Shown here in pieces: positions 1-64,000 of a stretch of 64,000 nt of DNA. The notes beneath the pieces were generated by a model. It was given only the letters and a program-made list of their open reading frames with translations. It ran no database searches and had not been told where the DNA came from. The translations under genes and the position numbers were made by a program. Location of the stretch: contig CAZEJU010000001.1 in the NCBI GenBank assembly GCA_964512695.1, positions 7,803 to 71,802 of the forward strand, given 5' to 3'. This stretch comes from an uncultured Gammaproteobacteria bacterium. GTDB taxonomy: Bacteria > Patescibacteriota > Microgenomatia > Levybacterales > UBA12049. Positions within the stretch are counted from its first letter, which is position 1, and every line of letters begins with the position of its first letter.

Positions 1-135
1 ACAAAATATGCCTAATAGTGAAACCGCTACGAATAATAATAATTTTTTTCTCATCTATAGTCAGTATCACACGGTTTTCTAATAAAATCAAGCATGTTTC
101 TTGCCTACCTTTCAGAACTACTATACAATACAATT

Positions 136-567
136 ATGAACATGTTTAAAACTACATCAGCAAAAACTCCTGAAGAATATATTGCTATGATTGATGAGCC
201 CCGCAGATCTGAGATTAAAACGCTACATGAATTTATCACCAAGACTATTCCAGATCTCAAACCTCATATCATGGCAGGAATGATAGGTTATGGCACATAT
301 CATTATAAATACCCAAGTGGTAGAGAAGGGGACTGGGCTATCATAGCATTAGCAAATCAAAAACAATATATCTCCATTTATGTATGCGCGTCTGAAGGAA
401 AACAATATATTGCTGAGAAAAATAAAGAGAAGTTAGAAAATGCGAGTATAGGTAAAAGCTGCATTCGTTATAAGAGGTTATCAGATATTAACCTCGAAAA
501 GCTTAGTGAAGTAATAAAAGAAGGTGTCAAAATTGCTAAAGAACAAAATTTAACGACTAATCACTAG
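136..567 (+). CDS. DUF1801/YdhG-like domain protein
   Basis: ORF 94..567. N-terminus (KTPEEYIAMI...) resembles YdhG/DUF1801 proteins. Start trimmed to an internal Met, which is uncertain. Confidence 0.35.
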   Translation: MNMFKTTSAKTPEEYIAMIDEPRRSEIKTLHEFITKTIPDLKPHIMAGMIGYGTYHYKYPSGREGDWAIIALANQKQYISIYVCASEGKQYIAEKNKEKLENASIGKSCIRYKRLSDINLEKLSEVIKEGVKIAKEQNLTTNH

Positions 568-657
568 TACTTACTTCACTAAAAGCATTTGTGAACCTTT
601 GTTAAACTATAAGATATCTGATATAATATAAACATACCCCGTGTGAGGGGTTATTTT

Positions 658-2466
658 ATGAAAAACATACGAAACATAGCCATCATTGCGCACGTTGACC
701 ATGGAAAGACCACGTTAGTCGATGCACTACTGAAGCAATCAAATACAAAAATGCATAAAGACACTGCTGATTCTCTTATTATGGATAGTAATGAGTTAGA
801 GCAAGAAAGAGGAATAACAATTTTTTCAAAAAATGCTTCTGTTGTTTGGAAAGACATAAAAATAAACATTATCGACACCCCTGGACATGCAGACTTTGGC
901 GGAGAAGTAGAAAGAGTGCTTAAAATGGCAGATGGTTGTTTACTCCTCGTAGATGCTAAGGAAGGACCTATGCCACAAACCAGATTTGTTTTAAGAAAAG
1001 CACTTGAGATGAAATTAAAAACTATTGTAGTAGTCAATAAAATAGATAAAGCAGATGCGCGTATTCACCATGTACTTGACAAAACGCTCGACCTTTTTCT
1101 CGAGTTAGGTGCAGATGATAACTCCGCGGACTTTCCAATAGTTTATGCATCCGCCAAAGCAGGTAAAGCAGGACTTACAGAATCCCTTGAAGAAATGACT
1201 GATATTACTCCTCTTTTCAATACAATAATAGAGCAAGTCCCACCACCTTCGGGAGATGATAGTCAACCTCTACAAATCCTAATTACGACATTATCAAGCG
1301 ATTCTCATAAAGGAAGAATTGCTACGGGCAGAATATATAATGGTGTCATTAGAAATAATCAGGAAATTGCTCAAATAACTCGTGAAGGAGTTATTAAAAA
1401 GTGGCGTGTAACAAATCTTATAACTTTTGTAGGACTAGATAAAATAGAAACCCAGGAAGCATTCGCAGGAGATATTGTCGCAATTGCAGGTATAGAAAAC
1501 CCACAAATAGGAGAAACTATAGCTGACCCTATTAACCCTCTCCAACTACCTGTACTAAAAATAGAAGAACCGACAATAAGAATGCTTTTCACTGTAAATA
1601 ACTCTCCATTCGCTGGAAGAGAAGGAGAATTTAAGACGTCTCGACAAATTAGAGACAGACTATATAAAGAACTCGAAACTGACATGGCTTTACGAGTACA
1701 AGATGATCCGGGTGGAGGATGGATGGTTTCAGGCAGAGGAGAATTACATTTAGCAATTCTCATAGAGAGAATGCGAAGAGAGGGGTACGAATTCCAAGTA
1801 GGAAGACCACAGGTTATTGACAAAGTTGTAGATGGACAAATGCTAACTCCCTATGAAAGAGTATTCGTGGAAGTTCCTGAAGATCTTAGCGGAGTTGTTA
1901 TGCAAAAGCTTGGTGCAAGACGAGGAGAATTAAAAGATATGAATACGGATAATGGCATTGTATATATGGAGTTTATTATCTCAACTCGAGGACTTTTCGG
2001 TTATAGAAGTGAATTCGTTACAGATACAAGAGGTTTAGGAATAATTAATACTATGTTTCATGAATACTCTCCGGATAATGGATATACGCATGAACGTGAA
2101 CAAGGATCATTGGTAGCGTTTGAATCAGGAGCGTCAAATCTTTATGGCCTTACAAATATACAGGACAGAGGAACTCTATTTATAGGTCCTGGAGTTGAGG
2201 TATACAAAGGTCAAGTTGTAGGCCAAAATTCTCGTCTGGAGGACATGAGAGTAAATGTCTGTAAAGCAAAACAACTATCGAACATGCGTTCTAAAGGAGA
2301 AGGTACAATGGAACATTTTAATACCCCGAAAAAAATGGGGCTAGAAGACGCGCTTGAATTTATAGCTGATGATGAACTTGTAGAAGTAACGCCACAGAAT
2401 ATCCGTATCAGGAAAATCATCCTTGATGAAGTAGAAGAAAGAAGAAGACGTTCACAAAATCAATAA
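658..2466 (+). CDS. typA: GTP-binding elongation-factor-like protein TypA/BipA
   Basis: AHVDHGKTT G1 motif, DTPGH and NKID motifs. ~600 aa with EF-G-like domain order. Start moved to MKNIRNIAIIAHVDHGKTT. Confidence 0.9.
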   Translation: MKNIRNIAIIAHVDHGKTTLVDALLKQSNTKMHKDTADSLIMDSNELEQERGITIFSKNASVVWKDIKINIIDTPGHADFGGEVERVLKMADGCLLLVDAKEGPMPQTRFVLRKALEMKLKTIVVVNKIDKADARIHHVLDKTLDLFLELGADDNSADFPIVYASAKAGKAGLTESLEEMTDITPLFNTIIEQVPPPSGDDSQPLQILITTLSSDSHKGRIATGRIYNGVIRNNQEIAQITREGVIKKWRVTNLITFVGLDKIETQEAFAGDIVAIAGIENPQIGETIADPINPLQLPVLKIEEPTIRMLFTVNNSPFAGREGEFKTSRQIRDRLYKELETDMALRVQDDPGGGWMVSGRGELHLAILIERMRREGYEFQVGRPQVIDKVVDGQMLTPYERVFVEVPEDLSGVVMQKLGARRGELKDMNTDNGIVYMEFIISTRGLFGYRSEFVTDTRGLGIINTMFHEYSPDNGYTHEREQGSLVAFESGASNLYGLTNIQDRGTLFIGPGVEVYKGQVVGQNSRLEDMRVNVCKAKQLSNMRSKGEGTMEHFNTPKKMGLEDALEFIADDELVEVTPQNIRIRKIILDEVEERRRRSQNQ

Positions 2467-2694
2467 GTTATTTTAAATTTTTAACATATTACTGTAATTC
2501 TTTAAGAATACCCATTGCTATTTCTTTATCTTTGTTTCCACTGTTTAAGTTTTTTTCGGAGAACAACTCCAGACTGTATAATCTTCCTTTTTTAAAACGT
2601 TAGAAAGGAAACGTTTTTTATCATCTTCAGACAATACAAAAAGAACTGTATCGAGTATTGCAGATTAGAATATAGACAAGCTATTATGTAGTAA

Positions 2695-3564
2695 ATGAAA
2701 AGTCCTAAAATTGGGTTAGCATTAGGGAGTGGAGGAGCGCGCGGTTTTGCTCATATAGGCGTCATTCAAACATTAGAAAAGTATAATATACCGATTGATT
2801 ATATAGCTGGATCGAGCATAGGTGCAGTTATAGGCGCACATTATGCTAAGTATAAAAGTAGTGAAAAATTAGTACATGATGCATTTATTTTAAATAGGAA
2901 GAAAGGATTACAATTATTTGATCCTGTTTTTAAATTCGGCATCTTTAAAGGGGAAAAATTCGAGAAACACATCCAGGAACTTCTGCAAACCACTAATTTT
3001 GATGCACTGCAAATACCCTTTGCAGCAGTTGCTACAGATTTACAAACAGCTAACTCTGTTGTTTTTAAAAGTGGTGATTTAATTAAAACGATTCGTGCAA
3101 GTAGTTCTATTCCAGGTTTTTTTCAACCGTTACAATATGAAAATAAAATTCTTGGAGATGGAGGATTATCTAACCCAGTTCCTCACGATGTGGTAAAAAA
3201 GATGGGAGCTGATATTGTAATCGCAGTGAATCTGGATCGAATTTTCGAGAACAGAGATGAAATAAAAATTCCTTCTTTATACAATATACCTATTCAATCT
3301 ATTAATATCTTACGTCATAATTTAGCCCACCACTCGCTTGCAAATGCAGATATTGTTTTATCTCCTCATGTATCCAGTGTCGGTTTAATAGGATTACAGC
3401 ACTTCGTAAATAAAAAAAAGATTGAAGAATTAATTCAAGAAGGTGTTACTGTAACCGAAGAAATGATTCCCTTCATTCTCCAAACTATTAATGAAAAAAA
3501 GAAACTTTCTATTCATGCAAAATTAAAAGGGTATTTTAGAAAAGCCAAAGATGTATTTTTTTAG
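2695..3564 (+). CDS. patatin-like phospholipase
   Basis: GxGxxG oxyanion motif (GSGGARG) and GxSxG nucleophile elbow (GSSIG). Confidence 0.75.
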   Translation: MKSPKIGLALGSGGARGFAHIGVIQTLEKYNIPIDYIAGSSIGAVIGAHYAKYKSSEKLVHDAFILNRKKGLQLFDPVFKFGIFKGEKFEKHIQELLQTTNFDALQIPFAAVATDLQTANSVVFKSGDLIKTIRASSSIPGFFQPLQYENKILGDGGLSNPVPHDVVKKMGADIVIAVNLDRIFENRDEIKIPSLYNIPIQSINILRHNLAHHSLANADIVLSPHVSSVGLIGLQHFVNKKKIEELIQEGVTVTEEMIPFILQTINEKKKLSIHAKLKGYFRKAKDVFF

Positions 3565-5414
3565 TGGAAAAGTTTATTGTAAACAAATGCCAGTCGTTCT
3601 CTTCTGGTACGCTGATAATGAAGTTCATCAACAGGAACGTAAATATATTTCGTTAATGGACAGTTAGCATCATCCATATGTTTATGTGATTCATTAATTT
3701 GTTTGAGAACGCTTTTTAAGGCCTGCAGCGTCGTAGGATAGAAGTTTTTTGCACCTATTACTTCATAAAGACCAGTTTTTTTGAAAATCTCGACTACTTG
3801 TGACTTTACTGTGGAGAAGAATATTTTCTTTCTTGTAACACGAAGAGTTTCTATAAAACCCGCTAGCAATTCTTCACCAGTTGCATCTATTTCGTTAATA
3901 CCGTTCGCAGAAAAAATAATATGCGTTACATGAGGATGTTGTGATAAATATCTAATAATTTCGTTTTCAAAAAAAGTTGCATTTGCGAAAAAAAGAGGAG
4001 CATCGAGACGTACAACAGCTATGTTTTCACATTGATCTAGATTATATAACTTATAATCATGTAAAAAACCATCTTTATACATAGATAAGAAAGCCACCTT
4101 AGGGCGTGTACTTCGAAAAACAAAATGTCCTATCGAAAAAACAATTCCAAGTAACAGTCCTTTCTCTAAGTCGGGCGCGAAGTATAACGTACCGAAGAAA
4201 GTTAATATTGCTGCAATACCATCATATAAACTAACACTAATAATAGGTTTAATTTTAGAAAAATCTATTAACGTTGAAACAGAGATGATGATAATCGCAG
4301 CGAGAACAACTTTTGGTAAATAGTAGAGTAAAGGAGTAAAAAACAGTAATGTGATAAGCACCATAAAAGAGGTAAAAAAACTAGAAAGCCATGTTTTAGC
4401 TCCCGCCTGATAATTAAGTGCTGTTCGAGAAAAAGAGCCTGAAACAGGATAACTAAGGCTAAATGAGCCTACGGCGTTCGCTATGCCTTGACCTATTAGT
4501 TCTTTATTCGGATCTAGCCGCTCTTTGGTCTTTAGAGCAATTGCTTGTGCTACAGAAACAGATTCTGTAAACCCTATAAGGGACATCGTAATAACAGGTA
4601 TAATTAAATGTCCTAGCACACCAGAATCAAAACGGGGAATGCCAATTATAGGTAAACCGTTTGGAATTGTCCCAACCAGAGCTACTGGATAGTTTAAAAA
4701 TTGTACAATGACAGAAAGCACGACAACAGTTATAAGCACATAAGGTATGTTCCGATTAATTTTTCGTAATATAAGCATCCAAGCGACAGCTATGCAACCT
4801 AGTATAAATGTCTGCCAATGAATTGCTGTTATAGCCTTTTGGAATAAAGCTATTATAGTTTGATAATGATGTTCCTGGTTAGGAACACTAATACCGAAAA
4901 AAGCTGATAGCTGTGTAGTAGCGATTATTAATGCCGCAGCATTCGTAAACGCATAAATAACAGGATGTGAAAGAAAACTAACAAGTCCCCCTAATTTCAA
5001 TGTACCAAGAAGAATTTGGAATAATCCTAATAAACAAGCTAAGAGAACAATATTTGAAATGTATTCGTTCGATCCGAGGGGACTAATGGGCGAAACAGCC
5101 GATAACGCTAAGAGAGATAAAACTGCGACAGGACCTGTTGCCAGCTGAGCGCTTGAACCAAATAATGCAGCTAAAAAAGGAGGTAATAAAGCTGCGTACA
5201 GTCCGTAATGTGGGGGCAAACCTGCCAGCTGAGCATACGCTAATGATTGGGGGATCAATACTAGACCCACTGTTATACCTGCAATAATATCTGCACGTAA
5301 AGTTACCTTATGGAGAAAAGGCCGGTAGACTTTAGCTAAAAATGAAGTGTTTCCTGGAAGTTGTTTCATTCTTTTCCTTATTACTAGCTTATCACAAGAT
5401 TTTTTCTCGCTCAA
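3561..5414 (-). CDS. SulP-family anion permease with C-terminal STAS domain
   Basis: Multiple TM segments; DIIAGITVGLVLIPQSLAYA SulP signature region; C-terminal STAS-like domain. Confidence 0.7.
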   Translation of the reverse strand: MSEKKSCDKLVIRKRMKQLPGNTSFLAKVYRPFLHKVTLRADIIAGITVGLVLIPQSLAYAQLAGLPPHYGLYAALLPPFLAALFGSSAQLATGPVAVLSLLALSAVSPISPLGSNEYISNIVLLACLLGLFQILLGTLKLGGLVSFLSHPVIYAFTNAAALIIATTQLSAFFGISVPNQEHHYQTIIALFQKAITAIHWQTFILGCIAVAWMLILRKINRNIPYVLITVVVLSVIVQFLNYPVALVGTIPNGLPIIGIPRFDSGVLGHLIIPVITMSLIGFTESVSVAQAIALKTKERLDPNKELIGQGIANAVGSFSLSYPVSGSFSRTALNYQAGAKTWLSSFFTSFMVLITLLFFTPLLYYLPKVVLAAIIIISVSTLIDFSKIKPIISVSLYDGIAAILTFFGTLYFAPDLEKGLLLGIVFSIGHFVFRSTRPKVAFLSMYKDGFLHDYKLYNLDQCENIAVVRLDAPLFFANATFFENEIIRYLSQHPHVTHIIFSANGINEIDATGEELLAGFIETLRVTRKKIFFSTVKSQVVEIFKKTGLYEVIGAKNFYPTTLQALKSVLKQINESHKHMDDANCPLTKYIYVPVDELHYQRTRRERLAFVYNKLFH

Positions 5415-5481
5415 TGATATAAAAAATTATGGTTCAAGGAAAATTTTAATGAAGTTTTATTATGTTTGAGGAAGCCTCTAC

Positions 5482-6477
5482 TTATTTTATTACTAAAACT
5501 TCATTTTTATCAGAAACTGTCAAACCTGGTTTAGGACCGCCTCCTATCGCATATATTTTACCGTCAACAGCCACAACTGCGAGACCGTGACGGGCAGTAG
5601 GAAGGGGAGGGAGTGAAAACCACTTTCCTTCTTCTATATGAAATGCCTCAACTCTATTAAAAGTCCCTAAGGCTTCTTCGCCACCAATTACTATAAATGC
5701 ATTACGAATAGTGACCCCTCCTATACCGCTTCGCTTCGATAACATTTTGGGTCCTGACGTCCAAACATCTGTAGTCGGATTATATATTTCCAAAGTATCA
5801 AGATTGGAAATTAGGGAATCTTGCCTTCCTCCAGCTACATACACTAATCCATCACTCATACCTATAGCTATATGATCACGCTTCGTAAATGCGCTTTTTT
5901 TCACAGTCCATATATCCGTAACTGTATCGTAGACATGAATACTACCCGTTACTCCATTTTTAGTCACTCCTCCCACAACATAAATTTTTGTCGCGATGGC
6001 AACAGCTGCATGCGCACCTCTCGCAAGAGGCATAGATTTTCCTTTTGTCCATTGTTTTGTTTCCGGGGAATAAATAAAGATATCGGAGGTCGGTGATGAA
6101 TCTTCTGAATATCCACCAAGAATAAATAACTTTCCCGCTACAGCTACTGCTGCAGTATGATGACGAGCCCCGGGCAAATCAGGAGCTGGACTCCATGAAT
6201 CATTCTTCGTATCATAAACCTCAACTTTAGAAGATGTGTTACCTGAATTCTCCAAACCTCCAATAATATAAATCTTACCATCTAACGAAGTACCAGCTAC
6301 TTCAGTCCGTGGTGTAGGAAGAGATTTTTTCACTGCCCATGTAGAAACTGTTTCTAAAAATGTCGTTTTATTTGTATATGATTTTTGTTTTTTTTCATTT
6401 GTAACGAATAGTATATAGAACGAAACAGTAAATAATAGTACAAAAAAAAGAGCAAAAACGAAAAGCTTTTTAATCAT
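5482..6477 (-). CDS. Kelch-repeat beta-propeller protein with N-terminal membrane anchor
   Basis: Repeated GG..(Y/F)..GG / W motifs typical of Kelch blades; N-terminal hydrophobic helix. Confidence 0.55.
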   Translation of the reverse strand: MIKKLFVFALFFVLLFTVSFYILFVTNEKKQKSYTNKTTFLETVSTWAVKKSLPTPRTEVAGTSLDGKIYIIGGLENSGNTSSKVEVYDTKNDSWSPAPDLPGARHHTAAVAVAGKLFILGGYSEDSSPTSDIFIYSPETKQWTKGKSMPLARGAHAAVAIATKIYVVGGVTKNGVTGSIHVYDTVTDIWTVKKSAFTKRDHIAIGMSDGLVYVAGGRQDSLISNLDTLEIYNPTTDVWTSGPKMLSKRSGIGGVTIRNAFIVIGGEEALGTFNRVEAFHIEEGKWFSLPPLPTARHGLAVVAVDGKIYAIGGGPKPGLTVSDKNEVLVIK

Positions 6478-6715
6478 TTAATATAAGTATACATAGCTGT
6501 GACTGTTCAGAAAAGTACTCTGTATATTTTCTTTACTGACTCTAGTTCAGTAGATTTTCTAAAATAAGGAAATAATAACTGTTTTAGGGGTGTAGGTGGA
6601 CTCCCTCCAGGAGCTACAAACACACCTTCACCGACACCGCCTGATGGTTGCATGAACGGAGTGCAAGACCGAGCTTCAGGAAATCCTTAGTGGATTGTAA
6701 AGGAAAAAATAATAA

Positions 6716-7477
6716 TTATAAAATAAATTTTTCTAGAACATCTACTAAACCGTCTTCGTCGACAGTTGAAGCTATATAATCCGCAATTGCCTTTAAATCA
6801 TCTACTGCATTTCCCATAGCTACTTTAAGACCACAAGCCATTAATAATGGAAAATCGTTATACCCGTCACCCACACCTATTACATTATTCTTTTTTAAAT
6901 TCACCTTTTTCATTATGGTTTCAATACCATGAAGCTTTGTTGCATTAACATGCTCAACACTTAGACCATACATTCCCTGATTTCTATGGTGAGACTTTTG
7001 ACCTTTAACATGAGGTAGTTTACTTATTTTTTCTAGAACTTCCTCTACTGTCTGCAAATCATACAATTCATCGGCAAAGAACATATACGCTTTTTTTATT
7101 TCATCATCGTGCGTAAACCTTTTCTGGTAATCTGTGCCAATAACCTGCTGTTTAACATAAAAAGATATTTTTTTTTCTAAAAGTAAATCTTTAATCATAA
7201 TTGCTTCATCTACTGGAAGAGGACAATCATAAAGAAGTTCTCGTGACTTTAAATCCATAACTTGCGACCCATTATTTAAAACAACATAACCTTCATGCAT
7301 TTGTAACTTTGTTAAAACTGGTTCTAAAAAGCTATATGACCTGCCTGTAACAAGACAAACAATGACTTTCTCTTGCGCTTTTTTAATCGCATCAGTGACA
7401 CGTTCAGATGGGAGCGCATCATAATCATAAGGAACAATTGTTCCATCAACATCTAACATGAGTGCTTTATAATTCAT
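6716..7477 (-). CDS. HAD-superfamily Cof-type hydrolase
   Basis: N-terminal DVDGTI motif I; GDGYND motif near C-terminus. Confidence 0.7.
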   Translation of the reverse strand: MNYKALMLDVDGTIVPYDYDALPSERVTDAIKKAQEKVIVCLVTGRSYSFLEPVLTKLQMHEGYVVLNNGSQVMDLKSRELLYDCPLPVDEAIMIKDLLLEKKISFYVKQQVIGTDYQKRFTHDDEIKKAYMFFADELYDLQTVEEVLEKISKLPHVKGQKSHHRNQGMYGLSVEHVNATKLHGIETIMKKVNLKKNNVIGVGDGYNDFPLLMACGLKVAMGNAVDDLKAIADYIASTVDEDGLVDVLEKFIL

Positions 7478-7514
7478 TTTTCTAAGTTTAGCAGGAAAAT
7501 AGAAGCCTACTTGT

Positions 7515-7877
7515 TTAATATAAGTACTTTAGTGTAAAAACAAACGTTGCAAAACTAGAAAACGATGAAAATTTAACAAAGTTCACAGAAAAGTTATCTT
7601 TTTTTTGCATTTTTCTTAAAAGTAAGTATTCAATAACAAAAAGTACAGCTATATATATTCCTATTTTACTACAATAAACTATTGAAGAAGTTTTATCAGA
7701 TAATAAAGCTAATAGCGAACCTGTAATTACTTGCGTTGTGGCAATGGAAGCAATAATTATTGCTAATTTTTTATATGAAGAAAGTAAATTCTTTTTTAAA
7801 ACATACAATGATCTTATGCTAAACAGGAAAAGTAAAGACGCTCCTGTAAGGTGAAGAAGTAATATAAACGTGTACAT
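7515..7877 (-). CDS. small integral membrane protein
   Basis: 120-aa ORF with three hydrophobic segments; no recognisable homology. Confidence 0.3.
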   Translation of the reverse strand: MYTFILLLHLTGASLLFLFSIRSLYVLKKNLLSSYKKLAIIIASIATTQVITGSLLALLSDKTSSIVYCSKIGIYIAVLFVIEYLLLRKMQKKDNFSVNFVKFSSFSSFATFVFTLKYLY

Positions 7878-8121
7878 TCTATGAATAGTATACTAAAGCA
7901 AACCTAATTTCAATAAACTGGTTGGGAAGTTGATAGGTACGAATCTCTACGGGAAACCATTTATGAGGAGAAGCATCTTTTTTTGATAATAATGTCCATT
8001 TTTTAGGTGTCATAGCTATCCTTTAAGTAGAGTAAAACACAGTACTGATTTTAAGCCAGCTGCCTCTTCCATATAGAAATATATTTAATTTCTCCTAAAT
8101 ATGGTATTGTATTAGTAGAGT

Positions 8122-9525
8122 ATGAAATATGTTGTAGTTACTTTTGACGGATCAGGTACTCCAGTCGCACAACACTTGCAGTTGGAAGGCCAAGATGTTG
8201 TTTTGGCACAGATAGAAAACATGAGGAGTTTGGCATCTGAAGAGGATGATGAATATGCAGAAGGTCGAAATGATAAAGAACAACGTCTTTCAGTATTTGA
8301 AGGAGTTGTCAGGAAAAAACCCGCGGAAGAACTTTTGAAAGAAATGAAAACGTATAAAAATCCGCAGGATTATTTCGTTTACTTTGACACGAATGGTTTA
8401 TACGCTCTCGCAGAACAGATTAAAGACTTAGGATTCCACGGCAATTTTCCGACACGTGAAGACTATTTATATGAAGTTGACAGGGATAAAGCAAAAGAGT
8501 TTGTCAAAAAGCACTATTCTAAATTAAATATTGCAAGGAAAAAAGAATTTGCAAAAGTTTCCGATGCAAAAAAGTTCTTAACAGACACCGACGAAGTCTG
8601 GGTATTAAAAGGAAATAGTGATGCTTCAAGTGCTTTTGTGCCCGATGTCGATGATCCAATCCTTGCAGCACGACAAATAGTTGAGGTTTTGGATAATGAT
8701 TCGTCTTCATATGAATCAGAGGGATTCATTCTTGAATTACTTATTCCTTCTGTCATGGAACTTACCCCGGAGAAAATTTATTATGACGGCGAATTAATCG
8801 CTTGCACTTTAGATATTGAAAATAAGCCAATTGGCAGCGGTAACATTTCTGTTCAAACAGGTTGTGCTGCTGATTTGGTTTTTCCCATAGCAAATGACTC
8901 TCGGATTAACCAGATTGCATTTCCTCCAATTGTTGATGAATTAGCAAAAAAACACAAAGGGTTATTTTACTGGGATGCCTCAATTCTGATTAATAAACGG
9001 GATGGAAAAATGTACTTTGGAGAATTTTGTCCTAATAGGCCAGGCTACAATGCTTCATTTACAGAATTTGCTCAGTGCGGAAGTGTTCATGAGTTTTTTG
9101 AGAATGTAGTACAGAAAAAAAGTCCATTTAAATTGGGAACTGTCGCTTCCTCTATTCGCATCTTTAATCTTCATCGTGATAATGAAACCCAACAAATTCT
9201 TGGAGGATTAACTGTGGATTTTGCCCCAGAAGTGGAAAAAGATGTTTGGTTATGGGATGTGAAGAAAAAGGGAAAAAAACTGGTGAATATCGGTTATGGC
9301 GATGCAGTCGCGGCAATTACAGGTGCAGGAGATTCTGTTGAAGAAGCAGTCAGCAGGATGTACCGAAATCTAGAAAAGTTTTCTTTCTTAGGAGCTTATT
9401 ACCGTCCGAAAGCGGATTATTTATCTCTCGGGTATCCCACATCTATTCTTAATCGTTTGAATTACGGAATGGAAAGAGGGCTATATCAAATACCATTTAA
9501 TGTCAAAGTAGGGGATATCCTCTAG
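8122..9525 (+). CDS. ATP-grasp domain protein, PurD-like architecture
   Basis: N-terminal MKYVVVTFDGSG.. resembles the PurD N-domain. Central DKAKEFVKKH..EVWVLKGNSDASSAF matches the ATP-grasp B/central-domain pattern. Confidence 0.4.
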   Translation: MKYVVVTFDGSGTPVAQHLQLEGQDVVLAQIENMRSLASEEDDEYAEGRNDKEQRLSVFEGVVRKKPAEELLKEMKTYKNPQDYFVYFDTNGLYALAEQIKDLGFHGNFPTREDYLYEVDRDKAKEFVKKHYSKLNIARKKEFAKVSDAKKFLTDTDEVWVLKGNSDASSAFVPDVDDPILAARQIVEVLDNDSSSYESEGFILELLIPSVMELTPEKIYYDGELIACTLDIENKPIGSGNISVQTGCAADLVFPIANDSRINQIAFPPIVDELAKKHKGLFYWDASILINKRDGKMYFGEFCPNRPGYNASFTEFAQCGSVHEFFENVVQKKSPFKLGTVASSIRIFNLHRDNETQQILGGLTVDFAPEVEKDVWLWDVKKKGKKLVNIGYGDAVAAITGAGDSVEEAVSRMYRNLEKFSFLGAYYRPKADYLSLGYPTSILNRLNYGMERGLYQIPFNVKVGDIL

Positions 9526-9577
9526 AGTTTCAAAGCAGCAGAATGGCAAAGAACAACTTTAGAACTATTGTTTATCT

Positions 9578-10012
9578 TTACCGTACTTTCCAATTCTTCT
9601 TTGTCTTACTGCCTTTTTTCTTTGTAGGTTTTATTTTTACTTCCACACTATAGACTGCTTTTTGATAATTTTTCCAATCCATTCCCATATTCTCTATAAA
9701 GTGGCGCTCTACGTTATTCGCAATGCGGTGATATTTACAGTATAAATCATACTCTTTCTTGTGTTTTTCAGCAGCCGTATCAGTAGTGTCAAAAGCATCA
9801 ATCATAGCCACAGGAATACCAGCTGATCTAATTAAGGTATACTCAATAAACTCATGCAGCATAATAGCATTATTAATAATTGGGTTTTTCATATCATAAG
9901 CGATAATATGCGTGTCAAAATAGTCACCCACGTCATCATAGCGCATTGACTTACTAACCCTGAATTTAAGCTTAGAGTAATCAATTAATTTCGCTCGGTC
10001 TTTCTGTTTCAT
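9578..10012 (-). CDS. hypothetical protein
   Basis: 144-aa ORF next to an XRE regulator and a disrupted tRNA-Gln locus. No recognisable motifs. Confidence 0.3.
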   Translation of the reverse strand: MKQKDRAKLIDYSKLKFRVSKSMRYDDVGDYFDTHIIAYDMKNPIINNAIMLHEFIEYTLIRSAGIPVAMIDAFDTTDTAAEKHKKEYDLYCKYHRIANNVERHFIENMGMDWKNYQKAVYSVEVKIKPTKKKGSKTKKNWKVR

Positions 10013-10257
10013 AGTCGTTAATTATATCTCAATAGGTTACCTTAGTAAAGCAGTAAGAATCTGAGGCTAAAGCATAATATTATCCTATATTATTTATACA
10101 GAAGTATAATTTTACGAGTCTAATCTCGCAAGAAATAGTCCTATAATAACAGTTACGTTTAAACTAAATACAAGGAACTTAATCAGCTGCCCAACTATTT
10201 AAAAATTCCAACCGCAAGTTCCGCCCATACCATCCTTCCTCAACCAAGATTCAGCAC

Positions 10258-10440
10258 TCAAATTTCTTCTTGATCAATTTCATCATTTTTATACTCAAGA
10301 ATGTCTCCTGGCTGACAGTCTAAAGCTTTGCAAATCGCTTCCAAGGTTGAGAAACGAATAGCTTTTGCCTTTCCATTTTTCAAGATAGAAAGGTTAGCCA
10401 TGGTTATGCCAACTTTCTCAGTAAGTTCAGTAACACTCAT
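10258..10440 (-). CDS. XRE-family helix-turn-helix transcriptional regulator
   Basis: MSVTELTEKVGITMANLSILKNGKAKAIRFSTLEAICKALDCQPGDIL is a classic Cro/C1-type HTH. Start trimmed from the ORF-track 10530 to the internal Met. Confidence 0.65.
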   Translation of the reverse strand: MSVTELTEKVGITMANLSILKNGKAKAIRFSTLEAICKALDCQPGDILEYKNDEIDQEEI

Positions 10441-10720
10441 TTTCCTTTTGACTAACAGGATACAGCCAGGAAAAGTTAGAAGCTCAGTTGAAAAAAGAAA
10501 CAGACTTTGAAACGTTCTTTGTAAATGCACCGCGACTGAATCCCTCGCGATCTTTAATCAAAGGCGTGATTTGTGGCGTCCGAGTGGAGGATAGTAAAGA
10601 ACCAATTATGCGCGAAATTCGCTATCTAGATAAATTAATCGATGAGCTAGCTGGAGGGAAAACGATGGAAAAGATTTTACGAAGGTGATATCTTACTGCC
10701 TTAACTTTTCCCAGTCAGAG

Positions 10721-10791
10721 CTGGGAAGCCTGGATTCGAACCAGAATAAACGGATCCAAAGTCCGTTGTCCTACCATTAGACGACTTCCCA
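10721..10791 (-). tRNA. tRNA-Gln (anticodon UUG)
   Basis: Hand-folded cloverleaf. U1-A72 acceptor typical of bacterial tRNA-Gln, D-loop AAUGGUA, anticodon loop CUUUGGA, T-loop UUCGAAU, discriminator G. CCA is not encoded. Confidence 0.8.
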
Positions 10792-10798
10792 GCACTGA

Positions 10799-11050
10799 CT
10801 ACGAATTTTCCCTTGTTAAGATACTATCCAAATACTTTCTTCCTTGTCCAGTTTTTAAGAACTTTTCTCTTTTGACAGCTTCGCTTCTTGTATAAAACTG
10901 CTCTTGATAAATTAACTTCCATGGTTTTCTTCCTTTTGTATATCTAACTTTACCAGCATTGTGTGCAGCTAAGCGTATAGTTACATTTTCTGCACTTCCT
11001 ACATACCGCGTTCCATAGGTTATACTTTTCGGTACATATGCATACAACAT
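10799..11050 (-). CDS. GIY-YIG nuclease family protein (84 aa)
   Basis: MLYAYVPKSITYGTRYVGSAENV..RLAAHNAGK..YTKGRKPWKLIY matches the small GIY-YIG (UvrC N-terminal-like) family. Start trimmed to the Met just before the GIY motif. Confidence 0.7.
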   Translation of the reverse strand: MLYAYVPKSITYGTRYVGSAENVTIRLAAHNAGKVRYTKGRKPWKLIYQEQFYTRSEAVKREKFLKTGQGRKYLDSILTRENS

Positions 11051-11091
11051 AGTATGATTCTCCGCCGAAGGCGGATGCGCCTCTGGCGCAG

Positions 11092-11185
11092 AACCAGAAT
11101 AAACGGATCCAAAGTCCGTTGTCTCAGCCGGAGGCTGATCTGCCTCTGGCATGACTACCATTAGACGACTTCCCAACGCAAACTC
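11092..11185 (-). pseudogene. partial, disrupted second copy of tRNA-Gln (positions ~1-56) with a 31-nt palindromic insertion in the D-arm
   Basis: Direct repeats of tRNA-Gln sequence: 10739-10770 is repeated at 11092-11123 and 10771-10791 at 11165-11185. The insertion tcagccggaggctgatctgcctctggcatga separates them. Confidence 0.6.
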
Positions 11186-11367
11186 CAAGTTTATATTTTA
11201 AATACCATATCTAAATACTTCTTATATACCCATGAGTTTAAAGCCTTTCTCTCTTAGCGCTTTGCTTCTCATTTCTTCATTGTTCTTTATAAAGCAACAA
11301 CCATTCGATAACTTCAAATGAAAGTTAAAATTAACGCTCTGTTATTATAGCATTGAAAACCGTATAT

Positions 11368-12504
11368 CTAAAGGGTAGGGGAGCTAGCTTCAAAATATTT
11401 CTTCGCAGCGATAGTCCATAACTGAGGAGCATTGCCTTTCTTATGGACTTTAAATTCATCTACATGAAGTAACTCCGGAAAATCATGCAAGTAAGGAATA
11501 ATTCGTTCACAAACCTCCATTACATGCGGTAAATTAAACTTTTTCGCTCCAAGGTGAATAAATGCTTGTTCGAATGGCCAGACAGTATTCGTATGGTATC
11601 CATAATGGTGAGCTATATCATGTTGGAGAGAAATATCATGAGTACTTAATGTAAGATAACCTCGTTTCGTTTCTAAACTTTTAGTAGCTTCAACTATCTT
11701 TCTTACTTTTTCGGTTTTTATCTGATCAGGTTCAAGATAATATAAAATATGTAAGTTATCAGATGAAACACCGGGGAAAAAACCTTTTTGGTCCAGGCCT
11801 ATATGGAAAACTCCACGTTTATCATCAAAAAGAATAAATAAATGCTTATTCATCTCTTCAGCTTTCTTTTCTAAATCTTTCGCACCAAGAAGCCGAGCCG
11901 CACTTCGTAATGCTTTCATATTTTGGACATGTGCAAGTGTAAAAACTGCTGGATATGCTGGTATACCATGCTCGCGGTTGGAGATGTGCGAATCTTTCCA
12001 ATATGTAACCTTTAAAGCGTACCGTTTGGCATCGGCATATTTCGGATCTTCTACGAAAAGGTAATTAACCAGATGATGAAGGATATATGTTACTGCTTTT
12101 TCTAAATAATGGTGTTGTTTTTTAATGAAATAATCATCACCAGTCATATTAAGATATTCGTCATGACCAATAAGAAATAGTGCTGTCGTATCACATGCAT
12201 TATAATCAGTAGAATAGCCTTCTGTTAAAAATGGAGGCATTTCATGAAATATTTTTCCTGGCTCTTCACCTGTCTTTGAATCTTTTTTTGTTCCCTGCAA
12301 AAAGGAACAGTAAATTAATTGATCTCTCAGCATCTTCGCATCCCGCATCAAAATTGCAGAGAGAATTCCGTCCCTTGTAAAATTAGCTGGATAGCTGGGT
12401 AATCCTGCGCTATAGAGTGTTATATGGTTCAACTGGATTACTAATGAGTCAAGCGCTTCTTGAACAGTCATATGATGCTCGTGAAGAGGAGAGTGCTTAT
12501 ACAT
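11368..12504 (-). CDS. six-hairpin glycosidase-like protein (glycogen-debranching-enzyme C-terminal-like)
   Basis: 378-aa ORF. NFTRDGILSA...TTALFLIG resembles the GDE_C/alpha,alpha-toroid glycosidase family. The homology is weak. Confidence 0.3.
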   Translation of the reverse strand: MYKHSPLHEHHMTVQEALDSLVIQLNHITLYSAGLPSYPANFTRDGILSAILMRDAKMLRDQLIYCSFLQGTKKDSKTGEEPGKIFHEMPPFLTEGYSTDYNACDTTALFLIGHDEYLNMTGDDYFIKKQHHYLEKAVTYILHHLVNYLFVEDPKYADAKRYALKVTYWKDSHISNREHGIPAYPAVFTLAHVQNMKALRSAARLLGAKDLEKKAEEMNKHLFILFDDKRGVFHIGLDQKGFFPGVSSDNLHILYYLEPDQIKTEKVRKIVEATKSLETKRGYLTLSTHDISLQHDIAHHYGYHTNTVWPFEQAFIHLGAKKFNLPHVMEVCERIIPYLHDFPELLHVDEFKVHKKGNAPQLWTIAAKKYFEASSPTL

Positions 12505-12602
12505 AGTTCAATTGTATAGAAATGCAAGGAAGAAAAAAAGTAAGGTATTATACAACGAAGTAATGAAGCACAAGTTTTAGCAAGAACTATCTCTGGAGGA
12601 CT

Positions 12603-12690
12603 TTTGAGCGGGAGACGGGTAGTCCGATTAACATCGGACTCTCTTCTTTGAGCGGGAGACGGATAGTCCGATTAACATCGGACCCTCTTC
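12603..12690 (-). repeat. two tandem 44-bp degenerate copies of the 3' half of tRNA-Gly (T-arm replaced by a GUCCGAU..AUCGGAC hairpin)
   Basis: Units 12603-12646 and 12647-12690 are near-identical to each other and repeat the tRNA-Gly 3' end (...CCCGUCUCCCGCUCAAA). Confidence 0.6.
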
Positions 12691-12692
12691 TT

Positions 12693-12765
12693 TGAGCGGG
12701 AGACGGGTATCGCACCCGCGACCTCTTCCTTGGCAAGGAAGCATTCTACTGCTGAACTACTCCCG
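12693..12765 (-). tRNA. tRNA-Gly (anticodon GCC) with non-canonical D-loop (AGCAGUA, no G18G19) and T-loop (UGCGAUA)
   Basis: Cloverleaf closely parallels E. coli tRNA-Gly(GCC): acceptor GCGGGAG/CUCCCGC, anticodon loop UUGCCAA, discriminator U. Confidence 0.65.
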
Positions 12766-12846
12766 CAGTATCTCGCATTATAGCAAATTGACCTATAAAT
12801 AAAAAACCCCTTTACAAAATCATAAAATTTATCTTATCCTAAATAT

Positions 12847-13614
12847 GTGAAGAAAAAAATCAAGAGAAAAGTAGCCTCTAAAAAGAAACGAACTCCTATA
12901 GTACTTACCCGTACCCGATATATATTTATCGGGTTTGCAAGTGTCTGTCTTTTTCTTTTTAGCTTCTTACTGCTTAACCCAAAAACTGAAGAAAAGCATA
13001 GAGAATGCGCAAACTCCCTAAGCTGCGTAGATAATTTATCAGGTATCTACGAAGAAGACACGGTAGGTGTCTTCGCAGGGAGAAAAGTTAAAAGTCCACC
13101 AATAGCATCTCGACCATATATAAGAAACTTGTCTCAAAATATTACCCAGGCTAGTGTTCTCGGTGAAAATACTGATAGTAAACATATCTATGTGGATTTG
13201 ACTAATCAAAAGCTCTATGCCTTTGAGAATAATAGTCTCGTTTATGAATTCAAAGTATCCACAGGTAAACCATGGACACCTACCCCAACTGGTGATTTCC
13301 GCGTATGGATTAAATTGAAATATACCCGCATGAGAGGCGGAAGTGGTAGTGGATACTACGATTTACCAAATGTTCCCTATACTATGTTCTTTTATAACGA
13401 TAAAGTTGCTAAATCACGAGGATATGGGATTCATGGAGCGTATTGGCACGAGAATTTTGGATTTCCAATGAGTCACGGTTGCATTAATTTAGATGAACCG
13501 GATGCAGAGAAACTATATACTTGGGCTACACCCGTATCAGAAAAAAATACAGTGAATGCAACTGCAGAAAATCCTGGAACGCTCATTACTATCTATGGAG
13601 AAACACCAAAGTAA
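12847..13614 (+). CDS. L,D-transpeptidase (YkuD domain) protein
   Basis: YkuD catalytic motif ...HGAYWHENFGFPMSHGCINL. N-terminal membrane anchor. GTG start. Confidence 0.75.
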   Translation: MKKKIKRKVASKKKRTPIVLTRTRYIFIGFASVCLFLFSFLLLNPKTEEKHRECANSLSCVDNLSGIYEEDTVGVFAGRKVKSPPIASRPYIRNLSQNITQASVLGENTDSKHIYVDLTNQKLYAFENNSLVYEFKVSTGKPWTPTPTGDFRVWIKLKYTRMRGGSGSGYYDLPNVPYTMFFYNDKVAKSRGYGIHGAYWHENFGFPMSHGCINLDEPDAEKLYTWATPVSEKNTVNATAENPGTLITIYGETPK

Positions 13615-13620
13615 AGAATT

Positions 13621-13652
13621 TTCCATTTTCCACTTACCATTTGCCATTGATT
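13621..13652 (+). repeat. left arm of an imperfect inverted repeat flanking the four-helix-bundle gene (ttccattttccacttaccatttgccatt)
   Basis: The reverse complement of 14056-14088 aligns at ~75% with a shared ttccattttcca core. Confidence 0.5.
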
Positions 13653-13673
13653 TTTTAGTATAAAATTTATAGA

Positions 13674-14057
13674 TTGGACATAATGACATCTGATGAATTG
13701 TATAACCGGCTCCTTAATTTCGGTAGAGGTTGTCAAAAACATGTAAAAATGTTACCTAAAACAATTTATAACCTTGAATATGGAAGCCAACTTATTCGTT
13801 CTTCAGCATCAACCGATTCCAACTACATAGAAGCATTAGAAGCAGCTGGTTCGAAAGATTTTTGCTATAGGTTAAAAATCTGCAGAAAAGAGACAAGAGA
13901 ATCTAAGCATTGGTTGTATCTTCTTCTTAGTTCCAATCAAGAAATACAACATATTAATAATAATACTAAAGAACTATTATTAGAAGCATCAGAGCTAATT
14001 AGAATATTTACATCATCCATATTAACTTCTGAAAAAAATCAAAAAATGATTAAATAA
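13674..14057 (+). CDS. four-helix-bundle protein (23S rRNA intervening-sequence protein family)
   Basis: QLIRSSASTDSNYIEALEAAGSKDF..LKICRKETRESKHWLYLL matches the four-helix-bundle/IVS protein family. Confidence 0.65.
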   Translation: MDIMTSDELYNRLLNFGRGCQKHVKMLPKTIYNLEYGSQLIRSSASTDSNYIEALEAAGSKDFCYRLKICRKETRESKHWLYLLLSSNQEIQHINNNTKELLLEASELIRIFTSSILTSEKNQKMIK

Positions 14058-14088
14058 TGGAAAATGATACTTGGAAAATGGAAAATAA
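14056..14088 (+). repeat. right arm of the inverted repeat (aatggaaaatgatacttggaaaatggaaaataa)
   Basis: Inverted partner of 13621-13652. A near-identical copy lies at 46157-46189. Confidence 0.5.
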
Positions 14089-14874
14089 TTAGTGACAATA
14101 CCCCTTTTCACAAGCTGCTAATAATGTTCCTGTCGTATTGCCTCCATAATACCGTAAACCTTGTTCGACTCCACCATGTTTAGCAAGATAGTTTGCTGCA
14201 CCGTGGATGGCATCTACAGCATTATTAATATCAGCAATCCCGTCTCCATTTCCATCAACACCATAGGCATTCCATGTACCAGGCATAAATTGCAGAGGAC
14301 CTTGCGCGCCAGATCCTTGGGCATTATAAATAGCTCCATCACGTAAACCTGTTTCAGTTAAATGAAGGCCATAGAGAATTTGCCAAGGTACACCATATTT
14401 TTCCCCTGCTTGCTTATAAATTTCGTCATAGTTAGTTGGCTCACCCTGGGTAGGGAGAATAGGGGAGGGACTTGGGAGAGTCTCCACTTGCGTAATTTGT
14501 GCTGAAAAATTTGTTTTATCTTCTTTATTTGATGCTTTTATAGAATTTTTAAGCAAACTTGCTAGTTTATCTGCCGGTATTTTGGCAACCAGGAGTGGTT
14601 TTTGTAAGGTAATGATTATTTTACTTCCTTCTGGCAAAACATTTGGATTGTTTATTTGAGGGTTATCTAACCAAATGTTCGTCCAGTAATCTTTACTCCC
14701 ATAATACTGTTGGGCCAAATCAGTTATAGTTTGTTGGGAAGAAACAACAAACTCTACCTCTGTAGGATAAAAAATAACAGGATAGGTAAAAGCGTAATAG
14801 TTAGGCTGTGAAAATAACGAGAATATAAAATATCCAAGGGCAGCGAGGGTATTTCCTAATACACCTTGCGTCAT
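14089..14874 (-). CDS. lytic transglycosylase (SLT domain) protein
   Basis: C-terminal GVPWQILYGLHLTETG..GAQGPLQFMPGTW is an SLT-domain signature with a catalytic Glu. N-terminal membrane anchor. Confidence 0.7.
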   Translation of the reverse strand: MTQGVLGNTLAALGYFIFSLFSQPNYYAFTYPVIFYPTEVEFVVSSQQTITDLAQQYYGSKDYWTNIWLDNPQINNPNVLPEGSKIIITLQKPLLVAKIPADKLASLLKNSIKASNKEDKTNFSAQITQVETLPSPSPILPTQGEPTNYDEIYKQAGEKYGVPWQILYGLHLTETGLRDGAIYNAQGSGAQGPLQFMPGTWNAYGVDGNGDGIADINNAVDAIHGAANYLAKHGGVEQGLRYYGGNTTGTLLAACEKGYCH

Positions 14875-15005
14875 AATTGGGGAAATTCAACTATAGTGAA
14901 TTTCTATCGTGGAATTTTAACAATGTTCTTCTATCCTGTCAATAAAACTAATGACATATTACGTGTTTCTTACCCTAATCCATGATGTATGACAAGAGAA
15001 CTAAG

Positions 15006-15078
15006 TGCCGAGGATGTGAGTTGAACACATATCTGATGTTCTTCAGACACCCGCCGTGACCACCTTGGCTACCTCGGC
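15006..15078 (-). tRNA. tRNA-Phe (anticodon GAA)
   Basis: Hand-folded: acceptor GCCGAGG/CCUCGGC, anticodon loop CUGAAGA, T-loop UUCAACU, discriminator A. There is one D-stem mismatch. Confidence 0.65.
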
Positions 15079-15219
15079 TAATCGAACGAAACTATTGAAA
15101 CTAAGCTGTAACTGCTCTTAACTTATCCTGTATCATATTATAGCAAACGCTAAACGCATAGTGTAGATTGAAATTAGCAAGATGTGGTAAGGAGATTTTA
15201 TGAATGATATACTTGAGTA

Positions 15220-16203
15220 ATGGAATTGAAGCGCTACGCAGGCAATCCAATCCTCACCAAAAATCCGAAAAATCATTGGGAAGCAGGATCAGTACTTAAC
15301 CCGAACGTTCTTTACGATAATGGACTGTTCCGAATGGTTTACAGGGCTACAAATGACATTAAAACCGATGAGGATGGAGGGTATGTTTCGTCCATTGGTT
15401 ATGCAGAAAGTATTGATGGAATCCACTTTACTCGCTTCCCTCAGCCTCTTTTAGCACCTGATAAAGAGTATGAACTTAACGGGGGATGCGAAGATGCACG
15501 CGTGACAAAAATTGGGGATACGTATTTTCTCTATTATACCGCTTGCCACGTCGATAACGGAAAATGGAAAGTAAGAATAGCTTTAGCGACTAGTAAAGAT
15601 TTTAAGAACTGGAAAAAGCATGGGATTGTTGGCCCGCAGCACACAAAGTCAAAAGCGGCATGTCTTTTTCCTGAAAAAATAAACGGTAAATACACAATGC
15701 TTTATACATGGAAATCCGACAGTCCACTTTCCTCAATTATGCTTGCGCAATTTGAGACTTTGCAAGAAGTAATAAAACCTCCAAAAGGATTTATGGCAGA
15801 CAATATTGACCATTATCAAGATAATGTTGTATTTGAACCTCCGAAACCAGTATATCGTGGGGCAGAGGTCGGAGCTGTACCAATAAAAACAAAGGATGGT
15901 TGGCTCTTTATTTATTGCAATGCCAATGTATCCAATCATCCAGAATGGACTATTAATGCAGCGCTTCTTGACGTACATGACCCACGAAAGATATTGGCAG
16001 AAACAGAAAAGCCTCTTCTCAGACCCGAAACAGAGACAGAATTGAAAGGTGTGGTAAATAATGTCACATTTCCTGAAGGTGCAGCAGTTGTTGGTGATGA
16101 GTTATATGTTTACTATGGAAGTGGAGATCAGGGATGCTGTCTTGCGACCTGTAGTTTCAGCGAACTCATGAAGTATCTTACCTCGCGGATTCCTCGAAAA
16201 TAA
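15220..16203 (+). CDS. GH130-like glycosidase/phosphorylase (five-bladed propeller)
   Basis: NPIL...AGSVLNPNVLYDNGLFRMVYRA...GYAESIDGIHF...GGCEDARV..YFLYYTA resembles the GH130/GH43-like family. Confidence 0.5.
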   Translation: MELKRYAGNPILTKNPKNHWEAGSVLNPNVLYDNGLFRMVYRATNDIKTDEDGGYVSSIGYAESIDGIHFTRFPQPLLAPDKEYELNGGCEDARVTKIGDTYFLYYTACHVDNGKWKVRIALATSKDFKNWKKHGIVGPQHTKSKAACLFPEKINGKYTMLYTWKSDSPLSSIMLAQFETLQEVIKPPKGFMADNIDHYQDNVVFEPPKPVYRGAEVGAVPIKTKDGWLFIYCNANVSNHPEWTINAALLDVHDPRKILAETEKPLLRPETETELKGVVNNVTFPEGAAVVGDELYVYYGSGDQGCCLATCSFSELMKYLTSRIPRK

Positions 16204-16407
16204 ATTTATGTGGTTACCGTTATCGCTCACTACAGCCGTTGTTCTCTCTACGTATTTCTTTCTTAATAAACAACAAATAAAAACTGTTTCAATCTACACC
16301 AGCTTCAGCAAAGAAAAAAGTCTGTTTACAATTATGCCTACAATAATGATTACAATTATGTGAATTGGAGAAAACTATGTGGGTAGCACGAACAAGTATG
16401 GTTATTG

Positions 16408-16481
16408 TGGACGATTAGGGACTTGAACCCCAGACCTCTTCAGTGTAAATGAAGCGCTCTAGCCAGCTGAGCTAATCGTCC
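16408..16481 (-). tRNA. tRNA-Val (anticodon UAC)
   Basis: Cloverleaf: GGACGAU acceptor, D-loop AGCUGGCUA, anticodon loop UUUACAC, T-loop UUCAAGU, discriminator A. Confidence 0.8.
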
Positions 16482-16485
16482 AGTG

Positions 16486-16569
16486 TGCGGATGAGAGGAC
16501 TCGAACCTCCACGCTTTTTACGGCACTACCACCTCAAGGTAGCGTGTATACCAATTTCACCACATCCGC
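16486..16569 (-). tRNA. tRNA-Leu (anticodon GAG), class II with long variable arm
   Basis: Acceptor GCGGAUG/CAUCCGC, anticodon loop UUGAGGU, T-loop UUCGAGU, discriminator A. Confidence 0.75.
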
Positions 16570-16674
16570 GTAAAAGCAAATAGCCTATGGCTAATAGCTT
16601 ATGGTTTGAAAATTATACCAAAATCTTCTTCCGCAAGCTATTAGCTATATATCCTTAGCCATTTGCTATTTTTG

Positions 16675-16756
16675 TGCCCTGAGGGAGACTCGAACTCCCA
16701 CGGCTTTCGCCACTACCTCCTGAAGATAGCGTGTATACCAATTTCACCATCAGGGC
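16675..16756 (-). tRNA. tRNA-Leu (anticodon CAG), class II
   Basis: Acceptor GCCCUGA/UCAGGGC, anticodon loop UUCAGGA, variable-arm hairpin GGCGAAAGCC, T-loop UUCGAGU, discriminator A. Confidence 0.75.
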
Positions 16757-16936
16757 AATTCTGGACTCATTCTAACAAATGGCTGTAGAGGAAACAACAG
16801 AAAGTATCATATGAAATTATAAACTAGTAAAAAATTCACAAAGAAGATATCGAAGCTTAATTTTTACAGAGTGCGTGTGATTACCTACAATAGCCATTCA
16901 ACTTGACATTCTCAACTGTATCTGTAAATATGAAGA

Positions 16937-17521
16937 TTGATGAGAAAGGTTATACTGCTCATAACGTTTTCAATAATCTCACCCTCGCTGTTGATCTTCA
17001 GCCTTTTATTCTATCTTTTTCTATCTTACCATGGAGATACAACAACGTACGCAAACGCCCGGAAGGCAGCTCTCACACGCACCTATGCAGCTTTACCTCG
17101 TAAAAACGCTATAACAACTGATTCTATTACTATCGAAGAGGGCAGAGTAGAAATAGTAAGGCAATTTTTAGCTAAATATAAATCTCCACTTGAGGAACAT
17201 GCAGCATTTATAGTAAAAATTGCTGATAAATACGGGTTAGATTTTAGGCTAATTCCCGCTATTTCCATGCAAGAATCAAATGCTTGCAAAAAAATTCCTA
17301 AAGATTCATATAACTGCTGGGGATTTGGCATATATGGAGGCAAAGTAACGAGGTTTACTGACTATCCTGAGGCTATTGAAATTGTTACAAAAACTTTAGC
17401 CACAAAATACAGAAAGAAGGGCCTAATAACCCCAGAAGAGATTATGACTATGTATACACCCTCAAGTCCGAATGGTAGTTGGGCAAAAGGCGTTTCGCAC
17501 TTCATGGAAGAACTCCAATAA
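16937..17521 (+). CDS. secreted lysozyme-like/transglycosylase-like domain protein
   Basis: N-terminal TM/signal segment. Conserved core LIPAISMQESNACK..NCWGFGIYGG is shared with the paralog at 17737. Confidence 0.4.
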   Translation: MMRKVILLITFSIISPSLLIFSLLFYLFLSYHGDTTTYANARKAALTRTYAALPRKNAITTDSITIEEGRVEIVRQFLAKYKSPLEEHAAFIVKIADKYGLDFRLIPAISMQESNACKKIPKDSYNCWGFGIYGGKVTRFTDYPEAIEIVTKTLATKYRKKGLITPEEIMTMYTPSSPNGSWAKGVSHFMEELQ

Positions 17522-17736
17522 CTTCTGTAGTCAATTTTTCAGCTATTTGCTTATTGCTTAGATACAGGCTAGCCAGATTGCAAGACTAACCACCTGATAT
17601 GCCTTAATCCTATAGCAAACTACTTGACAAACCTATAGTTTAGTGATACAATCCACATCATGTACCTCGGCTAAAACTCCAAACTTTTGGCTGGGGTATA
17701 TTTTTACCAATATTTTAAATACTATAAGATTAAATT

Positions 17737-18279
17737 ATGAAGATTTTTTTAACTTTATTATTCTTTATTTTTCTTTCTACAGTACCTGCTTATGCTGAGA
17801 CTACAGCAGGAGCTTCTGCTATGCTTGTTCCTCAAAATATACCTTTTAAACAGGCTGATAAGAGAATACAAGTACTCAAGTCATATTTTAAAAAATATAA
17901 TTCTCCTTTAGAAAATGACGCTTCAGTTTTCATCGAAGTTGCTGATAAATATGATATTGACTATAGGATTTTACCGGCTATCGCTGGAGTAGAATCTGGT
18001 TTTGGAAAATTCATTCCATATAACTCTTTTAATGGTTGGGGATGGGGTATTTATGGTGGTAAAGTAACATATTTCTCATCATGGGAAGAAGCGATTCAAA
18101 CCATCTCTAAAGAATTACGGGAACGATATATGGATAAATGGGGAGCAAAAAATGTCTATGATATTGGTAAATATTATGCTTCAGATCCAGCATGGGCATA
18201 TAAAGTAAATAGGTTTATGGAAGATATTGAGAACTTTGCGCAGGAAAAAGAAGACAAAGCTATTTCCATTTCTATCTAA
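17737..18279 (+). CDS. secreted paralog of the 16937 protein
   Basis: Signal peptide. ILPAIAGVESGFGK..NGWGWGIYGG core shows ~40% identity to the upstream paralog. Confidence 0.4.
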   Translation: MKIFLTLLFFIFLSTVPAYAETTAGASAMLVPQNIPFKQADKRIQVLKSYFKKYNSPLENDASVFIEVADKYDIDYRILPAIAGVESGFGKFIPYNSFNGWGWGIYGGKVTYFSSWEEAIQTISKELRERYMDKWGAKNVYDIGKYYASDPAWAYKVNRFMEDIENFAQEKEDKAISISI

Positions 18280-18309
18280 ATAGATTATAATTAGCTAAAC
18301 TGTCTATGC

Positions 18310-18392
18310 GCGGATGTGGTGGAATGGTAGACACGTAAGGTTTAGGACCTTATGGCCGCAAGGCTGTGGAGGTTCAAGTCCTCTCATCCGCA
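18310..18392 (+). tRNA. tRNA-Leu (anticodon UAG), class II
   Basis: Acceptor GCGGAUG/CAUCCGC, anticodon loop UUUAGGA, variable-arm hairpin GGCCGCAAGGCUG, T-loop UUCAAGU, discriminator A. Confidence 0.8.
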
Positions 18393-18423
18393 CTCATACG
18401 CGCACTATATCGCATGCAATACT

Positions 18424-19269
18424 ATGACTAAAGAAGCAACTATTACATCTCTTATAGATAAGAAAGAAGACGGTACTGTACAGTTAACGATAACAATACC
18501 CTGGGGTGATATCAGTAAAACTAAAGAAACAGTTATTCAAAAAGCTGTAGAGCAAGCTGAAGTCGCAGGATTCCGGAAAGGTAAAGCACCTCGAAATATA
18601 GTAGAACCAACTTTAGATACAGCGAAGATCAGAGAAGAAGTACTTCGCGCATTATTACCTGAAGCATATGTAAAAGCTGTTCAGGAACACCAATTACGTC
18701 CAATTATCAATCCCAAAATTCACGTGGAGAAGTTAGAAGATGAGAAAGATTGGGTTGTATCTGCATTAACATGCGAAATGCCTAAGGTCGAGCTTGGTAA
18801 ATACAAAGAAGCTGTTAAGAAGGTTACTGCTGGTTCGAAAATAGTCATACCTGGCAAAGAAAAAAAAGAACCATCACTTGATGAAATTGTTAAAGCCATA
18901 CTAGGTGAAATTACGGTTAAAGTTCCTTCTTTATTAATAGAGCAAGAAGTAGATAGACTATTATCGCAAACACTTGACGAGATTAAACGCTTAGGACTTA
19001 CATTAGACCAGTATTTAGCTTCAACTGGCAAAAATCCTAACCAGCTTCGCGAAGATTATATGAAAAAAGCTGAAGCAGATATTACGTTAGAGTTTGTACT
19101 ACAAGAGATTGCGGAAACAGAAAAAATTACAGTAGAGGAAACGGAAATCAATGAAGCAATTCAAAAAGCAAAAGATCCTATAGAAAAGGAGAACCTCGAA
19201 AGAAATCGATATATGCTTGCAAGCATCTTGAGGCAACAAAAAACACTTGATTTTTTGAAGAATTTATGA
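18424..19269 (+). CDS. tig: trigger factor, short form lacking a recognisable PPIase domain
   Basis: N-terminal ribosome-binding domain signature GFRKGKAPRNIVE. Start trimmed because the ORF-track start overlaps tRNA-Leu. Confidence 0.6.
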   Translation: MTKEATITSLIDKKEDGTVQLTITIPWGDISKTKETVIQKAVEQAEVAGFRKGKAPRNIVEPTLDTAKIREEVLRALLPEAYVKAVQEHQLRPIINPKIHVEKLEDEKDWVVSALTCEMPKVELGKYKEAVKKVTAGSKIVIPGKEKKEPSLDEIVKAILGEITVKVPSLLIEQEVDRLLSQTLDEIKRLGLTLDQYLASTGKNPNQLREDYMKKAEADITLEFVLQEIAETEKITVEETEINEAIQKAKDPIEKENLERNRYMLASILRQQKTLDFLKNL

Positions 19270-19284
19270 TAACTTGCAGCCTAT

Positions 19285-20037
19285 ATGTCAAAACAGAAAA
19301 CGAATTATACCAAGTCATATGCTAATCCTATAGAAAAGGTAAACAACTCCGGAAGATTTTATAGTGGGGATAAACCAAAAACAGTTTCCCAGCAAGTAAA
19401 AGCCCAAATAGACGGCATCGAAGATGATTTCCTTGCTCAACTTCTAGGATACGATTATAAAGATCCAAAAACGAAAATGAGAATGCCTTCTGAACAAATA
19501 AAGAAGGATACCTCCGGAGATATGCAGCAAGGCCAATCTGTTGATTTTGCTTCACAATCAACAAACACTGACAGTATATCTTCATCCTATTCAGAATCAA
19601 TGTTTATCGAAAATACTGATTATTATTCTGAACAACGAGAGAGAAAACCAGAAGTTCTTGCAGGTATTGATTATAGAAGAGAGGTTATGTATGGAAGTGA
19701 ATCGCTTACGAAGAGAGAAGCAGCACAGCTACAACAAAGAGTCCAGGAAATTATTGATGAACTCTCAAGGCTGGTTAGTGCATCTGTCATATTACAAACA
19801 CAGTTCTCAGTATCCGTAGACCAAGCTCCACAAAGTGTCGGTAAATACCATATTAATTTTTTTGAATGGATGCTTATCTGGGTTAAAGAGTTACGAAGGA
19901 AAACAGAAGATGCGGGTTCTTGGTTGAGTGTTATGCAAAGCAAAAAATCCCAAAAAACGTATGGTAAAATGGCGAAAAAAATGGGTACGAAATTTACATT
20001 AGCCAACGAAAGAACCCCAGCAACGCAGACAGGTTAA
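19285..20037 (+). CDS. hypothetical protein
   Basis: 250-aa low-complexity ORF with no recognisable motifs. Confidence 0.3.
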   Translation: MSKQKTNYTKSYANPIEKVNNSGRFYSGDKPKTVSQQVKAQIDGIEDDFLAQLLGYDYKDPKTKMRMPSEQIKKDTSGDMQQGQSVDFASQSTNTDSISSSYSESMFIENTDYYSEQRERKPEVLAGIDYRREVMYGSESLTKREAAQLQQRVQEIIDELSRLVSASVILQTQFSVSVDQAPQSVGKYHINFFEWMLIWVKELRRKTEDAGSWLSVMQSKKSQKTYGKMAKKMGTKFTLANERTPATQTG

Positions 20038-20260
20038 TAATATTTAATTTCTATTTACCAAATACCATTTTCCATTTTGTTTCTTCAGATTTTTCCTTGA
20101 TGTATTAATTGAGGATGTACATATCCCGATTCCTATTAATGAAGCCAGTGCATTGGTTTGCCGATTTTTAGTACTATGCAATGGAAAATTGAAAAACGGA
20201 CAATGGGAAATTTTAATAGTTGTAGGCATAATAAGAATATGTTACAGTTACACAGGTTTT

Positions 20261-21430
20261 ATGATTTCACAACGTGTCGCAAATCTTACTCCCTCGCCTA
20301 CATTAACATTAGACGCAAAAGTAAAAACTTTACAAGCACAAGGACAAAGTGTTATTAACTTATGTGTAGGTGAACCTGATTTTGATACCCCACAGCACGT
20401 CCAAGATGCAGCTTTCCAAGCCATGCAAGACGGTTTCACTCATTACACTGTCACTGCAGGAATTCAAGAACTCAGGGAAGCAATCGTAGAAAAATTTAAA
20501 AAAGATAATACTATAACGTACAATCCTTCTGAAGTAATCGTAGGTATGGGTAGTAAACCACTACTGTACCTCGCTTTTTTATCTTTATTAAATAAAGATG
20601 ATGAGGTACTTATACCTACTCCCACATGGAACTCGTTCGTGGAACAAGTTAAATTGGTTGGGGGGAAACCAGTATTAGTACCTTTACAACCTCCTTTTAA
20701 ACTCCTAGCTGCTGATATTAAAGAGAAAATCACAAAGAAAACAAGAATGCTACTTGTCAATACACCTTCTAATCCTACAGGAGCAATGATAGATAGCATT
20801 GAGCTTGAAAAAATAGCCGAATTAGCAGTAGAAAATGATTTTTTTATTCTCGCAGATGAAATATATGAAAAAATTGTTTACACACAGCAGCATATTTCAA
20901 TCGCGTCACTATCTGCAGCTATTAAACAAAAGACTATTACTATTAACGGGTTCTCAAAAGCATACGCAATGACAGGATGGAGAATAGGCTATGCTGGAGG
21001 ACCTCAAGAGATTATTCAGGCAATGGTAGCTCTGCAAGGACAAATAACTTCAAACGTGGCTTCTTTTGTGCAGAGAGCAGGCATAGAAGCATTAAAAGGC
21101 GACCAGAATGATTTAATGAAAATGACGAAGGCATTTAGTGAACGGCGAAGGTTTGTTATTCAAACCTTAAAAAATATTCCTGGTATCACATTTTCCGAAC
21201 CAGAAGGGGCTTTTTATGTTTTTATATCAGTTGAAAAAAAATTAGGAAAAGTGTATAAGTCATCTTCAGAGTGGTGCGAAGCATTACTTGAAAAGCAAAG
21301 TGTGGCTGTAGTACCTGGAGAGGGATTCTTCCGCCCAGGCTATTTCAGACTAAGCTATGCTGCTTCGATGGAAGAGTTAAAGAGGGGAATAGAGGGAATA
21401 AAAAAGTTTATTTTGGATCAATATACATAG
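20261..21430 (+). CDS. class I (aspartate/aromatic) aminotransferase
   Basis: LTPSPTLTLDAKVKTLQAQGQSVINLCVGEPDFDTPQHV at the N-terminus; SKAYAMTGWRIGY PLP-lysine region. Confidence 0.8.
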   Translation: MISQRVANLTPSPTLTLDAKVKTLQAQGQSVINLCVGEPDFDTPQHVQDAAFQAMQDGFTHYTVTAGIQELREAIVEKFKKDNTITYNPSEVIVGMGSKPLLYLAFLSLLNKDDEVLIPTPTWNSFVEQVKLVGGKPVLVPLQPPFKLLAADIKEKITKKTRMLLVNTPSNPTGAMIDSIELEKIAELAVENDFFILADEIYEKIVYTQQHISIASLSAAIKQKTITINGFSKAYAMTGWRIGYAGGPQEIIQAMVALQGQITSNVASFVQRAGIEALKGDQNDLMKMTKAFSERRRFVIQTLKNIPGITFSEPEGAFYVFISVEKKLGKVYKSSSEWCEALLEKQSVAVVPGEGFFRPGYFRLSYAASMEELKRGIEGIKKFILDQYT

Positions 21431-21554
21431 TCAGAATTTTTATTTGAAATTTTTAATTCAAAATCAAAATTTAATATTTAAATTTTTAAGTTTACATTAT
21501 TTGATATTGAATAAAAATTAAAAACTTAAAATTAAAAATTATACTCATATAAAT

Positions 21555-23063
21555 ATGGCGCGTAAAATACCAGCAACAATGGTCTCACAACATCCTGATA
21601 ATGCGAGTAAACCGTACTGGCATACGGAAGAATTTATTAGCACCCAACATGAAACATTTGAATGTTTCTTATCTTTCTCTGAACTTGGTGTCTCTGAATA
21701 TAAATGGGATTGGGAAGGAAAGCTCGTAGATGAGTCTATTATGGAACGGCTTTTTAGCCAGTATTATGAATTTTTTAAGACAAATCCACTAGGTTATAGC
21801 AAATTTCTCACATTCCGTCTTCCAAACCCAAAAGTAGAAACAGAATTCCGTATAGGGCGCGCTTTCATGGGTATTCTCAGTGCGGATATGTTAGCTCGTC
21901 AGCTTGGATTCTACAGTCCCTCCTTATTTGAAGTAATCTTACCAATGACAGAGTCAGCGCAAGAGATGATAGAAATTCAAGAAGCTTTTCGCGAAATGAG
22001 TGGATTAAAACATAAATTATATCGCATGGCAGATAAATCTCTTCGTCATATCGAATTGATTCCCTTATTTGAAGATGTACATACGATAATTAACTCTGCA
22101 AATATTCTCGAACAGTATATTAAACTTCACAAAAAGAAATTTAAATTTTTACCTTCATATATAAGGCCGTACATCGCTCGTTCTGATCCAGCATTAAACG
22201 CAGGAATTGTGCCTACGGTACTTGCAGCAAAAATCGCTCTTTCAAGATACAAAGCATTTTCAGAAAAAACTGGCATTCCTTTATATCCCGTTATAGGCTC
22301 TGCATCCTTACCGTTTCGCGGAGGGCTTACACCAGTAACTGTCGAAGCGTTTGCTAACGAATATAAAGGAGTCCGAACAGCTTTGCTCCAGAGCGCATTC
22401 CGATATGATTATGATAAAAATGTCGTTAAACAGGCAGTGGAACAGCTTGAAAAATTACTTCCTTCAAATAGTGCAATTTCAATACCCCAAAAAGACGAAA
22501 AAGTTATGATCGAGCTTATTAACTTATTCGAGGGATATTATAAACCTACTATAGAACAATTAGCAGATAAGATAAACGCAGTAGCCACATCTCTACCTCG
22601 CAGAAGAGAACGAGTGCAGCATGTGGGTTTATTCGGGTACTCAAGGGGTGTCGGAAAAGTAAAACTACCACGAGCCATAGGGTTTACCGCCGCTATGTAC
22701 TCACTGGGTATTCCTCCAGAAATAATAGGCACGGGACGAGGCATAAAAGAAGCAAAGGAACGCGGACTTCTGCCAGTACTCGAAAAGTATTATGTTAATC
22801 TACAAGCTGATCTCACTCGAGCAGGGAAATACGTTAATAAACCAGCAATTAAAAAACTCGCGAAAACTGATACGACATGGAATGATGTTTTAACAGATAT
22901 AACGGAAATCGAAAAATTCCTTAAGATAGCACTTGAACCTGAGACAGAAGAAGAGAAACAACATAAAACCATTACGGATGATATTACGAAGAAACTTGCT
23001 GCTGAGGAATCTATAGCAAAACTCATAGAACAAGCAGCAGTACTCCGAAAAAGTTTAGGATAG
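21555..23063 (+). CDS. phosphoenolpyruvate carboxylase, archaeal type (PpcA-like, ~500 aa)
   Basis: N-terminal IPATMVSQHPDNASKPYWH and overall length match archaeal-type PEPC. Confidence 0.5.
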   Translation: MARKIPATMVSQHPDNASKPYWHTEEFISTQHETFECFLSFSELGVSEYKWDWEGKLVDESIMERLFSQYYEFFKTNPLGYSKFLTFRLPNPKVETEFRIGRAFMGILSADMLARQLGFYSPSLFEVILPMTESAQEMIEIQEAFREMSGLKHKLYRMADKSLRHIELIPLFEDVHTIINSANILEQYIKLHKKKFKFLPSYIRPYIARSDPALNAGIVPTVLAAKIALSRYKAFSEKTGIPLYPVIGSASLPFRGGLTPVTVEAFANEYKGVRTALLQSAFRYDYDKNVVKQAVEQLEKLLPSNSAISIPQKDEKVMIELINLFEGYYKPTIEQLADKINAVATSLPRRRERVQHVGLFGYSRGVGKVKLPRAIGFTAAMYSLGIPPEIIGTGRGIKEAKERGLLPVLEKYYVNLQADLTRAGKYVNKPAIKKLAKTDTTWNDVLTDITEIEKFLKIALEPETEEEKQHKTITDDITKKLAAEESIAKLIEQAAVLRKSLG

Positions 23064-23073
23064 ATCAGAATAA

Positions 23074-23658
23074 TTATTGAAACAACGGAACCGTACCAGA
23101 TCCTACTGAATAAGACTTTCTCTGCCATTCATAACCCATTTCTTCAGCTTTTCTTTCATGGACTTTGTTTAAATGTACTCTTACTGAATCTTGAAATCGA
23201 TATTCAGCTTCATCAGGGTCAAGATTTTCAGGAAATTCTGCAAATGGTCCTTCGCGTCTTCTAAACTGCTGATAATACTCACCACTAATCATACTTATTT
23301 CCTGAGGTTCAAGCACTAAGAGATCAGCCGCAAATTGAAATGTAGCACGAATGATTTGTATAGTTTTAGCTTCAGTAATATTTGTTGGGCCATTTCCGGT
23401 ATGCTTATGCGCTTTAACAGCTTTTTCCATAATTCTCCATACTAAGCTCCTGTCTTCAATTACTGCGTTTCCTAATAATCCCGGCTCAGAAAGCCCATCC
23501 CTTTTACAAATTTCAGCAATGACAGCAGCTTGAGCTGTAACAGATCCAGGCGTTCTTACACTTGCTTGGACAAATAAAGACTCTCCCAAAGTTTTTCTGT
23601 CATTTTCTGATACTTGAGAACCATCACGTGGTGTATATAACATTGCTTCTTTATTCAT
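23074..23658 (-). CDS. hypothetical protein
   Basis: 194-aa ORF. Divergent from the DUF62 gene promoter. Confidence 0.3.
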   Translation of the reverse strand: MNKEAMLYTPRDGSQVSENDRKTLGESLFVQASVRTPGSVTAQAAVIAEICKRDGLSEPGLLGNAVIEDRSLVWRIMEKAVKAHKHTGNGPTNITEAKTIQIIRATFQFAADLLVLEPQEISMISGEYYQQFRRREGPFAEFPENLDPDEAEYRFQDSVRVHLNKVHERKAEEMGYEWQRKSYSVGSGTVPLFQ

Positions 23659-23728
23659 AAATACTATAAGACAGAATTATACCAAGAATCTGCTTATTTG
23701 TATAGCACAATATTGAATGTAACACTTC

Positions 23729-23757
23729 TTGACAATAAGCAAAAAGTAGAGTATTAT
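23729..23757 (+). promoter_or_regulatory. sigma70-like promoter TTGACA-N17-TATTAT
   Basis: Read directly from the sequence; 17-nt spacer. Confidence 0.55.
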
Positions 23758-23770
23758 CGGATATAACGAT

Positions 23771-23821
23771 ATGCATTATATAAAAGTTGAAAACATGATG
23801 GCAATGATGATGACTTCCTAA
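23771..23821 (+). promoter_or_regulatory. Met-rich leader peptide ORF (MHYIKVENMMAMMMTS; five Met in the last eight codons)
   Basis: ATG CAT TAT ATA AAA GTT GAA AAC ATG ATG GCA ATG ATG ATG ACT TCC TAA begins ~7 nt after the predicted TSS. Its stop abuts an antiterminator arm, ggaggt at 23823-23828. Confidence 0.55.
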
Positions 23822-23852
23822 CGGAGGTGTATCACGTGCTGTTTGTGAACGA

Positions 23853-23875
23853 CCTCCTTACTAGGAGGTTTTTTT
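23853..23875 (+). terminator. intrinsic terminator CCTCCTtactAGGAGG + T7 (attenuator terminator; 3' arm doubles as SD)
   Basis: Perfect 6-bp GC-rich stem followed by seven T. The upstream ggaggt can alternatively pair with acctcc. Confidence 0.6.
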
Positions 23876-23886
23876 ATTGTAAAAAT

Positions 23887-24684
23887 ATGTTTGTGACCAT
23901 TATTAACGACTGTACAGATCATAACGTAATAGGAAGGCAACTAACCAGAGCAGCTGTCTTATTTTACGCGCCTGTTATTCCGGTTGGGGTTCACAACGAG
24001 TTAGAAGCTGCCGGAAACCTCATAGATGTTCTCGATGCTGCAGAAAAGGGAAAAGGAGTAATCATTCTGAATGTCGCACCCCGACATGGTAACGCGAAAA
24101 AGTGGCCGAATGGAACACCATTTGCGTACTTTAACGTCAATAATATACTTATTATAGCCACAATAGATGGCTACTCCTTGTCTCTTATAAAAAAACTCAG
24201 GATAATAGATTCCGTGAATCTCCTTGATATTCCTGATGTAGTTAACAGGATGCAAGAAGAACATGTCATTTCTTCAGAACTACGAGATCAAATCATTCAT
24301 ACGCAATTTCGAAGTTTCGAGTTCGCTCCCCGCGTAGCAAAGTGGCTGACCGAAAGAATAGAAATCCCCAGCACACCGTATGCTTTATCCCAAGTTCCTG
24401 ATGTACCAAAAGCTATATGGTATATCGATAATTTCGGAAACTGTAAAACCACACTCCTACCAGAAGATGTAAACTTCCAGGCAGGCAAAAAAGTTCATAC
24501 GGAATTAGGTGAGTTAGCTTGCTATAACAGATTAAAAGATGTCCCTGATGGAAAAACAGCTCTTATCATTGGTAGTTCAGGTTATAAAGATAAACGATTT
24601 ATCGAGTTAATAATCCAAGGTAAAAGCGCAGCACAGATATATGGTCTGCAAGTCGGATCATTAATCATAAATACTATTGGTTAA
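23887..24684 (+). CDS. SAM hydroxide adenosyltransferase family protein (DUF62; SalL/FlA fluorinase-chlorinase fold)
   Basis: N-terminal VTIINDCTD..; C-terminal IDNFGNCKTTL... closely parallels the fluorinase motif IDHPFGNVWTNI. Confidence 0.65.
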   Translation: MFVTIINDCTDHNVIGRQLTRAAVLFYAPVIPVGVHNELEAAGNLIDVLDAAEKGKGVIILNVAPRHGNAKKWPNGTPFAYFNVNNILIIATIDGYSLSLIKKLRIIDSVNLLDIPDVVNRMQEEHVISSELRDQIIHTQFRSFEFAPRVAKWLTERIEIPSTPYALSQVPDVPKAIWYIDNFGNCKTTLLPEDVNFQAGKKVHTELGELACYNRLKDVPDGKTALIIGSSGYKDKRFIELIIQGKSAAQIYGLQVGSLIINTIG

Positions 24685-24794
24685 ATTCGACACTACAGAA
24701 ATAACATTTATGGGAATTAAGATTACCATATTAAAAAATAACAGAAAAATACCTCAATGCCTGGACTAAAGGAATCTCGCATTACCGGCTATTA

Positions 24795-24823
24795 TTGACA
24801 AGCTCAGGCTGATAAGGTAAAGT
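24795..24823 (+). promoter_or_regulatory. sigma70-like promoter TTGACA-N17-TAAAGT
   Basis: Read directly from the sequence. Confidence 0.5.
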
Positions 24824-24828
24824 ATGGA

Positions 24829-25107
24829 AAGAATCAAGAGTGATGGGGAGACCCCAGTCTGATCTTCCTTTTCGCCTTAGTAGATTTCTACTTCGGCTTA
24901 AAGAGCGATCTTACCGGGGCGGGAGTTTTGGCTTCATGATCCATCCGGCAACCCTTCGGTAAGTTCAAACAATGCTTGAACAACGAGCAGGGTGCCAAAC
25001 CCAACCCAAGAGATGTGCTACCGAGTACATCTTCGTAAAGGAGGATTTGATCCTGAGACAATCGAAGGATAAACTATGTATTACCTCTCTTTACGAGAGG
25101 TTTTTTT
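24829..25107 (+). ncRNA. SAM-I (S-box) riboswitch with enlarged P3 and terminator expression platform
   Basis: Conserved S-box blocks AUCAAGAG (24833-40), CCGGCAACC (24945-53), GGUGCCAA (24981-88) and AGAGAUG. The P1 3' strand AAGAGA can alternatively pair with the UCUCUU 5' arm of the terminator 25084-25107. Confidence 0.6.
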
Positions 25108-25113
25108 ATTTAT

Positions 25114-26868
25114 ATGGCTAAAGAAGGTGAAATAAAAGGCACATATCAGTTTAGTATAGATGGCCCTCAGCTGACCAGTGACGATATACAGAGGAAGTTC
25201 CCTGGTGTCAAAAATAATGGTCATCTCGGAAAGACTGGTGTAGTACTACATGATACAGCAATTCCTATCGCAGCTATCCGACATCCTCGACTTATACCTA
25301 CGCGGTTAGATGGAATTATACCTGTGTTTGGTGGCCCCCAAACACACAGTAAAATAGAGCATATCCGTATCCGACCAGCTGGTGGCTCAGAAGCGAAAAG
25401 AATAGCAAAAGCAGTCCGTGGAACAACCCCAACACTCGGACCAGAAGCAGAAGCATTTGTACATAACAGAAGAACAGGCAGACTTGTACCTACATTTAAA
25501 GGAAAACAAATTGAAACACAAAAAGCACTGAGAGAAGATGCACTTGGACATACGGGATCGCTTGAAGAACACATCGTAGCATCTGCTAAATTTACAGTTT
25601 TTAGAGCTAATCAAGAGCGCAGACGAGGACGTATCGCAGTTGAAACAAGTGTTCCTATAACCTATGGTGAAGGTAAAGATGCTCGAGATAGTGAAGGTCT
25701 CGCAGGTAGTGAAAATCCATATATTGTGGCTATGACACATCTGTTCCCTGAAAATATGCTCCCTACAGAGAAGCTTGATCCACAAGTTGCAAGCGTTTTA
25801 AATCAATACGCTCTTCGCCATGGGTTTGCGACTATTTCTGATATGACCAGCGCTCTCGGTCTTAACCGCACCTGGCACATGGCTGCAAGCCATCTGAGTC
25901 TTGGTCTACCGCAGGAACAACAACCAGATGGGAAATATATTACTTCTACTGAGATCGCGATAGGAGTTATGAATGTATTTATGAGTGACCTTAATATTTC
26001 GCATATGTTTACTCATGGAACACCTATGCTAGGCGGACAATTAGTAGATGTTCCAGCACGAAATCGTCAATCAGAACATGTGGCCTCAAATCAACCGTTA
26101 CGGGATGTACGACTTGGTGCATTTAAGCATATGTTAGGCACTGCTTATCCTGGCCCGCTTATCGCGAATGAAGAAGATCTCTATGATCGCTGGAGAAAGA
26201 TTGTTATTCCAGGGAAAGCCGCGACTGTAGATCGAGCATCGGCAATTAGTATAGCACCAAATGGAGAAATCTATGCCTCAATGCATGCACGGGCTCGTCT
26301 TCGTGTGGGAGGTGATCCCACAAAACAAACTGTACGAGTCGAATCAGTAGGAGATAGCGCTACACCTTCACGCTACGACTTAATAGCGCGTGACGCGTAT
26401 CTAGTAATGTTATGGAACGGTGCTATGGAGGCAATGGCAAAAGGAAAAACCCCACAAGATTTCTGGGGGGGAAATTATCCAGCAATAACTGACTGGAAAA
26501 AGCAGCAGGAAGCGACATTAGGATTTTCTGTTAATGGACCAGCGAATAGGGAAGCACATGTGCTGATTGAACAAAACCTGGGGTTTTTACGTGATATGAA
26601 AGCTCTCCAACCTACATTAGGTACGTACATCGATTATGTAACAGCACGTATTCGTAATTTTAGTAGACCGACAAAAGCACACACACTCGATGAGTATACA
26701 ACAGATCCATCAGGTAGCATAAGCGAGGTAATTCGACGCATGAAAGAAACCGGATATAAAGATGATGAAATCGTGCGAGCTATTGACACACATCAAACTG
26801 CAGTATCACGAAGAGTTGTTCAAGTTCATGGAGATTTTAAAGCGCTTCTACAAGATGTACAAAAGTAA
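25114..26868 (+). CDS. hypothetical 584-aa protein under SAM-riboswitch control
   Basis: Long ORF with coding-like composition and no recognisable motif. Confidence 0.4.
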   Translation: MAKEGEIKGTYQFSIDGPQLTSDDIQRKFPGVKNNGHLGKTGVVLHDTAIPIAAIRHPRLIPTRLDGIIPVFGGPQTHSKIEHIRIRPAGGSEAKRIAKAVRGTTPTLGPEAEAFVHNRRTGRLVPTFKGKQIETQKALREDALGHTGSLEEHIVASAKFTVFRANQERRRGRIAVETSVPITYGEGKDARDSEGLAGSENPYIVAMTHLFPENMLPTEKLDPQVASVLNQYALRHGFATISDMTSALGLNRTWHMAASHLSLGLPQEQQPDGKYITSTEIAIGVMNVFMSDLNISHMFTHGTPMLGGQLVDVPARNRQSEHVASNQPLRDVRLGAFKHMLGTAYPGPLIANEEDLYDRWRKIVIPGKAATVDRASAISIAPNGEIYASMHARARLRVGGDPTKQTVRVESVGDSATPSRYDLIARDAYLVMLWNGAMEAMAKGKTPQDFWGGNYPAITDWKKQQEATLGFSVNGPANREAHVLIEQNLGFLRDMKALQPTLGTYIDYVTARIRNFSRPTKAHTLDEYTTDPSGSISEVIRRMKETGYKDDEIVRAIDTHQTAVSRRVVQVHGDFKALLQDVQK

Positions 26869-27021
26869 CATTTGACAATATATTTGTAAATATAATTGAC
26901 AATATTACATATCTTTCAGTTAGTAATTATGAGTGCTGCCAATGCCTCTCAATACTTTTCGCACTCACTCACATCCTATAGTTGAATTTCTTCTCATATC
27001 TTTGTTACAATTTACCCCTAT

Positions 27022-28503
27022 ATGTCCCGAATACACGAATTACCAAGTATCCATACACTCTCTTCTACTGATGCTCAAAGATATTGGGATAAGTTACATC
27101 CAATAAAAGTTGTATCTCATGAGAGACCCCTGCAATACGGACATCCAGTTGAAATTCCTCCTAAACTCGCAGGAACTATTGGCAGATCAGCAAATCTCAT
27201 GGAAGAAATTGCGATAGATAGCATTATGCAACAAGGGGCCACTACATGGCTTGGAAATAATGCGGCTTCTTTCGCAGGTGATAGTCTTAACATACAAGAA
27301 ATCAACCACCAGCTCGAAGGTAGGCTTCTTCAAGGCTATCGATTACCTATTAGTTACGATGGAATGATAACAGTCTTTCGTGGAAGACCACATTATACAG
27401 TAGTGGAAGCACAATCTCTAGTTGCTCATGGCCCATGGATTCGGTCTATGCTTCAAGCAGCAGATAAAGATCCAGATGATCCATCATCATGGCAAGGGAA
27501 AGAAAATCCTACCCTCGTAGTTCAACAAATGAAAGACAATTTCGCGAAGGGTGAAGTTATAACAGTATTAGATACCACTCCACTTTCAGGTCCATTTATT
27601 CATGAACAAGTGGGTCTAGCGAAAGCATTAGGAACATCGGGAAGCGTGCCTATTTCTGCGCTTGATATCCAATTTAATCCTGAAATAGGTTATTTTCATT
27701 ACGGTTATGCAGTTGATACTAGAGGCTACCCTATACCAAATGGAAACGGCTTTTTAAGAACATCCGACCGAATACCAATCCGGCATGTGTTAAGCCGTAT
27801 GACGCAACCTGATCTGGATCATTTATACAATCTGGTCCGCGGTAACCCCCAACAAAGTGAACTTATACTCAAGTTCTTACGAGATGAAAAGATTAATTGG
27901 ATCTGGCATCCAGCATGGCAGTCCCTCATCGATAAATCGAGATTACCATATATCTGTAAAAAACTGGAAGAAAGACAAGAAAACGTAACACGCAATCAAT
28001 TTGTTCCGATTTTCGTAGCCGGTGAAACTCCACCCCTAGGAACGTATGTGCGTAAACCCGTAAGCAGCGTCCAAGGTGAAGGAGTAACAATTGTGCAAGT
28101 TAATGGCGTACCTCAACAAGTCGAAGAAGGCACAGTATACCAAAAGTATTTTTACCCGTATCCGTTTTCCATTCCCTTAGACGCAGAAATAGCACGGCAA
28201 TTTCCTGTAACACCCCATGCTCCCAGAAATGTCGCGTCTGGCTTCCAGGAACATTTCGGTTGGGGACAAACCACAACGCCTGCTAGTCTAGAATTATGTT
28301 ATATGGTGCCACCTTGGTGTAAAGGAGAACTTACGGGATATTTTATAGGGAGAGTAGCACCCAGGTATACAGGACCAGATTCAAGAAACATAACCCAAAC
28401 AAACCTCTCAAAAGCGCAAGCTGCGATGTACGAATATATCCGAGATCAGGATCATTGGAAAACACCCTTCGGCTTTTCCCCTGTAACTCTTCAAAAGACT
28501 TAA
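27022..28503 (+). CDS. hypothetical 493-aa protein
   Basis: Long ORF preceded by a TTGACA promoter and a Ser-rich 18-codon uORF at 26929-26985. Confidence 0.4.
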   Translation: MSRIHELPSIHTLSSTDAQRYWDKLHPIKVVSHERPLQYGHPVEIPPKLAGTIGRSANLMEEIAIDSIMQQGATTWLGNNAASFAGDSLNIQEINHQLEGRLLQGYRLPISYDGMITVFRGRPHYTVVEAQSLVAHGPWIRSMLQAADKDPDDPSSWQGKENPTLVVQQMKDNFAKGEVITVLDTTPLSGPFIHEQVGLAKALGTSGSVPISALDIQFNPEIGYFHYGYAVDTRGYPIPNGNGFLRTSDRIPIRHVLSRMTQPDLDHLYNLVRGNPQQSELILKFLRDEKINWIWHPAWQSLIDKSRLPYICKKLEERQENVTRNQFVPIFVAGETPPLGTYVRKPVSSVQGEGVTIVQVNGVPQQVEEGTVYQKYFYPYPFSIPLDAEIARQFPVTPHAPRNVASGFQEHFGWGQTTTPASLELCYMVPPWCKGELTGYFIGRVAPRYTGPDSRNITQTNLSKAQAAMYEYIRDQDHWKTPFGFSPVTLQKT

Positions 28504-28528
28504 GCACACATACTCTTAAGTTTAAATA

Positions 28529-28557
28529 TTGACAATTTATAATTGATCTGGTAAGAT
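28529..28557 (+). promoter_or_regulatory. sigma70-like promoter TTGACA-N17-TAAGAT
   Basis: Read directly from the sequence. Confidence 0.55.
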
Positions 28558-28569
28558 TATAAGACAAAT

Positions 28570-28620
28570 ATGCAACATACGTTTAATTCTATTATTGTCG
28601 TCCTTCTCGTTACCCATTAA
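28570..28620 (+). promoter_or_regulatory. branched-chain-amino-acid-rich leader peptide ORF (MQHTFNSIIVVLLVTH)
   Basis: ATG CAA CAT ACG TTT AAT TCT ATT ATT GTC GTC CTT CTC GTT ACC CAT TAA. Seven consecutive Ile/Val/Leu codons; near-leaderless. Confidence 0.55.
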
Positions 28621-28650
28621 TTGGGCGGAGGACTCGTGTTAAAAAACGTA

Positions 28651-28675
28651 CCCGCTCAAAGAAGCGGGTTTTTTT
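28651..28675 (+). terminator. intrinsic terminator CCCGCTcaaagaAGCGGG + T7
   Basis: Followed by the tiny ORF ATG TTT TAA, then the AAGGAG SD and the main ATG at 28697. Confidence 0.6.
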
Positions 28676-28696
28676 ATGTTTTAAAAGGAGAAATAT

Positions 28697-30556
28697 ATGA
28701 GTTCACATAAAGAATATGCAGGGCAAGCTGCTCTCAAATCCTTAGCTGAAAGATATATTAGAAGGTATGGCTTAAAAGCTGATTTTAATCCCGAAGAGAC
28801 AGGTGGAGTAATTTTCGCTCAAGACGGTACACCACTAAGGCAAGTCCGTGCTCCTTTCTGGAGAGCAGAAAAAGGTGCAAAGGGAACAGGCAGAAAAGAT
28901 ATGCCTAGAGTTTACACTGCTACAAATCCTGACCCGGATAAACCTAACTCAGGATTAGAATTAGAATTCCAAGCTTTCCATGCCATGACAGGAGAAATGG
29001 AACCAGTCATGGATGCAGACCACCCAGTACATCAGGGGTTATTGGAACACAATCGAAAAGCAAAAAATGGACACACTGAAAATAATGGAAATGGACTTGG
29101 AAACGGAAATGGGGTTAATGGATATGTTTTTGTAGAAGACGGCGCTGACTGGGACCATGACTTCCCAACTGGACCTAAAGAAGTAGGATTTAGCCCAGAG
29201 CTAACACGTCATACTTTGGAGGAAAACTTTCCTCCGAATGTAGATTCCGGAACACGAAACAGAGAGACATTATATGGTATTAGCACAGTTGTACAATTAG
29301 CAGAAGCAAATAACACACTTATCTCTCCGTTCTCGACTATACCGCATCGAGATATTACACAAATTGATACGAATCAACATCCATATGTCCAACGCATAGC
29401 GTTCGAACACATGGGTCCCGAAAAAGTTAAACACTTTACAGGTACTTCACTGCAAATTCACGTAGAAATCAAGGATTTAGAGTCAGCTTTACACGCTGCA
29501 AACCGTTGGCAGCTAGTTACACCTATTATGTATGCGGGAACACTTTCAGCACCTTTTATCGCAGGAGAAATAACACCCGATTTACAAGAACGGTATGGTC
29601 AAGTTCCCGACGTGGTTGGCGATCCACTAAAAGAAAGCACATTTGATACTATGACACAAGGACCCCATGAATCATATAGATATTATGGTAGATTAATAGG
29701 ATCACCTTCTGGAGGTGCAATGAGACAGCCTCTACCTGAAACATCTGAAGAATTTTGGTCTGCGGCTAATAATCTTCTAAAATCAGGAGAAAGTCCTTCC
29801 GTGGGTAGAGTAGCAGGACACCATGCAGATTTTCGTATTCGCCCTGACTTGGGACCGTATGGCACAATCGAGTTAGCAGTATTAGATACTGCCGGTGCGC
29901 GCATTCCAAATATCGTAGCCATTCAAGAATTCTCCAGAGCTTTGGGTTGGAAGTTACAGAGACAAGCAGGTAATTGGGAACAAATTATGGAAGATCCTCG
30001 TTTTAAATCGATATTCGGGCAAGCACCTTCTAAGGAAACATTCGAGACTGTTCACTGGAATACTATAGAGGTAGCAAAACATGGAAATAAGGCAATGATT
30101 ACTGGTATGGACGGAGAACAGCATTCTATAGCAGAGTTATGGAGTAAGTTAGTGGAATATGTACAAGAACCTATTGAAGAAACCGGTTATACTGGTTTAC
30201 CGGAAGGTATTATCGAGGTATTAGATAAAGCTTATCAAGACCCATCAGAACTATTTGATGTTTATAAAGACGAAAAAGGAGTTACTTCTGTCAAAGGATT
30301 CTATGAAACCGGAGTCGGAACTATGAGCCAGTGGGCCAGACAACGTGCAGAAGAGTTGAAAGCAAGAGGCTTAGCAGAAAAAGAAGCCATTATCGATACT
30401 ACACTTAATGTAGGCAAAAGCTTTCATGAACATGTAAAGTCAATGACACCCAAAGATCTTAATACTTTATATGTAAGCGCTAACAAGGATGTGGATAAAT
30501 CACCCCAATACAGCGCTAATGGTCAGAATCCATCATACCAAACCACTGCGTCCTAA
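28697..30556 (+). CDS. GCS2/YbdK-like carboxylate-amine ligase family protein
   Basis: Motif order parallels E. coli YbdK: GLELEFQAF; SLQIHVEI (GQHVHVG-like); HHADFRIRPDLGPYGTIELAVLDT (HWDIRP..GTVEVRVMDT-like). Confidence 0.5.
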   Translation: MSSHKEYAGQAALKSLAERYIRRYGLKADFNPEETGGVIFAQDGTPLRQVRAPFWRAEKGAKGTGRKDMPRVYTATNPDPDKPNSGLELEFQAFHAMTGEMEPVMDADHPVHQGLLEHNRKAKNGHTENNGNGLGNGNGVNGYVFVEDGADWDHDFPTGPKEVGFSPELTRHTLEENFPPNVDSGTRNRETLYGISTVVQLAEANNTLISPFSTIPHRDITQIDTNQHPYVQRIAFEHMGPEKVKHFTGTSLQIHVEIKDLESALHAANRWQLVTPIMYAGTLSAPFIAGEITPDLQERYGQVPDVVGDPLKESTFDTMTQGPHESYRYYGRLIGSPSGGAMRQPLPETSEEFWSAANNLLKSGESPSVGRVAGHHADFRIRPDLGPYGTIELAVLDTAGARIPNIVAIQEFSRALGWKLQRQAGNWEQIMEDPRFKSIFGQAPSKETFETVHWNTIEVAKHGNKAMITGMDGEQHSIAELWSKLVEYVQEPIEETGYTGLPEGIIEVLDKAYQDPSELFDVYKDEKGVTSVKGFYETGVGTMSQWARQRAEELKARGLAEKEAIIDTTLNVGKSFHEHVKSMTPKDLNTLYVSANKDVDKSPQYSANGQNPSYQTTAS

Positions 30557-30590
30557 CAAGTATCAACTATTGTTGTGATACAATAACAAC

Positions 30591-31676
30591 ATGATTCAAC
30601 AAGAAAGGCTTCTAAAAACATTCTTCGATCTTGTTTCAATCGATAGTCCTACAGGTGAAGAAGAACGCATTCGTAACGAACTCTCAAATCGTTTGAAAAA
30701 ACTTGGCGCTGAAACAGTGGAAAAAGATACCTATGGTAACCTCATAGCGAAATTCCATGGTGAAGGTGAACCGCTCATGATTAACTGCCATATGGACACT
30801 GTAGAGCCCGGTAGAGGCATAGTACCAATTATGAAAGGTGATAGAGTAGAAACCGACGGGAAGACAATTCTAGCGGGTGATGCAAAGGCAGGTTTAGCGA
30901 TTATCCTCGAAGCCTTAACTTCACTAAAAGAAGAAAATAAAAAACATGTACCTATCGAAATCGTCTTTACTGTAGAGGAGGAAACTGGACTTTATGGAGC
31001 TGTTAACCTCGACTATTCAAAAGTCTCCGCAAAAAAAGGATTTGTTTTTGATGGTTCAAAAGATCCTTGTACCTTAACCACATCAGCACCGGGATATTAT
31101 AGAGTCGATGTTACAATCATAGGAAGAGCGGCTCATGCGGGAGCCGAACCTGAAAAAGGTATTTCAGCTATTAAAATCGCTTCTGATATTATTACGAAGC
31201 TCGAGGTAGGCAGAATTGATGAAGAAACTACGGCAAACGTCGGTATTATAGAAGGCGGAAGCGCCCGGAATGCAGTACCAGAAAAAGCACATTTTAAGGC
31301 AGAAATTCGAAGTAGAAAGCTAGAAAAGCTTGAAAAACATGCAGGTCATTTCCAAGAAGTTTTTGAGGAAGCGATGAAGAAACATCCTGAAGCGAAAATA
31401 GAGATAGACATGCATTTAGAATTTAATCCATATATTTTCGATGAAAACCATCATGTTATTCAGCTTGCGAGTAAAGCGTTAAGCGAACTAGGACAAACAC
31501 CGAAACTTGCACCTTCGAATGGAGGATCCGATGTCAATATTTTTATTTCACACGATATAGAAACAGTGGCTGTAGGAATTGGCGATTATAATGCTCATAC
31601 AACCCGCGAATACGTCGTCATATCTGAAATAGTGTTAGGAGCTAGACTCTGCGAAAAACTCCTTGAGGCGAAGTAA
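30591..31676 (+). CDS. M20 family peptidase, peptidase T (PepT)-like
   Basis: LLKTFFDLVSIDSPTGEE; metal-binding HMDTV, GAVN/DGS region and E-rich catalytic region. Paralog of 39896. Confidence 0.7.
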   Translation: MIQQERLLKTFFDLVSIDSPTGEEERIRNELSNRLKKLGAETVEKDTYGNLIAKFHGEGEPLMINCHMDTVEPGRGIVPIMKGDRVETDGKTILAGDAKAGLAIILEALTSLKEENKKHVPIEIVFTVEEETGLYGAVNLDYSKVSAKKGFVFDGSKDPCTLTTSAPGYYRVDVTIIGRAAHAGAEPEKGISAIKIASDIITKLEVGRIDEETTANVGIIEGGSARNAVPEKAHFKAEIRSRKLEKLEKHAGHFQEVFEEAMKKHPEAKIEIDMHLEFNPYIFDENHHVIQLASKALSELGQTPKLAPSNGGSDVNIFISHDIETVAVGIGDYNAHTTREYVVISEIVLGARLCEKLLEAK

Positions 31677-31759
31677 ATTGGTATATTGCTAAACTGCTAA
31701 TTGTTACGTGAGAGTAACCATACAACAATACCCATATCAATAAATTTTCGCTACAAAAA

Positions 31760-31788
31760 TTGACACGTCATTAACCTCATGGTAGAAT
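31760..31788 (+). promoter_or_regulatory. sigma70 promoter TTGACA-N17-TAGAAT
   Basis: Read directly from the sequence. Confidence 0.6.
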
Positions 31789-31794
31789 TACTAT

Positions 31795-32108
31795 AACATA
31801 CGAATAACAGCGTTGATCCAGTATGGATGGGACTGGGGATTCTCCTTCATTAAAGTTACGCAAGGAGAGCGCTGGGTCTAATCAACCCCGGAGGCGAAAC
31901 CGTAAAAAGATCAGCAACATGTGTCATAGCTGCAGATAAGCACTGATTAAAAGCTGATTCTCGCTGATATAGAGCATGTCATGAATGAGAAGTCCTCCCA
32001 CGCCAAAGCTCCGGAGGATAAAACAAGGTGGCACCGTCCTTAAATAAACGTGGGACCCTTGTAAATAACTACAAAGTAATTTTGTGGTTGTTTACAAGGG
32101 TTTTTTTA
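31795..32108 (+). ncRNA. T-box riboswitch leader (antiterminator AAGG-UGGCACC-GUCC; terminator + T7)
   Basis: AAGGUGGCACCGUCC (~32026-32040) matches the T-box consensus AGGGUGGNACCGCG, including the 7-nt UGGNACC bulge. The 3' strand GGACCCUUG overlaps the 5' arm of the terminator 32057-32108. A candidate Stem I spans GUUGAUC...GAUCAGCAAC. Confidence 0.5.
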
Positions 32109-32120
32109 ATGGTAAAAACT

Positions 32121-33269
32121 ATGAAAGAAGGAGTTATTATACAAGTTGATCCGAGAATACCAGAGCCATATATAACATATATCCGGCAACGAAATGGGAA
32201 TGTCGGCAGAGATATAGCAGATCACCTTGGCCTACCCTATGTAGGAGACAGTCAGGGAGTACAACGTGCAGCTGATTATTATCCTGTACTTGCCAGAACT
32301 GTCACCAGAGAACATGCAAGAGTATTAGGTGCAGAAAATACAAGAGATTTCTATGGTCTTGCAGTTGAAGATTTAAATGTTGTGGGTAAATCTATACTCC
32401 ATCCTTCTATAAGCAGAAGACATCCTTTATTTCATAGAGAACAATTCGCACGAAAAGTCTTAGGTCAAACCCTTCCTGGTATAACCGGTTTCTCTAAAGA
32501 AGATTTATTAGCAGGGTATGAAAATGGTTACGCTGGATCACTGGATCATGCTTTAGATTACGAGCAGTATGGATTACGTGTTAAACTTCCAAATGAATCC
32601 GACGGCGTAGGACAATTTACTATACAAAGCAAGGATGATCTGGTTACTCTTCTAGAAGCTATTGAGGATAAAGATATCCACGAACAAGGACTGGTTCTGG
32701 AAGCTGATGTACAGAAACCTGAGACTATATCAGTCGGATTCGCGAGAATCGGTGATGAACAATTAAGTTTCATAGCCCAACAAAAAGATGCACGTGTGTT
32801 AGTAGATCATAAGGGCAAAACAATAGAGCAGAATAGATATGGTGGGGCATACGTCGTTGTGGCAAAAGGCCCTTTACAGTTACTATGCCAAGCCACGGAA
32901 GCAACTTCGCGTGAGAGATCTGCTGTAGAAAAAACACTGGCGTTTCATGAAGCCTATCAACGCATCTATGATCCTTTAGCTTCGAGATTAAGTTTCGATG
33001 TCATTTTCGGAGAAGGGAAAAACGGTCTCCCACTTGCAGGAATAAGTGACATTACTGGTAGGCTAGGTGGAACGTGTCCAGCACTCATGCAAGCTGCTGA
33101 AGAGTTCAGGAAAAACCCTTCTATTCAAATGGTAGGAACAGAAGTATCTCTTAATTATACTCCCCATGTACGATTTCCCTATGAAGATGAAGCTAAGGTG
33201 TATGTAGACCACCCAACACTCAGACTTACAGCAAGAGTAAACTCAAAACACAGAAGACTCGCAGCATAG
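32121..33269 (+). CDS. ATP-grasp-like protein
   Basis: GLRVKLPNESDGVGQFTIQSKDDL resembles the ATP-grasp central motif, but weakly. Start set at MKEGV downstream of the T-box terminator; the ORF-track start lies inside the leader. Confidence 0.35.
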   Translation: MKEGVIIQVDPRIPEPYITYIRQRNGNVGRDIADHLGLPYVGDSQGVQRAADYYPVLARTVTREHARVLGAENTRDFYGLAVEDLNVVGKSILHPSISRRHPLFHREQFARKVLGQTLPGITGFSKEDLLAGYENGYAGSLDHALDYEQYGLRVKLPNESDGVGQFTIQSKDDLVTLLEAIEDKDIHEQGLVLEADVQKPETISVGFARIGDEQLSFIAQQKDARVLVDHKGKTIEQNRYGGAYVVVAKGPLQLLCQATEATSRERSAVEKTLAFHEAYQRIYDPLASRLSFDVIFGEGKNGLPLAGISDITGRLGGTCPALMQAAEEFRKNPSIQMVGTEVSLNYTPHVRFPYEDEAKVYVDHPTLRLTARVNSKHRRLAA

Positions 33270-33278
33270 ACATGAATC

Positions 33279-33307
33279 TTGACATTACACATGGGCTATC
33301 CTATAAT
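33279..33307 (+). promoter_or_regulatory. consensus sigma70 promoter TTGACA-N17-TATAAT
   Basis: Read directly from the sequence. Confidence 0.65.
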
Positions 33308-33314
33308 CATTTAT

Positions 33315-33371
33315 ATGATACGACAAGCAGTAAATTTCTTTTTCTTTTTTACCCCACTCGCGGGGAGGTAA
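33315..33371 (+). promoter_or_regulatory. Phe-rich leader peptide ORF (MIRQAVNFFFFFTPLAGR; five consecutive Phe codons)
   Basis: ATG ATA CGA CAA GCA GTA AAT TTC TTT TTC TTT TTT ACC CCA CTC GCG GGG AGG TAA. Leaderless. Its 3' end runs through the hairpin CCCCACUCGCGGGG, whose GCGGGG can alternatively pair with the CCCCGC of the terminator. Confidence 0.6.
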
Positions 33372-33398
33372 TTTCGTGATCACACGAAATACTCTATA

Positions 33399-33422
33399 CC
33401 CCGCATAAGGCGGGGTTTTTTT
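33399..33422 (+). terminator. intrinsic terminator CCCCGCataagGCGGGG + T7
   Basis: Directly followed by the ATG of the tiny ORF MEEFYGND, then the main start at 33436. Confidence 0.6.
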
Positions 33423-33435
33423 ATGGAGGAATTCT

Positions 33436-35136
33436 ATGGCAATGACTGAACAAGACATACTAAAAGGTACAATGAACGGCCGAGTTGATTCAGGTTTAAA
33501 GGCAACTGATAACACAGCAGTACCTTTAGGTGAACAATCTCATGGCGGCATAGTCCGAAATACCGATGGACTATGGTGGCTACCTGCCTCACCACATCGC
33601 GGAAGGGGTTTCGAATGGCAAGACTCAAAGGATCCTAGATATAACGCAACACATTTAAGTGAAGTTGGCTACCACCCTGAACCTCTAGAACCACAGAGAA
33701 CCGTAGAAGTATTAGCTGAACATTTACAAGAAAAAGTTGAAGGAAGAATTCCGGAAACAGAAACCCATGGAGTTGAAGTTGAAGGGACTACCTATGATCG
33801 AGAAGGCAATCTCTTAGCAATTCCTGTCGATCAGAAAACAAATCCCGAATTATTAGCTTCTACACATGAAGAAGCCACAAAACTGGAAAACGGACAGTAC
33901 CCGAGAAAACCATTTGAAATAGCTCGAGCAGTAGCCAGTGCAACCCAGCGGGGTATCGCAATCGCTGAAAATCATAGCGGAATACTTGTCCTCACAGAAG
34001 TACCAGAAGGTGGAACATTTCATGATGCTGAAAACAGTACATTTCCATATATAGTACGTCAACAAGGAAGAATTCGAAGACACGCATTAGCACACCTTGA
34101 TGAGATACCTGAAGAAACATGGGCTCTCTATCGACGTTACGGCGTAGATATTCGAGAACTACTGGAATCTAATAGACCGCTCAATTGGCCTACTCATGGA
34201 TTGCATCATCATGCCGGTGCGCCACAAATAGAAGGATTAGTCGACCCGAGAGCCGCACTGGTTATGGGAAAAATGCGTCAAACACTTTTTGCAAAATTAC
34301 TGCAATACCCAGCATTTAATAGCAGTAGATTATATGAAAAAGAAACTGATCTCCGCGGAGTCCGATCTGTCGCAAAACACGCGCTTGCTACAACAGTTAA
34401 TAATGATTTACCTGATAGTGCTGAAGAGCTAATGTGGGATGTGCAACGGGCAATGAGAGAGGGAGAAATCGCTACGCCTTCACGATATCCTTATAAAGGC
34501 CAACACGATGTCGTTCGATTTAGGATGGATGGAAAACATAAAACTGTCGAGTCTATTAAAGATCCTATGACACCTGACCTATTAACAGCGCTTCATCTCG
34601 TGTTCGGCAATCAACTCCTGGATACCATCGGCCAGCAAGCTCTCGTACAAGTAGGTGGAGATGAAAGCAAAGTTATGGGTTATTTACAATCTATACATCC
34701 TGAGCTTTTTGCCACATTGCCTTCATTAGGTCCTGAGTCATCACATAGTGCAGATATGCAGTTTAATAAAGCAGGGTATCTAGGAACATTCCGCGGGAAA
34801 ACTTATGCTGAGCTTATAAGAGATGCACGTGCTGTCGTGGAAGGGGTAGGCAAACATTATACAGCACTTGAGACACAAGCTAAAATTGTAAATCACGTAC
34901 TAGGATACCAAACAGATATTCCTCATCCACAGACTGATCTAGCAACATTTATGGGAATAAAAAATGGAGTTTACCAACCAAATAGTATGAGAGCAGGAAT
35001 TCTAACGGATTATAAAACGGGTATTCCTACAAATGAACTGTTAGTTGTCCAGGCTGAAGCAACGAAATTACAAGCTCAAGCTTTAGCACAAGTGAGAGAT
35101 GATAAAGATCTTCTCGAAGTGTATGGATTACAGTAA
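33436..35136 (+). CDS. GCS2/YbdK-like carboxylate-amine ligase family paralog
   Basis: THGLHHHAG and VVRFRMDGKHKTVESI align with the GxHVHVG and HWDIRP..GTVEVR motifs of the family. Paralog of 28697, 41323 and 56332. Confidence 0.4.
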   Translation: MAMTEQDILKGTMNGRVDSGLKATDNTAVPLGEQSHGGIVRNTDGLWWLPASPHRGRGFEWQDSKDPRYNATHLSEVGYHPEPLEPQRTVEVLAEHLQEKVEGRIPETETHGVEVEGTTYDREGNLLAIPVDQKTNPELLASTHEEATKLENGQYPRKPFEIARAVASATQRGIAIAENHSGILVLTEVPEGGTFHDAENSTFPYIVRQQGRIRRHALAHLDEIPEETWALYRRYGVDIRELLESNRPLNWPTHGLHHHAGAPQIEGLVDPRAALVMGKMRQTLFAKLLQYPAFNSSRLYEKETDLRGVRSVAKHALATTVNNDLPDSAEELMWDVQRAMREGEIATPSRYPYKGQHDVVRFRMDGKHKTVESIKDPMTPDLLTALHLVFGNQLLDTIGQQALVQVGGDESKVMGYLQSIHPELFATLPSLGPESSHSADMQFNKAGYLGTFRGKTYAELIRDARAVVEGVGKHYTALETQAKIVNHVLGYQTDIPHPQTDLATFMGIKNGVYQPNSMRAGILTDYKTGIPTNELLVVQAEATKLQAQALAQVRDDKDLLEVYGLQ

Positions 35137-35139
35137 GCT

Positions 35140-35982
35140 TTATTCTCCTGACCAGGACATGGCATTCATAGCTATTTGAGAATCCATATCCAAATTCTTC
35201 AAAGTAAGTGGCAGAAAAGATACATTACTTAATAAGACAGCTCGTTCTAAGGGGGTATTTTCCAGAATAGGAGCATACAGTCGTCCTTCAATACCATCTC
35301 GGACTTCCTTCACATTAACAGAATCAGTAACACCAACCACAGGTACTGTAATTGAGTGTTTTTCTATCTGTAAATATTTCGAGGGCCAGATAAGATCTGG
35401 ATTTTCACTATCTGAAACGAAAAACTGTCTACCATTCGCAGGAACTACTAAACCTGATACAGCAGGTCTGGTATCAAAACTCTGGCCTTCATCACCCCAT
35501 AACATCTCACGAATGTCCTGGTGTACGTAACCTCTTCCACCTGAAAGGAGCGCAGCGCCATTCGCGTTGGAATAGAGCAATCCGAATGCTATACCTATCT
35601 CATCTAATTCTATGGCAGCAGGGGATGCAGCACGCTCTGAAAGTGATAAAGAAGCAGTACGCATTTGTTGCATCTGACTTATAGCACCTCTATGCTTCTG
35701 CATAACCATTTCTCTAACAGATTCACGTTCTTTATTAAAAGCTGACCATGTAGCAGGGAGAACGTCTATATATGCAGTTATACCCAATTCTTCGCGAATT
35801 GTTTTCTCTAATGCAGCCACCCTATCCATAGCGATCAATCGCTCACGGTCAGCGTGGATACTAGCGCCAATATCCTTACCTGCCAGAGCTTTTAAATAAG
35901 CAGCATGATACTCAGCATATAACGTGCGTAGTTGTTGGGTGTAGATTTGCAGCAATCTCGAATTTTCTCTACGTTCTATCAT
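35140..35982 (-). CDS. hypothetical protein
   Basis: 280-aa ORF downstream of tRNA-Val(GAC) on the minus strand. Confidence 0.35.
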   Translation of the reverse strand: MIERRENSRLLQIYTQQLRTLYAEYHAAYLKALAGKDIGASIHADRERLIAMDRVAALEKTIREELGITAYIDVLPATWSAFNKERESVREMVMQKHRGAISQMQQMRTASLSLSERAASPAAIELDEIGIAFGLLYSNANGAALLSGGRGYVHQDIREMLWGDEGQSFDTRPAVSGLVVPANGRQFFVSDSENPDLIWPSKYLQIEKHSITVPVVGVTDSVNVKEVRDGIEGRLYAPILENTPLERAVLLSNVSFLPLTLKNLDMDSQIAMNAMSWSGE

Positions 35983-36100
35983 GGGTAATATTATATATTA
36001 TAGGATCTAATTCACACAAGCATACGGGTCGGTATTTTCCAGCACAGTTATTTATTAAGCAGTTTGTAATATTAGGAAGACTATTGTAGTTAGTAAAGTG

Positions 36101-36174
36101 TGGGGCCAAGTGGACTTGAACCACTGACCTTTTCAATGTCAATGAAACGCTCTAGCCAACTGAGCTATGGCCCC
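36101..36174 (-). tRNA. tRNA-Val (anticodon GAC)
   Basis: Acceptor GGGGCCA/UGGCCCC, D-loop AGUUGGCUA, anticodon loop UUGACAU, T-loop UUCAAGU, discriminator A. Confidence 0.8.
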
Positions 36175-36306
36175 ATTTTTTACAATCACCATTCTAACAA
36201 AATAGTACTTGTAAAACAATCTTTCTCGTTTTCTAGCATTGTTAATATTTTTACTGTATTTATTGACATAGCTTTATGACCTTCTGTTATACTATCTGCA
36301 TACTTA

Positions 36307-36900
36307 TTGGGGCAACAAATGACAAGATCTGAAGCATATACAATGCTTACAAAATATCTCCATAATAAAAACCTTATTAAGCATTGTCTTGCTGCTGAAG
36401 CGACAATGAAAGCTTTATATAAACGCCTGACTCCACAGCATGAACAAAACCCAGCAGATGAGGAAAAATGGGGGATTGTGGGACTCATGCATGATGCGGA
36501 TTATGAAATTGCACAACAGACAAACCAGCTTGATAAACATGGATTGTTACTCTTTGAAAAAGAACAGGGAACAATACCAGATGATATCGCGCATGCTATT
36601 AAATCTCACAATTTTTTAAACACGAGAGTAATGCCAGAGAATGCCATGGATTGGGCTATAGAAACATGTGATCAACTAACAGGGCTTATCGTCGCAGCCG
36701 CGCTCATCCACCCTGATAGAAAATTATCCTCACTAGATACACAATTCGTATTAAACCGATTTCACGAAAAATCATTTGCGAAGGGAGCAAAACGTGAGGC
36801 GATTATTCTCGCTGAAAAAAAGCTAGGGTTACAGCTAGAAGAATTCATAACAGTTACATTAAAGGCAATGCAAGGAATTAGTACAGAATTGGGATTGTAA
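36307..36900 (+). CDS. HD-domain phosphohydrolase
   Basis: H...HD motif (GLMHDADYE); ~190 aa. A TTGACA-N18-TATACT promoter lies upstream. Confidence 0.6.
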   Translation: MGQQMTRSEAYTMLTKYLHNKNLIKHCLAAEATMKALYKRLTPQHEQNPADEEKWGIVGLMHDADYEIAQQTNQLDKHGLLLFEKEQGTIPDDIAHAIKSHNFLNTRVMPENAMDWAIETCDQLTGLIVAAALIHPDRKLSSLDTQFVLNRFHEKSFAKGAKREAIILAEKKLGLQLEEFITVTLKAMQGISTELGL

Positions 36901-36930
36901 TTTATACTTTTATTCTCCATAATATTTTTA

Positions 36931-37152
36931 ATGTCTTCCGAAAAATATCATCATGTACATAAAGGAAAGATTGAGATTTTCATCAATAATTTTACAGGCG
37001 GAATTGCCTGGGGATTAGGAGCAAGTGTAGGTGTATCAATCCTATTTACGATTCTCGGTTTTATAGCAACTCAAGCAAATCTCGTTCCCTATATAGGAAC
37101 ATTTGTTTCACAAATTATCGACTTCGTGTTAAAACATAACAAACATTTTTAA
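36931..37152 (+). CDS. small membrane protein (73 aa)
   Basis: Two hydrophobic helices (GGIAWGLGASVGVSILFTILGFIA). Confidence 0.4.
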   Translation: MSSEKYHHVHKGKIEIFINNFTGGIAWGLGASVGVSILFTILGFIATQANLVPYIGTFVSQIIDFVLKHNKHF

Positions 37153-37163
37153 TAACTGCTGTA

Positions 37164-37192
37164 TTGACGAACTGTATGACTCATGGTATATT
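37164..37192 (+). promoter_or_regulatory. sigma70-like promoter TTGACG-N17-TATATT
   Basis: Read directly from the sequence. Confidence 0.55.
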
Positions 37193-37202
37193 GCTCAAAT
37201 AT

Positions 37203-37247
37203 ATGAAATCCACTTTTTTAGTTTGTTGTGTTACAACTCTGCTTTAA
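37203..37247 (+). promoter_or_regulatory. leader peptide ORF MKSTFLVCCVTTLL (tandem Cys-Cys, Thr-Thr, Leu-Leu)
   Basis: ATG AAA TCC ACT TTT TTA GTT TGT TGT GTT ACA ACT CTG CTT TAA. Its stop abuts GGGG of the antiterminator, which pairs with CCCC of the terminator. Confidence 0.45.
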
Positions 37248-37274
37248 GGGGTTGTAGTTATCGTGGAATATGCA

Positions 37275-37296
37275 CCCCGCCAAGCGGGGTTTTTTT
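37275..37296 (+). terminator. intrinsic terminator CCCCGCcaaGCGGGG + T7 directly abutting the start codon
   Basis: 6-bp GC stem, 3-nt loop, 7 T, then ATG at 37297. Confidence 0.6.
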
Positions 37297-38289
37297 ATGA
37301 GAAACTTATTAGAATTAGGAATTTTCGAAACATACGGAAATGGTGGAGGAGCAATTACCAAAGATAGAGTATCTCCTCCTATTTATCCAGTAGATGCTAA
37401 TTTAGGTGAATGGAGGATACTAGCAACTGATCATGAAAGAGAATTCCCGGGCGAGCATCTCGAACGTGCTTTTGAAGTGATAAAGCAATGGCAGGAAGTA
37501 TTTCCTCGGGAAGATACCTGGATTAATCGTGCGTATGGTATTCCGTCACCGATTATTAAACTCGATGCAACAATTACTAATAATGAATTACAGGTGTATG
37601 AAGTAGAAGATAGACCAGCAGGAATGGGTTATAGCGAATTAATAAATCCTGACTTACGAACAAATTTTGCTGATATTGTATCTACTTGGCCAGATTTCCG
37701 AGTCGTCGTTTCTCCTCAAAGATCTGGAAATGACGATCATTTATGGGCAAAGCCAGCAGAAGCAGATTGGCATGGTCTAGTTCTCGTCCGGGCAGAACCG
37801 TCTGAAGAAGAATTCCATGCATTACAGCGAAGATCCATAAGTACTCTGCTTACAGAAGGAGACAAATCGTATGGTGAAAAAATGGGTTTATGGAAAAGAG
37901 TTCATACAGCAGATGAGATAGATTTTTCACAAGGTTTTGTCGTCAAGCCCACCCAAGGAAGCAAAGGGAATGGTGTGTATGTATCTTTACCGAAACAATA
38001 CATGAAAGAACATGGGATCGACCCAGGTAGAAATGGCGTAGCTACTGCAGGGAAAATACGAGGTGTAATCGATACTGCAGCAGCAAATGGAGGAGTCTTC
38101 GTACAACAATATCATCCTCCTATGGAAACAGGTATCCCGACCCATCCCTGGGCAGTAAACCGGTTATTCTTCGGGTATGATATGCAAAATGGAGAATGGA
38201 GATATATAGGGGGAACATGGAATGCTCGAAATAATTTGAAAATTCATGGAGCTAGTGATACATTAACTGGCCCGTTAAAAACGGTATAA
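37297..38289 (+). CDS. ATP-grasp-like protein
   Basis: FVVKPTQGSKGNGVYVS and ELQVYEVEDRPAGMG motifs, though in an unusual order. Start placed after the terminator T-run. Confidence 0.35.
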   Translation: MRNLLELGIFETYGNGGGAITKDRVSPPIYPVDANLGEWRILATDHEREFPGEHLERAFEVIKQWQEVFPREDTWINRAYGIPSPIIKLDATITNNELQVYEVEDRPAGMGYSELINPDLRTNFADIVSTWPDFRVVVSPQRSGNDDHLWAKPAEADWHGLVLVRAEPSEEEFHALQRRSISTLLTEGDKSYGEKMGLWKRVHTADEIDFSQGFVVKPTQGSKGNGVYVSLPKQYMKEHGIDPGRNGVATAGKIRGVIDTAAANGGVFVQQYHPPMETGIPTHPWAVNRLFFGYDMQNGEWRYIGGTWNARNNLKIHGASDTLTGPLKTV

Positions 38290-38346
38290 AAAAAATTGAT
38301 TAGATTTTACTTCACTTACCCTCGGTTCGTAAACGTAAATGCTCTC

Positions 38347-38376
38347 TTGACGTCCAAATAGATATAACTCTATAAT
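38347..38376 (+). promoter_or_regulatory. sigma70-like promoter TTGACG-N18-TATAAT
   Basis: Read directly from the sequence. Confidence 0.55.
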
Positions 38377-38390
38377 ACAAAGTGTTCTAT

Positions 38391-38438
38391 ATGAATATCA
38401 TGAATAACAATGGAGCAGTAAAGAAGAACCTCTCGTAA
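38391..38438 (+). promoter_or_regulatory. Asn-rich leader peptide ORF (MNIMNNNGAVKKNLS; 5 Asn, including NNN)
   Basis: ATG AAT ATC ATG AAT AAC AAT GGA GCA GTA AAG AAG AAC CTC TCG TAA. The 3' end overlaps the hairpin CCUCUCguaaGAGGGG, whose 3' arm can pair with the CCCCUUAC of the terminator. Confidence 0.55.
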
Positions 38439-38469
38439 GAGGGGTCTTTCTGTTGTCTGCACAATAGTA

Positions 38470-38492
38470 CCCCTTACAGAAGGGGTTTTTTT
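38470..38492 (+). terminator. intrinsic terminator CCCCTTacagAAGGGG + T7
   Basis: Followed by the tiny ORF MDFLLNQ (38493-38516), then a ~100-nt spacer carrying a GGAGG SD before the 38616 start. Confidence 0.6.
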
Positions 38493-38615
38493 ATGGATTT
38501 TTTGCTGAACCAATAGTTCTACTTAGAAATCCAAATCCTCCAAAAAGCGCTCTTCGAGCCGCAGTTCAAATGAACTAAAGCGGAAAGGAAGCTTAGGAGG
38601 ACAAAGCTTTACATT

Positions 38616-39899
38616 ATGAAAGAAGGACTAAAAGTATTATCACACTCATCTATAGAGGAATATCTATTCGATACTGATGTCGAAGACCGATATTATATTC
38701 CGTGGCGTGCAGCCGCAGAAGCAGCAGCAAGAATCGAACTAGGACAACAAGTTTTGACAATCCTTCCAAAACGTGAAGCTTTTAACGAATACCTCACCCT
38801 TTTACAAATGAAATTACTGGGAGGAAGAAGTATTCCAACGCTGTTTACACCTGATGAAGATTATCTTATGGATACTGATATTAAAAAATATCTTATGGAT
38901 ACTCTTCGTGGCAGATTTAACAGAAGTACCACTATTCATCCCTATCAAGCAACACCTGAATTTTATGATTGGGCGGGGGAGTTAGAACAGAAAGGCGTTA
39001 AAATTTACGCAGATAGAAAACGCAAAGACTTACGTGACTGGTGGGGACATAAAGGAGCATATCATCGATGGATAGATGATCTCGATACTCCCACTCAATT
39101 TGAAGGATTACATTTACCAATACCTCGAGGATACGTGGCTCAAAACCATGGAGAATTACTTGTAGCGAAAAAACTTCTACCAACTGACACTGTTGTGGCA
39201 AAACCAATTTTCGGAGCTGGTGGATTTCAAATAGAGTTCTTAGACGACGATAATATCGATACATATGAATGGCCTACCGACCCCACAACGGAAAAACCCA
39301 TGCCAGTTGCTGTACAAGAAAGACTAAGAATTGGTCGAGATGAATTCGGCGAACGTGTTTTTTCCTACCAGTTTGAGGGCCCACAACCAATGGGACGATT
39401 AACACGACAAATTATGGATCAGGAAACTGGGAAAGTCTGGAGTGGGAATAGAGTACCAGCAGATGTTACACCTGAGTTTGAACGAAGAGCAAAGGATGTA
39501 GTTCATACTTTAGTCATGAAAACAAAACCAAAAGGAGACGGGGGAGTCGATATAGCAGATGTAGATGGAGAACCAGTAATCATCGAAGTAAACGGAGGAA
39601 GGCCAACTGGCGCACATATGCCGAAACGATTTCAACAAGCCTTCGCGCCTGAAGCTCCACATTTCGTATTTCAGAAAGTAGAACCAAACGGATATTCACC
39701 ATTCGATATTTGGGATAGACTCGAAGGAGGAAACTTGCCTCGCACGAATGAAACTCTAGTATTTCAGCGTGAAAGACAACGCGGGGTTTTTCCATTAGTT
39801 TGGTTACCGAACTCTTGGGGAATGCTTGCAAGCTTCGGAGGATCATTCGAAGAAGCAAATAATCAGTTACTCGCAGCTCGTGATAGAATAGGCGTATGA
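38616..39899 (+). CDS. ATP-grasp ligase family protein
   Basis: VVAKPIFGAGGFQIEF (central domain) and EPVIIEVNGGRPTGAHMP (C-domain E.N.RP motif) in canonical order. Confidence 0.5.
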   Translation: MKEGLKVLSHSSIEEYLFDTDVEDRYYIPWRAAAEAAARIELGQQVLTILPKREAFNEYLTLLQMKLLGGRSIPTLFTPDEDYLMDTDIKKYLMDTLRGRFNRSTTIHPYQATPEFYDWAGELEQKGVKIYADRKRKDLRDWWGHKGAYHRWIDDLDTPTQFEGLHLPIPRGYVAQNHGELLVAKKLLPTDTVVAKPIFGAGGFQIEFLDDDNIDTYEWPTDPTTEKPMPVAVQERLRIGRDEFGERVFSYQFEGPQPMGRLTRQIMDQETGKVWSGNRVPADVTPEFERRAKDVVHTLVMKTKPKGDGGVDIADVDGEPVIIEVNGGRPTGAHMPKRFQQAFAPEAPHFVFQKVEPNGYSPFDIWDRLEGGNLPRTNETLVFQRERQRGVFPLVWLPNSWGMLASFGGSFEEANNQLLAARDRIGV

Positions 39900-40966
39900 C
39901 TGAGAAAAGGGTAGTACAAATATTTTTCGATTTAGTAAAAATTGACAGCCCTTCTGGACATGAAGAGAACGTTTTAGAGTATATAGAAGCATATTGCAAA
40001 AAACTCTCACTAAATACACAGAGGGATTCTTATGGAAACCTCATCGTTAAAAAAGAAGGAGTAGGTGAACCACTACTTCTCTGTTCACATGCCGATACAG
40101 TAGAACCAGGGAAAAATATTCAACCACGAATAGAGAACGGAATTATAAAAAGCGATGGTACGACGATACTTGGTGCTGATAATAAATCGTCTATTGCAGC
40201 GATTCTCGAGGCTGTGAAACAATTAGTTGAAGAAAAAAAACACCATAGGCCTCTAGAGCTTGTGTTTACAAAATCTGAAGAAGTTGCTAGCTGGGGAGCA
40301 GTATATCTGGACTACAAACAACTTCAAGCAAAAGAAGGATATACGATAGATAACGCAAATCCTGTAGGAACAATTGTCTACGCGTCTCCTTTTTACTATC
40401 GTTTCGATATTACAGTATTCGGTAAAGATGCCCATGCTTCAAGACCGCATGAAGGAATTCATGCTTTAAAAATCGCTGCAAGCGCCATTCATAAAATAAA
40501 ACTTGGAAAAATTGATACAAATACACTTGCCAATATCGGCATGATCCAATCAGGCCATGTACGCAACACAATTCCAGGTTCAGTAGTGCTTATGGGAGAA
40601 GTACGAAGCTATTCCGATGAGAAAGCTCAAAGGTACTTAAACAAAATTATTGATACATTTAGAAAAACTGCAGAAAAAACGGGAGGATCTATAACGTACG
40701 AAACGCTGAAAGAAAATGCTGGGTATATATATAAAACAAATGATCCCTTTGTAAAAAAAACGATGCAGATTATGAAAAAGATTGGAGTAGAAACGAACTT
40801 AATTAAAACTCTGGGCTGTGCCGATGCAAATGTGATCCAAGAGCATGGAATTAAAATGCTCGACCTGGGCGACGGCTCACGCAGAGCGCATACACTAAAG
40901 GAGTCAATACCGGTAGCACAGTTACAAAGAGTCGTTGAGCTAGTATTAGCTCTTGCTGGAGCATAA
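39896..40966 (+). CDS. M20 family peptidase, PepT-like (paralog of 30591)
   Basis: VVQIFFDLVKIDSPSGHEE; HADTVEPG metal site. Overlaps the stop of 38616 by 4 nt, so the two are translationally coupled. Confidence 0.7.
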   Translation: MTEKRVVQIFFDLVKIDSPSGHEENVLEYIEAYCKKLSLNTQRDSYGNLIVKKEGVGEPLLLCSHADTVEPGKNIQPRIENGIIKSDGTTILGADNKSSIAAILEAVKQLVEEKKHHRPLELVFTKSEEVASWGAVYLDYKQLQAKEGYTIDNANPVGTIVYASPFYYRFDITVFGKDAHASRPHEGIHALKIAASAIHKIKLGKIDTNTLANIGMIQSGHVRNTIPGSVVLMGEVRSYSDEKAQRYLNKIIDTFRKTAEKTGGSITYETLKENAGYIYKTNDPFVKKTMQIMKKIGVETNLIKTLGCADANVIQEHGIKMLDLGDGSRRAHTLKESIPVAQLQRVVELVLALAGA

Positions 40967-41067
40967 AACCATACACTCTTCACCCTCCCTTTTCGAATTT
41001 ACGTGAACACTTCCCGAGGTTTGAATAGAAACCAACCTCCCAGGTTGGCAACTAGTAATTTGAGGAC

Positions 41068-41097
41068 TTGCTTAAGGGAGCGTTTATGCGATATACT
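41068..41097 (+). promoter_or_regulatory. sigma70-like promoter TTGCTT-N18-TATACT
   Basis: Read directly from the sequence. Confidence 0.45.
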
Positions 41098-41106
41098 TTC
41101 TTCAAC

Positions 41107-41154
41107 ATGAGTAAATCAGTTTTCGGAACTACCACTACAACAACCCTTTCCTAA
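41107..41154 (+). promoter_or_regulatory. Thr-rich leader peptide ORF (MSKSVFGTTTTTTLS; six consecutive Thr codons)
   Basis: ATG AGT AAA TCA GTT TTC GGA ACT ACC ACT ACA ACA ACC CTT TCC TAA. Its stop abuts GGGAGGUUG (41155-63), which pairs with CAACCUCC (41180-87), the 5' arm of the terminator. Confidence 0.6.
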
Positions 41155-41182
41155 GGGAGGTTGGCGTGGTATTATTTAACAA

Positions 41183-41204
41183 CCTCCTTAATAGGAGGTT
41201 TTTT
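41183..41204 (+). terminator. intrinsic terminator CCTCCTtaatAGGAGG + T6
   Basis: Perfect 6-bp stem plus a T-run. A ~118-nt spacer follows before the 41323 start. Confidence 0.55.
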
Positions 41205-41322
41205 ATTGGGGAGAACACGTATCCGTCAGCTGAGGGATACCACGATAGAATCCCATGGATTATTGCATGGAATCCTATCGCCCCGGTGTACGTCAGGACT
41301 GAAAGCTGACCACAAATAACAT

Positions 41323-43107
41323 ATGACAAACGAACAAGAACTAAAAATAGGAGGACAAAAATCAGCGACGAAAGTTGATTTCGCTCATGCTGAGCATCCT
41401 TTAACCCATGCACGTCTTTATGAAGCAGTAGAAGAACGACGTGGTACCGTAGGTCCTGTAGGAGATGTTCCCAGAGCATATATAAGGGACTCTGCAACTG
41501 CGGCAATTATAGTAAGCACACCTTCAAAAGAGGTGGTTGCTGCTGTTCGATCACCTCTATGGATTCCTAGTGGTGTACGAAATGGAAGAGTAGAATTTGG
41601 TGGAAGACCAGATAAAGATCATATCGAATTTTCTTACTTACGTGAAACTGATTGGGAGTATGTAAAAGAATCTGCGAGGAAAAGATTAGACGCACTTAAA
41701 AAAGCCACAAAACTTAACGAATTTGTTGCTGAGCATGGAGGCTATCTCGGTATAGGAACAGAGCCGGAAGCATTTCTCCTTCATGAAGATGGCAGTGTCG
41801 TACAGATAAACGCTGGAGAGTCATTTTTAGGCCAGAGAGAAGACGCTCTGCCACCGATAGCGACACCCAGAGAGTATGCCCGCGCACGAGCGGAACTTAT
41901 TCAAAATCGAAGACAGCAATTACAGGCTGGTCAAATTGCCTTCGACGGCTCAGTTCGACCTACGGGGAAGATGAGCGAAACAAGAATAACCCAAGAAGGT
42001 GATGAAGCAATATATAATGTAGCTATCACGCAAGCGCTCCATACACGATACACCCATTGTGCAGATCCATTAACACGACAAATCATGGATCAGCTTGCTA
42101 AAACAGAAAACTATAGAGATTTTGACGAAATCTATAATCATGCTTCAACGATAACATACTGGGGTCCTCCCTCTGCATCGCATGCAGCTATAGGAATGCA
42201 TCAAAGACGCGAAAATGGGACAACCTTTGTACCAGAATGGGAAGCAGTAGCTCATGCAGATGTCATAAATAGCGATTTCGCAACTGCTGATGAACTACTG
42301 ATGATGTCAACGCCAGTCATATTCGGAGAACAACCTCAAGTTTTACATAAAGGTACATGGAGAAAACCACGCGACTATCGTCATTTTATGCGACATGTCG
42401 TTGACACTACCTATCCAGCACCTTTTGTCGGCTCGCCAGAAGCATTACGAGCAAATGTTACCGACAGTATACTCTCCGGCAGATCGCACACACTTGATAG
42501 ATCTGCATATACTGCAGATGTACATGGTTTATTAGTCCCTAACTATCATGGAAGAGTACGGATTAGACAAAAGGTTGATGTTACTCATAAAGGAGAAATT
42601 AAACAATCATGCCGTATAGAAGAAACAGGATGTTCACAGTCCGCATCTTTACCTGATGAATTGGCAAGAAATGCACTTATGCAGCTTAGAGCTGTTGCTG
42701 TCGACGAAGCCCTCGCAGCAGGTATGCATCCCTCTGAATTCTATAAAGAGAAATATCCGCATATGACAACTTGGCAAAAGCAGCAAGATATCGTACTCCA
42801 TGCAAATCTCTATGGTTTCCGACATCCTTTACCATCTGCTGTGATAATGGAAAATATTAGGCTTGTACGAGATATCGGTAAGAGATATCCTGTACTCGGT
42901 CTTCAAGCCGTACTCGCAGAAACACGCTTGAGAAATTTATTTGATGATCCAGCACGCTCTTTAGAAGTTTATGAACAAAAACCTATTGGTCCATTTAGCG
43001 AAGTTCTCCAGAATGAATTACATAATGGTACTTCACCTGTAGAACTCGCTCAAAAAGTAGCCGCTTACCAGGATACAGTAGCGGAAAAGATATTAAGAGT
43101 TCCATAG
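41323..43107 (+). CDS. GCS2/YbdK-like carboxylate-amine ligase family paralog
   Basis: EPEAFLLHED, SHAAIGMHQ and HGRVRIRQKVDVTHKGEI align with the family motifs, weakly. Lies immediately upstream of thrS. Confidence 0.35.
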   Translation: MTNEQELKIGGQKSATKVDFAHAEHPLTHARLYEAVEERRGTVGPVGDVPRAYIRDSATAAIIVSTPSKEVVAAVRSPLWIPSGVRNGRVEFGGRPDKDHIEFSYLRETDWEYVKESARKRLDALKKATKLNEFVAEHGGYLGIGTEPEAFLLHEDGSVVQINAGESFLGQREDALPPIATPREYARARAELIQNRRQQLQAGQIAFDGSVRPTGKMSETRITQEGDEAIYNVAITQALHTRYTHCADPLTRQIMDQLAKTENYRDFDEIYNHASTITYWGPPSASHAAIGMHQRRENGTTFVPEWEAVAHADVINSDFATADELLMMSTPVIFGEQPQVLHKGTWRKPRDYRHFMRHVVDTTYPAPFVGSPEALRANVTDSILSGRSHTLDRSAYTADVHGLLVPNYHGRVRIRQKVDVTHKGEIKQSCRIEETGCSQSASLPDELARNALMQLRAVAVDEALAAGMHPSEFYKEKYPHMTTWQKQQDIVLHANLYGFRHPLPSAVIMENIRLVRDIGKRYPVLGLQAVLAETRLRNLFDDPARSLEVYEQKPIGPFSEVLQNELHNGTSPVELAQKVAAYQDTVAEKILRVP

Positions 43108-43197
43108 GTACAAAGATGCAAGGTTCTACCGTAGTTCTCTGTAACATAAGATCTTCGTAACTATGCAACTATTCGCAGGTATGTTATAGTACAGCTT

Positions 43198-44937
43198 ATG
43201 GATAATAACGAAAAATTACAAAACTTACGACACTCAACAGCGCATTTACTTGCGGCTGCAGTCATGGAATTATGGCCTGATACGAAAAGAACAATAGGTC
43301 CTGCGATAGAAACTGGATTTTACTATGACTTCGATTTCGTAAAACCAATCTCAGTGGAAGACCTTCCTAAAATCGAACAAAAAATGCGGGAAATTCTTAA
43401 GTCATGGACAGGATTTATCAAAGAAGAAGTCTCAATAGAAGAAGCAAAAAAGAAAGTAGCAGGAAATGAATATAAACTCGAACTTATAGAAGAATTCGCG
43501 AAAGATAATAAAACCCTTACATTCTATACATCAGGTAATTATGAAGATTTATGTAAAGGCGGTCATGTAGAAAATCCAAAAATGGAAATCGGAGCATTTA
43601 AACTCCTCTCTCTCGCAGGCGCGTACTGGCGGGGAGACGAGAAAAACAAGATGTTAACTCGCATCTATGGTACTGCTTTTCCGACGAAACAAGAATTAGA
43701 AGAGTACCTAACCATGCTTGAGGAAGCGAAAAAACGAGACCATAAAAAATTGGGGAAGGAACTAGATCTCTTTATTTTTTCTCCTCTTGTAGGAGGGGGA
43801 CTTGCACTCTGGACACCCCGGGGGACAATTATTCGTGAAGAATTAGATAATTTTATTTGGCATATAAGAAAAAAGTTCGGTTATCAGAAAGTAACAATTC
43901 CTCATATTACAAAAAAAGATCTCTATGAGACATCCGGACACTGGGAAAAATTTGCAAATGAACTATTTAAAATCCAAACCCGTGAAGAAGATTTATTTGC
44001 GATGAAGCCTATGAATTGTCCTCACCATACACAACTCTACGCTTATAAACCTCGAAGCTACCGAGAGTTGCCACTACGTTATTCAGAAACAACTATGTGC
44101 TATAGAGACGAGCAAAGCGGAGAACTAGCTGGTTTATCCCGAGTTCGTGCTTTTACACAAGACGATGCGCATGTTTTTCTCAGAAAATCGCAAATAGAAG
44201 AAGAATTCTTACGAACTTGGGATATCGTAGATGATTTCTATAAAACTTTTGGCTTTGAGCTGAGAGTAAGGCTCTCACTTCATGATCCTGAACATATGGA
44301 AAAGTATCTAGGCGATGCGGGAATTTGGAAGGATGCTGAATCAAAAATTCGGGCGGTAGCAGAAAAAAGAAAAGCTAATACTTTTGAAGGAATTGGTGAA
44401 GCTGCAATGTATGGACCTAAACTAGACTTTATGACAAAAGATGCTCTTGGACGTGAATGGCAAGTAGCTACCATTCAACTTGATTTAAATCAACCAAAAC
44501 GCTTTGGCTTAACATGTATTAATGAAGAAGGAAAACAAGAAGACATCGTCATGATGCATTGTGCGGTTATGGGATCAATCGAAAGATTTGCTTCGATTTT
44601 AATCGAACATTACGCGGGAGCATTTCCACTCTGGCTTGCGCCAGTTCAAATCGAACTTTTACCAATAGCTGATCGCCATACAGAATATGCCCAATCAGTG
44701 TATAATCAGCTATCTGCAGCCAATATTCGTGTAAATCTTAATACCGAAAAAGCAACACTCCAGGCAAAAATACGTGAGGCTACTTTACAAAAAGTACCAT
44801 TTATGGGTATAATAGGCGATAAGGAAATTGCTGCAGAAGCGATTTCAGTCCGAACAAGAGAAGGAAAAGATGTCGGCCAACAACAGGTTGGTACATTTAT
44901 AACGGAGTTACAGGAAAAAATTGATAAAAAAGAATAG
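43198..44937 (+). CDS. thrS: threonyl-tRNA synthetase (lacking N-terminal TGS domain)
   Basis: HSTAHLLAAAV..GPAIETGFYYDFDF (editing domain); class II motifs; C-terminal anticodon-binding domain. Confidence 0.85.
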   Translation: MDNNEKLQNLRHSTAHLLAAAVMELWPDTKRTIGPAIETGFYYDFDFVKPISVEDLPKIEQKMREILKSWTGFIKEEVSIEEAKKKVAGNEYKLELIEEFAKDNKTLTFYTSGNYEDLCKGGHVENPKMEIGAFKLLSLAGAYWRGDEKNKMLTRIYGTAFPTKQELEEYLTMLEEAKKRDHKKLGKELDLFIFSPLVGGGLALWTPRGTIIREELDNFIWHIRKKFGYQKVTIPHITKKDLYETSGHWEKFANELFKIQTREEDLFAMKPMNCPHHTQLYAYKPRSYRELPLRYSETTMCYRDEQSGELAGLSRVRAFTQDDAHVFLRKSQIEEEFLRTWDIVDDFYKTFGFELRVRLSLHDPEHMEKYLGDAGIWKDAESKIRAVAEKRKANTFEGIGEAAMYGPKLDFMTKDALGREWQVATIQLDLNQPKRFGLTCINEEGKQEDIVMMHCAVMGSIERFASILIEHYAGAFPLWLAPVQIELLPIADRHTEYAQSVYNQLSAANIRVNLNTEKATLQAKIREATLQKVPFMGIIGDKEIAAEAISVRTREGKDVGQQQVGTFITELQEKIDKKE

Positions 44938-45502
44938 ATATCAACAAGAAAATAAAAAGTTTTATCGGACGAATGAGCGGATATTCGCACAAACGCTCAG
45001 GGTTGTCGATTCTGAGGGAAAGCAAATAGGTGTTTTCTCCAAACAAGAAGCGTTAGAAAAAGCGCGAGAAGAAGAGTTAGACCTTGTTGAAATAGCGCCA
45101 CAAGCGCAACCACCTGTAGCAAAAATCATAGATTTCCGAAAATTCCTCTATCAAGAAGAAAAAAAGAAAAAAGAAGAGAAAAAGAAAGCTAAAACCAGTG
45201 ATACAAAAGAAGTTCGACTCGGTCCTTTCATGTCTGACAACGATTTACAGGTCATGATAAACCGATGTAGAGATTTCCTAACAGAAGGAGATAAAGTACG
45301 ATTAGTCGTTAAGTTTCGAGGAAGACAAGTTACTCGATCAGATTTCGGTTTCGGTGTCGTCAAAAAAGTGATAGCAGCCGTTAACGATATTTCAAAAGTC
45401 GATAAAGATGCAAAAATGGAGGGGAGACAAATAGTAGCCGTTCTCTCTCCAGAAAGGAAAAAACAACATGGGCAAGATCAAAGTGAGAAAATCAGCAGCT
45501 AA
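44921..45502 (+). CDS. infC: translation initiation factor IF-3
   Basis: RVVDSEGKQIGV..EALEKAREEELDLVEI..PPVAKIIDFRKF. The start codon is uncertain and may be non-AUG, as usual for infC. Overlaps the thrS end. Confidence 0.8.
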   Translation: MIKKNRYQQENKKFYRTNERIFAQTLRVVDSEGKQIGVFSKQEALEKAREEELDLVEIAPQAQPPVAKIIDFRKFLYQEEKKKKEEKKKAKTSDTKEVRLGPFMSDNDLQVMINRCRDFLTEGDKVRLVVKFRGRQVTRSDFGFGVVKKVIAAVNDISKVDKDAKMEGRQIVAVLSPERKKQHGQDQSEKISS

Positions 45503-45665
45503 ACGTTTTAAAGTTACAAAAACAGGTAAAGTCATGCATGGTTCACAATATAGTAGTCATTTAAAACTACATAAGTCAAAAAGACGACTACGACGACAAA
45601 AAGAACCAACTGCATTAACAGGTGAATTTGCAAAGAAAATTAAAAGAATGCTCGCAGTGGGGTAA
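45468..45665 (+). CDS. rpmI: 50S ribosomal protein L35
   Basis: MGKIKVRKSAAKRFKVTKTGKVM. Confidence 0.85.
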   Translation: MGKIKVRKSAAKRFKVTKTGKVMHGSQYSSHLKLHKSKRRLRRQKEPTALTGEFAKKIKRMLAVG

Positions 45666-45737
45666 CGATTTTCACTGATCAGAAGCGGATTAACACGGAT
45701 CCGCGAAAATCTGTATAGAATCCGTGTAAATCATAAC

Positions 45738-46085
45738 ATGAGAATAAAAAGAGGGATGGTATCCCGAAGAAAACACAACAAACTATTAGGATTAACCAAA
45801 GGGTATCGTGGAACGAAAAGTAAACTCATAAAAGTGGCTCACGAAGCTGCGCTACATGCTGGCGCATACGCATTCCACGGTAGGAAACTTCGTAAACAGA
45901 ATTTCCGATCACTCTGGACTGTCCGTATAAGCGAGGCTTTAAAAACTGAAGACATGTCTTACAGTGTATTCATCAATAAATTAAAAAAGGCCAACATCAC
46001 ACTTGATAGAAAAATTCTCAGTGATCTCGTCGTAAACGATCCAGCCACATTTAAACACATTGTCAATTCGGTAAAAACAGAATAA
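45738..46085 (+). CDS. rplT: 50S ribosomal protein L20
   Basis: MRIKRGMVSRRKHNKLLGLTKGYRGTKSKL. Confidence 0.9.
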   Translation: MRIKRGMVSRRKHNKLLGLTKGYRGTKSKLIKVAHEAALHAGAYAFHGRKLRKQNFRSLWTVRISEALKTEDMSYSVFINKLKKANITLDRKILSDLVVNDPATFKHIVNSVKTE

Positions 46086-46195
46086 ACTCCCATTCTCCAT
46101 TGTCCATCTTCCATTTACCATTTATTCTCATTTATCTCATTTTTTGAATTTATTCTTTTCAATGGAAATGATACCTGGAAAATGGAAAATAAGTA
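46086..46195 (+). repeat. empty IVS-like inverted-repeat element (ccatt-rich arm / aatggaaatgatacctggaaaatggaaaataa arm) immediately upstream of pheS
   Basis: The right arm 46157-46189 is near-identical to 14056-14088. The left arm is a degenerate reverse complement. Only ~20 nt lie between the arms. Confidence 0.5.
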
Positions 46196-47315
46196 TGTTA
46201 TCCTTAAGCCTATGGAAGAGCGATTATTAACAATAAAAAATAATGCACTACCTCTCATATTCGATGCTGAATCACTTAAGGAACTTGAAGCAGCAAGGAT
46301 TCAGATTTTAGGAAAAAATGGAACATTAACTCTTATAATGAAGGAAATAGCGAAAGCTGATCCAGAAGACCGGCCGAGATTCGGAAAGGCAGCAAATGAA
46401 ATAAAAAGTGTTCTTGAAAATGCAATCTCTGAAAAATTATCAGACCTCAACCGTCAGCAGACAGATCAATTCTCCAGCAAAAAAGTAAAATTGGATGTCA
46501 CAGAACCTGGAATCCGGCCGCAGTTAGGGCATCTCCATCTTATTACACAAGCAATTTATGAAATTACTACTATTTTTGAGAAAATAGGTTTTACACGTGT
46601 CCGATACCCTGAAGTAGAGTGGGATTGGTTTGCATTCGAGGCATTAAACTTTCCTGAAAACCACCCAGCCAGGGATGACTGGGAAACTTTTTTTATAAAA
46701 GAAAAACCAGATCCCAAACTCGGTCCTATGCTACTTACTCCACACACCTCATCAGGACAAGTAAGAGAAATGCAAAAACACATGGAACAAAAGTTAAAAG
46801 TCAAAAGTCAAAAGTCAAAAGTTCAAGAAAATGAAGTTAACACAATTAATATTAAAATGTTAAATATTGCGAAGTGTTATCGCCGTCAATCTGATGTATC
46901 CCATACACCTATGTTTCACCAGTTCGAAGGATTGGTCGTAGGAAAGGATATAGCAATTACACATCTAAAAGGAACTTTGGATTACTTCGTAAGATCATAT
47001 TTCGGAGAGAATAGGAAAGCCCGTATTCGACCCTATCATTTTCAATTCACTGAACCTTCATTCGAAGTTGATGTTTCATGTGGGGTTTGTAATGGTAACG
47101 GATGCAGATTATGTAAAGCTGGATGGCTGGAGATGGGCGGAGCAGGTATGGTACACCCTAATGTACTAAAAGCTGGAGGAATAGACCCTAAAGAATATAC
47201 TGGTTTCGCGTTCGGATGGGGAGTAGAAAGAGTACTGATGATGAAAGAAGGAATTGAAATAGATGATTTACGATTGCTGTATTCGAATAAACTAGAATTT
47301 CTTGAACAGTTCTAA
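46182..47315 (+). CDS. pheS: phenylalanyl-tRNA synthetase alpha subunit (with ~19-aa in-frame insertion KLKVKSQKSKVQ...)
   Basis: HTPMFHQFEGL, FTEPSFEVD and GWGVERVLMM class II motifs. The insertion is encoded by the repeat aaaagttaaaagtcaaaagtcaaaagttcaag. Confidence 0.85.
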   Translation: MENKYVILKPMEERLLTIKNNALPLIFDAESLKELEAARIQILGKNGTLTLIMKEIAKADPEDRPRFGKAANEIKSVLENAISEKLSDLNRQQTDQFSSKKVKLDVTEPGIRPQLGHLHLITQAIYEITTIFEKIGFTRVRYPEVEWDWFAFEALNFPENHPARDDWETFFIKEKPDPKLGPMLLTPHTSSGQVREMQKHMEQKLKVKSQKSKVQENEVNTINIKMLNIAKCYRRQSDVSHTPMFHQFEGLVVGKDIAITHLKGTLDYFVRSYFGENRKARIRPYHFQFTEPSFEVDVSCGVCNGNGCRLCKAGWLEMGGAGMVHPNVLKAGGIDPKEYTGFAFGWGVERVLMMKEGIEIDDLRLLYSNKLEFLEQF

Positions 47316-47383
47316 TAAAAATCCTACATCACAAGTGATTGAGTTAGGACTCATAAATGATAACTTTTTAACTATTATAAATT

Positions 47384-49372
47384 ATGAATATTAAAATACT
47401 TGATTCTTGGTTACGGGAGTATGTAAAAACAGATGCGACACCGCAAAAAATCGCTGAGGTTATGTCCTTAACAAGTGTCTCAATAGAAAAAATTGAGAAA
47501 TGGGAAAATGATTATGCCTATGATATTGAAGTAACGACAAACAGACCAGATTTAATGTCTGTAACTGGCTTAGCCAGAGAAGCAGCAGCTGTATTACCAC
47601 ACTTCGGAATACCAGCAACTTTTGAACAACTACATCTGCAGCGTCATCCTGATAAAGCGGCAATCCAAGATAGAATCTCGTCTTCACTCCAGCATGACAA
47701 CAAGGTCAAGTTTGAAATTGAAAACAATCCGGAACTGGTCAATAGAGTGAGTGGCGTTGTGATGGAAGTACAAGTTAAAGATACCCCCAAAGATATTAAA
47801 AAGAGATTGGAAGCTTCAGGAATACGCAGTCTAAATAACCTTATCGATATTACAAATTATGTTATGAGAGTCATCGGACACCCTACGCATGTTTTCGATT
47901 ATGACCGGTTACAATCTCAAAAACTCCGCATTCGGGAATCGAAAAAAGGAGAAAAGATAATAACGCTAGATGGAAAAACATATGAACTACCAGGAGGGGA
48001 CATCATCGCAGTCGATGAAAAGGGAAGAATAGTAGATCTCCTCGGTATCATGGGGCTCGAAAATAGCGTGGTAACTGACGAAACGAAAAGAATTTTATTC
48101 TTCATCGATAATAATGACCCTGAAAGAATGAGAAAAACATCTATGACTTTAGGGATACGTTCTGAAGCAGTACAGCTAAATGAAAAAGCGATTGATCCTC
48201 ATTTAATAGAAGATGCTCTGTATTATGGAATATCCCTGTATGAACAATTCGCAGATGGGAAAATTATCTCAAATATTTTCGATCACTTTCCCAACCAATA
48301 TAAAAAAAAGGTTCTGATCGTTAGTGAAAATCTTATTAATACAGTAATTGGTATTGAAATACCTTTAAATCAAGCTGCTACAATAGTAACTTCTTTAGGA
48401 TTCGATGTAAAAATAGGTAAAGATATTCTTGATATCACCGTACCTTCATTCCGATATAACGATATCAATAATGAAGAAGATATCATCGAGGAAATAGCGC
48501 GTATTTATGGCTACCATAAAATACCATCTGCTTTGCCACCCCTTTCTCCCAGCAATCTAGCTCATTATACAAATGAATTCTACTGGGAACAGCGAATCAA
48601 AGACGCGTTTAAATATTGGGGTTTTTCTGAAGTATATACCTATTCGATGGTAGGAGAAAATCTTTTCGAGGGCGAGTTATCAGAGGCTGTTACTATTCAG
48701 AATCCGCTTACAGAAGATATGGTCTATATGCGGAAAACTCTCATTCCGAATCTTCTACAAGTTATTCACGAAAACAAAACTAGAGAAGAAATTAAAATAT
48801 TCGAAATAGCAAATATTTACAGAAAACAAATAAACAGTTTGCCTCACGAAAAACTACACTTGGCAGGAATCATGAAAAAACCTAATGTTTCTTTCTTCGA
48901 AGTAAAAGGATTATTCGAACAGCTAGCAGAAGATCTTGGAATTAATGGATTAAAATTTAAAGCAATTGATAACGGTAGTACAGGTGCAGAAATATATATA
49001 CATTCAGAAAGAATTGGAGATATTGAAATACTTGATGCGCAAGTCATTGATTTCGAAATAGACTTCGGATTACTTATAGAACATGCTACCGCGAAAAAAA
49101 CCTACGAACCACTCGCGAAGTATCCACCAATAATTGAAGATATGGCTTTTCTACTACCTGATACAGTTTCAATTGGAGAAATAATTGAAACCATAAAAGC
49201 TCAGAATCAACTTATTAAAACAGTAACATTATTGGATAAATACAAAGATACCAGAACCTTTAGAATAACCTACCAAAACCCAGAGAAAAATTTAACATCA
49301 GAAGATGTAACACCAGTACGAGAAAAAATCGAAAAAGTTTTAAAAGAGAAACTTCAAATTCAACTGAAATAA
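47384..49372 (+). CDS. pheT: phenylalanyl-tRNA synthetase beta subunit (short form)
   Basis: N-terminal MNIKILDSWLREYV; B3/4 and B5 domain pattern. Adjacent to pheS. Confidence 0.8.
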   Translation: MNIKILDSWLREYVKTDATPQKIAEVMSLTSVSIEKIEKWENDYAYDIEVTTNRPDLMSVTGLAREAAAVLPHFGIPATFEQLHLQRHPDKAAIQDRISSSLQHDNKVKFEIENNPELVNRVSGVVMEVQVKDTPKDIKKRLEASGIRSLNNLIDITNYVMRVIGHPTHVFDYDRLQSQKLRIRESKKGEKIITLDGKTYELPGGDIIAVDEKGRIVDLLGIMGLENSVVTDETKRILFFIDNNDPERMRKTSMTLGIRSEAVQLNEKAIDPHLIEDALYYGISLYEQFADGKIISNIFDHFPNQYKKKVLIVSENLINTVIGIEIPLNQAATIVTSLGFDVKIGKDILDITVPSFRYNDINNEEDIIEEIARIYGYHKIPSALPPLSPSNLAHYTNEFYWEQRIKDAFKYWGFSEVYTYSMVGENLFEGELSEAVTIQNPLTEDMVYMRKTLIPNLLQVIHENKTREEIKIFEIANIYRKQINSLPHEKLHLAGIMKKPNVSFFEVKGLFEQLAEDLGINGLKFKAIDNGSTGAEIYIHSERIGDIEILDAQVIDFEIDFGLLIEHATAKKTYEPLAKYPPIIEDMAFLLPDTVSIGEIIETIKAQNQLIKTVTLLDKYKDTRTFRITYQNPEKNLTSEDVTPVREKIEKVLKEKLQIQLK

Positions 49373-49450
49373 TAAAGAAAGTTATTCAAAACCACTTGCG
49401 TATGGTTTAGTCCCAAAACTGAAATATTTCTTTCTCTCTCCGACCAGTAT

Positions 49451-51802
49451 TCATGTAGGAGAAGGGGCATCACTAGGAGGGATAGTCGGTGTAGGTGTTT
49501 GTTCTTCTTTCTTTTCCTCCTCCTTCTTCTCTTCCTTTTTCACTTCCAGAATATCACCTGGAGGATGATATTTCTTATCATCTTTATGGGACTGTTCTAT
49601 CCATGCGTTGATACCTTCTTGCCAACGGTTTTTTCCATCATTTGAGGTAAAATCATCTTCACGGAAAACGAAGTAATCCTGACCATCTTTGTTCTGAAAA
49701 ACACGAGATTTCGTGGTAGGTTCTGTTCCTTTTACGAAATATTCAGTACGTGCCTGTAAACCATCTGTAGCCAATCCTCCAGCTAATGTGTCTACTTGTA
49801 CTGCTATGACATTATCTGGTTTTTTAAATTCCTCATTTGGTTTATCTTTTAAAGCCAATTTCATTAATTTGTTCCAGATAGAAGAAGCGCCTGTCGTTCC
49901 TGAAGCTATAGTGGGATTCATAGCACTATTATCGTTATTTCCTACCCATACACCTACTACGAAAGATGGGGTGTAACCCACAGTCCAGTTATCGCGTTTT
50001 TCGTCAGTAGTACCAGTTTTAACTGCAACAGTTTTTCCAGGAATGACGAGCAGCGAATTAGCACCGAACTCCTGTACACGGGCGTTATTATCAAGCAATA
50101 TATGAGAAATGATATAGCTAATCTCTTCTGATAATACTCGGGAACCTTCACGATTTTTATGTTCAAAAAGAATCTTCCCTTTAACATCTTTTACGTTTAT
50201 GAACGATATCAAATCTTTTCTAACTCCACTATTTGCGAAAACACCATATGCTTTTACTTCATCAAGTAATGATGTTTCTCTTCCTCCCAGAACTAACGAA
50301 TAGCCAACATTCTTCATAGTCTCCGTAGTAGGTTCCCAATTTTCTATACCCATTTCATACCCTTTTTGCATTGCGTCTTTTAGACCTACCATAGCAAGCA
50401 TCTTAACGGCAGGGATATTAAGAGAATTTCCTAAAGCGAAACGCATTTGAACAGGACCTTGGAATTTACCGCTATAGTTATTCGGCAGGTATGAATTCTC
50501 ATTTTCATTTGCTCGAAATTCTGTCTTTACATCCATAAACATGGTAGCTGCGGTATATCCTTTTTCTAAACCTTTAGCATAAATAATGGGCTTTAGTGAA
50601 GAGCCAGGTTGTCGTTTACCGATAGCGGCATTAAAATTCGGCTCGAAAACGCAATTCTTTCCCGGAGTACAACCTTCCGGAAGAGGATCGCTAAAATAGT
50701 CTTTACTTCCTACCATAGCAAGAATCTCTCCTGTTTTCGGATTTGTAATCACAGCTGAACCATTACCCACCTTATACTTCTCTAAATTATCAATCTCATC
50801 CTTTAAAATCTCTTGTGCTTCAGTTTGTAGCTTATAATCAAGAGTCGTAGTTACTTGTAAACCACCACGTTCCACCATCTGTTCACCGAACTGCCGCGCA
50901 AGTTGTTCTTTCACATACAAAACGAAGTGGGGGGCTTTAATCGTAGTATCCCGCTGAGAAAAAGTCATTTTCTCAATTTTTTTAATTGTCTCATCTGACT
51001 GTTTCTGTGTGATATATTTATTAGCTACCATTTGCTTTAAGACTGCTTTTGAACGGTCTATATAAAATTTATTACCAGTAAGCGGAGAATAAATGCTCGG
51101 ATTTTGAGGTAAACCTGCCATAAAAACAGACTCTGCTAAGGTTAAATCTTTCGCTGATTTATTAAAATACATTTGCGCTGCTGCCTCAACACCGACCGAG
51201 GTACCACCATAACCGATGTTATTTAGATACATCTCGAGAATCTGGTCTTTACTGAATTTGCTATCTACCTGAATAGCCAAAATTAACTCTTTAATCTTAC
51301 GAGGTAAACTTCTTTCGCTAGAAAGAAGAACATTCTTAACTAACTGTTGCGTAATACTCGAAGCACCGATTGCACGTCTTTTAAAAACGAGATTATATGC
51401 TATTCTCAAAGGACCCATAGGATCAAATCCTTTATTTTTATAGAAGTTTTCATCTTCTATAGCTACAGTAGCATTGCGGAGATTTTTCGCGATGTTATCT
51501 ATCGTGACATATGTCCTGTTTTGTTCAGCGTATACGGAATAGAGTAACTCGCCATTTCTGTCATAAATTCTCGTAGCATCTGAATATTTCGATTCAGCTA
51601 TCTTTCCTGGCTGCGGTAATTGGAAACTATAGTAAACGAAAAGACCCGCCACAAATATAATTCCAGCGATCACTGCAAAGAGAAGATACTTCATAAGCTT
51701 ATTAACAGTGATAACATCGAGAAGTTTTATTTTCCTTTTTGGAAAGCGAGATCTAAAGCGGTTAATCGCCCGGAGATTCCTTCTTCGTGACCGATAATCC
51801 AT
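49451..51802 (-). CDS. penicillin-binding protein 1A (bifunctional glycosyltransferase/transpeptidase) with Lys/Glu-rich C-terminal tail
   Basis: GT51 motifs EDENFYKH-like (AIEDENFY), RKIKE; transpeptidase SLKP (STGS-like) and KTGT motifs. N-terminal TM. Confidence 0.8.
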   Translation of the reverse strand: MDYRSRRRNLRAINRFRSRFPKRKIKLLDVITVNKLMKYLLFAVIAGIIFVAGLFVYYSFQLPQPGKIAESKYSDATRIYDRNGELLYSVYAEQNRTYVTIDNIAKNLRNATVAIEDENFYKNKGFDPMGPLRIAYNLVFKRRAIGASSITQQLVKNVLLSSERSLPRKIKELILAIQVDSKFSKDQILEMYLNNIGYGGTSVGVEAAAQMYFNKSAKDLTLAESVFMAGLPQNPSIYSPLTGNKFYIDRSKAVLKQMVANKYITQKQSDETIKKIEKMTFSQRDTTIKAPHFVLYVKEQLARQFGEQMVERGGLQVTTTLDYKLQTEAQEILKDEIDNLEKYKVGNGSAVITNPKTGEILAMVGSKDYFSDPLPEGCTPGKNCVFEPNFNAAIGKRQPGSSLKPIIYAKGLEKGYTAATMFMDVKTEFRANENENSYLPNNYSGKFQGPVQMRFALGNSLNIPAVKMLAMVGLKDAMQKGYEMGIENWEPTTETMKNVGYSLVLGGRETSLLDEVKAYGVFANSGVRKDLISFINVKDVKGKILFEHKNREGSRVLSEEISYIISHILLDNNARVQEFGANSLLVIPGKTVAVKTGTTDEKRDNWTVGYTPSFVVGVWVGNNDNSAMNPTIASGTTGASSIWNKLMKLALKDKPNEEFKKPDNVIAVQVDTLAGGLATDGLQARTEYFVKGTEPTTKSRVFQNKDGQDYFVFREDDFTSNDGKNRWQEGINAWIEQSHKDDKKYHPPGDILEVKKEEKKEEEKKEEQTPTPTIPPSDAPSPT

Positions 51803-51869
51803 ATATCACCTACAGTATAACAAAAATAGTACCCGCGAGGCAAAATCTACGGAGTGATATACTTCAGGT

Positions 51870-52526
51870 ATGGAAGAAAAATATTTTAAAGCATTCAAAG
51901 AAAAAAGAGATAAACAATTAGAAAACCTGCAACCTGAAGATGTTATTCCTTTTGACTTCACACCAATTCCTACAAGCTATTCACTGATTCTTCGACCTGA
52001 TCAAGGAACGTATATGAAACTTTCCGCATTACAAGACGAACTGAAAATTATAGATAATGATCAATATTATTATCCTAAGGATAGACTCCACCTAACACTT
52101 ATTGGTGGATTTTCAAGTGCTTTAAACGAAGAATTGATTGTTACAGCGATTAGAGATTCGTTATCTAAATATAATCCTATACGTTTTACGTTAGGAGTTA
52201 TCGCAAGTAACCAGTATTGTTCGTCAGTTTCAGCATTGCCAATTAGTTTTTCACTACATGATTTCCGAGAAGAAATCCGAGCAAAAGTTGGAGAAAACGG
52301 AGATGATTATTACCAGCATGTTTTTTACTATGAATATGTAGGATGGATAAACTATTTGCGTTATCTAAAGCAGCCTAAAGAAGCATTACTTAATGCATTA
52401 AGAGAAAAAAAAGAATATTCGGTTGGTGAGATGACTCCATCATCAATTAGCTTATTTAAAACTTCTAGCAGAATATTACATCCTAAAGAAACAACCATAA
52501 TTCATGAATTTGATGTCTATGCATAA
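51870..52526 (+). CDS. hypothetical protein
   Basis: 218-aa ORF with no recognisable motif. Confidence 0.3.
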   Translation: MEEKYFKAFKEKRDKQLENLQPEDVIPFDFTPIPTSYSLILRPDQGTYMKLSALQDELKIIDNDQYYYPKDRLHLTLIGGFSSALNEELIVTAIRDSLSKYNPIRFTLGVIASNQYCSSVSALPISFSLHDFREEIRAKVGENGDDYYQHVFYYEYVGWINYLRYLKQPKEALLNALREKKEYSVGEMTPSSISLFKTSSRILHPKETTIIHEFDVYA

Positions 52527-52710
52527 GTTCCGATATATATTAGGCCTAATGATAAAAGTTGTACGGAACGACCGTGGATATAATGTACTTACTATTACTA
52601 AACCTGAGAGTAGGGAATCACATGAAACTAAAAAGAAAAATTACCTCGTAACAAACTTGCGTTGCACAAAGATAACTTCATTAATAATATATTCAATACT
52701 TATTTTGCGA

Positions 52711-54291
52711 TTAGGTTGATTCAACAGCATCAAGTTGAGGAGTTATGATAACCGTGTGCATGGTATCGCTACCAACTTGATATGAATCAAGTTCTTTTAC
52801 TTCGAAATGCACTCCAGATCCATGCGTAAATCTATTTAAAAGTCCCCGGGAAATCAGGCGATATGAAGTATCTCCACGCATTTGAGAAAAAATCGGCAAT
52901 AATTTTCCTTTTTTAGCATACTCTTCAACATATTTTTCTATAAATGCTTGAATTAACTTTATGCCACCCATACCTGTGCTGCTATCAAATCTATCGGTAG
53001 CAAAATCCATTATATATATACAAGATTGATCTGCATATTCAGGGTTATCAGCTATTGATATATCACGCATTTTCCCTTCATACGCTAATAAATACCCTTT
53101 AAGCCTTCCCTCTGATGTTCTATATGCAAAACTCATATTAGGTCTACCTTGTCTTGCGTTATTAATATCTTTCGCAATAAGTGTATTTTCCATCCCGTGC
53201 AAACCTAATAATAATCCATCATTTTCTTTGTATATACGGCTTTCTAGAAAACCTACTTGCAAAGAATCTTCAAATGTAAGAGGCGTTATTTGTTGATCTA
53301 AAGCTGGAGGAGTTTTTTTATCTGTTTGGCTAACATGAACCGTTTTATTTCTTATTTGATGTTTTCTCTTACGTTTTTCTTGAAGACCCAATTCGTATAC
53401 TTCATCATCGATATTATCTGAATAGCTCATCGGTGCTTGGGGAGCGAATGTGTTAGGACGCTTTGGAAGTTGGGTAAGTGCATCAGAATATCCCATACCA
53501 ATCACGACTCTTCCCTTTTCTACTCCAAGTTGATCACCGTATTGATCAACATATTCTTTAAAAAAGTCACTATAGAGTAACTCTAATACTTCATCTTTTC
53601 CCTTAAAATTTGGTGTAATTTCAATATTATCGCAGGCAATTATCCCTTCTTGTTTATCAAGAACGGTTTCTGGAAGGACTTCGTCAAGTGGTGTCTTTTG
53701 CTGTAGTGCTCTCGTGACATTTGGTATTGGTATATTCATATTTTTATCCTTAGTTACGACACTTTGTGCAACTGTCCTTTTCTTTCCATTTTTTTGTACA
53801 ATTTGAATAAGAAGTTGACTACAATTTGGATTAAATGTATACACCGTGTTTTTCCCATCCCCGAACGGCATACAACACGCTGTATCATTGCCTGCTACTG
53901 TTGCTTCGGGATCAGACTTTACTGCTATTTCAACAATATATTTAGTAGTTTGTGCCTCGGATTTCGGTATTCCAAATTCTGGATTATATATAAGACTCTC
54001 AAGTCTGGCTGCAATGTCAGCAGGTAAATCAATCCCAGATTCAAGATAGTCATTAAGCGAAATGTTGGGTATACGGAAAATTGCGGCGATTTCTTTATAG
54101 AGTCTCTGAGGATTACGCGCTTCTCCTGCAATTCGACGAGAACGTGATCCTAATGCTTTTTGAGCAACTTCATTTAAAGCGATAGATTCCTTATAATCTT
54201 CAACTTCATATTCAATTCGCATTGGAGGAAATACTTGTAAAGTATCTATTGTTCCTTCCACTAATGCATCGCGTAAATCTTCCGATGTCAT
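52711..54291 (-). CDS. hypothetical protein with C-terminal GNAT-like acetyltransferase fold
   Basis: C-terminal IYIMDFATDRF..STGMGGIKLIQAF resembles GNAT motif A. This is weak. Confidence 0.3.
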   Translation of the reverse strand: MTSEDLRDALVEGTIDTLQVFPPMRIEYEVEDYKESIALNEVAQKALGSRSRRIAGEARNPQRLYKEIAAIFRIPNISLNDYLESGIDLPADIAARLESLIYNPEFGIPKSEAQTTKYIVEIAVKSDPEATVAGNDTACCMPFGDGKNTVYTFNPNCSQLLIQIVQKNGKKRTVAQSVVTKDKNMNIPIPNVTRALQQKTPLDEVLPETVLDKQEGIIACDNIEITPNFKGKDEVLELLYSDFFKEYVDQYGDQLGVEKGRVVIGMGYSDALTQLPKRPNTFAPQAPMSYSDNIDDEVYELGLQEKRKRKHQIRNKTVHVSQTDKKTPPALDQQITPLTFEDSLQVGFLESRIYKENDGLLLGLHGMENTLIAKDINNARQGRPNMSFAYRTSEGRLKGYLLAYEGKMRDISIADNPEYADQSCIYIMDFATDRFDSSTGMGGIKLIQAFIEKYVEEYAKKGKLLPIFSQMRGDTSYRLISRGLLNRFTHGSGVHFEVKELDSYQVGSDTMHTVIITPQLDAVEST

Positions 54292-54419
54292 ATCTAAATT
54301 AGGAAGGCGTGTATAATTAGAAGGTTTTTTTCTATCTTGAATCCAGTCAGGAGTATGGGAAGCTTGAGCATTTAGAACAAGATCGGGATTAAAGGCAAAA
54401 TTTAGTACTGCAGTTTGAT

Positions 54420-55760
54420 CTACTTTACTATTGGGATGAAAGCCGACAGTTGTAACCCATTGATATAATTTTGCTTTTTTTCATCTTTTTTTCCTTCTCT
54501 TCCTAACGTGTTTAATTTTATTAACAAATATTTCTTTTGCAGAAGTTCAGCAAGTTTCGCGAAACGTTTTAGATTATTCCAACTCTCAAAAACTTTTTTC
54601 GGATTTTGAAACTCTGATGCCAGTGCAGAAACTTCTGGTGTATCTTTAGCTTCCTCTAGTAATTGTATGCAAGTCTCCCAATTCGTTAGGATTGTTTGAG
54701 CAATAGGAATAAAAAAGTCATAAGAGGTATATTCAGCTACCTCATCATCATCGCTCAACTTATACCTTCCACGGTCAAGTGAAACTTGATGGAGAATATT
54801 TGCCCAGAATTCATCAGGTGTCAGACCACTGACTTCATATAGCTTTAAGACATCTGGAAATGCATGGATTGCATCATGGGTACTTATATCTTGTTCAAAT
54901 GTTGCTTCATGAGTTTTTGGATCAAGGTGATAGCGTCGTATATATTTAAACATTCTATCATAACCAAATATTTCTCCTGCTGCTCTGAAATTAGTAATGT
55001 CTAACTCCTTCCATTCATTGATCCATGATTCTAAGTTTTTTGATCCACTAGTTATTGCATCAAATGCTCTTTTAAAATCTTCTGAAGATCTTAAGTTAAG
55101 AATGTCAATTCCCGCTTTCTTTACAAACTCTGCATCTATAGGAGATATACCGACTTTATGTGCATAATCAATTTCACTCCTTGTTAAACCAGAAGGTTCA
55201 ATAATTTTATTTAACAAAGCGTAAGCATGATCAAACGGTAAGACATATTCACAAATTGCATAAAGATCTGAGAAGGAATTAACGTTATATGATGCAAAAA
55301 GAGATTGAAGCTGCGGTGGCATATCCTTTTTATATTCTTCTAATAAACCTTTTGAATCGATATCTTTGAACACCTGCATGATCTGACCATTTAGATCGGA
55401 CTCTCTTCCGTAGTTTGTTATTAAGAAATTGGAAAGTACGTTTAAAGGGGGAGGTGTCTGGGAGTGATCATAAATATATTTATAAAAATCAAACCTTTTA
55501 ACTTGTCTAGACCCAGTTCTATTATCATCAGTTAATAATTCATAGGTTTTAGCTGCCTCATCTGGTGTAAGAACTAGGCCATTATATTGAGTTTGTAATT
55601 CTTCTACTAACTTTGTATTATCTTCTCCTTCGACTGTGGAAAATTTTCTAAAAAGATCTTCGAATTTTGCTTTTCTTTCTATTTCAGCAGGATTAACTTC
55701 TACAACACTATTAGTATCTGATATCTGATATCTGATATCTGATATCGACAATATCTTCAT
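54420..55760 (-). CDS. hypothetical protein
   Basis: 446-aa ORF. Divergent from the 56332 promoter. Confidence 0.3.
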   Translation of the reverse strand: MKILSISDIRYQISDTNSVVEVNPAEIERKAKFEDLFRKFSTVEGEDNTKLVEELQTQYNGLVLTPDEAAKTYELLTDDNRTGSRQVKRFDFYKYIYDHSQTPPPLNVLSNFLITNYGRESDLNGQIMQVFKDIDSKGLLEEYKKDMPPQLQSLFASYNVNSFSDLYAICEYVLPFDHAYALLNKIIEPSGLTRSEIDYAHKVGISPIDAEFVKKAGIDILNLRSSEDFKRAFDAITSGSKNLESWINEWKELDITNFRAAGEIFGYDRMFKYIRRYHLDPKTHEATFEQDISTHDAIHAFPDVLKLYEVSGLTPDEFWANILHQVSLDRGRYKLSDDDEVAEYTSYDFFIPIAQTILTNWETCIQLLEEAKDTPEVSALASEFQNPKKVFESWNNLKRFAKLAELLQKKYLLIKLNTLGREGKKDEKKQNYINGLQLSAFIPIVK

Positions 55761-55810
55761 TCATGCTTTATATTATTACATATTTAAAAACATTTTTTTG
55801 AATCGGTCTA

Positions 55811-55839
55811 TTGACGTACTATAGGGAATATAGTATCAT
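55811..55839 (+). promoter_or_regulatory. sigma70-like promoter TTGACG-N17-TATCAT
   Basis: Read directly from the sequence. Confidence 0.5.
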
Positions 55840-55845
55840 TATTTA

Positions 55846-56331
55846 ACAATTTATAAAGGCTATGACGAAGTCAAAGTAGTTTTCGCAGAGTGACACCAGA
55901 GAGAAGACGTCGCTGCAAGATCTTCCGTATCTTCGAAAATGAATTACGCTTCTGAGCTGTATGCCGAATCCGTTAACCGATGGATAGGCAGAACCGGGTT
56001 CGCACCGTGATAGCGAAAGAATGTGTCGCAGAAGAAGTGGAGCATTCGAAAATAAGCGTTTATCGTATTACTTCGAATCCCTTCATAAGGGATTTTTTAT
56101 TGCTAAGATAAGCGAAACCGAGGTGGTACCACGGAGAAAAATTAAAAGGTAAAAGGTAAAAATTGTATAAGGAAAGATAGTAGTAATTTTACTTTGGACT
56201 TTTGACTTTACACTTTTAACTTTCTTGTTCCGTCCTTGAGAATCATTATTGTTCGAGTGAAGTGAGAGTTATTTTTTACACATAAACTTCTCATTTTGTT
56301 CGAAGAATAGTATTTCTGGGACGGTTTTTTT
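55846..56331 (+). ncRNA. T-box riboswitch-like leader (AGGUGGUACCACGG) with an ~85-nt palindromic insertion and GGGACGG+T7 abutting the start codon
   Basis: AGGUGGUACCACGG at 56121-56134 matches the T-box core AGGGUGGUACCGCGG. Downstream CCGUCCUUG (56229-37) can pair with ACGG/CGAGG, forming an antiterminator, and also with GGGACGG (56318-24), forming the terminator. Confidence 0.45.
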
Positions 56332-57711
56332 ATGAAAGACAATGTACTATCAACTGAGCAAGAACAAGAAAACGAGTTAGAGATGCATGAAGCTTTCCAC
56401 AAGCAAGTACATGCAGTTCTAGAATCTGAAGACAGATTCAGAAAAGCTGAAAGAACAACGAGAATTGGCCTTGAAGCCGAATATAGTGTCATAAATGCAA
56501 CGTGTGATCAAGTAGACCAAACAGTCAGAGATCAAATTATTGAAGACAATAGAGACTTCGCTACCCAAGAGTTAGGGGCAGCACAAATTGAATTACGAAC
56601 TGACCCTATTATCCTTTCTGATGGAGGAATCTGGCAGGTATTTGACCAGATGGCATCTAGAGATGACGCTATAAGGAATGCGGCACATAGACGGGGTGCG
56701 CGTATACTGAGAAGCGGCACAAACCCCTTAGTCGATCTTCATGACATACTAAGAACTGATAAACCAAAATACCGGCAAGTACCTGATTTCCATAATAGAA
56801 AGAGAAAGTTTGGCACAGACACAACAATTGGCAATGGAAAAAGAGTTGATGTAGGAGACGCTGCTGTAGTTGCACTCTTAAACTCTTTGCAGACGAATAT
56901 AGAAGCTGTAGATTTCGCAGATGCCACAGATAAATTAAACAGATCGTTAATGATTGGACCGTATGTTACTGCAGTCAGTTCCGGGGCACGGTATATCGCT
57001 CATCAAGACGCAGGCTTAGCTGATTTACGAATTCTTGCTTGGGAAACGAGTCATGACACGAGAACTGACTCAGAGAGAACACTAGGTGAAAAAACCAGAG
57101 TCGGACTGCCAGCACGATACTATACTGATGTAAAGGATTACTTTACACAAGTGGGATCATATCCATTTATTCTCCATAATCCAGAGGCAGCACTTCAAAT
57201 AGGAATCGGTCTTCATTGGAGAGATACACGGTTAAAAGTAATAGGGGACAGCCTTGTGGTAGAATTCCGTCCCATATCTGCACAGCCAACATCTGCAGAA
57301 AATGTAGCTTCTGCTTTATTTTATACAGGAAGACTACATTGGTCTCAAGCCACAAACGAACCATTGCTGCCGTTTGATAAAGTAGAACATAATAGAAAAC
57401 AAGCACTACACGAAGGCCCTAGAGGGACTATGTACTATACAGAAGACAATAATGTACAGCGATATAAAGCTCCAGAAATCATAAAACTAGAATTAGCGAG
57501 AGCAAAACATGGATTAGAGATGATAGGTTGTCACCCAAAAGATATTGAACCATTCTTTTCAGTTCTAGAAAAAAATCTCGATGAAGGTACACCTGCTGAA
57601 CGGATGCACAATGTCGTATCACGTCTCACAGAAAATGTTTCTGAGAAAGATAAAAAAGAGGCTACACATGATGCTCTTATCACAGCCATTCAAGTCTTAC
57701 AATTCGTATGA
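56332..57711 (+). CDS. GCS2/YbdK-like carboxylate-amine ligase family protein
   Basis: RIGLEAEYSVI, AAQIELRTDP and HWRDTRLKVIGDSLVVEFRP parallel the YbdK motifs LGIELEMQVV, ELATDV and HWDIRP..GTVEVR. Confidence 0.55.
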   Translation: MKDNVLSTEQEQENELEMHEAFHKQVHAVLESEDRFRKAERTTRIGLEAEYSVINATCDQVDQTVRDQIIEDNRDFATQELGAAQIELRTDPIILSDGGIWQVFDQMASRDDAIRNAAHRRGARILRSGTNPLVDLHDILRTDKPKYRQVPDFHNRKRKFGTDTTIGNGKRVDVGDAAVVALLNSLQTNIEAVDFADATDKLNRSLMIGPYVTAVSSGARYIAHQDAGLADLRILAWETSHDTRTDSERTLGEKTRVGLPARYYTDVKDYFTQVGSYPFILHNPEAALQIGIGLHWRDTRLKVIGDSLVVEFRPISAQPTSAENVASALFYTGRLHWSQATNEPLLPFDKVEHNRKQALHEGPRGTMYYTEDNNVQRYKAPEIIKLELARAKHGLEMIGCHPKDIEPFFSVLEKNLDEGTPAERMHNVVSRLTENVSEKDKKEATHDALITAIQVLQFV

Positions 57712-57723
57712 TATACTTTCGAT

Positions 57724-58920
57724 ATGGATAAAATAGAAGAAGTACTCACCAGAGGAGTTGCAAACATTATTCCAGGAAAACAAGTCCTAAAGGACGTTTT
57801 AACTTCAGGTAGAAAAATAAATATCTATCTCGGTATCGATCCTACAGCACCGAGAATCCATCTCGGTCATGCAGTTTCTATTCGAAAACTACAAAACTTC
57901 GTCGACTTAGGTCATAAAGTAACATTTCTTATTGGTAATTTTACTTCGCTTATCGGCGATACCTCTGATAAGGATTCAGAAAGGCCCATTCTCACAGAAA
58001 AAGAAATAGAACAAAACTTCCAGACATATAAAGAACAAGCAGAGAAGTTACTTGATTTTTCAAAAGTACACATAGTACGTAACAGAGATTGGTTAAATAC
58101 ATTAACATTTGCCGAAATTGTACGATTAACACAAAACTTTTCAGTTAATGACTTTATCAGTAGAGAGTTAATTAGAAAACGTTTAGATGAAGGCAAACGT
58201 GTACGACTCGATGAGGTACTCTATCCAATTATGCAGGGATATGACAGTTATTTTATGGATACAGATCTACAGATAGGGGGTACTGATCAAACGTTTAATA
58301 TGCAAGCTGGGAGAACATTACAAAAAGTGATGAGAAATAAAGAATCTTTTGTCTTATCTACTGTTTTCCTAACAGGAACAGATGGTCGAAAAATGAGTAA
58401 ATCGTGGGGGAATGCAATCTGGATAAGCGATTCAGCTGAAGATATGTTTGCGAAAGTAATGGCTGTCAGAGATGACCTTCTCCTAGAATATTTCTTATTA
58501 GCTACAAATGTCCCCTTACACCAGGTCGAGGCTATAAAAGAACGGTTACAATCCGGTGCAAATCCTATGGAAATTAAAAAAGAACTCGCTTTTATAATTG
58601 TCGAGGAATTACATGATAAAACTGCCGCGGTAGCAGCTCAAGAAAAATTCGAAAAAACTGTACAGAACAGAGAATTACCCGAAGAGATACCTGTGGTCAT
58701 TATTCCGGAAACACTACAATCAGAAATTGCTATTGCAGACGTTTTAAGCACACTGGGATTAGTAGAAAGTAAATCAGAAGCCAAACGTTTAGTAGATCAA
58801 GGTGGTGTGGAAATAGATGGACAAAAAGTAACGAATACAAATGAAATAATTAGTGTAAAAGATGATATGATAATAAAAGTAGGAAAGAGAAGAATTGTTA
58901 AACTGACAACGACGAAATAA
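57724..58920 (+). CDS. tyrS: tyrosyl-tRNA synthetase
   Basis: HIGH-type motif (RIHLGH), KMSKS, C-terminal S4-like domain. Lies 12 nt downstream of 56332, so it is probably co-transcribed. Confidence 0.85.
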   Translation: MDKIEEVLTRGVANIIPGKQVLKDVLTSGRKINIYLGIDPTAPRIHLGHAVSIRKLQNFVDLGHKVTFLIGNFTSLIGDTSDKDSERPILTEKEIEQNFQTYKEQAEKLLDFSKVHIVRNRDWLNTLTFAEIVRLTQNFSVNDFISRELIRKRLDEGKRVRLDEVLYPIMQGYDSYFMDTDLQIGGTDQTFNMQAGRTLQKVMRNKESFVLSTVFLTGTDGRKMSKSWGNAIWISDSAEDMFAKVMAVRDDLLLEYFLLATNVPLHQVEAIKERLQSGANPMEIKKELAFIIVEELHDKTAAVAAQEKFEKTVQNRELPEEIPVVIIPETLQSEIAIADVLSTLGLVESKSEAKRLVDQGGVEIDGQKVTNTNEIISVKDDMIIKVGKRRIVKLTTTK

Positions 58921-59071
58921 TATGAACTTCGCACGAAAACATCAAAAAATATTCAGAGTGATCATGCTTATTGCTATTATAGCGATGATTCTGTCATCAT
59001 TCCTCATGTACCTACCATACTTCTAACCCTTAGTTTGAAAACTAAAACAAGGCTAAAATAATCTGCTACAA

Positions 59072-61168
59072 TTGCAACATATGACTTTACAAACTCCAGT
59101 TGCGACATTAGGACGAGCCTTTAAAATGTATGCAGGGAGATTAGCTAAGCTGGGAATATTTACAATCGAAGACCTATTTTTTCACTTTCCTTTTCGTTAT
59201 GATAACTTTTCTTTGATTTCTAAAATTGCCAGCATTCAGCCCGGAGAGGTCGTAACAGTTCAAGGACAAGTTTTAACAATTGATAATATCTATACTCGAA
59301 ACAACAAAAAAATCCAGAAAGGTATGGTTGCTGATGAAACTGGTTCACTAGAAGTCGTTTGGTATAACCAACCTTTTCTTACGAAATATATTCATGTAAA
59401 CGACAAGATTTCTCTTTCTGGCACGGCAGAAATGTTTCAAAATAAAGTAGTTCTTACATCCCCAGAGTACGAGCTTATCCACGCAGAAGGCAAAACCTTA
59501 CATACAGGGAGATTAGTACCAATATATCCAGAAACAGCTGGCGTCACATCTAAATGGCTACGACGGCAAATTTATAAACTACTCGATGAAACGCAAGCCA
59601 GCATTCGAGATTACTTACCAGCTAGTCTGTTAATAAAATACAATTACCCGCCTCTCCGTGAAGCATTGTGGCAGATTCATTTTCCTCAAACGCTAGAACA
59701 AGCACAACGGGCAAGAGAAAGACTTTCTTTTGATGAATTATTGCTGATACAACTGAAGTCTCAAGAGCGACGAAAAGAATGGGAAAAAGACTTACGTGGG
59801 TATAAGTTATCAGTTGTAGGTTATCAGAAGGAACTCGACAATTTTATACAATCCTTACCTTTTACCTTAACACAATCACAATCAAGGGCTGTTGATGAAA
59901 TATTTCGAGATATGACAAAAGAAAAACCGATGAATACACTTTTACAAGGTGACGTCGGTAGTGGAAAAACAATAGTTGGTGCTTTTGCTATATATCTCGC
60001 TTATTTAAATGGTTTTCAATCAGTTTTCATGGCTCCTACTGAAATCCTCGCACAACAACACTATGAAACGATTAAAAAGTTTTTAGAGCCTTTTGGTGTA
60101 AAAATTGCGTTGGCAACAGGAAGTAAAAGAGAAGGATTTAAGATTCAAGATTCAGGATTCAAGAATAAAAAGACAAAAGAACATACATCTTTAATCTTAA
60201 ATCATGAATCTTTTCATGTATTAGTCGGTACTCATGCTGTACTTTCGGACAAAATCAAACTCGATAACCTTGGACTTGTGATCATCGACGAGCAACAACG
60301 TTTCGGCGTAGAACAACGGGGAATAATCAGGGAAAAAGGAACAAATCCTCACTTTCTTACCATGACTGCCACACCAATACCGCGAACTGTTGCACTTACA
60401 ATGTACGGAGATCTTGAGGTAGTATTTCTAGGTGATATGCCTAAAGGCAGAAAGCCAATTAAGACATGGCTCGTACCACCAGAGAAAAGAGAGGGGGCAT
60501 ATGGATGGATTCGAAAGCAGATTACTGACACGCATTCGCAAATATTTATTATCTGTCCTTTTATAGAAGAATCAGAAAATATGCAAACAGTAAAAGCTGC
60601 AAAAGTAGAATTTGAAAGACTTCAAAAAGAAGTGTTTCGGGATTTACGGTTAGGATTACTCCATGGAAAATTAAAAGCAAAAGAAAAAGACCAGGTATTA
60701 ACTGATTTTCGTGAAAATAAGTTTGATATCCTTGTAGCTACACCAGTCGTAGAAGTAGGAATAGATATTCCCAATGCGACAGTTATTATGATAGAAGCAG
60801 CTGACCGGTTCGGCCTAGCGCAATTACACCAGTTACGAGGAAGAGTAGGAAGAGGAGAGAAACAATCATACTGTTTACTTTTTACAGAGTCTCCATCACA
60901 GCAAACGTTTACTCGTCTAAAAGCAATGGAAACGAAACACCAGGGTGCAGAACTGGCTGAACTGGATCTTAAGCTACGAGGTCCAGGAGATATTTTCGGT
61001 ACAGCACAGTCAGGACTACCAACATTAAAAATAGCGACATTTTCAGATTTCCCACTCATAGAAAGAACAAGACAAGAGGCTCACAACTTATTTCCAATGG
61101 TAGAAAAATATCCTGCGTTGCAGGAAAAAGTGACAGAGATTACATCAACAATAGTCTCCCCAGACTAA
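59072..61168 (+). CDS. recG: ATP-dependent DNA helicase RecG
   Basis: Wedge domain; helicase motifs GDVGSGKT, DEQQRFG, TATPIPRT; ~700 aa. Confidence 0.85.
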   Translation: MQHMTLQTPVATLGRAFKMYAGRLAKLGIFTIEDLFFHFPFRYDNFSLISKIASIQPGEVVTVQGQVLTIDNIYTRNNKKIQKGMVADETGSLEVVWYNQPFLTKYIHVNDKISLSGTAEMFQNKVVLTSPEYELIHAEGKTLHTGRLVPIYPETAGVTSKWLRRQIYKLLDETQASIRDYLPASLLIKYNYPPLREALWQIHFPQTLEQAQRARERLSFDELLLIQLKSQERRKEWEKDLRGYKLSVVGYQKELDNFIQSLPFTLTQSQSRAVDEIFRDMTKEKPMNTLLQGDVGSGKTIVGAFAIYLAYLNGFQSVFMAPTEILAQQHYETIKKFLEPFGVKIALATGSKREGFKIQDSGFKNKKTKEHTSLILNHESFHVLVGTHAVLSDKIKLDNLGLVIIDEQQRFGVEQRGIIREKGTNPHFLTMTATPIPRTVALTMYGDLEVVFLGDMPKGRKPIKTWLVPPEKREGAYGWIRKQITDTHSQIFIICPFIEESENMQTVKAAKVEFERLQKEVFRDLRLGLLHGKLKAKEKDQVLTDFRENKFDILVATPVVEVGIDIPNATVIMIEAADRFGLAQLHQLRGRVGRGEKQSYCLLFTESPSQQTFTRLKAMETKHQGAELAELDLKLRGPGDIFGTAQSGLPTLKIATFSDFPLIERTRQEAHNLFPMVEKYPALQEKVTEITSTIVSPD

Positions 61169-61248
61169 TGATATAATTACGAAAATTATATTTATAATTT
61201 TTATATATTCACTGACTTATAGGCCAATAGTACTGATATAATATTTTT

Positions 61249-61575
61249 ATGCAATCAATTTGGATTCTCATAAACTGCAATTCTCAGGAAGAAGCCGAAA
61301 AAATAGGAGATAGACTCCTGCATGAATTAATAATTAACTGTTACAATATTTTTGACAGAAAACTCTCAAAGTACTTTTGGCCGCCAAAATCTCATCAGCT
61401 TGAGGCAGCAAAAGGTGCATTATTAATTGCAGAAACTTTTGAACCTTATTATGAACAAGTTCGGACACTAGTAAAATCATTACATAGTGATAAACTCGCA
61501 TTTATAGGATATATTCCAATATATGGATTGGAGAAAGACTTCGTGGATTGGATGAGAGGAGAATTAAAAAAGTAA
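61249..61575 (+). CDS. CutA1-like divalent-cation tolerance protein
   Basis: ~108 aa; pattern resembles the CutA family. This is weak. Confidence 0.35.
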   Translation: MQSIWILINCNSQEEAEKIGDRLLHELIINCYNIFDRKLSKYFWPPKSHQLEAAKGALLIAETFEPYYEQVRTLVKSLHSDKLAFIGYIPIYGLEKDFVDWMRGELKK

Positions 61576-61578
61576 TTT

Positions 61579-62016
61579 ATGAGGTGTAACTTCTGTTATC
61601 CTAATAAATCATTTAAACACTTATGTATTAAACAATATAGATTTTGGAGACTAGAGTTAGGTTGTAATCAATATTTCCTCGGAAAGTCGCTACTAATCCT
61701 TAATAGACACTTAGAAGATTTTATGGAAATATCTACTGAAGAACAAAAAGAGCTGTTTATAATTAGTAAAAAAGTAAAAAAAGCTTTAAATATTTTATTT
61801 AAACCTGATAAATTTAATTATTCTAGTTTGGGAAATGAACAGAACCATGTACATTGGCACATCGTTCCTCGTTATATGCGAAGCAGAAACTATAATGGTG
61901 TTTACTTCGAAGATAAAATTTGGGGCAGAAACTATGCTCATTATGATAAAACTTTTACAATCTCTAAAGAGATTGAGCAATATATTGTTCAGGCAATACA
62001 AAAAAACTTACAATGA
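61579..62016 (+). CDS. HIT-family hydrolase
   Basis: Histidine triad HVHWHIVPRY. Confidence 0.7.
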   Translation: MRCNFCYPNKSFKHLCIKQYRFWRLELGCNQYFLGKSLLILNRHLEDFMEISTEEQKELFIISKKVKKALNILFKPDKFNYSSLGNEQNHVHWHIVPRYMRSRNYNGVYFEDKIWGRNYAHYDKTFTISKEIEQYIVQAIQKNLQ

Positions 62017-62555
62017 AACTCTTACTCATCCGACATGGACAAACAGATATAAATGGAACTGGTTATATGCATAAAATTCATGATCCTGTTAGCTTAAACG
62101 ATACTGGAAAGAAACAAGCGAAAGCATTAGTACCTATCTTAGAAATGCACCAAGTAGAGGCTATTTATTCTTCGCCAGAAAGAAGAGCTATAGATACAGC
62201 AGAAACACTTTCAGCTTCACTCAATATTCCAGTTATAACAACACCTAATCTGGAAGAGAGAAACTTCGGAGAGCTGCAGAAACTGCCTTATAGAGAAATA
62301 AAAGAAAAACTTGATGCCCTGTCCATCGAAAAACGGTATTTATTTAAACCTCCTGGGGGAGAGTCATGGGAAGAAATGGATAAAAGACTCCAACTTTTCT
62401 TAAAGGAAATAAAGAAAAAATCATACGCATCAATCGCTATGGTCACGCACGAAGGCGTACTACGGGCACTCATAACATTAATCAACCAAGAACCAAAAGA
62501 AAAAAGTCTCGAAAAACACTTTGATAACGGTTCATGTAGTGTAATTGAAATATAA
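62013..62555 (+). CDS. histidine phosphatase (phosphoglycerate mutase-like) family protein
   Basis: N-terminal LLLIRHGQTDIN catalytic RHG motif. Confidence 0.7.
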   Translation: MKLLLIRHGQTDINGTGYMHKIHDPVSLNDTGKKQAKALVPILEMHQVEAIYSSPERRAIDTAETLSASLNIPVITTPNLEERNFGELQKLPYREIKEKLDALSIEKRYLFKPPGGESWEEMDKRLQLFLKEIKKKSYASIAMVTHEGVLRALITLINQEPKEKSLEKHFDNGSCSVIEI

Positions 62556-62560
62556 AACTT

Positions 62561-63250
62561 CTAAAGAATCCTTAGTCCCTGGAGTAGTTTTTCGGTTGAT
62601 TCTTCGTCTGAGCCACCAGCGATATAAAATGCACGATTACTATCTATTACGACCATACAAAGTATATTCGTCATAGAAAGATCAACATTATACATACATA
62701 AACCAGATTTACCATTAACTGTGTAATTTTTTTCATATGTCCTGTCTGTAATCATACCTTCTCCATTAGAAGACGATTGTTTATAGAGAAATTGATGTCT
62801 CGAACCCCCATCATACGCTCGAATATTTACTGTATATACGAGGAATTGATATCCTTCTTTCAAGTTAAGAGTAACATAATCACTTGTAGCTGTCGCTTTG
62901 TATATTTGTGGATCATATGCGACTTCAAACGTTTTATCTCCACTTTGCATAGTGGTCCATCCTGCCGGTACTGAATAGGTAAGAGATTTAATTGATTCCT
63001 TTTTACTATTTTGTCCGGGGTTTATTGTCTCTGAAATATATGCCGTAGCGACCGGAGACGCGGTCGCTTGTTTATTCATCTCTCCCGTCTCAGTTGGTGG
63101 TATGTCAACCTTAGAAGAACCATGACGTAAACCTGCAGAATATGATAAATAAGACACCAATAACACAAAAACAATGCCAGCAATAATGAAAAATATTTTT
63201 TTAAATTTATTTGTACTTTGTGGTTCCTGTATCGTGCTTCGCTCTTCCAT
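62561..63250 (-). CDS. membrane-anchored hypothetical protein
   Basis: N-terminal TM helix followed by an extracytoplasmic domain of unknown function. Confidence 0.3.
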   Translation of the reverse strand: MEERSTIQEPQSTNKFKKIFFIIAGIVFVLLVSYLSYSAGLRHGSSKVDIPPTETGEMNKQATASPVATAYISETINPGQNSKKESIKSLTYSVPAGWTTMQSGDKTFEVAYDPQIYKATATSDYVTLNLKEGYQFLVYTVNIRAYDGGSRHQFLYKQSSSNGEGMITDRTYEKNYTVNGKSGLCMYNVDLSMTNILCMVVIDSNRAFYIAGGSDEESTEKLLQGLRIL

Positions 63251-63317
63251 ATAACACTACGATAATATACGAAAAGAACACTGTCAACAAGGAAAAGCTG
63301 TGTTATAATCACATTCA

Positions 63318-64000
63318 TGCAGCCTCAGAGATACTTTATAATTGACTTTGATAGTACACTTGTAACAGTAGAAGCATTGGACGAACTTGCAAAAATCGTA
63401 TTGAAAAATAATGCAAAGAAAGAAACGGTTTTGGAAGAAATAAAACGAACGACTTCTTTAGGTATGGATGGTACAATAAGTTTTCCAGAATCCTTAGCTA
63501 AACGACTTGTATTATTTCAACCTAATAAAGAACATATCCAAAAACTTATAACACATTTAAAGAAACAAATTACACCTTCTATACTCTCGAACAAAGCGTT
63601 TTTTAAAGAAAATGCACAATGTATCTATATTATTTCAGGCGGATTTAAGGAGTATATTTACCCAGTTATAAAAGGATTTGGTATTCCCGAAGATCATATT
63701 TTAGCTAATACGTTCACATTCGCTAAAAATGGAAATGTTACAGGTTTTGATAAAACAAACCCCCTCAGCCAAGAAGATGGAAAAGTAAAACAAATAAGAA
63801 AACTTAAGCTTCAAGGAGAAGTGTATGTGATAGGAGATGGATTTACTGATTATCAAATTAGGGAAAAAGGTCAAGCAACAAAATTTTTCGCTTTTACAGA
63901 AAATGTTAAGAGAGAAATTATTACAGAGAAAGCAGACGATATTGTCAAATCATTTGACGAATTACTTTACAAACTACAGATGCCACGTTCTTTATCTTTT
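63318..64000 (+). CDS. HAD-superfamily phosphoserine-phosphatase-like protein (partial, runs off window end)
   Basis: FIIDFDSTLV (DxDxT motif I), IISGGF and GDGFTD (motif III-like). No stop codon before the window end. Confidence 0.5.

Follow-up and report, generated by a model that had tools for sequence, protein, structure and literature searches.

The window analysed here is a stretch of DNA of 64,000 nucleotides, and its plus strand carries a compact leader followed by two genes. The leader begins with a sigma-70-type promoter (28529-28557), which consists of the -35 element TTGACA (28529-28534), a 17-nt spacer and the -10 element TAAGAT (28552-28557), with an extended -10 TG at 28549-28550. 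Downstream lies a leader-peptide ORF, MQHTFNSIIVVLLVTH, of 16 codons plus stop (28570-28620; ATG at 28570, TAA at 28618-28620). This ORF has no Shine-Dalgarno (SD) sequence, its AUG is found 12 nt past the -10, and it is probably leaderless or nearly so. Seven consecutive codons, ATT ATT GTC GTC CTT CTC GTT (28591-28611), specify Ile8, Ile9, Val10, Val11, Leu12, Leu13 and Val14 and are the presumed regulatory codons. Minimum free energy (MFE) folds place region 1 within the ORF (28600-28616), where it is made up of GUCCUUC (28600-28606) and CCCA (28613-28616). Region 2, UUGGGCGGAGGAC (28621-28633), includes GGGCGG at 28623-28628, just 3' of the ORF stop, and has as its partner either region 1 or, through UUGGGCGG, the segment CCGCUCAA. 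An intrinsic terminator, ACCCGCU-caaaga-AGCGGGU followed by U7, is predicted at 28650-28675 on the plus strand, with a stem formed by 28650-28656 and 28663-28669 and a 6-nt loop; its U-run could pair with an A-run upstream. The leader stop codon is 29 nt from the terminator hairpin. The gap between U7 and the start codon of the first gene is 21 nt, which leaves no room for a promoter, and transcription of that gene must therefore read through the hairpin. An SD sequence, AAGGAG (28685-28690), stands 6 nt ahead of its ATG at 28697. An earlier, sequence-only reading of this DNA had listed the ORF, the seven codons, the terminator, the T-run, the AAGGAG and the start at 28697, and all of these are present. 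That reading had also pointed to a two-codon ORF, AUG UUU UAA, at the end of the T-run. It is indeed there, directly after U7 (28676-28684), but is not conserved: it is absent at the nearest orthologous loci, L016, L002 and L007. We rejected it as a functional part, and it is probably incidental.

The first gene (28697-30556, plus strand) encodes a 619-aa protein that resembles, distantly, carboxylate-amine ligases of the YbdK/GCS2 fold. It has no Pfam match, and its match to TIGR02050 is weak (26.2 bits, E 4.5e-6, below the curated cut-off of 176.4). Just 12 homologues were found in a collection of 5.8 billion proteins, the best with 48% identity, and 6 of the 12 carry PF04107 (GCS2). An AF2 model built from the homologue alignment (pLDDT 85) has YbdK as its best PDB match (1r8g, E 1e-12, TM 0.80 on the target); next come glutamate-cysteine ligases, Dop/PafA and glutamine synthetases. 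Searching the PDB by sequence, with the 619-aa protein or with the profiles of the ligase family and of the 566-aa family described below returned nothing useful; only the fold comparison worked. Judged by the model, the protein is a member of the YbdK/GCS superfamily and not a YbdK orthologue. The second gene (30591-31676, plus strand) encodes a 361-aa PepT-like M20 metallopeptidase, with PF01546, PF07687 and a TIGR01883 score of 297.2 bits, above the cut-off of 274.25. The fold match and TIGR01883 thus confirm the original calls of a YbdK-like ligase and a PepT-like peptidase. The remark that neither is an enzyme of branched-chain amino acid biosynthesis is also correct.

Thermodynamic prediction gives three mutually exclusive pairings in the leader RNA, 1:2, 2:3 and 3:4. 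In the free RNA, the MFE structure contains the 1:2 hairpin, in which GUCCUUC and CCCA (28600-28616) pair with UGGG and GGAGGAC (28622-28633), together with the terminator. We then simulated a ribosome footprint by keeping all nucleotides it would cover, as far as A-site +10, +12 or +14, unpaired. The terminator is present in the MFE structure when the RNA is free or when the ribosome has reached the final codons or the stop; it gives way to the antiterminator only with the A-site on Ile9-Val11. In that antiterminator UUGGGCGG (28621-28628) pairs with CCGCUCAA (28652-28659), which covers the 5' arm and loop of the terminator, and constrained folding thus bears out the suggestion that GGGCGG is an antiterminator. 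The antitermination range of the window leader is narrow in equilibrium folding, about 2 codons, and in 2 of the 10 orthologous leaders folded the antiterminator is never the MFE structure. The two energies are nearly equal, about -12 kcal/mol for the antiterminator duplex and about -13 kcal/mol for the terminator. During transcription the antiterminator is made earlier and should prevail at more of the stall positions; the folding here is an equilibrium calculation, and a kinetic model might give another result.

We gathered loci with relatives of the ligase from Logan assemblies, GTDB species genomes and JGI metagenomes, and scanned them for ATG-started ORFs of 7-35 codons (7-40 in metagenome loci) located no more than 150 nt ahead of a hairpin with a run of five or more T behind it. 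Ligase orthologues with 26-48% protein identity to the window ligase are found at L002, L005-L010, L016-L018, L022 and L023, and the named hosts among them are Woesebacteria, Roizmanbacteria and Daviesbacteria. Looking for the small ORF at such loci had been proposed as a check. An Ile/Leu/Val-rich short ORF and a terminator are found directly upstream in every locus with readable upstream DNA. The leaders ahead of the ligase orthologues include MTSKASQNIFVLLITP (L016), MQSKVYSNIFVLLFIAR (L007), MKIRSLSVLFVLLLTPAKAE (L006), one ending in ALLTVVITILLLGA (L005), MFKNLVSQIIKVVIITPRQGGLFR (L010), MRNMCLVIVSILLFKEGV (L017), MRNMELIIVSVLLFKGEV (L018), MKINSLIVVSFFLLIEG (L022) and MNKNFSLLVMFVLIIGLI (L023). 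At L002 the leader, MKQIDQKFILILLITR, precedes a gene for a 486-aa protein, which the ligase gene overlaps, and its terminator is almost identical to that of the window. L008 and L009 have two attenuators each, in tandem. In all, there are 15 distinct Ile/Leu/Val-rich leader peptides. At least five Ile, Leu or Val residues fall within some 7-residue span in 15/15 of them, versus 9.1% of 681 short ORFs of the window; at least six do so in 10/15, versus 1.3%. In each orthologous leader the proposed frame is the only open one and the richest in these residues; the two alternatives are closed or contain few of them. The sequence-only reading had named loss of the codon enrichment in orthologues as the outcome that would speak against it; the outcome is the opposite, since the bias is retained in these 15 leaders.

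The L016 leader aligns with the window leader at the nucleotide level across regions 1 and 2 (GTCCTYCTYRTTACCC..TAA..GGGCGGAGGACTYGTGTTAA), and region 1 is kept. Its terminator differs from that of the window and has a 5' arm, CCGCCC, that is a perfect complement of GGGCGG. The terminator co-varies with the segment around the ORF stop: across 23 leaders, this segment pairs with the 5' arm of its own terminator at a mean of -12.98 kcal/mol, versus -10.37 kcal/mol with the arms of other leaders, and the matched value was reached in 0/100,000 permutations. With the first 10 ligase leaders only, 1,162/100,000 permutations reached it. The matched duplex of the window leader ranks 6th of 23, because GC-rich arms are common to many terminators.

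The leader has siblings in the window. Nearly all strong intrinsic terminators on the plus strand lie just upstream of a gene. The same strand has 10 promoters of the form TTGAC[AG]-16..18-TAnnnT, and 8 of these stand just upstream of a leader, about 100-500 nt before a terminator, with short ORFs that contain runs of a single amino acid in between. A Met leader, MHYIKVENMMAMMMTS (start 23771; MMAMMM), precedes a gene resembling SAM hydroxide adenosyltransferase, a family that converts SAM into adenosine and methionine. A Phe leader, MIRQAVNFFFFFTPLAGR (start 33315), precedes the gene for a 566-aa protein, and an Asn leader, MNIMNNNGAVKKNLS (start 38391), precedes an ATP-grasp protein and a second M20 peptidase. 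The leader at 41107, MSKSVFGTTTTTTLS, has six Thr and stands before genes for a 594-aa protein, ThrRS and IF3. A weaker case, MKSTFLVCCVTTLL (start 37203), precedes the gene for a 330-aa protein. In footprint-constrained folding, the position at which the terminator is lost coincides with the amino acid run in the sibling leaders; in the Thr leader it is exactly Thr8-Thr13. Together with a Tyr T-box, the siblings thus comprise Met, Phe, Thr and Asn leaders, and possibly a Cys leader. The T-box candidate (55853-56072; 58 bits, E 4e-12, sub-threshold) lies before the genes for a 459-aa GCS2 protein and TyrRS, and its alignment reads UAC in the specifier region; on this sequence evidence it is convincing. 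Searches for leaders before the window's pheS (46085-46182) and thrS (43107-43198) found none, and two long leaders, 24780-25120 and 31750-32130, gave no T-box or other meaningful Rfam match.

Similar leaders occur in relatives. In the nearest relative genome, L012, whose ThrRS is 89% identical to that of the window, MKKLFKINTTTFF, with three Thr, lies directly before thrS. L013 has MQKLIKQVSYFYSFYFTTLSGVI, with YFYSFYF, before an operon for DAHP synthase, chorismate mutase and prephenate enzymes. L014 has MNRQQTFFWFYFTPSLGGSLVV, with FFWFYF, before pheST, and a further leader, MTKTFSTMMMTSS. Phe-rich leaders before members of the 566-aa family are also found in L007, L011 and L016; Phe runs stand ahead of this family in four genomes. 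The way in which the sensory ORFs begin is shared as well. A -10 element with at least 5/6 matches ends 6-14 nt before the AUG in 20/28 leaders, versus 8.9% of all ATGs of the window, and an SD-like motif is absent in 27/28, while the structural genes have strong SDs. Given this spacing and the missing SDs, the sensory ORFs are probably translated from leaderless or near-leaderless transcripts.

We also compared the window with Rfam. At gathering thresholds, the whole window gives 8 tRNAs only. As a member of a known riboswitch or leader family the element was rejected: at E values up to 10, the leader gives only weak matches driven by the terminator. Leu_leader (RF00512), Thr_leader (RF00506), Phe_leader (RF01859) and Trp_leader (RF00513) score 12.8-17.2 bits versus thresholds of 41-55. 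The T-box model (RF00230) has no match in 28400-28800 at E values up to 10. The element would work like the Rfam leader families but is outside those sequence families.

These observations suggest how the leader may act. Transcription would start at about 28564, a few nucleotides after the -10, which puts the AUG of the SD-less 16-codon ORF almost at the 5' end, and translation would begin by leaderless initiation. A ribosome that reaches the stop at 28618 would cover region 2 (28621-28633), the terminator (28650-28669 and U7) would form, and transcription would stop before the ligase gene. If the leader is not translated, region 1 (28600-28616) would pair with region 2, and the terminator would again form. 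When charged tRNA is scarce, a ribosome stalled on 28591-28611 would hold region 1 and leave region 2 free; UUGGGCGG could then pair with CCGCUCAA and block the terminator. RNA polymerase would go on to transcribe the operon, which begins with AAGGAG and encodes both the GCS2-fold ligase-like protein and the PepT-like M20 peptidase. We found together a cluster of cognate codons, a predicted intrinsic terminator between ORF and gene and, by thermodynamic prediction, an antiterminator and a 1:2 pairing. The original suggestion of an Ile/Val/Leu leader-peptide attenuator is strongly supported, all by computation, through the anatomy of the element, its folding, its conservation in orthologues, the co-variation and the siblings. 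We put the probability that it is a ribosome-mediated transcription attenuator sensing charged Ile, Val and Leu tRNA at about 85%. The strong evidence is the place of the short ORF between promoter and terminator, the conservation in orthologues and the sibling elements in the window. Two features of the targets speak against an attenuator: no connection of the regulated enzymes with branched-chain amino acids is known, and a ligase that consumes an amino acid is an odd gene to induce when that amino acid is short.

A simpler explanation is that the hairpin and U-run terminate, perhaps as a partial internal terminator, the genes upstream (25114-28503), and that the promoter and the ORF arose by chance. 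Runs of Ile, Leu and Val codons are the easiest to obtain by chance in AT-rich DNA, a point against an attenuator. The 64-kb window has 621 short ORFs of 10-30 codons that begin with ATG, and a run of at least seven occurs in 2 of them, the leader and one other; taken alone, this rarity is weak evidence. Promoter-like sites show no excess either (13 versus 14.0 expected from shuffled sequence), and the upstream gene, for a 493-aa protein, ends at 28503 without another terminator. Chance does not account for the recurrence of the unit of Ile/Leu/Val-rich ORF and terminator before ligase orthologues that have different upstream neighbours, for the co-variation of the ORF-stop region with the terminator arm, or for the strong TTGAC[AG] promoters on the plus strand, 8/10 of which precede such leaders. 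Moreover, the two roles are compatible, since an attenuator can also end read-through transcripts from upstream. We regard termination of the upstream genes with a chance promoter and ORF as extremely unlikely.

Another conceivable role for the short ORF is to encode a hydrophobic micropeptide with a function of its own, such as a RiPP-like precursor for the ligase and peptidase to modify or process, while the hairpin would adjust how much precursor is made relative to the enzymes. With its small peptide gene and hairpin next to genes for an ATP-dependent ligase and a peptidase, the locus does resemble, as a matter of general knowledge, clusters for peptide natural products, and a VLLITP-like core is seen in several leaders. 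That core, however, coincides with the stretch of RNA that forms the pairing with region 2. The peptides have 16-32 residues and no SD, and their composition is conserved while their sequence is not. A precursor is silent on why the amino acid runs of the siblings fit their genes (ThrRS, PheRS, the aromatic operon and the SAM-cleaving enzyme). We consider a micropeptide very improbable. The third explanation is an RNA switch independent of translation (a riboswitch, something like a T-box, or a site recognised by an RNA-binding protein), in which the ORF is a by-product. In its favor, a T-box is in use in this genome (55853-56072), the same cluster has two long structured leaders of no assigned type, and region 1 is kept as RNA. 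Against it, no Rfam family reaches its threshold (the best matches, 12-22 bits, come from the terminator alone), and the leader, at about 110 nt, is too short for a T-box. The nucleotides vary among orthologues, yet an open frame rich in Ile, Leu and Val is retained from an AUG after the -10. We consider such a switch to have a similarly slight chance of being correct.

The leaders in the window may tell what their enzymes do. Profile comparison with hhalign relates the family of the 566-aa protein, which has the Phe leader, to that of the 584- and 594-aa proteins (probability 97.7%, E 1.7e-12) and to the ligase family (probability 92%, E 5.7e-7); comparing the 584/594 family directly with that of the ligase gave no significant match. 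Read from the three alignments, the motifs G-x-E-x-E, H-x-H/E-type, R-x-R and E are common to all and collinear. A homologue search with the 566-aa protein returned itself only, and the AF2 model of three window paralogues had a pLDDT of 31.5 and was discarded; the claim of paralogy rests on hhalign and the collinear motifs, which suggest that the 566-, 584/594-aa and ligase families are homologous. GCS2-fold ligase-like proteins would then stand behind different sensors: the 619-aa protein behind the Ile/Val/Leu leader, the putative 566-aa member behind the Phe leader, the putative 594-aa member, which would share its transcript with ThrRS, behind the Thr leader, the 459-aa GCS2 protein, which would do so with TyrRS, behind the Tyr T-box, and the putative 584-aa member behind a long leader of no assigned type. 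The pair of ATP-grasp protein and M20 peptidase follows the Asn leader, and a DUF3182 ATP-grasp protein follows another long leader of no assigned type. Tentatively, and with somewhat less than even confidence, we propose that at least five divergent GCS2-fold paralogues lie behind different sensors, that the leaders reveal the specificity of the enzymes, and that together these form a starvation-induced system for amino acid salvage or release.

Induction upon shortage of charged Ile, Val or Leu tRNA would be sensible for a peptidase that frees amino acids and less so for a ligase that consumes them. Dop is a GCS-fold enzyme that cleaves amide bonds rather than making them, and by analogy the GCS2-fold enzymes of the window might work in the amide-cleaving direction. 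Release of amino acids from gamma-glutamyl or acyl conjugates is conceivable on the same analogy. Our guess is that the operon raises the pool of free branched-chain amino acids, for example from peptides or conjugates. CPR and other bacteria with reduced genomes are often unable to make their own amino acids, and this host probably cannot make the branched-chain ones.

The named relatives of the window ThrRS are all Patescibacteria/CPR, and so are most of the genomes that have relatives of the ligase. The window proteins we tested are all singletons at 90% identity. Judged from these sequence relationships, the window genome is that of a member of the Patescibacteria. To our knowledge, almost nothing is known about gene regulation in Patescibacteria/CPR. 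Full-text searches, with incomplete coverage, found no published description of a leader peptide or attenuator in the candidate phyla radiation, Patescibacteria or Microgenomates, and none of a T-box in CPR. The mechanism itself, a leader-peptide transcription attenuator, is known; what is new is the host group and the targets, within a dense set of sensors for several amino acids. Our analysis would place leader-peptide attenuation with leaderless sensory ORFs in Patescibacteria/CPR. It would also make the leaders built-in labels of the amino acid served by uncharacterised ligase-fold enzymes and M20 peptidases, and turn several families of "hypothetical protein" into testable biochemistry. 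This offers a route to learning how bacteria with reduced genomes, such as CPR, sense a shortage of single amino acids.

The leader peptides of ilvGMEDA, ilvBN and leu in Escherichia coli and Salmonella are the classical attenuators. The window leader shares with them the run of Ile/Val/Leu codons, the mutually exclusive 1:2, 2:3 and 3:4 pairings and the terminator before the first gene, and with ilvGMEDA the joint sensing of several branched-chain amino acids that we propose. It has no detectable homology to Leu_leader (RF00512; 12.8-15.7 bits versus a gathering score of 50). Unlike the leaders of E. coli and Salmonella, its ORF lacks an SD and begins at the very 5' end of the transcript or close to it. 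The genes behind it encode a GCS2-fold ligase-like protein and an M20 peptidase rather than biosynthetic enzymes, and its host belongs to Patescibacteria/CPR. The pheST leader of E. coli (pheM) encodes a peptide with Phe codons and has a terminator ahead of the synthetase operon, much like MNRQQTFFWFYFTPSLGGSLVV before pheST in L014; this likeness bears on the siblings and not on the Ile/Val/Leu leader. Leader-peptide attenuators of the Ile/Leu kind are also reported for ilvBNC of Corynebacterium glutamicum (PMC11857589) and for ilv-leu of Staphylococcus aureus (PMC5794164). Classical attenuators have been predicted before ilvB, trpS and leuS in Actinobacteria (PMC1262725). The Gram-positive cases likewise have a leader peptide and a terminator outside Proteobacteria, and include aminoacyl-tRNA synthetase targets, which compare with the Thr leader and ThrRS operon of the window. 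They control biosynthesis or synthetase genes in bacteria that make their own amino acids, whereas the target here is an uncharacterised ligase/peptidase pair. The polycysteine short ORFs of the mycobacterial "Cys ribulon" (bioRxiv 10.1101/834739) are, like those of our system, leaderless and sensory, and in their case ribosomes that pause on a single kind of codon coordinate several independent loci. The window leader differs in its canonical intrinsic terminator, and the region around it mixes leaders for several amino acids.

Four proteins encoded in the window, of 584, 594, 566 and 619 amino acids, appear from their sequences to be divergent paralogues. Their genes lie at 25114-26868 (584 aa), 41323-43107 (594 aa), 33436-35136 (566 aa) and 28697-30556 (619 aa), and the set also includes a 459-aa GCS2 gene at 56332-57711. 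The 584- and 594-aa proteins are 26% identical by BLASTP. Using hhalign, we matched the 566-aa protein to the 584/594-aa family (E 1.7e-12) and to the 619-aa family (E 5.7e-7), and all four proteins have the motifs G-x-E-x-E and R-x-R. Each divergent ligase-like paralogue is predicted to have a separate, differing amino-acid sensor ahead of it.

The 566-aa gene, whose product has no Pfam match, follows a leaderless Phe-type leader, MIRQAVNFFFFFTPLAGR (33279-33435; ORF 33315-33371; terminator 33398-33416). Members of this family are also preceded by a Phe leader in three loci from related genomes (L007, L011 and L016). Aromatic leaders were found before a DAHP-synthase/chorismate mutase/prephenate dehydrogenase-dehydratase/aminotransferase operon (MQKLIKQVSYFYSFYFTTLSGVI, 10080-10227 of the related Patescibacteria locus L013) and before pheST (MNRQQTFFWFYFTPSLGGSLVV, 9255-9400 of another, L014). 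Given the aromatic operons behind such leaders, an aromatic amino-acid pathway is therefore present in some of these related Patescibacteria genomes. In two further related loci, L008 (5718-5955) and L009 (5671-5982), a tandem pair of Ile/Leu/Val leader-peptide attenuators precedes the ligase orthologue. Clear homology links the first peptide of L008, MVHKSLSVLFIQLITPKRAE, to the peptide of L006, MKIRSLSVLFVLLLTPAKAE.

A Thr-type leader, MSKSVFGTTTTTTLS (41092-41322; ORF 41107-41154; terminator 41181-41200), precedes the 594-aa gene, to which no function is assigned, followed by ThrRS (43198-44937) and IF3 (44921-45502). When a ribosome footprint was moved along the leader ORF in folding simulations, the terminator was lost precisely at Thr8-Thr13. 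About 120 nt of structured RNA separate this terminator from the 594-aa gene. In the nearest relative genome (L012), thrS is directly preceded by MKKLFKINTTTFF.

A Met-type leader, MHYIKVENMMAMMMTS (23729-23886; ORF 23771-23821), has the promoter TTGACA-17-TATTAT and a terminator (23851-23870), and MTKTFSTMMMTSS in L014 resembles it. The gene behind it (23887-24684) encodes a SAM hydroxide adenosyltransferase-like protein (PF20257); such an enzyme would free methionine from SAM. Elsewhere, 21555-23063 encodes an archaeal-type phosphoenolpyruvate carboxylase in this bacterial genome (TIGR02751, E 8.5e-147). An Asn-rich leader, MNIMNNNGAVKKNLS (38347-38615; ORF 38391-38438; terminator 38469-38486), precedes an ATP-grasp gene (38616-39899) and a second M20 peptidase (39896-40966), 37% identical to that of the Ile/Val/Leu-leader operon. 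A weaker candidate, MKSTFLVCCVTTLL (37164-37296; ORF 37203-37247; terminator 37274-37290), contains two Cys codons and has the same promoter/terminator build as the other window leaders; the 330-aa product of the gene starting at 37297 has no family match. Several terminators have an AUG directly after the U-run (UUUUUUUAUG; 28669-28678, 33416-33425, 37290-37299 and 38486-38495). One is a real gene start (37297), and the others open a 2-7 codon mini-ORF or overlap the SD. This placement is possibly due to chance.

Two long leaders, 24795-25113 (about 290 nt, before the 584-aa gene) and 31760-32108 (about 320 nt, before a DUF3182 ATP-grasp gene), each have a strong promoter and a terminator immediately before the gene. 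We found no convincing leader peptide and no Rfam match in either. By eye, the second contains a T-box-like antiterminator, AAGG-UGGCACC-GUCC...GGAC-CCUU (about 32026-32062), and its terminator stem is 20 bp. A full-text literature search, incomplete in coverage, returned no published description of T-boxes in CPR, the Patescibacteria group. The leader at 55811-56331 matches the T-box model at 55853-56072 (58.2 bits, E 3.9e-12, under the Rfam gathering score), with UAC (Tyr) in the specifier region. It also has two hairpins, one terminator-like (56076-94) and the other, with a U-run, immediately before the 459-aa GCS2-family gene, which is followed by TyrRS (57724-58920). Near 56120 the leader carries a GGUGGUACC motif.

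Follow-up and report, generated by a model that had tools for sequence, protein, structure and literature searches.

According to current understanding, T-boxes that act on transcription generally need a long Stem I with an IDTM, a platform that binds the tRNA elbow and lets tRNA be captured quickly while transcription proceeds, and T-boxes with a short Stem I are slower, translational switches (PMC7583486). [quoted passage not shown] For tryptophan, TBDB records T-boxes that use a UGGC or a UGGU bulge against G73 (wobble usage) (PMC7778990), and the Firmicutes examples (trpS, the trp operon, trpX and rtpA) belong to Class I. Literature searches for T-boxes in CPR/Patescibacteria returned no report.

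The window analysed here is a 64-kb stretch of an unclassified Patescibacteria contig. A leader of about 310 nt, lying between a promoter at 31760-31788 and a DUF3182/ATP-grasp gene, is very probably a transcription-attenuating T-box riboswitch with a compact decoding module, most likely for tRNA-Trp, as judged from sequence comparison. The features referred to throughout are as follows.

31760..31788, + strand: sigma-70-type promoter, TTGACA-17-TAGAAT, with 11 of 12 consensus matches and a TG-extended -10
31810..31816, + strand: putative 5' half of a K-turn-like element below Stem I, with GC in the basal helix, GUU as the bulge and then GA, assigned by eye
31817..31837, + strand: Stem I, a short hairpin UCCAG [UAUGGAUGGGA] CUGGG without a distal platform, from covariation
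31828..31830, + strand: UGG (Trp codon), the proposed Specifier, in the 3' part of the apical loop; purines G31831 and A31832 come next
31838..31872, + strand: GA (31838-39), a lineage-specific hairpin UUCUCCUU...AAGGAGAG (31840-31869) and GC (31871-72), the 3' half of the basal helix
31874..31888, + strand: P2, a small hairpin GGGU[CUAAUCA]ACCC that abuts Stem IIA in the Stem II position, from comparison by eye
31889..31905, + strand: Stem IIA-like hairpin CGG[AGGCGAAA]CCG, then UAA; CCGUAA at 31900-31905 is F-box-like
31906..31916, + strand: linker; in a putative minimal IIB pseudoknot, its G31914-C31915 would pair with G31894-C31895 in the loop of IIA
31917..31979, + strand: P3, hairpin ACAUG-UGU-(47 nt)-GAG-CAUGU, whose counterpart in the neighbouring Tyr T-box is aligned to Stem III by the Rfam model
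31983..31992, + strand: purine string GAAUGAGAAG, including a RAG motif
31993..32018, + strand: P4, hairpin UCCUCC...GGAGGA directly 5' of helix A1, additional to textbook T-boxes
32024..32061, + strand: antiterminator with A1 CAAGG/CCUUG, bulge UGGCACC (32029-32035) and A2 GUCC/GGAC, from folding and covariation
32055..32107, + strand: intrinsic terminator with stem 32055-32101 and T-run 32101-32107; the A2 and A1 3' strands serve again in its 5' arm
32121..33269, + strand: regulated gene, DUF3182 (PF11379, E 6e-48; PMC4431377), ATP-grasp fold

The promoter, the leader length and the A1, bulge and A2 elements had all been proposed in a first-pass annotation of this DNA and were found at the positions given above; transcription would start near 31795, as placed from the promoter. 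At the aligned promoter position, the homologous locus L005 reads TTGACT-17-TAAAAT. The same annotation had named an ATP-grasp-like gene, and not an aminoacyl-tRNA synthetase, as the target, which was borne out by the PF11379 match and by structure comparison. An AlphaFold model of the 32121-33269 protein (pLDDT 92.5) was compared by Foldseek with the PDB, and the top matches were all ATP-grasp ligases (ArgX/LysX, Ddl, peptide ligases and PurK), with probability 1.00, TM values of 0.4-0.55 and identity of at most 15%. A sequence search of the PDB with DUF3182 gave no significant match. On the basis of the model, the product is a member of the ATP-grasp superfamily, at fold level only.

Homologous leaders were found before eight other DUF3182 genes from Patescibacteria metagenomes and MAGs (loci L002, L005 and L010-L015), the informative ones by exact-protein look-ups; together with the window they make nine leaders, which amount to only about six independent lineages. 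Three additional protein look-ups added no further leader and yielded only loci in which a TrpR-family gene is linked, and protein-profile scans of genomes and metagenomes gave eight distant DUF3182 loci without obvious leaders among the matches listed. The order of modules is constant in Woesebacteria (L002), the window contig and several metagenome contigs. When six of the other leaders, without the window, were made into a covariance model, it matched 31807-31927 with 44 bits (about E 1e-8) and also aligned the Stem I hairpin at 31817-31837. Between the window and L005 the 5' domain is identical at 78 of 81 positions (96%), and that pair alone gives no covariation signal; of the third positions in conserved codons with roughly four-fold degeneracy, only 50% agree. 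With its core invariant and its helices covarying in eight homologous leaders, the element is, by these sequence measures, far beyond chance.

Rfam RF00230 gave no match to the DUF3182 leader, neither at the gathering threshold (93 bits) nor at E<=10, and none to any homologous leader. As a positive control, RF00230 searches did detect neighbouring T-boxes, namely one in the window at 55853-56072 (58 bits) and two in L014 (112 and 74 bits). The 3' half of the leaders (IIA/F-box, P3 with its UGU/GAG loop, purine string and antiterminator) is common to these Rfam-recognised T-boxes of the lineage. Because RF00230 finds nothing at the DUF3182 leader, the case is built on comparison. A missing covariance-model match had been taken in the first-pass annotation as grounds to reject a T-box; this was judged too strict, because RF00230 models T-boxes with a long Stem I. 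The broader proposal of a T-box-type attenuator has held, on the strength of the core, the competing terminator and the covarying homologous leaders.

At the 3' end of the leader, GGTGGCACC occurs at 32027-32035, with four matches in the window against 0.35 expected; two of the four lie in intergenic leaders, and GGUGGCACC is likewise placed in an intergenic leader. Matches to GGTGGNACC at 28305 (-), 51200 (-) and L003:2534 all lie inside coding sequence and were set aside as chance. When the antiterminator segment was folded alone, A1 (5 bp), the 7-nt bulge and A2 were obtained, and the same topology formed in all eight leaders folded, at -6 to -8 kcal/mol. The antiterminator is 97% paired in the alignment, with two A2 pairs changed on both sides. 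For the terminator, the earlier reading was right about the T-run and about the 5' arm common with the A1 3' strand, and wrong about the stem, which is not 10 bp long; it spans about 20-23 bp at -28 kcal/mol, and the hairpin with its U-run lies at least 13 nt upstream of the start codon. Terminators across eight leaders range from -26 to -35 kcal/mol, each three to five times more stable than the antiterminator, and a U-rich tail is present, weaker in L010. In the terminator alignment 99.3% of cells are paired, and in 9 of the 17 pairs both partners have changed (0/500 shuffles). Through their common A1/A2 3' strands, terminator and antiterminator are predicted to be mutually exclusive.

Across the nine leaders the bulge reads UGGC in six and UGGU in three, with UGGCACA as the variant in L002. 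Both forms fit pairing with G73, in line with the earlier prediction of a G73 tRNA, for which Trp had figured among the candidates. The A2 pair next to the bulge is G-C in seven of eight leaders, and not the conserved G.U wobble that serves as steric sensor of the aminoacyl group. This substitution appears to be a trait of the lineage, because the L014 T-box scored at 112 bits by Rfam also carries G-C there (GCGAG/CUCGC).

Upstream of the antiterminator, the middle modules could be followed across the leaders. P2 reads AGGU[CUAAAUA]ACCU or CGC[AAAAGUAU]GCG in homologues; the alignment register of P2 and of the basal helix is inconsistent among leaders, so these two are given without a formal pair count. 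By eye, no Stem II S-turn or AGUA/GAA loop-E motif was recognised in the P2 region of the leaders, where a non-canonical equivalent is possible. The Stem IIA-like hairpin has the form C(G/A)G...C(C/U)G with UAAA after it; all rows are paired (100%), and the middle pair is G-C in four rows and A-U in three. It occupies the position at which the Rfam-recognised T-boxes of the lineage carry CGGG..CCCG-UUA. The candidate IIB pseudoknot consists of two pairs only, with one G-C to A-U exchange. P3 is present in all eight leaders tested and in three Rfam-recognised T-boxes; its outer helix covaries and its internal loop UGU/(G/A)AG is conserved. Purine strings of the GAAU(A/G)AGA type are kept across leaders and are the counterpart of the RRRxG/RAG strings described for T-boxes (PMC7583486, PMC11297988). 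At the P4 position, homologues carry an unrelated GC-rich hairpin, usually followed by a U-run that is absent from the window leader. P4 intervenes between P3 and A1, and either hairpin is a candidate for the Stem III role.

Stem I is a hairpin of 5-7 bp. Its inner five pairs are 100% paired and all five are changed on both sides, and the covariation value is 0.89, where shuffles give 0.28 (0/500). Each lineage has a stem sequence of its own, whereas the loop UGG and the purine after it are invariant in all aligned leaders and in L002. Other UGGs of the 5' domain do not keep their spacing, and the apical-loop UGG is the sole invariant one; from this conservation and the gene context it is most likely the specifier. 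Nominal loop lengths run from 6 nt in L012 to 11 nt in the window; where the outer positions can pair, as they can in L012 and L010 and in part in the window, a hexaloop G-R-W-U-G-G is left. Other folds of the G-rich 5' domain (GAUCCAG/CUGGGUC, GGACU/GGUCU and CUGGGG/CCCCGG) were considered and dropped, as distant leaders show the UCCAG/CUGGG hairpin.

Below Stem I, the basal dinucleotides are GC/GC, GU/AC (L011 and L014) or CC/GG (L002). L005 reads GC-GAU-GA-[Stem I]-GA-GC, by eye a consensus K-turn, without any additional element separating Stem I from the basal helix. The hairpin at 31840-31869 is missing from this locus as a 31-nt indel exactly between GA and GC, and other leaders have unrelated hairpins at that position. 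By eye, L011, L013, L014 and L015 carry Watson-Crick GA/UC in place of GA/GA.

The gene context points to tryptophan. In L012, a tRNA-Trp(CCA) gene with G73 lies between the leader and DUF3182; the tRNA-Trp of the host genome was not found within the 64-kb window. Operon partners include TrpRS (TIGR00233, 293-329 bits) and TrpB (572 bits), and a DUF3182-AstE/AspA-like-TrpRS operon stands behind the homologous leader in four of eight loci (L002, L012, L013 and L015). DUF3182 homologues without the leader adjoin trpB or a TrpR-family gene, five of them directly 3' of a Trp_repressor-family gene. Because the same leader heads TrpRS operons in half of the loci, the regulon would be an ordinary Trp-charging one with DUF3182 first. 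The target had been called unusual, a description that these TrpRS operons qualify. Sequence and context together make a T-box sensing tRNA-Trp the most likely identity of the leader.

TrpR-family genes are also linked to DUF3182 at other loci, and the 5' domain is both unusually conserved (96%) and rich in UGG and GGG, as would be expected if a Trp-activated protein (TRAP-like or of the TrpR/YerC family) bound this G-rich, UGG-containing region and the bulge were an evolutionary leftover. However, TrpR-family gene and leader are alternatives to each other, and the 80-aa ORF that intervenes between leader and DUF3182 in L013 had no Pfam match. Selection acts on the UGG(C/U)ACC bulge and on helices A1 and A2 in all nine leaders, and only the apical-loop UGG is invariant while the spacing of the others varies. 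Protein-dependent attenuation is considered improbable.

A canonical T-box with a long Stem I had been drawn in the first-pass annotation, with GUUGAUC/GAUCAGCAAC as basal helix and the specifier, ACC (Thr) or that of another G73 amino acid, in a GAA-ACC-G loop. AGUA, GAA and ACC-G motifs do occur in the 5' domain and the basal helix can be drawn in the window alone, but it is broken by GAUG...GACCGCAAC in L005 and mismatched without compensation in L012, L013 and L015, and no helix adjoins AGUA and GAA. GAA-ACC-G turned out to belong to the Stem IIA-like hairpin with CCGUAA, which covaries and whose loop and 3' strand it makes up, and ACC changes to ACU in three leaders. A canonical Stem I with K-turn, AGUA/GAA S-turn, AG bulge and distal loop could not be fitted by hand to the window and L005 alone, and Rfam gave no match. 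Against Thr, all gene context favours Trp, and tRNA-Thr is normally without G73. This architecture is very improbable. Just as improbable is a decayed T-box remnant that is now a constitutive partial terminator: the lack of an Rfam match, of an IDTM and of a G.U pair in A2 would suit it, but every module is under strong purifying selection with compensatory changes across about six lineages, and the same module order is kept in Woesebacteria, the window contig and several metagenome contigs.

Least probable of all is ribosome-mediated attenuation, in which a leader peptide, (U/A)UG-AUC-CAG-UAU-GGA-UGG-GAC-UGG..., stalls the ribosome at Trp codons: an ORF from 31812 reads ...G-W-D-W-G in the window and L005 and the same genome uses a leader-peptide attenuator with five Phe codons downstream, but the loop UGG is without an in-frame start codon in three of eight leaders, starts elsewhere are non-homologous TTGs without Shine-Dalgarno sequences and give unrelated peptides, the 31-nt indel shifts the frame while the nucleotides downstream stay identical, the UGGs are separated from the antiterminator by about 190 nt and several stable hairpins, and the antiterminator holds a specific T-box bulge that ribosome-based attenuation does not need.

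The Phe leader-peptide attenuator itself lies 1.2 kb downstream of the DUF3182 leader. Homology between the gene that follows it (33436-35136) and the gene after the third T-box of L014 was tested and rejected.

For a T-box sensing tRNA-Trp, we infer the following course of tRNA binding and regulation. The short Stem I (31817-31837), on its putative K-turn-like base, would present UGG 31828-31830 to the CCA anticodon of tRNA-Trp, with P2 and the Stem IIA/F-box-like element (31874-31916) standing in for the Stem II domain. A distal double-T-loop platform to grip the tRNA elbow would not be available; neither an IDTM platform nor a Stem II S-turn was identifiable in these leaders. Hairpins P3 and P4 and the flanking purines would connect the decoding part to the discriminator, where the 3' end GCCA of uncharged tRNA could pair with bulge UGGC (32029-32032). 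This pairing would stabilise the antiterminator, which at about -8 kcal/mol is weak, against a terminator that is strong at about -28 kcal/mol, so that RNA polymerase would read through into the DUF3182 gene when uncharged tRNA is bound. Charged tRNA would be unable to pair, and transcription would end at the U-run 32101-32107.

Set against the described classes, the leaders resemble Class III in their short Stem I without an IDTM, a small apical loop that carries the proposed Specifier and a purine after it, a putative K-turn-like base, a IIA hairpin whose C(C/U)GUAA is F-box-like and which leads into a linker, and a UGGN bulge in the discriminator. They differ in being most likely Trp-specific and from Patescibacteria, whereas Class III is Ile-specific and actinobacterial, and in ending in an intrinsic terminator with a U-run instead of a translational Shine-Dalgarno sequestrator. 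The hairpin at the Stem II position is 3-4 bp, without the recognisable S-turn/5-purine string that Class III requires, the apical loop, a penta- or hexanucleotide in Class III, is nominally 6-11 nt, and the extra hairpin P4 precedes A1. With Class I (RF00230, of the B. subtilis tyrS type) they have in common the competition of terminator and antiterminator, the T-box bulge and A1/A2; the order of IIA/F-box, P3, purine string and antiterminator equals that of the Tyr T-box in the window (55853-56260) and of the two in L014, and a GC hairpin with a U-run is found in most leaders and missing from that of the window. In contrast to Class I, there is no long Stem I, internal specifier loop with S-turn, AG bulge/distal loop platform or Stem II S-turn. 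The Trp T-boxes of Firmicutes likewise have a UGG specifier and a UGGC/UGGU bulge against G73 (PMC7778990), and TrpRS belongs to the regulon of the window's relatives; unlike those Class I leaders, the present ones have DUF3182 first, with an AstE/AspA-like hydrolase, in place of biosynthesis or transport genes.

As a conserved family in which a short Stem I goes together with an intrinsic terminator, the leaders would be a natural counter-example to the long-Stem-I rule (PMC7583486). It is a real if tentative possibility that they represent a distinct, undescribed T-box architecture native to Patescibacteria/CPR, terminating transcription and reading tRNA-Trp through no more than a short Stem I of the hexaloop type and a Stem II region of minimal size, without IDTM or recognisable S-turn, and marking DUF3182, the AstE/AspA-like hydrolase and M20/GCS2-type enzymes as parts of amino-acid salvage. 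None of the nine leaders is found by RF00230, which also scores other T-boxes of the lineage too low, and T-box regulons of Patescibacteria are therefore probably under-annotated.

Used as a label, T-box specificity would place both DUF3182 and the AstE/AspA-like partner in tryptophan supply or in the formation of Trp-tRNA. Patescibacteria are thought to lack most amino-acid biosynthesis, and in such biosynthesis-poor hosts the link between DUF3182 and tryptophan therefore offers a concrete biochemical hypothesis. The AstE/AspA-like hydrolase is sometimes fused to TrpRS.

Read from its sequence, the ~310-nt leader in front of the DUF3182 gene is a genuine T-box-type attenuator, in which a compact decoding module resembling that of Class III T-boxes is joined to a terminator. 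The leader follows a near-consensus promoter and ends in a long hairpin and a T-run.

31760-31788 (+), promoter TTGACA-17-TAGAAT with a TG-extended -10
32055-32101, long hairpin, followed by a T-run
32121-33269 (+), PF11379/DUF3182 gene (E 6e-48)

The sequence GGTGGCACC occupies 32027-32035. Four copies of the 9-mer GGTGGNACC were counted in the window, where 0.35 would be expected; two of these occurrences are in intergenic leaders, and the other two, within coding sequence, were set aside as chance matches. When 32024-32061 was folded alone, helix A1 (CAAGG/CCUUG), the 7-nt bulge UGGCACC, and helix A2 (GUCC/GGAC) were obtained at -8.1 kcal/mol, and the terminator, which is built partly from the 3' strands of A2 and A1, folded at -28.2 kcal/mol. 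The terminator stem is about 20-23 bp rather than the 10 bp annotated earlier. The A2 pair next to the bulge is G-C, not the canonical G.U, as it also is in a 112-bit T-box of the comparison locus L014. The first-pass annotation had the discriminator domain correct.

That annotation had counted the lack of a significant T-box covariance-model match as a refutation of its proposal. Rfam RF00230 matched nothing here at the gathering score, nor at E<=10 in a 551-nt slice, nor were the other homologous leaders detected. The same search does detect a T-box at 55853-56072 (58 bits, E 4e-12), and in L014 two neighboring T-boxes at 112 and 74 bits. Because the model recognizes the T-box at 55853-56072, the organism uses T-boxes and the search is sensitive enough; the miss therefore indicates that the DUF3182 leader differs from the model in its highest-scoring part, Stem I and Stem II.

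55853-56330 (+), second T-box, RF00230 58 bits (gathering score 93), with a canonical long Stem I, F-box CCGUUA, an A2 loop of apparently about 90 nt, and a probable Tyr specifier (GAAU-UAC-G)
56124-56130, its UGGUACC bulge
56332-57711, GCS2-like carboxylate-amine ligase gene under its control
57724-58920, TyrRS gene, next in order

The best named relatives of this TyrRS are exclusively from Patescibacteria, including Saccharimonadales and Microgenomates (62-66% identity). The 112-bit T-box of L014 likewise lies 5' of a GCS2 gene.

Eight further leaders homologous to the target were found on contigs encoding DUF3182 relatives: L005, whose DUF3182 protein is 80% identical to that of the window; L010, L011, L012, L013, L014, and L015; and L002, from a Woesebacteria MAG, of which L007 and L009 are apparent near-identical copies. 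When the window is compared with L005, identity is only 50% at the third positions of conserved, roughly four-fold-degenerate codons, yet the 5' domain of the leader matches at 78 of 81 positions, the sole exception being a 31-nt hairpin (31840-31870) absent from L005. In the middle hairpins identity is 58-77% and indels occur; the core CAAGGUGGCACCGUC is invariant. The order of elements in the window is as follows.

31817-31837, Stem I, a hairpin of 5-7 bp
31828-31830, UGG of the Stem I loop
31874-31888, P2, a hairpin of 3-4 bp, 3' of the base of Stem I
31889-31905, IIA-like hairpin with CCGUAA, followed by a linker
31917-31979, P3
31983-31992, conserved purine string GAAU(A/G)AGA
31993-32018, P4, a further hairpin, followed by antiterminator and terminator

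The stem sequence of Stem I is different in every lineage (UCCAG/CUGGG, GAUUCGG/CCGGGUC, GACUCGG/CCGAGCC, GAUUUGG/CCA(G/A)AUC, GAAGUC/GACUUC, GAGAAU/AUUCUC, GAUCCAG/CUGGGUC), and its apical loop ends in UGG plus a purine in every leader (consensus N-N-G-R-W-U-G-G-R-A). By eye, Stem I could be placed on a K-turn-like base (GC-GAU-GA-[stem]-GA-GC in L005, with zero sequence between stem and base) with basal dinucleotides GC/GC, GU/AC, or CC/GG; the extra hairpin of the window is inserted exactly between the GA and GC. The long Stem I annotated earlier (GUUGAUC...GAUCAGCAAC) is unconserved, being broken in L005 and carrying uncompensated mismatches in L012, L013, and L015, and the proposed Thr specifier, GAA-ACC-G, falls within the IIA-like hairpin, covering its loop and 3' strand, where ACC becomes ACU in three leaders. 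Between P3 and the antiterminator, most T-box leaders of the lineage carry a terminator-like GC hairpin and, 3' of it, a U-run, for example CUCGC-GAAA-GCGAG-UUUUUU (leaders of L002, L005, and L010-L015; window 56075-56103; L014 1680-1705 and 4880-4905); at this place the target has the hairpin at 31993-32018 but no U-run. The element may serve as a pause site or as an initial checkpoint, or it may pair with the A-rich segment that precedes A1.

Covariation in the aligned leaders, with the number of shuffles, out of 500, that reached the observed score; the leaders represent about six independent lineages, and the statistics are supportive rather than overwhelming
Stem I, inner five pairs (alignment A4): 100% of cells paired; 5 of 5 pairs changed on both sides; 0/500
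Antiterminator A1 and A2 (alignment A5): 97% paired; two pairs changed on both sides, both in A2; 3/500
Terminator (alignment A5): 99.3% paired; 9 of 17 changed on both sides; 0/500
IIA-like hairpin (alignment A6): 100% paired; middle pair G-C in four rows and A-U in three; 2/500, counted jointly with IIB

For Stem I, the covariation score was 0.89 against 0.28 in shuffles, and slid-register controls paired at most 52% of cells. The IIA-like hairpin reads C(G/A)G[AG(G/A)C(G/A)AAA]C(C/U)G, and a 2-bp IIB pairing with the linker is possible, with one G-C to A-U exchange. P3 (NNNNG-UGU-...-(G/A)AG-CNNNN) was present in 8 of 8 leaders tested, and its outer helix covaries (ACAUG/CAUGU, ACGUG/CACGU, GCGUG/CACGU, ACAUU/AAUGU, ACGAG/CUCGU). 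A covariance model of the decoding module, built from L010-L015 only, scored 44 bits both for window 31807-31927 (about E 1e-8) and for L005. Every T-box module is thus under selection, which makes both attenuation mediated by a protein and a decayed T-box remnant unlikely. Attenuation by translation of a Trp-codon leader peptide, which is readable in the window and L005, was rejected: the UGG lacks an in-frame start in three of eight leaders, starts in the others are not homologous and have no Shine-Dalgarno sequence, and the 31-nt indel shifts the frame while nucleotide conservation is not relaxed.

The T-boxes of this lineage that Rfam recognizes (the Tyr T-box of the window and two in L014) have the same 3' organization as the DUF3182 leaders: CGG(G)...C(C)CG followed by UUA or UGA (IIA and F-box), then P3 with the same UGU/GAG internal loop, which the Rfam model aligns to its Stem III in the Tyr T-box, the purine string, the GC hairpin with U-run, and the antiterminator. 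Given this shared organization, the DUF3182 leaders are T-boxes with a replaced or shrunken decoding module rather than look-alikes. In Class III T-boxes (PMC10482949), Stem I is short and lacks the IDTM, the distal platform that contacts the tRNA elbow; the Specifier occupies an apical loop of five or six nucleotides, and a K-turn and a IIA/B pseudoknot are present. Neither an AG bulge nor a distal loop platform was seen in the DUF3182 leaders. Whereas Class III members are Ile-specific, occur in Actinobacteria, and act by Shine-Dalgarno sequestration, the present leaders are read as Trp-specific, occur in Patescibacteria, and carry an intrinsic terminator; they also have the extra hairpin P4, and a Stem II S-turn is not recognizable. 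Transcriptional T-boxes generally need a long Stem I with IDTM, short ones marking translational T-boxes (PMC7583486), and these leaders are a natural experiment on whether a T-box can control transcription without an elbow platform. A full-text literature search, of incomplete coverage, returned no report of T-boxes in CPR/Patescibacteria. The DUF3182 leaders are a sign that T-box regulons of Patescibacteria are under-detected.

Four independent lines (specifier, bulge, tRNA gene, and gene context) make tRNA-Trp the most likely ligand; tRNA binding, specifier, and direction of regulation are all inferred. UGG is the invariant loop triplet of Stem I. Six leaders have a UGGC bulge and three a UGGU bulge, and both pair with G73, the discriminator that the first-pass annotation had correctly derived; this C/U usage is exactly that given by TBDB for Trp T-boxes (PMC7778990). 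A tRNA-Trp(CCA) gene with discriminator G73 lies at L012 3425-3499, between the terminator of the leader and DUF3182, so that this T-box would control transcription of the gene of its own ligand; the window contains no tRNA-Trp gene. In L002, L012, L013, and L015, the genes after DUF3182 encode an AstE/AspA-like hydrolase and a synthetase, the latter confirmed as TrpRS by NCBIfam in L002, L013, and L015 (TIGR00233, 293-329 bits, cutoff 177) and a W/Y-class synthetase fusion in L012. In L003 and L004, a PALP enzyme and a W/Y-class synthetase flank DUF3182; those of L003 were confirmed as TrpB (572 bits) and TrpRS. Five leaderless DUF3182 genes (L001, L006, and L016-L018) lie directly 3' of a small Trp_repressor-family (PF01371) gene, and for this reason T-box leader and TrpR-like regulator look like alternative controls of DUF3182.

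Fusions were also seen at L012 4588-6249 (AstE/AspA-like, YbaK-type tRNA_edit, and TrpRS-like) and L004 4093-5607 (tRNA_edit and TrpRS-like), and a tRNA_bind protein is encoded 3' of TrpRS in L013 and L015; these suggest a hydrolase physically coupled to Trp-tRNA formation.

The ATP-grasp-like first gene noted earlier as unusual was confirmed by its PF11379 match and by structure: the AlphaFold model (pLDDT 92.5) matched only ATP-grasp ligases in Foldseek (ArgX/LysX, Ddl, ATP-grasp peptide ligases, and PurK; probability 1.00, TM-scores 0.4-0.55, identity <=15%), in agreement with Burroughs et al. 2015 (PMC4431377). DUF3182 relatives make up a rare group of about 30 clusters among 5.8 billion proteins, and every named one is from Patescibacteria. 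The leader gives the family a functional label tying it to tryptophan.

Just 3' of the DUF3182 gene lies a classic leader-peptide attenuator.

33279-33424 (+), Phe leader-peptide attenuator (Rfam Phe_leader, 26 bits; 39 bits at the corresponding position of L011, 4645-4766)
33279-33307, its perfect TTGACA-17-TATAAT promoter
33315-33371, mini-ORF MIRQAVN-FFFFF-TPLAGR, with five consecutive Phe codons
33398-33416, terminator, then a U-run; its CCCCGC arm can pair with GCGGGG

The 566-aa ORF that follows (33436-35136) has no Pfam match and is not homologous to the gene after the third T-box of L014. Seven window ORFs of 280-619 aa (in 27022-30556, 33436-35982, 37270-38289, and 52711-55760) are without a Pfam match and eight tRNA genes are scattered across the window, which fits a poorly characterized Patescibacteria genome. 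In several related loci, Group I intron matches (RF00028, 52-72 bits) lie near tRNA-Met genes (L002 32-297 (-), L010 1170-1375 (-), and L012 2696-2879 (+)). Directly upstream of the window leader is a PepT-like M20 peptidase gene (30591-31676; TIGR01883, 297 bits), and M20 peptidase genes are again found upstream of DUF3182 in L011 (2048-3124) and, further away beyond a GCS2 gene, in L014 (379-1455); this recurring neighbor may be part of the same theme of amino-acid salvage.

Follow-up and report, generated by a model that had tools for sequence, protein, structure and literature searches.

Transcription attenuation by a ribosome on a short leader ORF is best described for the trp, his, thr and ilv leaders, for which classical ribosome-mediated attenuation has been modelled (PMC1183508), and, in the case of phenylalanine, for pheL and pheM, the leaders of pheA and pheST in E. 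coli and other gamma-proteobacteria. A passage of PMC3082878 describes pheL as short and as containing internal runs of Phe codons. In mycobacteria, leaderless short ORFs encoding polycysteine act as cysteine-responsive attenuators (bioRxiv 10.1101/834739), and T-box riboswitches (RF00230) read the same kind of signal, the charging state of a specific tRNA. Here we describe a locus which has in common with pheL and pheM a Phe-codon ORF, alternative antiterminator and terminator structures and, as we propose, read-through when Phe-tRNA is scarce. From its sequence organization it is very probably a ribosome-mediated leader-peptide transcription attenuator that senses charged tRNA-Phe. A search of the accessible literature retrieved no description of ribosome-mediated leader-peptide attenuation in CPR/Patescibacteria and nothing on regulated GCS2-like paralogs.

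The element is located on the + strand of the 64-kb window, i.e., the whole stretch of 64,000 nucleotides that was analysed. Its promoter, detected by promoter scan and by the sequence itself, consists of the -35 hexamer TTGACA (33279-33284) and the -10 hexamer TATAAT (33302-33307) with a 17-nt spacer, and represents the sole 12/12 sigma-70-type match within 28-38 kb. The leader ORF MIRQAVNFFFFFTPLAGR (33315-33371, +), recognised from the sequence and from the equivalent Phe-run ORFs of relatives, comprises 18 codons followed by the stop codon TAA (33369-33371). Considering that the -10 box ends 7 nt 5' of the leader ATG at 33315, the leader mRNA is probably leaderless. All elements of the 18-codon ORF behind TTGACA-N17-TATAAT, with which the original prediction began, are present, with small (one-base) coordinate corrections. 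Five Phe codons in a row (TTC TTT TTC TTT TTT, 33336-33350) form the proposed sensing site, a designation based on synonymous variation and on the count of (TTY)5 runs, of which the 64-kb window contains two versus 0.08 expected. The 3' end of the leader ORF includes region 1 (CCCCAC, 33352-33357), able to form a weak hairpin with region 2 (GCGGGG, 33360-33365), the antiterminator strand, which lies in leader codons 16-17, 3 nt before the stop codon. Further downstream on the same strand follow a middle hairpin (TTTCGTG atca CACGAAA, 33371-33390), which is enclosed by the antiterminator 2:3, and the intrinsic terminator ACCCCGCauaagGCGGGGT (33398-33416), identified by scan and folding, whose regions 3:4 (ACCCCGC ataag GCGGGGT) build a GC-rich stem of 7 bp with a T7 tract at 33416-33422. 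The Shine-Dalgarno sequence GGAGG (33425-33429), 13 nt from the terminator, belongs to the regulated gene (33436-35136, +; ATG at 33436), encoding a 566-aa protein with a YbdK/GCS2 fold.

Computing the energies of the alternative structures, we obtained -13.6 kcal/mol for the terminator 3:4 and -22.3 kcal/mol for the antiterminator 2:3 together with the enclosed middle hairpin, which by itself contributes -6.5 kcal/mol. The predicted 1:2 hairpin also exists, but it is weak, with 4 bp and -7.1 kcal/mol. The 112-nt leader folds with -31.5 kcal/mol (z = -3.64 vs shuffles), its full-length MFE being a nested 1:4 + 2:3 structure, and a perfect complement of 6 nt, as region 2 shows to the terminator 5' arm, is attained by 0.85% of shuffles. 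We further applied masked folding, in which a ribosome footprint was blocked on either the Phe codons or the stop codon and the transcript ended before region 4. With the footprint on the Phe codons, GCGGGG pairs with 6 of the 7 nt in the terminator 5' arm, whereas a footprint at the stop codon abolishes this pairing altogether (0 of 7 nt), which reproduces the trp/pheA-type logic as well as the pairing of region 2 (GCGGGG) with region 3 (CCCCGC) that had been predicted.

According to the proposed mechanism, transcription would start at the leader AUG or immediately beside it, and translation of the 18-codon ORF by a ribosome would begin. With plentiful Phe-tRNA it would reach the TAA at 33369-33371 and cover region 2 (33360-33365), so that the terminator hairpin (33398-33416) with its U7 tract would form and transcription would stop before the 566-aa gene. 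With scarce Phe-tRNA, the ribosome would stall on the five Phe codons (33336-33350) and leave region 2 free to pair with the terminator 5' arm once this is transcribed, in which case no terminator would form and RNA polymerase would read into the gene. The response to Phe-tRNA is thus what we infer from this arrangement. For a full leader carrying a stalled ribosome, the terminator state is slightly favoured at equilibrium (-25.3 vs -22.3 kcal/mol for the antiterminator), and hence the switch would have to be kinetic, i.e., under co-transcriptional control. Since the 1:2 hairpin is weak and folding finds 2:3 more stable than 1:2 even in ribosome-free RNA, termination would depend mainly on a ribosome that covers region 2 while it sits at the stop codon; leader RNA that is not translated may be read through rather than terminated. 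We know of no studies on transcription-translation coupling in CPR bacteria.

The FFFFF ORF, whose conservation the original prediction had made its test, is conserved in relatives. Among the 23 related loci whose upstream DNA was readable (34-42% protein identity), 22, comprising all 10 genome loci and 12 of the 13 metagenome loci, have a short ORF that starts with ATG and includes a Phe-codon run. A 27%-identity homologue (L035) has no leader. The relatives contribute 20 distinct leader peptides, for example MSKRNINQKFFFFFFNHAHAG, MKITFFRFFFFAFNPENAG, MTNLSLSFGFFFFNLVRRGD and MITASTSFGFFFFFTPQMAG, or MSKKLISFFFFAFNPTKAG, MLHQISFFFFFSPSRRGYMM and MKKIKLTNFFFFFFNPNLGGVVF, in which the residues flanking the Phe run vary freely. 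The 100 Phe codons counted in 19 leaders are 30 TTC and 70 TTT, and the leaders of two loci (L012 and L013) differ by synonymous TTC/TTT swaps only. A -10-like hexamer ending 6-8 nt 5' of the leader ATG in 14 of 19 leaders suggests leaderless initiation across the relatives as well. In every leader the stop codon falls within or just 3' of a G-rich segment complementary to the terminator 5' arm, and an intrinsic terminator is present in all orthologous leaders examined. The perfect complement between antiterminator segment and terminator arm spans 5-7 nt, with a chance of at most 0.0085 per leader as judged by shuffles of 11 leaders, and the two partners covary (GCGGGG/CCCCGC, GGCGGG/CCCGCC). 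Masked folding of these 11 leaders, whose proteins are 34-40% identical, gave alike behaviour in all 11, with 5-7 nt of the terminator arm paired when the ribosome is stalled versus 0-3 when it is at the stop codon. RNAalifold on a MAFFT alignment of 17 leaders yielded no consensus structure, owing to register shifts and competing structures, and per-sequence masked folding with shuffling was used in its place.

These comparisons also bear on whether the hairpin is nothing but the terminator of the upstream DUF3182 gene (32110-33269), with the promoter match and the small ORF arising by chance in an AT-rich spacer. Such a reading could draw on the fact that no other terminator lies between the DUF3182 stop codon (33269) and the hairpin. 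The leader, however, stays with the downstream gene as a whole while the upstream gene differs between genomes, which excludes a mere upstream-gene terminator, and in addition the complementarity of region 2 and terminator arm is non-random in 11 out of 11 leaders tested and the promoter match is 12/12, leaving this explanation scarcely credible.

In three loci (L010 3691-3910, L011 3687-3910, L030 368-590), two tandem Phe-rich attenuators, MKTSVVLKNNFFFFFTRYAG followed by MNIRTIQQFCFYFTLF, each with its own terminator, precede the Phe-type gene. The Phe-codon tract of the first tandem leader is able to pair with a downstream AAAAGAAAAAGAAAA stretch in L010 and L011. In another locus (L004, 2679-2801), the ATG frame of the leader reads the pyrimidine tract as FSFSFL, reflecting possibly an assembly indel or a real frameshift; since its close relatives L022-L024 have FFFFF(F) in frame, an indel is likely. 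Such cases could speak for an RNA-only or protein-binding switch, in which the U/C-rich tract UUUCUUUUUCUUUUUU would bind a protein or another RNA segment and the small ORF would be incidental: the pyrimidine tract is conserved at the nucleotide level too, it has a pairing partner in L010 and L011, and the ATG frame of L004 gives no pure Phe run. Nevertheless, we consider this highly improbable, because 19 of 20 distinct leaders have the tract set between an ATG and an in-frame stop codon such that it is read as Phe, C is confined to third codon positions within the runs, and the runs are interrupted only rarely and then by entire codons (GGC/GGT, TAC, GCA, CGA, GTT). Moreover, the stop codon always adjoins region 2, the -10 box lies 6-8 nt before the ATG in the 14 of 19 leaders mentioned, the A-rich pairing partner is missing from the other leaders, and sibling leaders repeat the same layout with other amino acids. 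We therefore retain the leader-peptide attenuator as the preferred reading of the conserved element.

The regulated 566-aa protein is a member of a family that escapes sequence-based annotation. Neither it nor 31 family members gave any Pfam or NCBIfam match above cut-off (including PF04107 GCS2 and YbdK). Word-indexed searches, started from the single sequence (against 5.8 billion proteins) or from a profile, returned the query alone. An exhaustive HMMER search of 1.84 billion representative proteins, in turn, recovered 42 relatives (clusters), indicating a rare family that is almost confined to Microgenomates (CPR/Patescibacteria). A scan of GTDB representative genomes, for which the 9-sequence alignment was used as the 31-sequence alignment was too divergent, located relatives in Microgenomates/Patescibacteria MAGs, namely of Roizmanbacteria, Woesebacteria and UBA1406 and in two labelled Gammaproteobacteria. 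The window itself encodes a short ThrRS (579 aa), a short PheT (662 aa) and DUF5660/DUF5665 proteins; these features would fit a CPR-type genome, and judging from the relatives the host is presumably of Microgenomates type.

An AlphaFold2 model built from 31 family members (pLDDT 91.8, pTM 0.92) gave a value of 30.0 (326 residues, 2.9 A) in structural comparison with the YbdK homologue 1tt4_A, and the same comparison gave 18-22 for glutamate-cysteine ligases, 17 for Dop/PafA and 13 for glutamine synthetases; Foldseek agrees with the assignment to a YbdK/GCS2-type fold. For orientation, the named structures of YbdK/GCS2 carboxylate-amine ligases and glutamate-cysteine ligases are PDB 1tt4, 1r8g, 2gwc and 1v4g. 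The model thus places the 566-aa protein in the GCL/YbdK/GS carboxylate-amine ligase fold superfamily, so that the designation as GCS2-like ligase paralog is right at the level of the fold, but no sequence model recognises the protein. Within the family, E114, E116, E138, E145, R310, R361, E372 and D381 are invariant and H257 and H259 are conserved to at least 90%, a Glu/His/Arg pattern typical of this ligase superfamily. As for its substrate, we infer that the enzyme acts on phenylalanine, or on a phenylalanine conjugate or precursor, in a response to amino-acid starvation. Given the proposed induction by Phe-tRNA shortage, the ligase fold and the repeated coupling to hydrolases in relatives, our best guess would be a ligase/hydrolase route that supplies L-Phe, starting from its D-isomer, a conjugate or a precursor; with the same fold, the protein may alternatively be a Dop-like hydrolase or a PafA-like protein tagging enzyme for amino-acid recycling. 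The convergent 280-aa gene (35140-35982) has no Pfam match and is unlike the gene at the equivalent position in the related locus L001.

The original prediction had regarded the ligase-family gene as an unrelated target of a Phe sensor. This part did not hold, because the 566-aa gene turned out to belong to a set of ligase-fold paralogs that are each preceded by a sensor for their respective amino acid. The 619-, 594- and 584-aa proteins of the window are distant paralogs of the 566-aa protein (hhalign 94%, 98% and 95%, respectively), while hhalign did not link the 493-aa protein and the 459-aa Pfam-GCS2 protein to the profile of the Phe-type family. A leader with an Ile/Val/Leu run, MQHTFNSIIVVLLVTH (28570-28620; unit 28529-28669, with promoter and terminator), precedes genes at 28697-31676 that encode the 619-aa YbdK-like paralog and a PepT-like M20 peptidase (30591-31676). 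The Thr leader MRYTFFNMSKSVFGTTTTTTLS (41086-41154; unit 41086-41200), with six Thr codons and a terminator, lies before the 594-aa paralog (41323-43107), which in turn abuts thrS (starting at 43198) and thereby the genes thrS-infC-rpmI-rplT-pheS-pheT; as no terminator was detected in the 90-nt gap, the Thr sensor may also influence thrS. Furthermore, a Met-rich leader, MHYIKVENMMAMMMTS (23771-23821; unit 23771-23870), with antiterminator and terminator is found before a SAM_HAT_C gene (23887-24684). The SAM_HAT_C (SAM hydroxide adenosyltransferase-like) family converts SAM to adenosine and methionine, and the enzyme would accordingly free methionine from SAM, which would make a coherent response to Met starvation. 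The Met, Ile/Val/Leu and Thr leaders passed the same masking test. Two additional leaders, each with promoter and terminator, were weaker in this test and their antiterminator logic is less clear, namely the probably Asn-rich MNIMNNNGAVKKNLS (38391-38438; unit 38349-38486), before an ATP-grasp gene overlapping a second M20 gene (39896-40966), and MKSTFLVCCVTTLL (37203-37247; unit 37164-37290), before a 330-aa gene with faint ATP-grasp similarity.

For tyrosine, the window contains a T-box-like leader (55853-56134, within a long leader at 55812-56330) before the 459-aa Pfam-GCS2 gene (56332-57711), which ends 12 nt before tyrS (57724-58920). Against the Rfam T-box model it reached 58.2 bits (E 3.9e-12 when 556 nt were searched), below the gathering threshold of 93; sequence inspection revealed a UAC triplet after GAA as candidate Tyr specifier and a GGTGGTACCACGG box. 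In a MAG named Candidatus Levybacteria (L037), the orthologue of the 459-aa gene is also located beside tyrS and overlaps an M20 gene, and in place of the T-box it has a YYY leader peptide, MKNIFEKLINYYYSTVR, with a terminator. Two other structured leaders of approximately 300 nt, each with promoter and terminator, are found before the 584-aa paralog (24790-25110) and before the DUF3182 gene (31760-32108). No Rfam family matched either of them, which leaves a T-box unsupported at these positions; they could represent riboswitches of an unknown kind or T-boxes that have diverged. The leader at 31760-32108 has a T-box-like GGTGGCACCG at 32027-32036.

The series of leaders also helps to judge whether the element reports general translation or poly-Phe elongation, i.e., ribosome activity, slow or slippery decoding of UUU/UUC or a hydrophobic nascent peptide, instead of charged tRNA-Phe. 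The architecture ties termination to the position of the ribosome whatever causes the stalling, and U-rich Phe runs are slippery, with frameshifting on E. coli pheL reported in a passage of PMC3082878. A general sensor, however, could do without a conserved run of codons from a single family, and the leaders of the neighbouring paralogs are enriched in different amino acids (Met, Ile/Val/Leu, Thr and Tyr), which argues for amino-acid-specific sensing. Together, these points render the general-sensor reading very unlikely, and sensing of charged tRNA-Phe remains the reading we favour.

The pheS region itself, thrS-infC-rpmI-rplT-pheS-pheT (43198-49372), has no such device before pheS. As predicted, pheST lacks a Phe leader, with neither a terminator nor a Phe-rich small ORF upstream of pheS. 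The inverted-repeat element that had been noticed at this position could be located as well, as an imperfect repeat (46106-46125 / 46171-46190) with 80% complementarity that overlaps, and would thereby sequester, the start codon of pheS (ATG at 46182); compared with shuffles, it folds only modestly better (z = -2.1). Overlapping inverted repeats were also seen between rpmI and rplT (45667-45732), and both sets may serve the autoregulation of the ribosomal protein genes and of pheST. A PheS identical to that of the window occurs in run SRR8893623. The ThrRS (thrS, 579 aa, 43198-44937) and PheT (pheT, 662 aa, 47384-49372) are shorter than the usual bacterial versions. Elsewhere in the window, eight tRNA genes occur singly or in small groups (10720-18393 and 36100-36174), and the + strand exhibits a persistent positive AT skew.

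The neighbourhoods of the relatives repeat the association of ligase-fold genes with amino-acid-specific leaders. Another paralog, the equivalent of the 619-aa protein, directly precedes the Phe-type gene in nine related loci (L005, L006, L014, L022, L024, L025, L027, L033 and L034), where it has an Ile/Leu/Val-rich leader, and behind more distant members of the family Peptidase_C26 or M20 genes are found. GCS2-superfamily genes followed by Peptidase_C26 (gamma-glutamyl-hydrolase-like) genes were observed in L038 (2501-5925), L017 (3001-5576) and L021 (3001-5902), and in L038 an MR_MLE (racemase/epimerase superfamily) gene is placed between the GCS2 homologue and the C26 hydrolase. The GCS2/MR_MLE/C26 gene order hints at a possible pathway of ligation, conversion and hydrolysis.

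Tentatively, and with chances a little short of even, Microgenomates may possess an amino-acid-indexed system of YbdK/GCS2 and ATP-grasp ligase paralogs, each induced by its own charged-tRNA sensor (Phe, Thr, Ile/Val/Leu, Met and Tyr leaders or the Tyr T-box), in which many of the ligases are translationally coupled to M20/C26 hydrolases and some stand beside the matching aminoacyl-tRNA synthetase. If this is true, the enzymes would constitute a new route to individual L-amino acids. One possibility would then be that the ligase makes a transient gamma-glutamyl or N-acyl intermediate, which is converted and finally released by the hydrolase, a route analogous to the carrier-mediated LysX/LysK synthesis or, alternatively, to the N-succinyl-amino-acid racemase pathway of D-to-L salvage. 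The CPR lineage is generally regarded as amino-acid auxotrophic. Leader-peptide attenuators indicate which amino acid a downstream gene serves and can in this way assign amino acids to CPR hypothetical proteins; in the present case they label an uncharacterised family of 42 clusters and its distant paralogs with Phe, Ile/Val/Leu, Thr and Tyr. For the 566-aa gene, "hypothetical protein" is thereby replaced by the testable hypothesis of a Phe-specific ATP-dependent ligase working with M20/C26 hydrolases.

Compared with the described systems, the Phe leader is distinct in sequence. An Rfam scan at gathering thresholds gave no match at this position, and although the RF01859 Phe_leader model aligned over its full length (33314-33424), the 26.3 bits obtained versus a gathering threshold of 55 (E 1.4) do not qualify it as a member. 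From pheL and pheM it differs in the host, of CPR/Microgenomates type and not a gamma-proteobacterium, in the target, a YbdK-fold enzyme and neither pheA nor pheST, and in the leader ORF, which is apparently leaderless. It resembles the mycobacterial polycysteine ORFs in that a regulatory ORF begins where the transcript does, contains consecutive codons for a single amino acid and controls what lies downstream, but differs in amino acid and phylum and in its intrinsic terminator with an explicit antiterminator; moreover, leaderless initiation is deduced here from promoter spacing alone, in contrast to the mycobacterial leaderless ORFs. Unlike a T-box, the Phe element lacks RNA domains for tRNA binding and would sense via the translating ribosome, and a search with the RF00230 model in E-value mode gave no signal at the Phe leader. 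The kinetic switch needed here is likewise a property of the classical attenuators. Next to the Phe leader, the window contains counterparts of the classical amino-acid leaders in its thr-like (TTTTTT), ilv-like (IIVVLLV) and Met-rich leaders; whereas the classical attenuators govern biosynthetic operons, those found here precede peptidases, a SAM-hydrolase-like gene and ligase-fold genes that stand singly. The proposed mechanism is a classical one, like that of pheL, pheM and trpL, and what is new is the set of enzymes that it regulates.

Follow-up and report, generated by a model that had tools for sequence, protein, structure and literature searches.

What is a short open reading frame (ORF) doing between a promoter and a terminator that runs directly into the start codon of the next gene? 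The question is raised by a 64,000-nucleotide stretch of DNA, hereafter the window, in which an initial annotation had described a leader ORF with tandem Cys, Thr and Leu codons, a terminator, a U-run and an ATG. All of these are indeed present, the annotated span corresponding to the whole unit rather than to the ORF. The elements of the unit and the gene that follows it are:

37164..37192, + strand: sigma-70-type promoter, with -35 TTGACG at 37164-69, a 17-nt spacer and -10 TATATT at 37187-92
37203..37247, + strand: leader ORF MKSTFLVCCVTTLL, 14 codons plus UAA (37245-47); the counterpart in the close ortholog L006 is equally long
37209..37213, + strand: 5' strand of the outer helix, UCCAC, paired with GUGGA (37263-37267) in the minimum free energy (MFE) structure
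37224..37229, + strand: UGU UGU at codons 8-9, the two adjacent Cys codons taken as the candidate sensor and unchanged in L006
37231..37240, + strand: segment 1, UUACAACUCU (codons 10-13), which forms a 10-bp hairpin with segment 2, the stop codon lying in the loop
37248..37257, + strand: segment 2, GGGGUUGUAG, directly 3' of the UAA, with segment 1 or segment 3 as partner
37263..37267, + strand: 3' strand of the outer helix, GUGGA, in the MFE structure
37271..37280, + strand: segment 3, UGCACCCCGC, the antiterminator partner of segment 2 and 5' arm of the terminator
37274..37296, + strand: intrinsic terminator ACCCCGC-CAA-GCGGGGU plus U7; stem 37274-90 of 7 bp (6 G-C) with a 3-nt loop, U7 at 37290-96
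37284..37289, + strand: segment 4, GCGGGG, the 3' arm of the terminator, 7 nt 5' of the AUG of the gene, which has no other Shine-Dalgarno-like sequence
37297..38289, + strand: the regulated gene, encoding a 330-aa ATP-grasp-fold protein, its ATG beginning with the base directly after U7

On the basis of these elements and of modeled ribosome positions, the unit is probably a trp/his/thr-type transcription attenuator, mediated by the ribosome on a leader-peptide ORF; a shortage of Cys-tRNA would likely stall this ribosome at UGU UGU.

The promoter matches the consensus at 10 of 12 positions and has an extended -10 TG at 37184-85. Only one close ortholog of the locus is available, L006, in which the encoded protein is 77% identical and the gene order is identical; its promoter, TTGACT-17-TATAGT, occupies the same position. 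As the -10 element ends 10 nt before the leader ATG, the 5' UTR of the leader would span ~3-4 nt, and transcription is predicted from this spacing to start a few bases 5' of the leader AUG. There is no Shine-Dalgarno sequence before the leader ORF, and with a 5' end that is itself predicted its translation would rest on a leaderless or near-leaderless start. The L006 ORF, MKSTGTICCTTTLF, is equal in length and differs from that of the window by three synonymous third-position changes, retaining Cys-Cys and Thr-Thr (Thr-Thr-Thr in L006), and the indels among related leaders elsewhere are multiples of 3. Thus, frame and length are kept, with the stop codon adjoining segment 2, and translation of the ORF is predicted. 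Cysteine makes up 0.4% of the 7191 residues in the proteins of the window, among which CC dipeptides number 0, and GGTTTTTTTATG occurs 5 times against an expectation of 0.02. A longer ORF from ATG 37176 (MTHGILLKYMKST..) was rejected, its start falling within the promoter spacer.

In the RNA, the 1:2, 2:3 and 3:4 pairings are mutually exclusive. The initial annotation had AAGGGG pairing either upstream or with the terminator; the two exclusive partners hold, but the pairing element is not AAGGGG alone, being the whole of GGGGUUGUAG with UUACAACUCU or, alternatively, with UGCACCCC (37271-78). The MFE fold has the outer helix as well as the 1:2 and terminator stems; with a z-score of only -1.9, it is equalled in stability by 4 of 200 shuffles. 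Terminator-like sites in 35000-41500 number 15 against 4.5 expected. The 2:3 duplex has a free energy of -11.5 kcal/mol and the hairpin of segment 2 one of -9.9 kcal/mol; this antiterminator of the window is weak, its cognate segment 3 ranking 11th of 24 in the cross-comparison. Segment 4 would act as the Shine-Dalgarno sequence of the gene, and the equivalent terminator arm of L006, UAGGAGGU, is a full Shine-Dalgarno sequence 9 nt 5' of the AUG. A role of AAGGGG as the Shine-Dalgarno sequence of a hidden start was dismissed, the nearest in-frame AUG being 18-22 nt off; likewise, the hidden start in L006 has its AUG abutting GGAGG and a stop codon directly after.

The comparison with L006 demonstrates that segments 2, 3 and 4 change jointly, from GGGG/CCCC/GGGG in the window to GGAGG/CCUCC/GGAGG in L006, where segment 2 is GGAGGAUGUAG, in step with the changes in its terminator; the outer helix of L006 is AAUCCAC:GUGGAUU. 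The leader architecture is common to ~25 distant orthologs (26-48% identity). As the terminators are out of register in alignment A2, a MAFFT alignment of nine leaders, a permutation test on cognate versus non-cognate duplexes was used in place of formal pair counting: cognate 2:3 duplexes average -17.8 kcal/mol versus -10.1 for non-cognate ones, and the observed mean was reached in 0 of 20000 permutations. A mere terminator would need no such coordinated change of segments 2 and 3, which argues against reading the unit as a small RNA in its own right, or as the gene of a small hydrophobic peptide with a function of its own (e.g. a precursor meant for the ATP-grasp enzyme), with the terminator only setting the stoichiometry. 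Such a product would be in keeping with the unit having its own promoter and a strong terminator, which give a transcript of ~95 nt, and attenuator RNAs and leader peptides of Sinorhizobium can reportedly act in trans (PMC6614838, PMC7298713). Nevertheless, we regard it as very improbable, given that the gene, with its AUG abutting the U-run, has no promoter of its own, and that the peptide is unconserved across orthologs save for Trp or Cys, the C-terminal halves of the leader peptides being frame-shifted between relatives (L029b versus L035b). In graspetides of the microviridin type, ATP-grasp enzymes cross-link Thr, Ser or Lys side chains to Asp or Glu, and the 14-residue peptide has neither Asp nor Glu. 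A RiPP or carrier-peptide precursor was rejected on the same points, namely an unconserved peptide, the lack of acidic residues and C-terminal halves that shift frame.

A small-molecule riboswitch, with the ORF being incidental, could likewise use a terminator/antiterminator expression platform and sequester a Shine-Dalgarno sequence in the terminator. It has hardly any probability, as the ~45 nt 5' of segment 2 are entirely ORF, and this stretch varies freely among orthologs while its start, frame and Trp or Cys codon are kept; nor does it match any Rfam family. Searches of the whole window at gathering thresholds and of the local region at E values up to 10 recovered tRNAs and noise only; the best local cis-regulatory match, Trp_leader (RF00513), scored 13.6 bits against a threshold of 41 (E 7.4), and the related loci gave no Rfam matches. 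Neither a T-box sequence with a UGGN bulge nor a Stem I specifier occurs in 37164-37296.

The gene behind the terminator bears out two further points of the initial annotation. The start codon is fused to the terminator, ATG 37297 being the next base after U7, and the product is ATP-grasp-like by its AlphaFold model and structure matches. The 330-aa protein belongs to no Pfam or NCBIfam family and does not match the Pfam ATP-grasp models; its AlphaFold model has a mean pLDDT of 86 and a pTM of 0.84. Among PDB entries, this model most resembles glutathionylspermidine synthetase 2io7 (E 6e-7) and the glutathione synthetases 5oet and 1m0w, with TM ~0.5; the Foldseek probability is 1.0 for these three and for 3k1t, after which come D-Ala-D-Ala ligase, RimK and LysX. 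The modeled structure thus places the protein in the ATP-grasp fold, and the putative link of the enzyme to Cys metabolism is one of fold resemblance at a TM of 0.5. Its N-terminus, MRN, is kept in L006; a start at ATG 37270 (MHPAKRGFFM..) was discarded, as it lies inside the terminator and is unconserved, L006 beginning with MRN.

Which residue, then, is sensed? The initial annotation had left it ambiguous among Cys, Thr and Leu. In a masking model that sets the 3' edge of the ribosome at P-site +15, only an A site on one of codons 7-11 (V-C-C-V-T) permits the antiterminator; codon 12 gives a weaker one and codons 13-15 none, and a ribosome at codons 1-2 leaves two nearly isoenergetic folds. 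A ribosome stalled in this interval would mask segment 1 and not segment 2, while one at the stop codon would mask segment 2. The Leu-Leu pair lies outside the stall-competent interval and is thus ruled out as a sensor; Cys-Cys is at its center and is conserved in L006, where the interval is T-I-C-C-T-T-T. The ambiguity is thereby narrowed, with Thr11 still within the interval. Cysteine is most likely the residue sensed by the attenuator, though just two regulatory codons are present, as against 5-7 in the sister leaders of the window (see below).

With Cys as the sensed residue, the following scheme can be proposed. When translation is smooth, the ribosome would reach the UAA and cover segment 2, so that the 3:4 terminator would form and transcription would stop at U7; when the ORF is untranslated, 1:2 pairing would again allow the terminator to form. 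Scarcity of Cys-tRNA would stall the ribosome at the tandem UGU UGU of codons 8-9; with any of codons 7-11 in the A site segment 1 would be covered and segment 2 free to pair with segment 3, precluding the terminator. The Shine-Dalgarno-like GCGGGG of segment 4 would be unpaired in the read-through RNA, and hence the ATP-grasp gene would become both transcribed and translatable. This scheme draws on clustered regulatory codons (UGU UGU in L006 too, CMCC in the more distant L024), an intrinsic terminator that separates the ORF from the structural gene, and mutually exclusive pairings with coordinated sequence change. The earlier reading of the ORF as the leader peptide of an attenuator is thus sustained by the conserved length and frame of the ORF, the covariation of the exclusive pairings and a stop codon adjoining segment 2.

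The same mechanism might instead sense threonine, or Cys and Thr jointly, as in the multivalent thr leader of E. coli, which responds to Thr plus Ile. Thr11 is within the stall-competent interval and Thr12 borderline, and Thr-Thr in the window is conserved as Thr-Thr-Thr in L006. However, ACA ACU is segment 1 itself (UUACAACUCU), so the conservation of these codons is already explained by base pairing, and Thr11 may be a by-product of the RNA. Thr already has a leader of its own in this genome, with six Thr codons, 5' of a ThrRS operon; the independent Cys-type leader of L024 has no Thr beside its Cys codons; and it is the Cys codons, not the Thr codons, that share columns in alignment A2 with the regulatory runs (Phe, Thr and Met) of the sister leaders. 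Hence, Thr is possibly sensed besides Cys, but threonine sensing, single or joint, appears unlikely overall.

The distant orthologs place the Cys codons in a wider setting. With leader ORFs at other loci chosen by eye, an in-frame Trp codon is present in 16 of 19 non-redundant leaders, where shuffles average 3.8 and reach 10 at most, and the three without Trp carry CC, CC and CMCC. The last is the Cys-Met-Cys-Cys leader (..SCMCCMSR) of the L024 lineage, which is independent of the window and L006. In alignment A2 the Cys-Cys columns of the window coincide with the Trp codon columns of L008a, L007 and L012. The proposal that conservation among orthologous leaders would identify the relevant codon pair is thus supported as regards Cys in L006 and one independent lineage, and not as regards most orthologs, which have Trp. 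Since Trp, not Cys, stands at this point in most orthologs, the enzyme family does not fix which residue is sensed. A search for enzyme residues peculiar to the genes with Cys-type leaders (window, L006 and L024) gave 3 columns, within the 0-5 of control triples and hence uninformative.

The single conserved Trp that follows aromatic residues in most orthologous leaders, a pattern closer to arrest peptides than to codon runs, raises the alternative that the short ORF senses a free ligand by TnaC-like nascent-peptide arrest, or reports overall translation capacity. Yet the stop codon follows Trp or Cys at anything from 1 to ~17 codons, no other residue is conserved, the leader of the window lacks Trp, and its sister leaders in the window are plain single-amino-acid runs. 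An arrest peptide or capacity reporter is therefore quite improbable. If, instead, the codons themselves are read by a stalling ribosome, the Trp-to-Cys switch between orthologs would mean that the sensed amino acid can be changed by a single UGG-to-UGU substitution.

The proposed attenuator does not stand alone. Five further attenuator-like units are present in the window, making at least six within 20 kb with the Cys leader: they are Met-rich, Ile/Val/Leu-rich, Phe-rich, Thr-rich and, in one case, Asn-rich. The masking model selects the Met, Ile/Val/Leu and Thr runs as the stall intervals of their leaders; for the Phe leader it fixes the downstream limit only, just beyond the run. Downstream of the Met-rich leader is a SAM hydrolase-type gene, and downstream of the Thr-rich one, with six Thr, an operon with ThrRS; the link between leader residue and gene is clearer for these two than for the Cys leader. 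T-box-like elements also occur elsewhere in the window.

Leader-peptide attenuation is known mainly from Proteobacteria, Actinobacteria and a few Firmicutes, almost always 5' of biosynthetic operons. The uncultured lineage here, placed in the candidate phyla radiation by the taxonomy of its relatives, is reduced and probably host-dependent, and candidate-phyla-radiation organisms are thought unable to make amino acids. As leaders recur 5' of unannotated enzymes, each could give a ready-made hint to function, marking its gene as one induced by shortage of a given amino acid. Tentatively, and with the balance tilting somewhat against it, we raise a ribulon new to candidate-phyla-radiation bacteria, in which near-leaderless leader peptides (Met, Ile/Val/Leu, Phe, Cys, Thr, Asn-rich) and T-box-like elements might switch on uncharacterized carboxylate-amine ligases (ATP-grasp, YbdK/GCS2-like, DUF3182) paired with M20 peptidases, with the Trp-to-Cys sensor switch having occurred twice independently. 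Such a ribulon, if true, would point to a novel amino-acid salvage or buffering system. Our search of the literature on leader peptides in Patescibacteria and the candidate phyla radiation found no report.

Among characterized systems, the closest in logic are the attenuators of amino-acid operons such as trpL, hisL, thrL and pheL of E. coli, represented in Rfam by Trp_leader and related families. In these, too, a short ORF containing codons of the sensed residue precedes an intrinsic terminator, the 1:2, 2:3 and 3:4 pairings among four segments exclude one another, the sensor codons sit just 5' of or within segment 1, and a ribosome at the stop codon covers segment 2. There is no sequence relation, and several features set the window apart: its ORF lacks a Shine-Dalgarno sequence and lies near the predicted 5' end; the 3' arm of its terminator doubles as a Shine-Dalgarno sequence, with the AUG abutting the U-run; its regulated gene is not recognized as biosynthetic; and its host is a candidate-phyla-radiation-type bacterium.

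Cysteine attenuators were initially thought to be rarely reported. Tandem Cys codons remain the favored sensor, but Cys-responsive leader ORFs already have experimental support in mycobacteria, where two consecutive Cys codons in the leaderless short ORFs of the 'Cys ribulon' were reported to be sufficient for a Cys response (Canestrari et al., 10.1101/834739), and Cys-rich leader ORFs have been predicted in Actinobacteria (PMC1262725). In the mycobacterial case studied in detail the control is translational, terminator hairpins not having been found (10.1101/834739). The mycobacterial polycysteine ORFs are leaderless and short, with consecutive Cys codons; that of the window has such codons too and is predicted from promoter spacing to be leaderless or nearly so, and the Shine-Dalgarno-like GCGGGG (AGGAGG in L006) in the terminator 3' arm, which would be freed in the 2:3 form, recalls the sequestered ribosome-binding site of mycobacteria. 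They differ in that the main switch in the window is a canonical intrinsic terminator, and in that Cys metabolic genes lie downstream in mycobacteria and an uncharacterized ATP-grasp enzyme in the window. By analogy, then, the resemblance is in mechanism and is not one of membership, there being no homology; a Cys attenuator that acts through a terminator would complement the translational ones of mycobacteria.

The nearest relatives proper are the Trp-codon leaders of candidate-phyla-radiation bins (L007-L060), which precede the same gene family and share with the window the promoter, an ORF without a Shine-Dalgarno sequence, a segment 2 that copies the 3' arm of the terminator, and the terminator itself. 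Some of them are tandem duplicates (L008, L029, L035 and L052). They have a single UGG as sensor where the window has Cys-Cys, their ORFs are often longer (17-32 codons) and, unlike that of the window, read through segment 2, and their antiterminators range from -15 to -28 kcal/mol as compared to -11.5 in the window.

The stretch from 37164 to 37296 forms a complete unit, from promoter through terminator, and its best-supported interpretation is classical ribosome-mediated attenuation with a predicted Cys-Cys sensor. The unit and the start of the regulated gene comprise:

37164-37169, + strand: promoter -35 element, TTGACG
17-nt promoter spacer, + strand, with TG at 37184-37185
37187-37192, + strand: promoter -10 element, TATATT
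37203 (ATG) to 37245-37247 (TAA), + strand: leader ORF MKSTFLVCCVTTLL, beginning ten bases past the -10 element
37231-37240, + strand: segment 1, UUACAACUCU, i.e. leader codons 10-13
37248-37257, + strand: segment 2, GGGGUUGUAG
37274-37290, + strand: terminator (segments 3 and 4), ACCCCGC-CAA-GCGGGGU
37290-37296, + strand: U7 run after the terminator stem
37297 (ATG), + strand: regulated gene, a 330-codon ORF directly following the U7 run

The promoter (10/12, with an extended -10) ranks second in a list of 16 promoter-like sites from a scan of 35000-41500. The 20 nt before the leader ATG are devoid of a Shine-Dalgarno-like sequence, and the predicted transcription start lies a few bases before this ATG, with putative initiation without a Shine-Dalgarno. 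The sequence bears out the initial annotation in placing the main AUG at the very next base after the T-run; ATG 37270, the start chosen by the ORF lister, was rejected because it lies inside the terminator and the 77% ortholog starts MRN.. just as the ORF from 37297 does. The GCGGGG of the terminator 3' arm is the gene's only upstream Shine-Dalgarno-like sequence, 7 nt from the AUG, and holding it in the terminator arm might provide a second layer of control.

The minimum free energy fold of 37199-37296 (-25.7 kcal/mol; z-score -1.9) combines an outer helix (UCCAC 37209-37213 with GUGGA 37263-37267, + strand), a 10-bp hairpin of segments 1 and 2 whose loop holds the stop codon, and the terminator. 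Alternatively, segment 2 pairs with segment 3, GGGG with CCCC 37275-37278 and UGUA with UGCA 37271-37274; the window's own antiterminator is weak, at -11.5 kcal/mol when computed as a duplex and -9.9 kcal/mol when computed as a hairpin. The alternative pairing proposed earlier thus holds in substance, except that UUACAAC pairs with all of GGGGUUGUAG rather than with AAGGGG alone. In a masking model, in which the 3' edge of the ribosome is set 15 nt past the first P-site base and the RNA available before synthesis of segment 4 is folded, the predicted outcome depends on the A-site codon:

codons 3-6: the 1:2 hairpin forms, leaving the terminator free to form
codons 7-11 (GUU UGU UGU GUU ACA): the 2:3 antiterminator forms
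codon 12: the antiterminator is weaker
codons 13-15 (CUG CUU UAA): segment 2 is covered and the antiterminator absent

The modeled stall-competent window would thus have Cys-Cys at its center and Thr11 inside it. Of the rival explanations, taken here in descending likelihood, the first, that the sensed residue is Thr, or Cys plus Thr, is plausible; however, both Thr codons (ACA ACU) form segment 1 itself, so base pairing already accounts for their conservation.

At least six leader-peptide units, this one included, occur in a 20-kb part of the window, and the five sister units share its layout of a promoter, an ORF without a Shine-Dalgarno and a terminator:

leader start 23771, unit 23730-23890, + strand: MHYIKVENMMAMMMTS, before a SAM hydroxide adenosyltransferase-type (SAM hydrolase-type) gene
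leader start 28570, unit 28527-28700, + strand: MQHTFNSIIVVLLVTH, before genes for a 619-aa YbdK/GCS2-like ligase and an M20 peptidase
leader start 33315, unit 33279-33440, + strand: MIRQAVNFFFFFTPLAGR, before the gene for a 566-aa protein of no known family
leader start 38391, unit 38347-38620, + strand: MNIMNNNGAVKKNLS, before an ATP-grasp_3 gene and a PepT-like M20 peptidase gene; conserved in L006, the locus of the 77% ortholog
leader start 41107, unit 41060-41325, + strand: MSKSVFGTTTTTTLS, before the gene for a 594-aa protein, then ThrRS and IF3

The same masking model returned the stall windows ENMMAMMM, SIIVVLLVT and FGTTTTTT for sister leaders, and in the Phe leader it fixes the downstream limit alone, immediately beyond the FFFFF run; this agreement with the residue runs supports the model. 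In the Asn-rich leader (window 38391-38495; L006 1574-1675) a strong hairpin carries the stop codon in its GUAA loop, VKKNLS is kept between the window and L006, and the model puts the stall-competent window on GAVKKN, off the Asn run.

The sole close relative of the regulated gene's protein is P0002 (77%), encoded at L006 in the same gene order (DUF5665, the orthologous gene, ATP-grasp_3); the next relatives, at 48% or less, are all metagenomic, and those in reference genomes come from bins of Doudnabacteria, Saccharibacteria, Paceibacterota and Moraniibacteriota. The L006 unit comprises:

promoter TTGACT-17-TATAGT, then 7 nt to the leader ORF
leader ORF, ATG to TAA: MKSTGTICCTTTLF, 14 codons as in the window
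between leader ORF and terminator: UAAGGAGGAUGUAG
terminator: ACCUCCUA-AC-UAGGAGGU, U9, then AUG

The two leaders differ at eight codons, three of them by synonymous third-position changes, and UGU UGU is identical. Segments 2, 3 and 4 change jointly, from GGGG/CCCC/GGGG in the window to GGAGG/CCUCC/GGAGG in L006, where segment 4 is a perfect Shine-Dalgarno.

The contigs of the more distant relatives P0003, P0005 and P0007 and 53 metagenome loci from a family-alignment search were scanned for terminators and then read, with leader ORFs picked by eye. At about 25 loci a terminator lies just 5' of the orthologous gene, with a strong promoter 60-130 nt before it that ends 6-14 nt before an ATG without a Shine-Dalgarno; the leader ORFs have 17-32 codons. 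All of these repeat the terminator 3' arm in a segment located at the stop codon or a little 5' of it, even as the arm itself differs by locus (CCUCCC, CCGCGG, CGCCGCC, AAUCGGUC, AACCGAUCUC and others). The 2:3 duplexes average -17.8 kcal/mol for cognate against -10.1 kcal/mol for non-cognate pairs, and none of 20000 permutations reached the observed mean. Lengths of related leaders differ by multiples of three (87/90, 90/93, 96/99 nt). Two complete Trp-type leader-terminator units stand in tandem 5' of the ortholog at four loci (L008 4667-5003, L029 1023-1434, L035 725-1150, L052 1024-1432); in L008 the second leader AUG lies 10 nt past the U-run of the first terminator. The 450-460-aa versions of the gene in the Doudnabacteria and Saccharibacteria bins (L001, ~300-400; L002, ~3290-3390) are without a leader ORF and share a conserved 5' element, GCGGCRCAC...CCUGGCAGGGA...GUGCGCC, with no Rfam match at gathering thresholds.

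The leader peptides have little in common besides a Trp feature: 16 of 19 non-redundant leaders contain Trp in frame, mostly as a single codon that follows an aromatic or hydrophobic residue (nucleotide shuffles: mean 3.8, maximum 10). The three others are those of the window and L006 (Cys-Cys) and of L024 (MKKLTSFSTSCMCCMSR). Of the codon pairs first noted, Cys-Cys is kept in L006, most other orthologs having Trp there, and Leu-Leu falls outside the modeled stall window. The proteins nearest to that of L024 (L016, L018 and L019, 46-47%) and the window's next relatives past L006 (L007-L009, L011) all have Trp leaders, which points to two apparent Trp-to-Cys switches of the sensor; one substitution turns UGG into UGU. 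A MAFFT alignment covering nine leaders puts the window's UGU UGU in columns shared with the Trp codon of L008a, L007 and L012, and also with the Phe, Thr and Met runs of sister leaders. The target leader has two sensor codons only; Cys makes up 0.4% of the 7191 residues encoded in the window, whose proteins contain no CC dipeptide.

The second rival, nascent-peptide sensing or a general sensing of translation, does not fit the distance from Trp or Cys to the stop codon, which varies. The third, that the unit is a stand-alone small RNA or makes a functional peptide, is unlikely, given that the gene lacks any other promoter and that the peptide sequence varies among orthologs. Last in order, a riboswitch is likewise unlikely, since no Rfam match was found and the upstream sequence is wholly ORF.

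The 330-aa product of the gene behind the predicted Cys-sensing attenuator matches no Pfam or NCBIfam family. An AlphaFold model from 16 homologs (mean pLDDT 86) recovered in Foldseek, as its best PDB match, glutathionylspermidine synthetase 2io7 (E 6e-7, TM 0.51), followed by the glutathione-synthetase-type 5oet and 1m0w and the putative gamma-glutamylcysteine synthetase 3k1t, and lower down by D-Ala-D-Ala ligase, RimK and LysX. The label "ATP-grasp-like" was therefore correct. The nearest folds of the model are thiol-peptide ligases, which would fit a Cys sensor, the resemblance being loose. Both L008 and L009 have an M20 peptidase gene immediately 3' of the ortholog. The M20 peptidases of the window at 30591-31676 and 39896-40966 are paralogous (37% identity), each following a different ligase gene and a different leader; ligase plus M20 looks like a repeated two-gene module, also in L008 and L009.

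GGTTTTTTTATG occurs five times in the window (28667, 33414, 37288, 38484, 56323) against 0.02 expected, so the U-run/AUG junction is partly a local terminator consensus; terminator tails of this genome share a fixed U7-AUG form. The AUG serves as a gene start at 37297 and 56332 only. Those at 28676 and 38493 each begin a tiny ORF (of 2 and 7 codons), and the one at 33423 is out of the gene's frame and overlaps the gene's Shine-Dalgarno (AUGGAGG). Other long leaders are also present. At 31761-32111 lies a promoter with a ~330-nt leader, whose 3' end, AAGG-UGGCACC-GUCC...GGAC-CCUU, resembles a T-box antiterminator with a 7-nt UGGNACC bulge and overlaps a long terminator (32056-32108); U7 and an A separate this terminator from the ATG (32109) of a DUF3182 (ATP-grasp-like) gene, and the Rfam T-box model gave no match to this leader even at E up to 10. 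At 55880-56072 there is a partial, sub-threshold T-box match (28.6 bits, E 1.4e-4), truncated where the searched stretch begins, with a terminator at 56076-56094, 3' of which lies a second element, GAGG-UGGUACC-ACGG (~56117-56131); a long hairpin ending GGGACGG-U7 abuts ATG 56332 of a GCS2-family ligase gene. The region 55880-56334 may hold tandem T-box-like leaders. The long leader at 24900-25113, with a terminator (25083-25101) and U7 before ATG 25114, has no obvious amino-acid-run ORF; the 584-aa protein encoded after it and the 594-aa protein behind the Thr leader are paralogs (26% identity).

The more interesting lead is the wider pattern of many amino-acid-specific leaders before uncharacterized ligase and peptidase genes, with switching of sensor codons between orthologs. 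In the literature searched, no Cys-type leader was found that combines action on an intrinsic terminator with a host genome of candidate-phyla-radiation type and a place 5' of an uncharacterized non-biosynthetic enzyme gene. The predicted mechanism is the one used by the trp, his, thr and pheL leaders, and there is no sequence relation to the Rfam Trp_leader (13.6 bits against 41). In Actinobacteria, Cys-rich leader ORFs have been predicted, with terminators not found there (PMC1262725); in Mycobacterium smegmatis such ORFs proved to be leaderless translational attenuators that respond to Cys, for which two consecutive Cys codons were reported to be sufficient (10.1101/834739). The leader described here, in contrast, is predicted to act on an intrinsic terminator.
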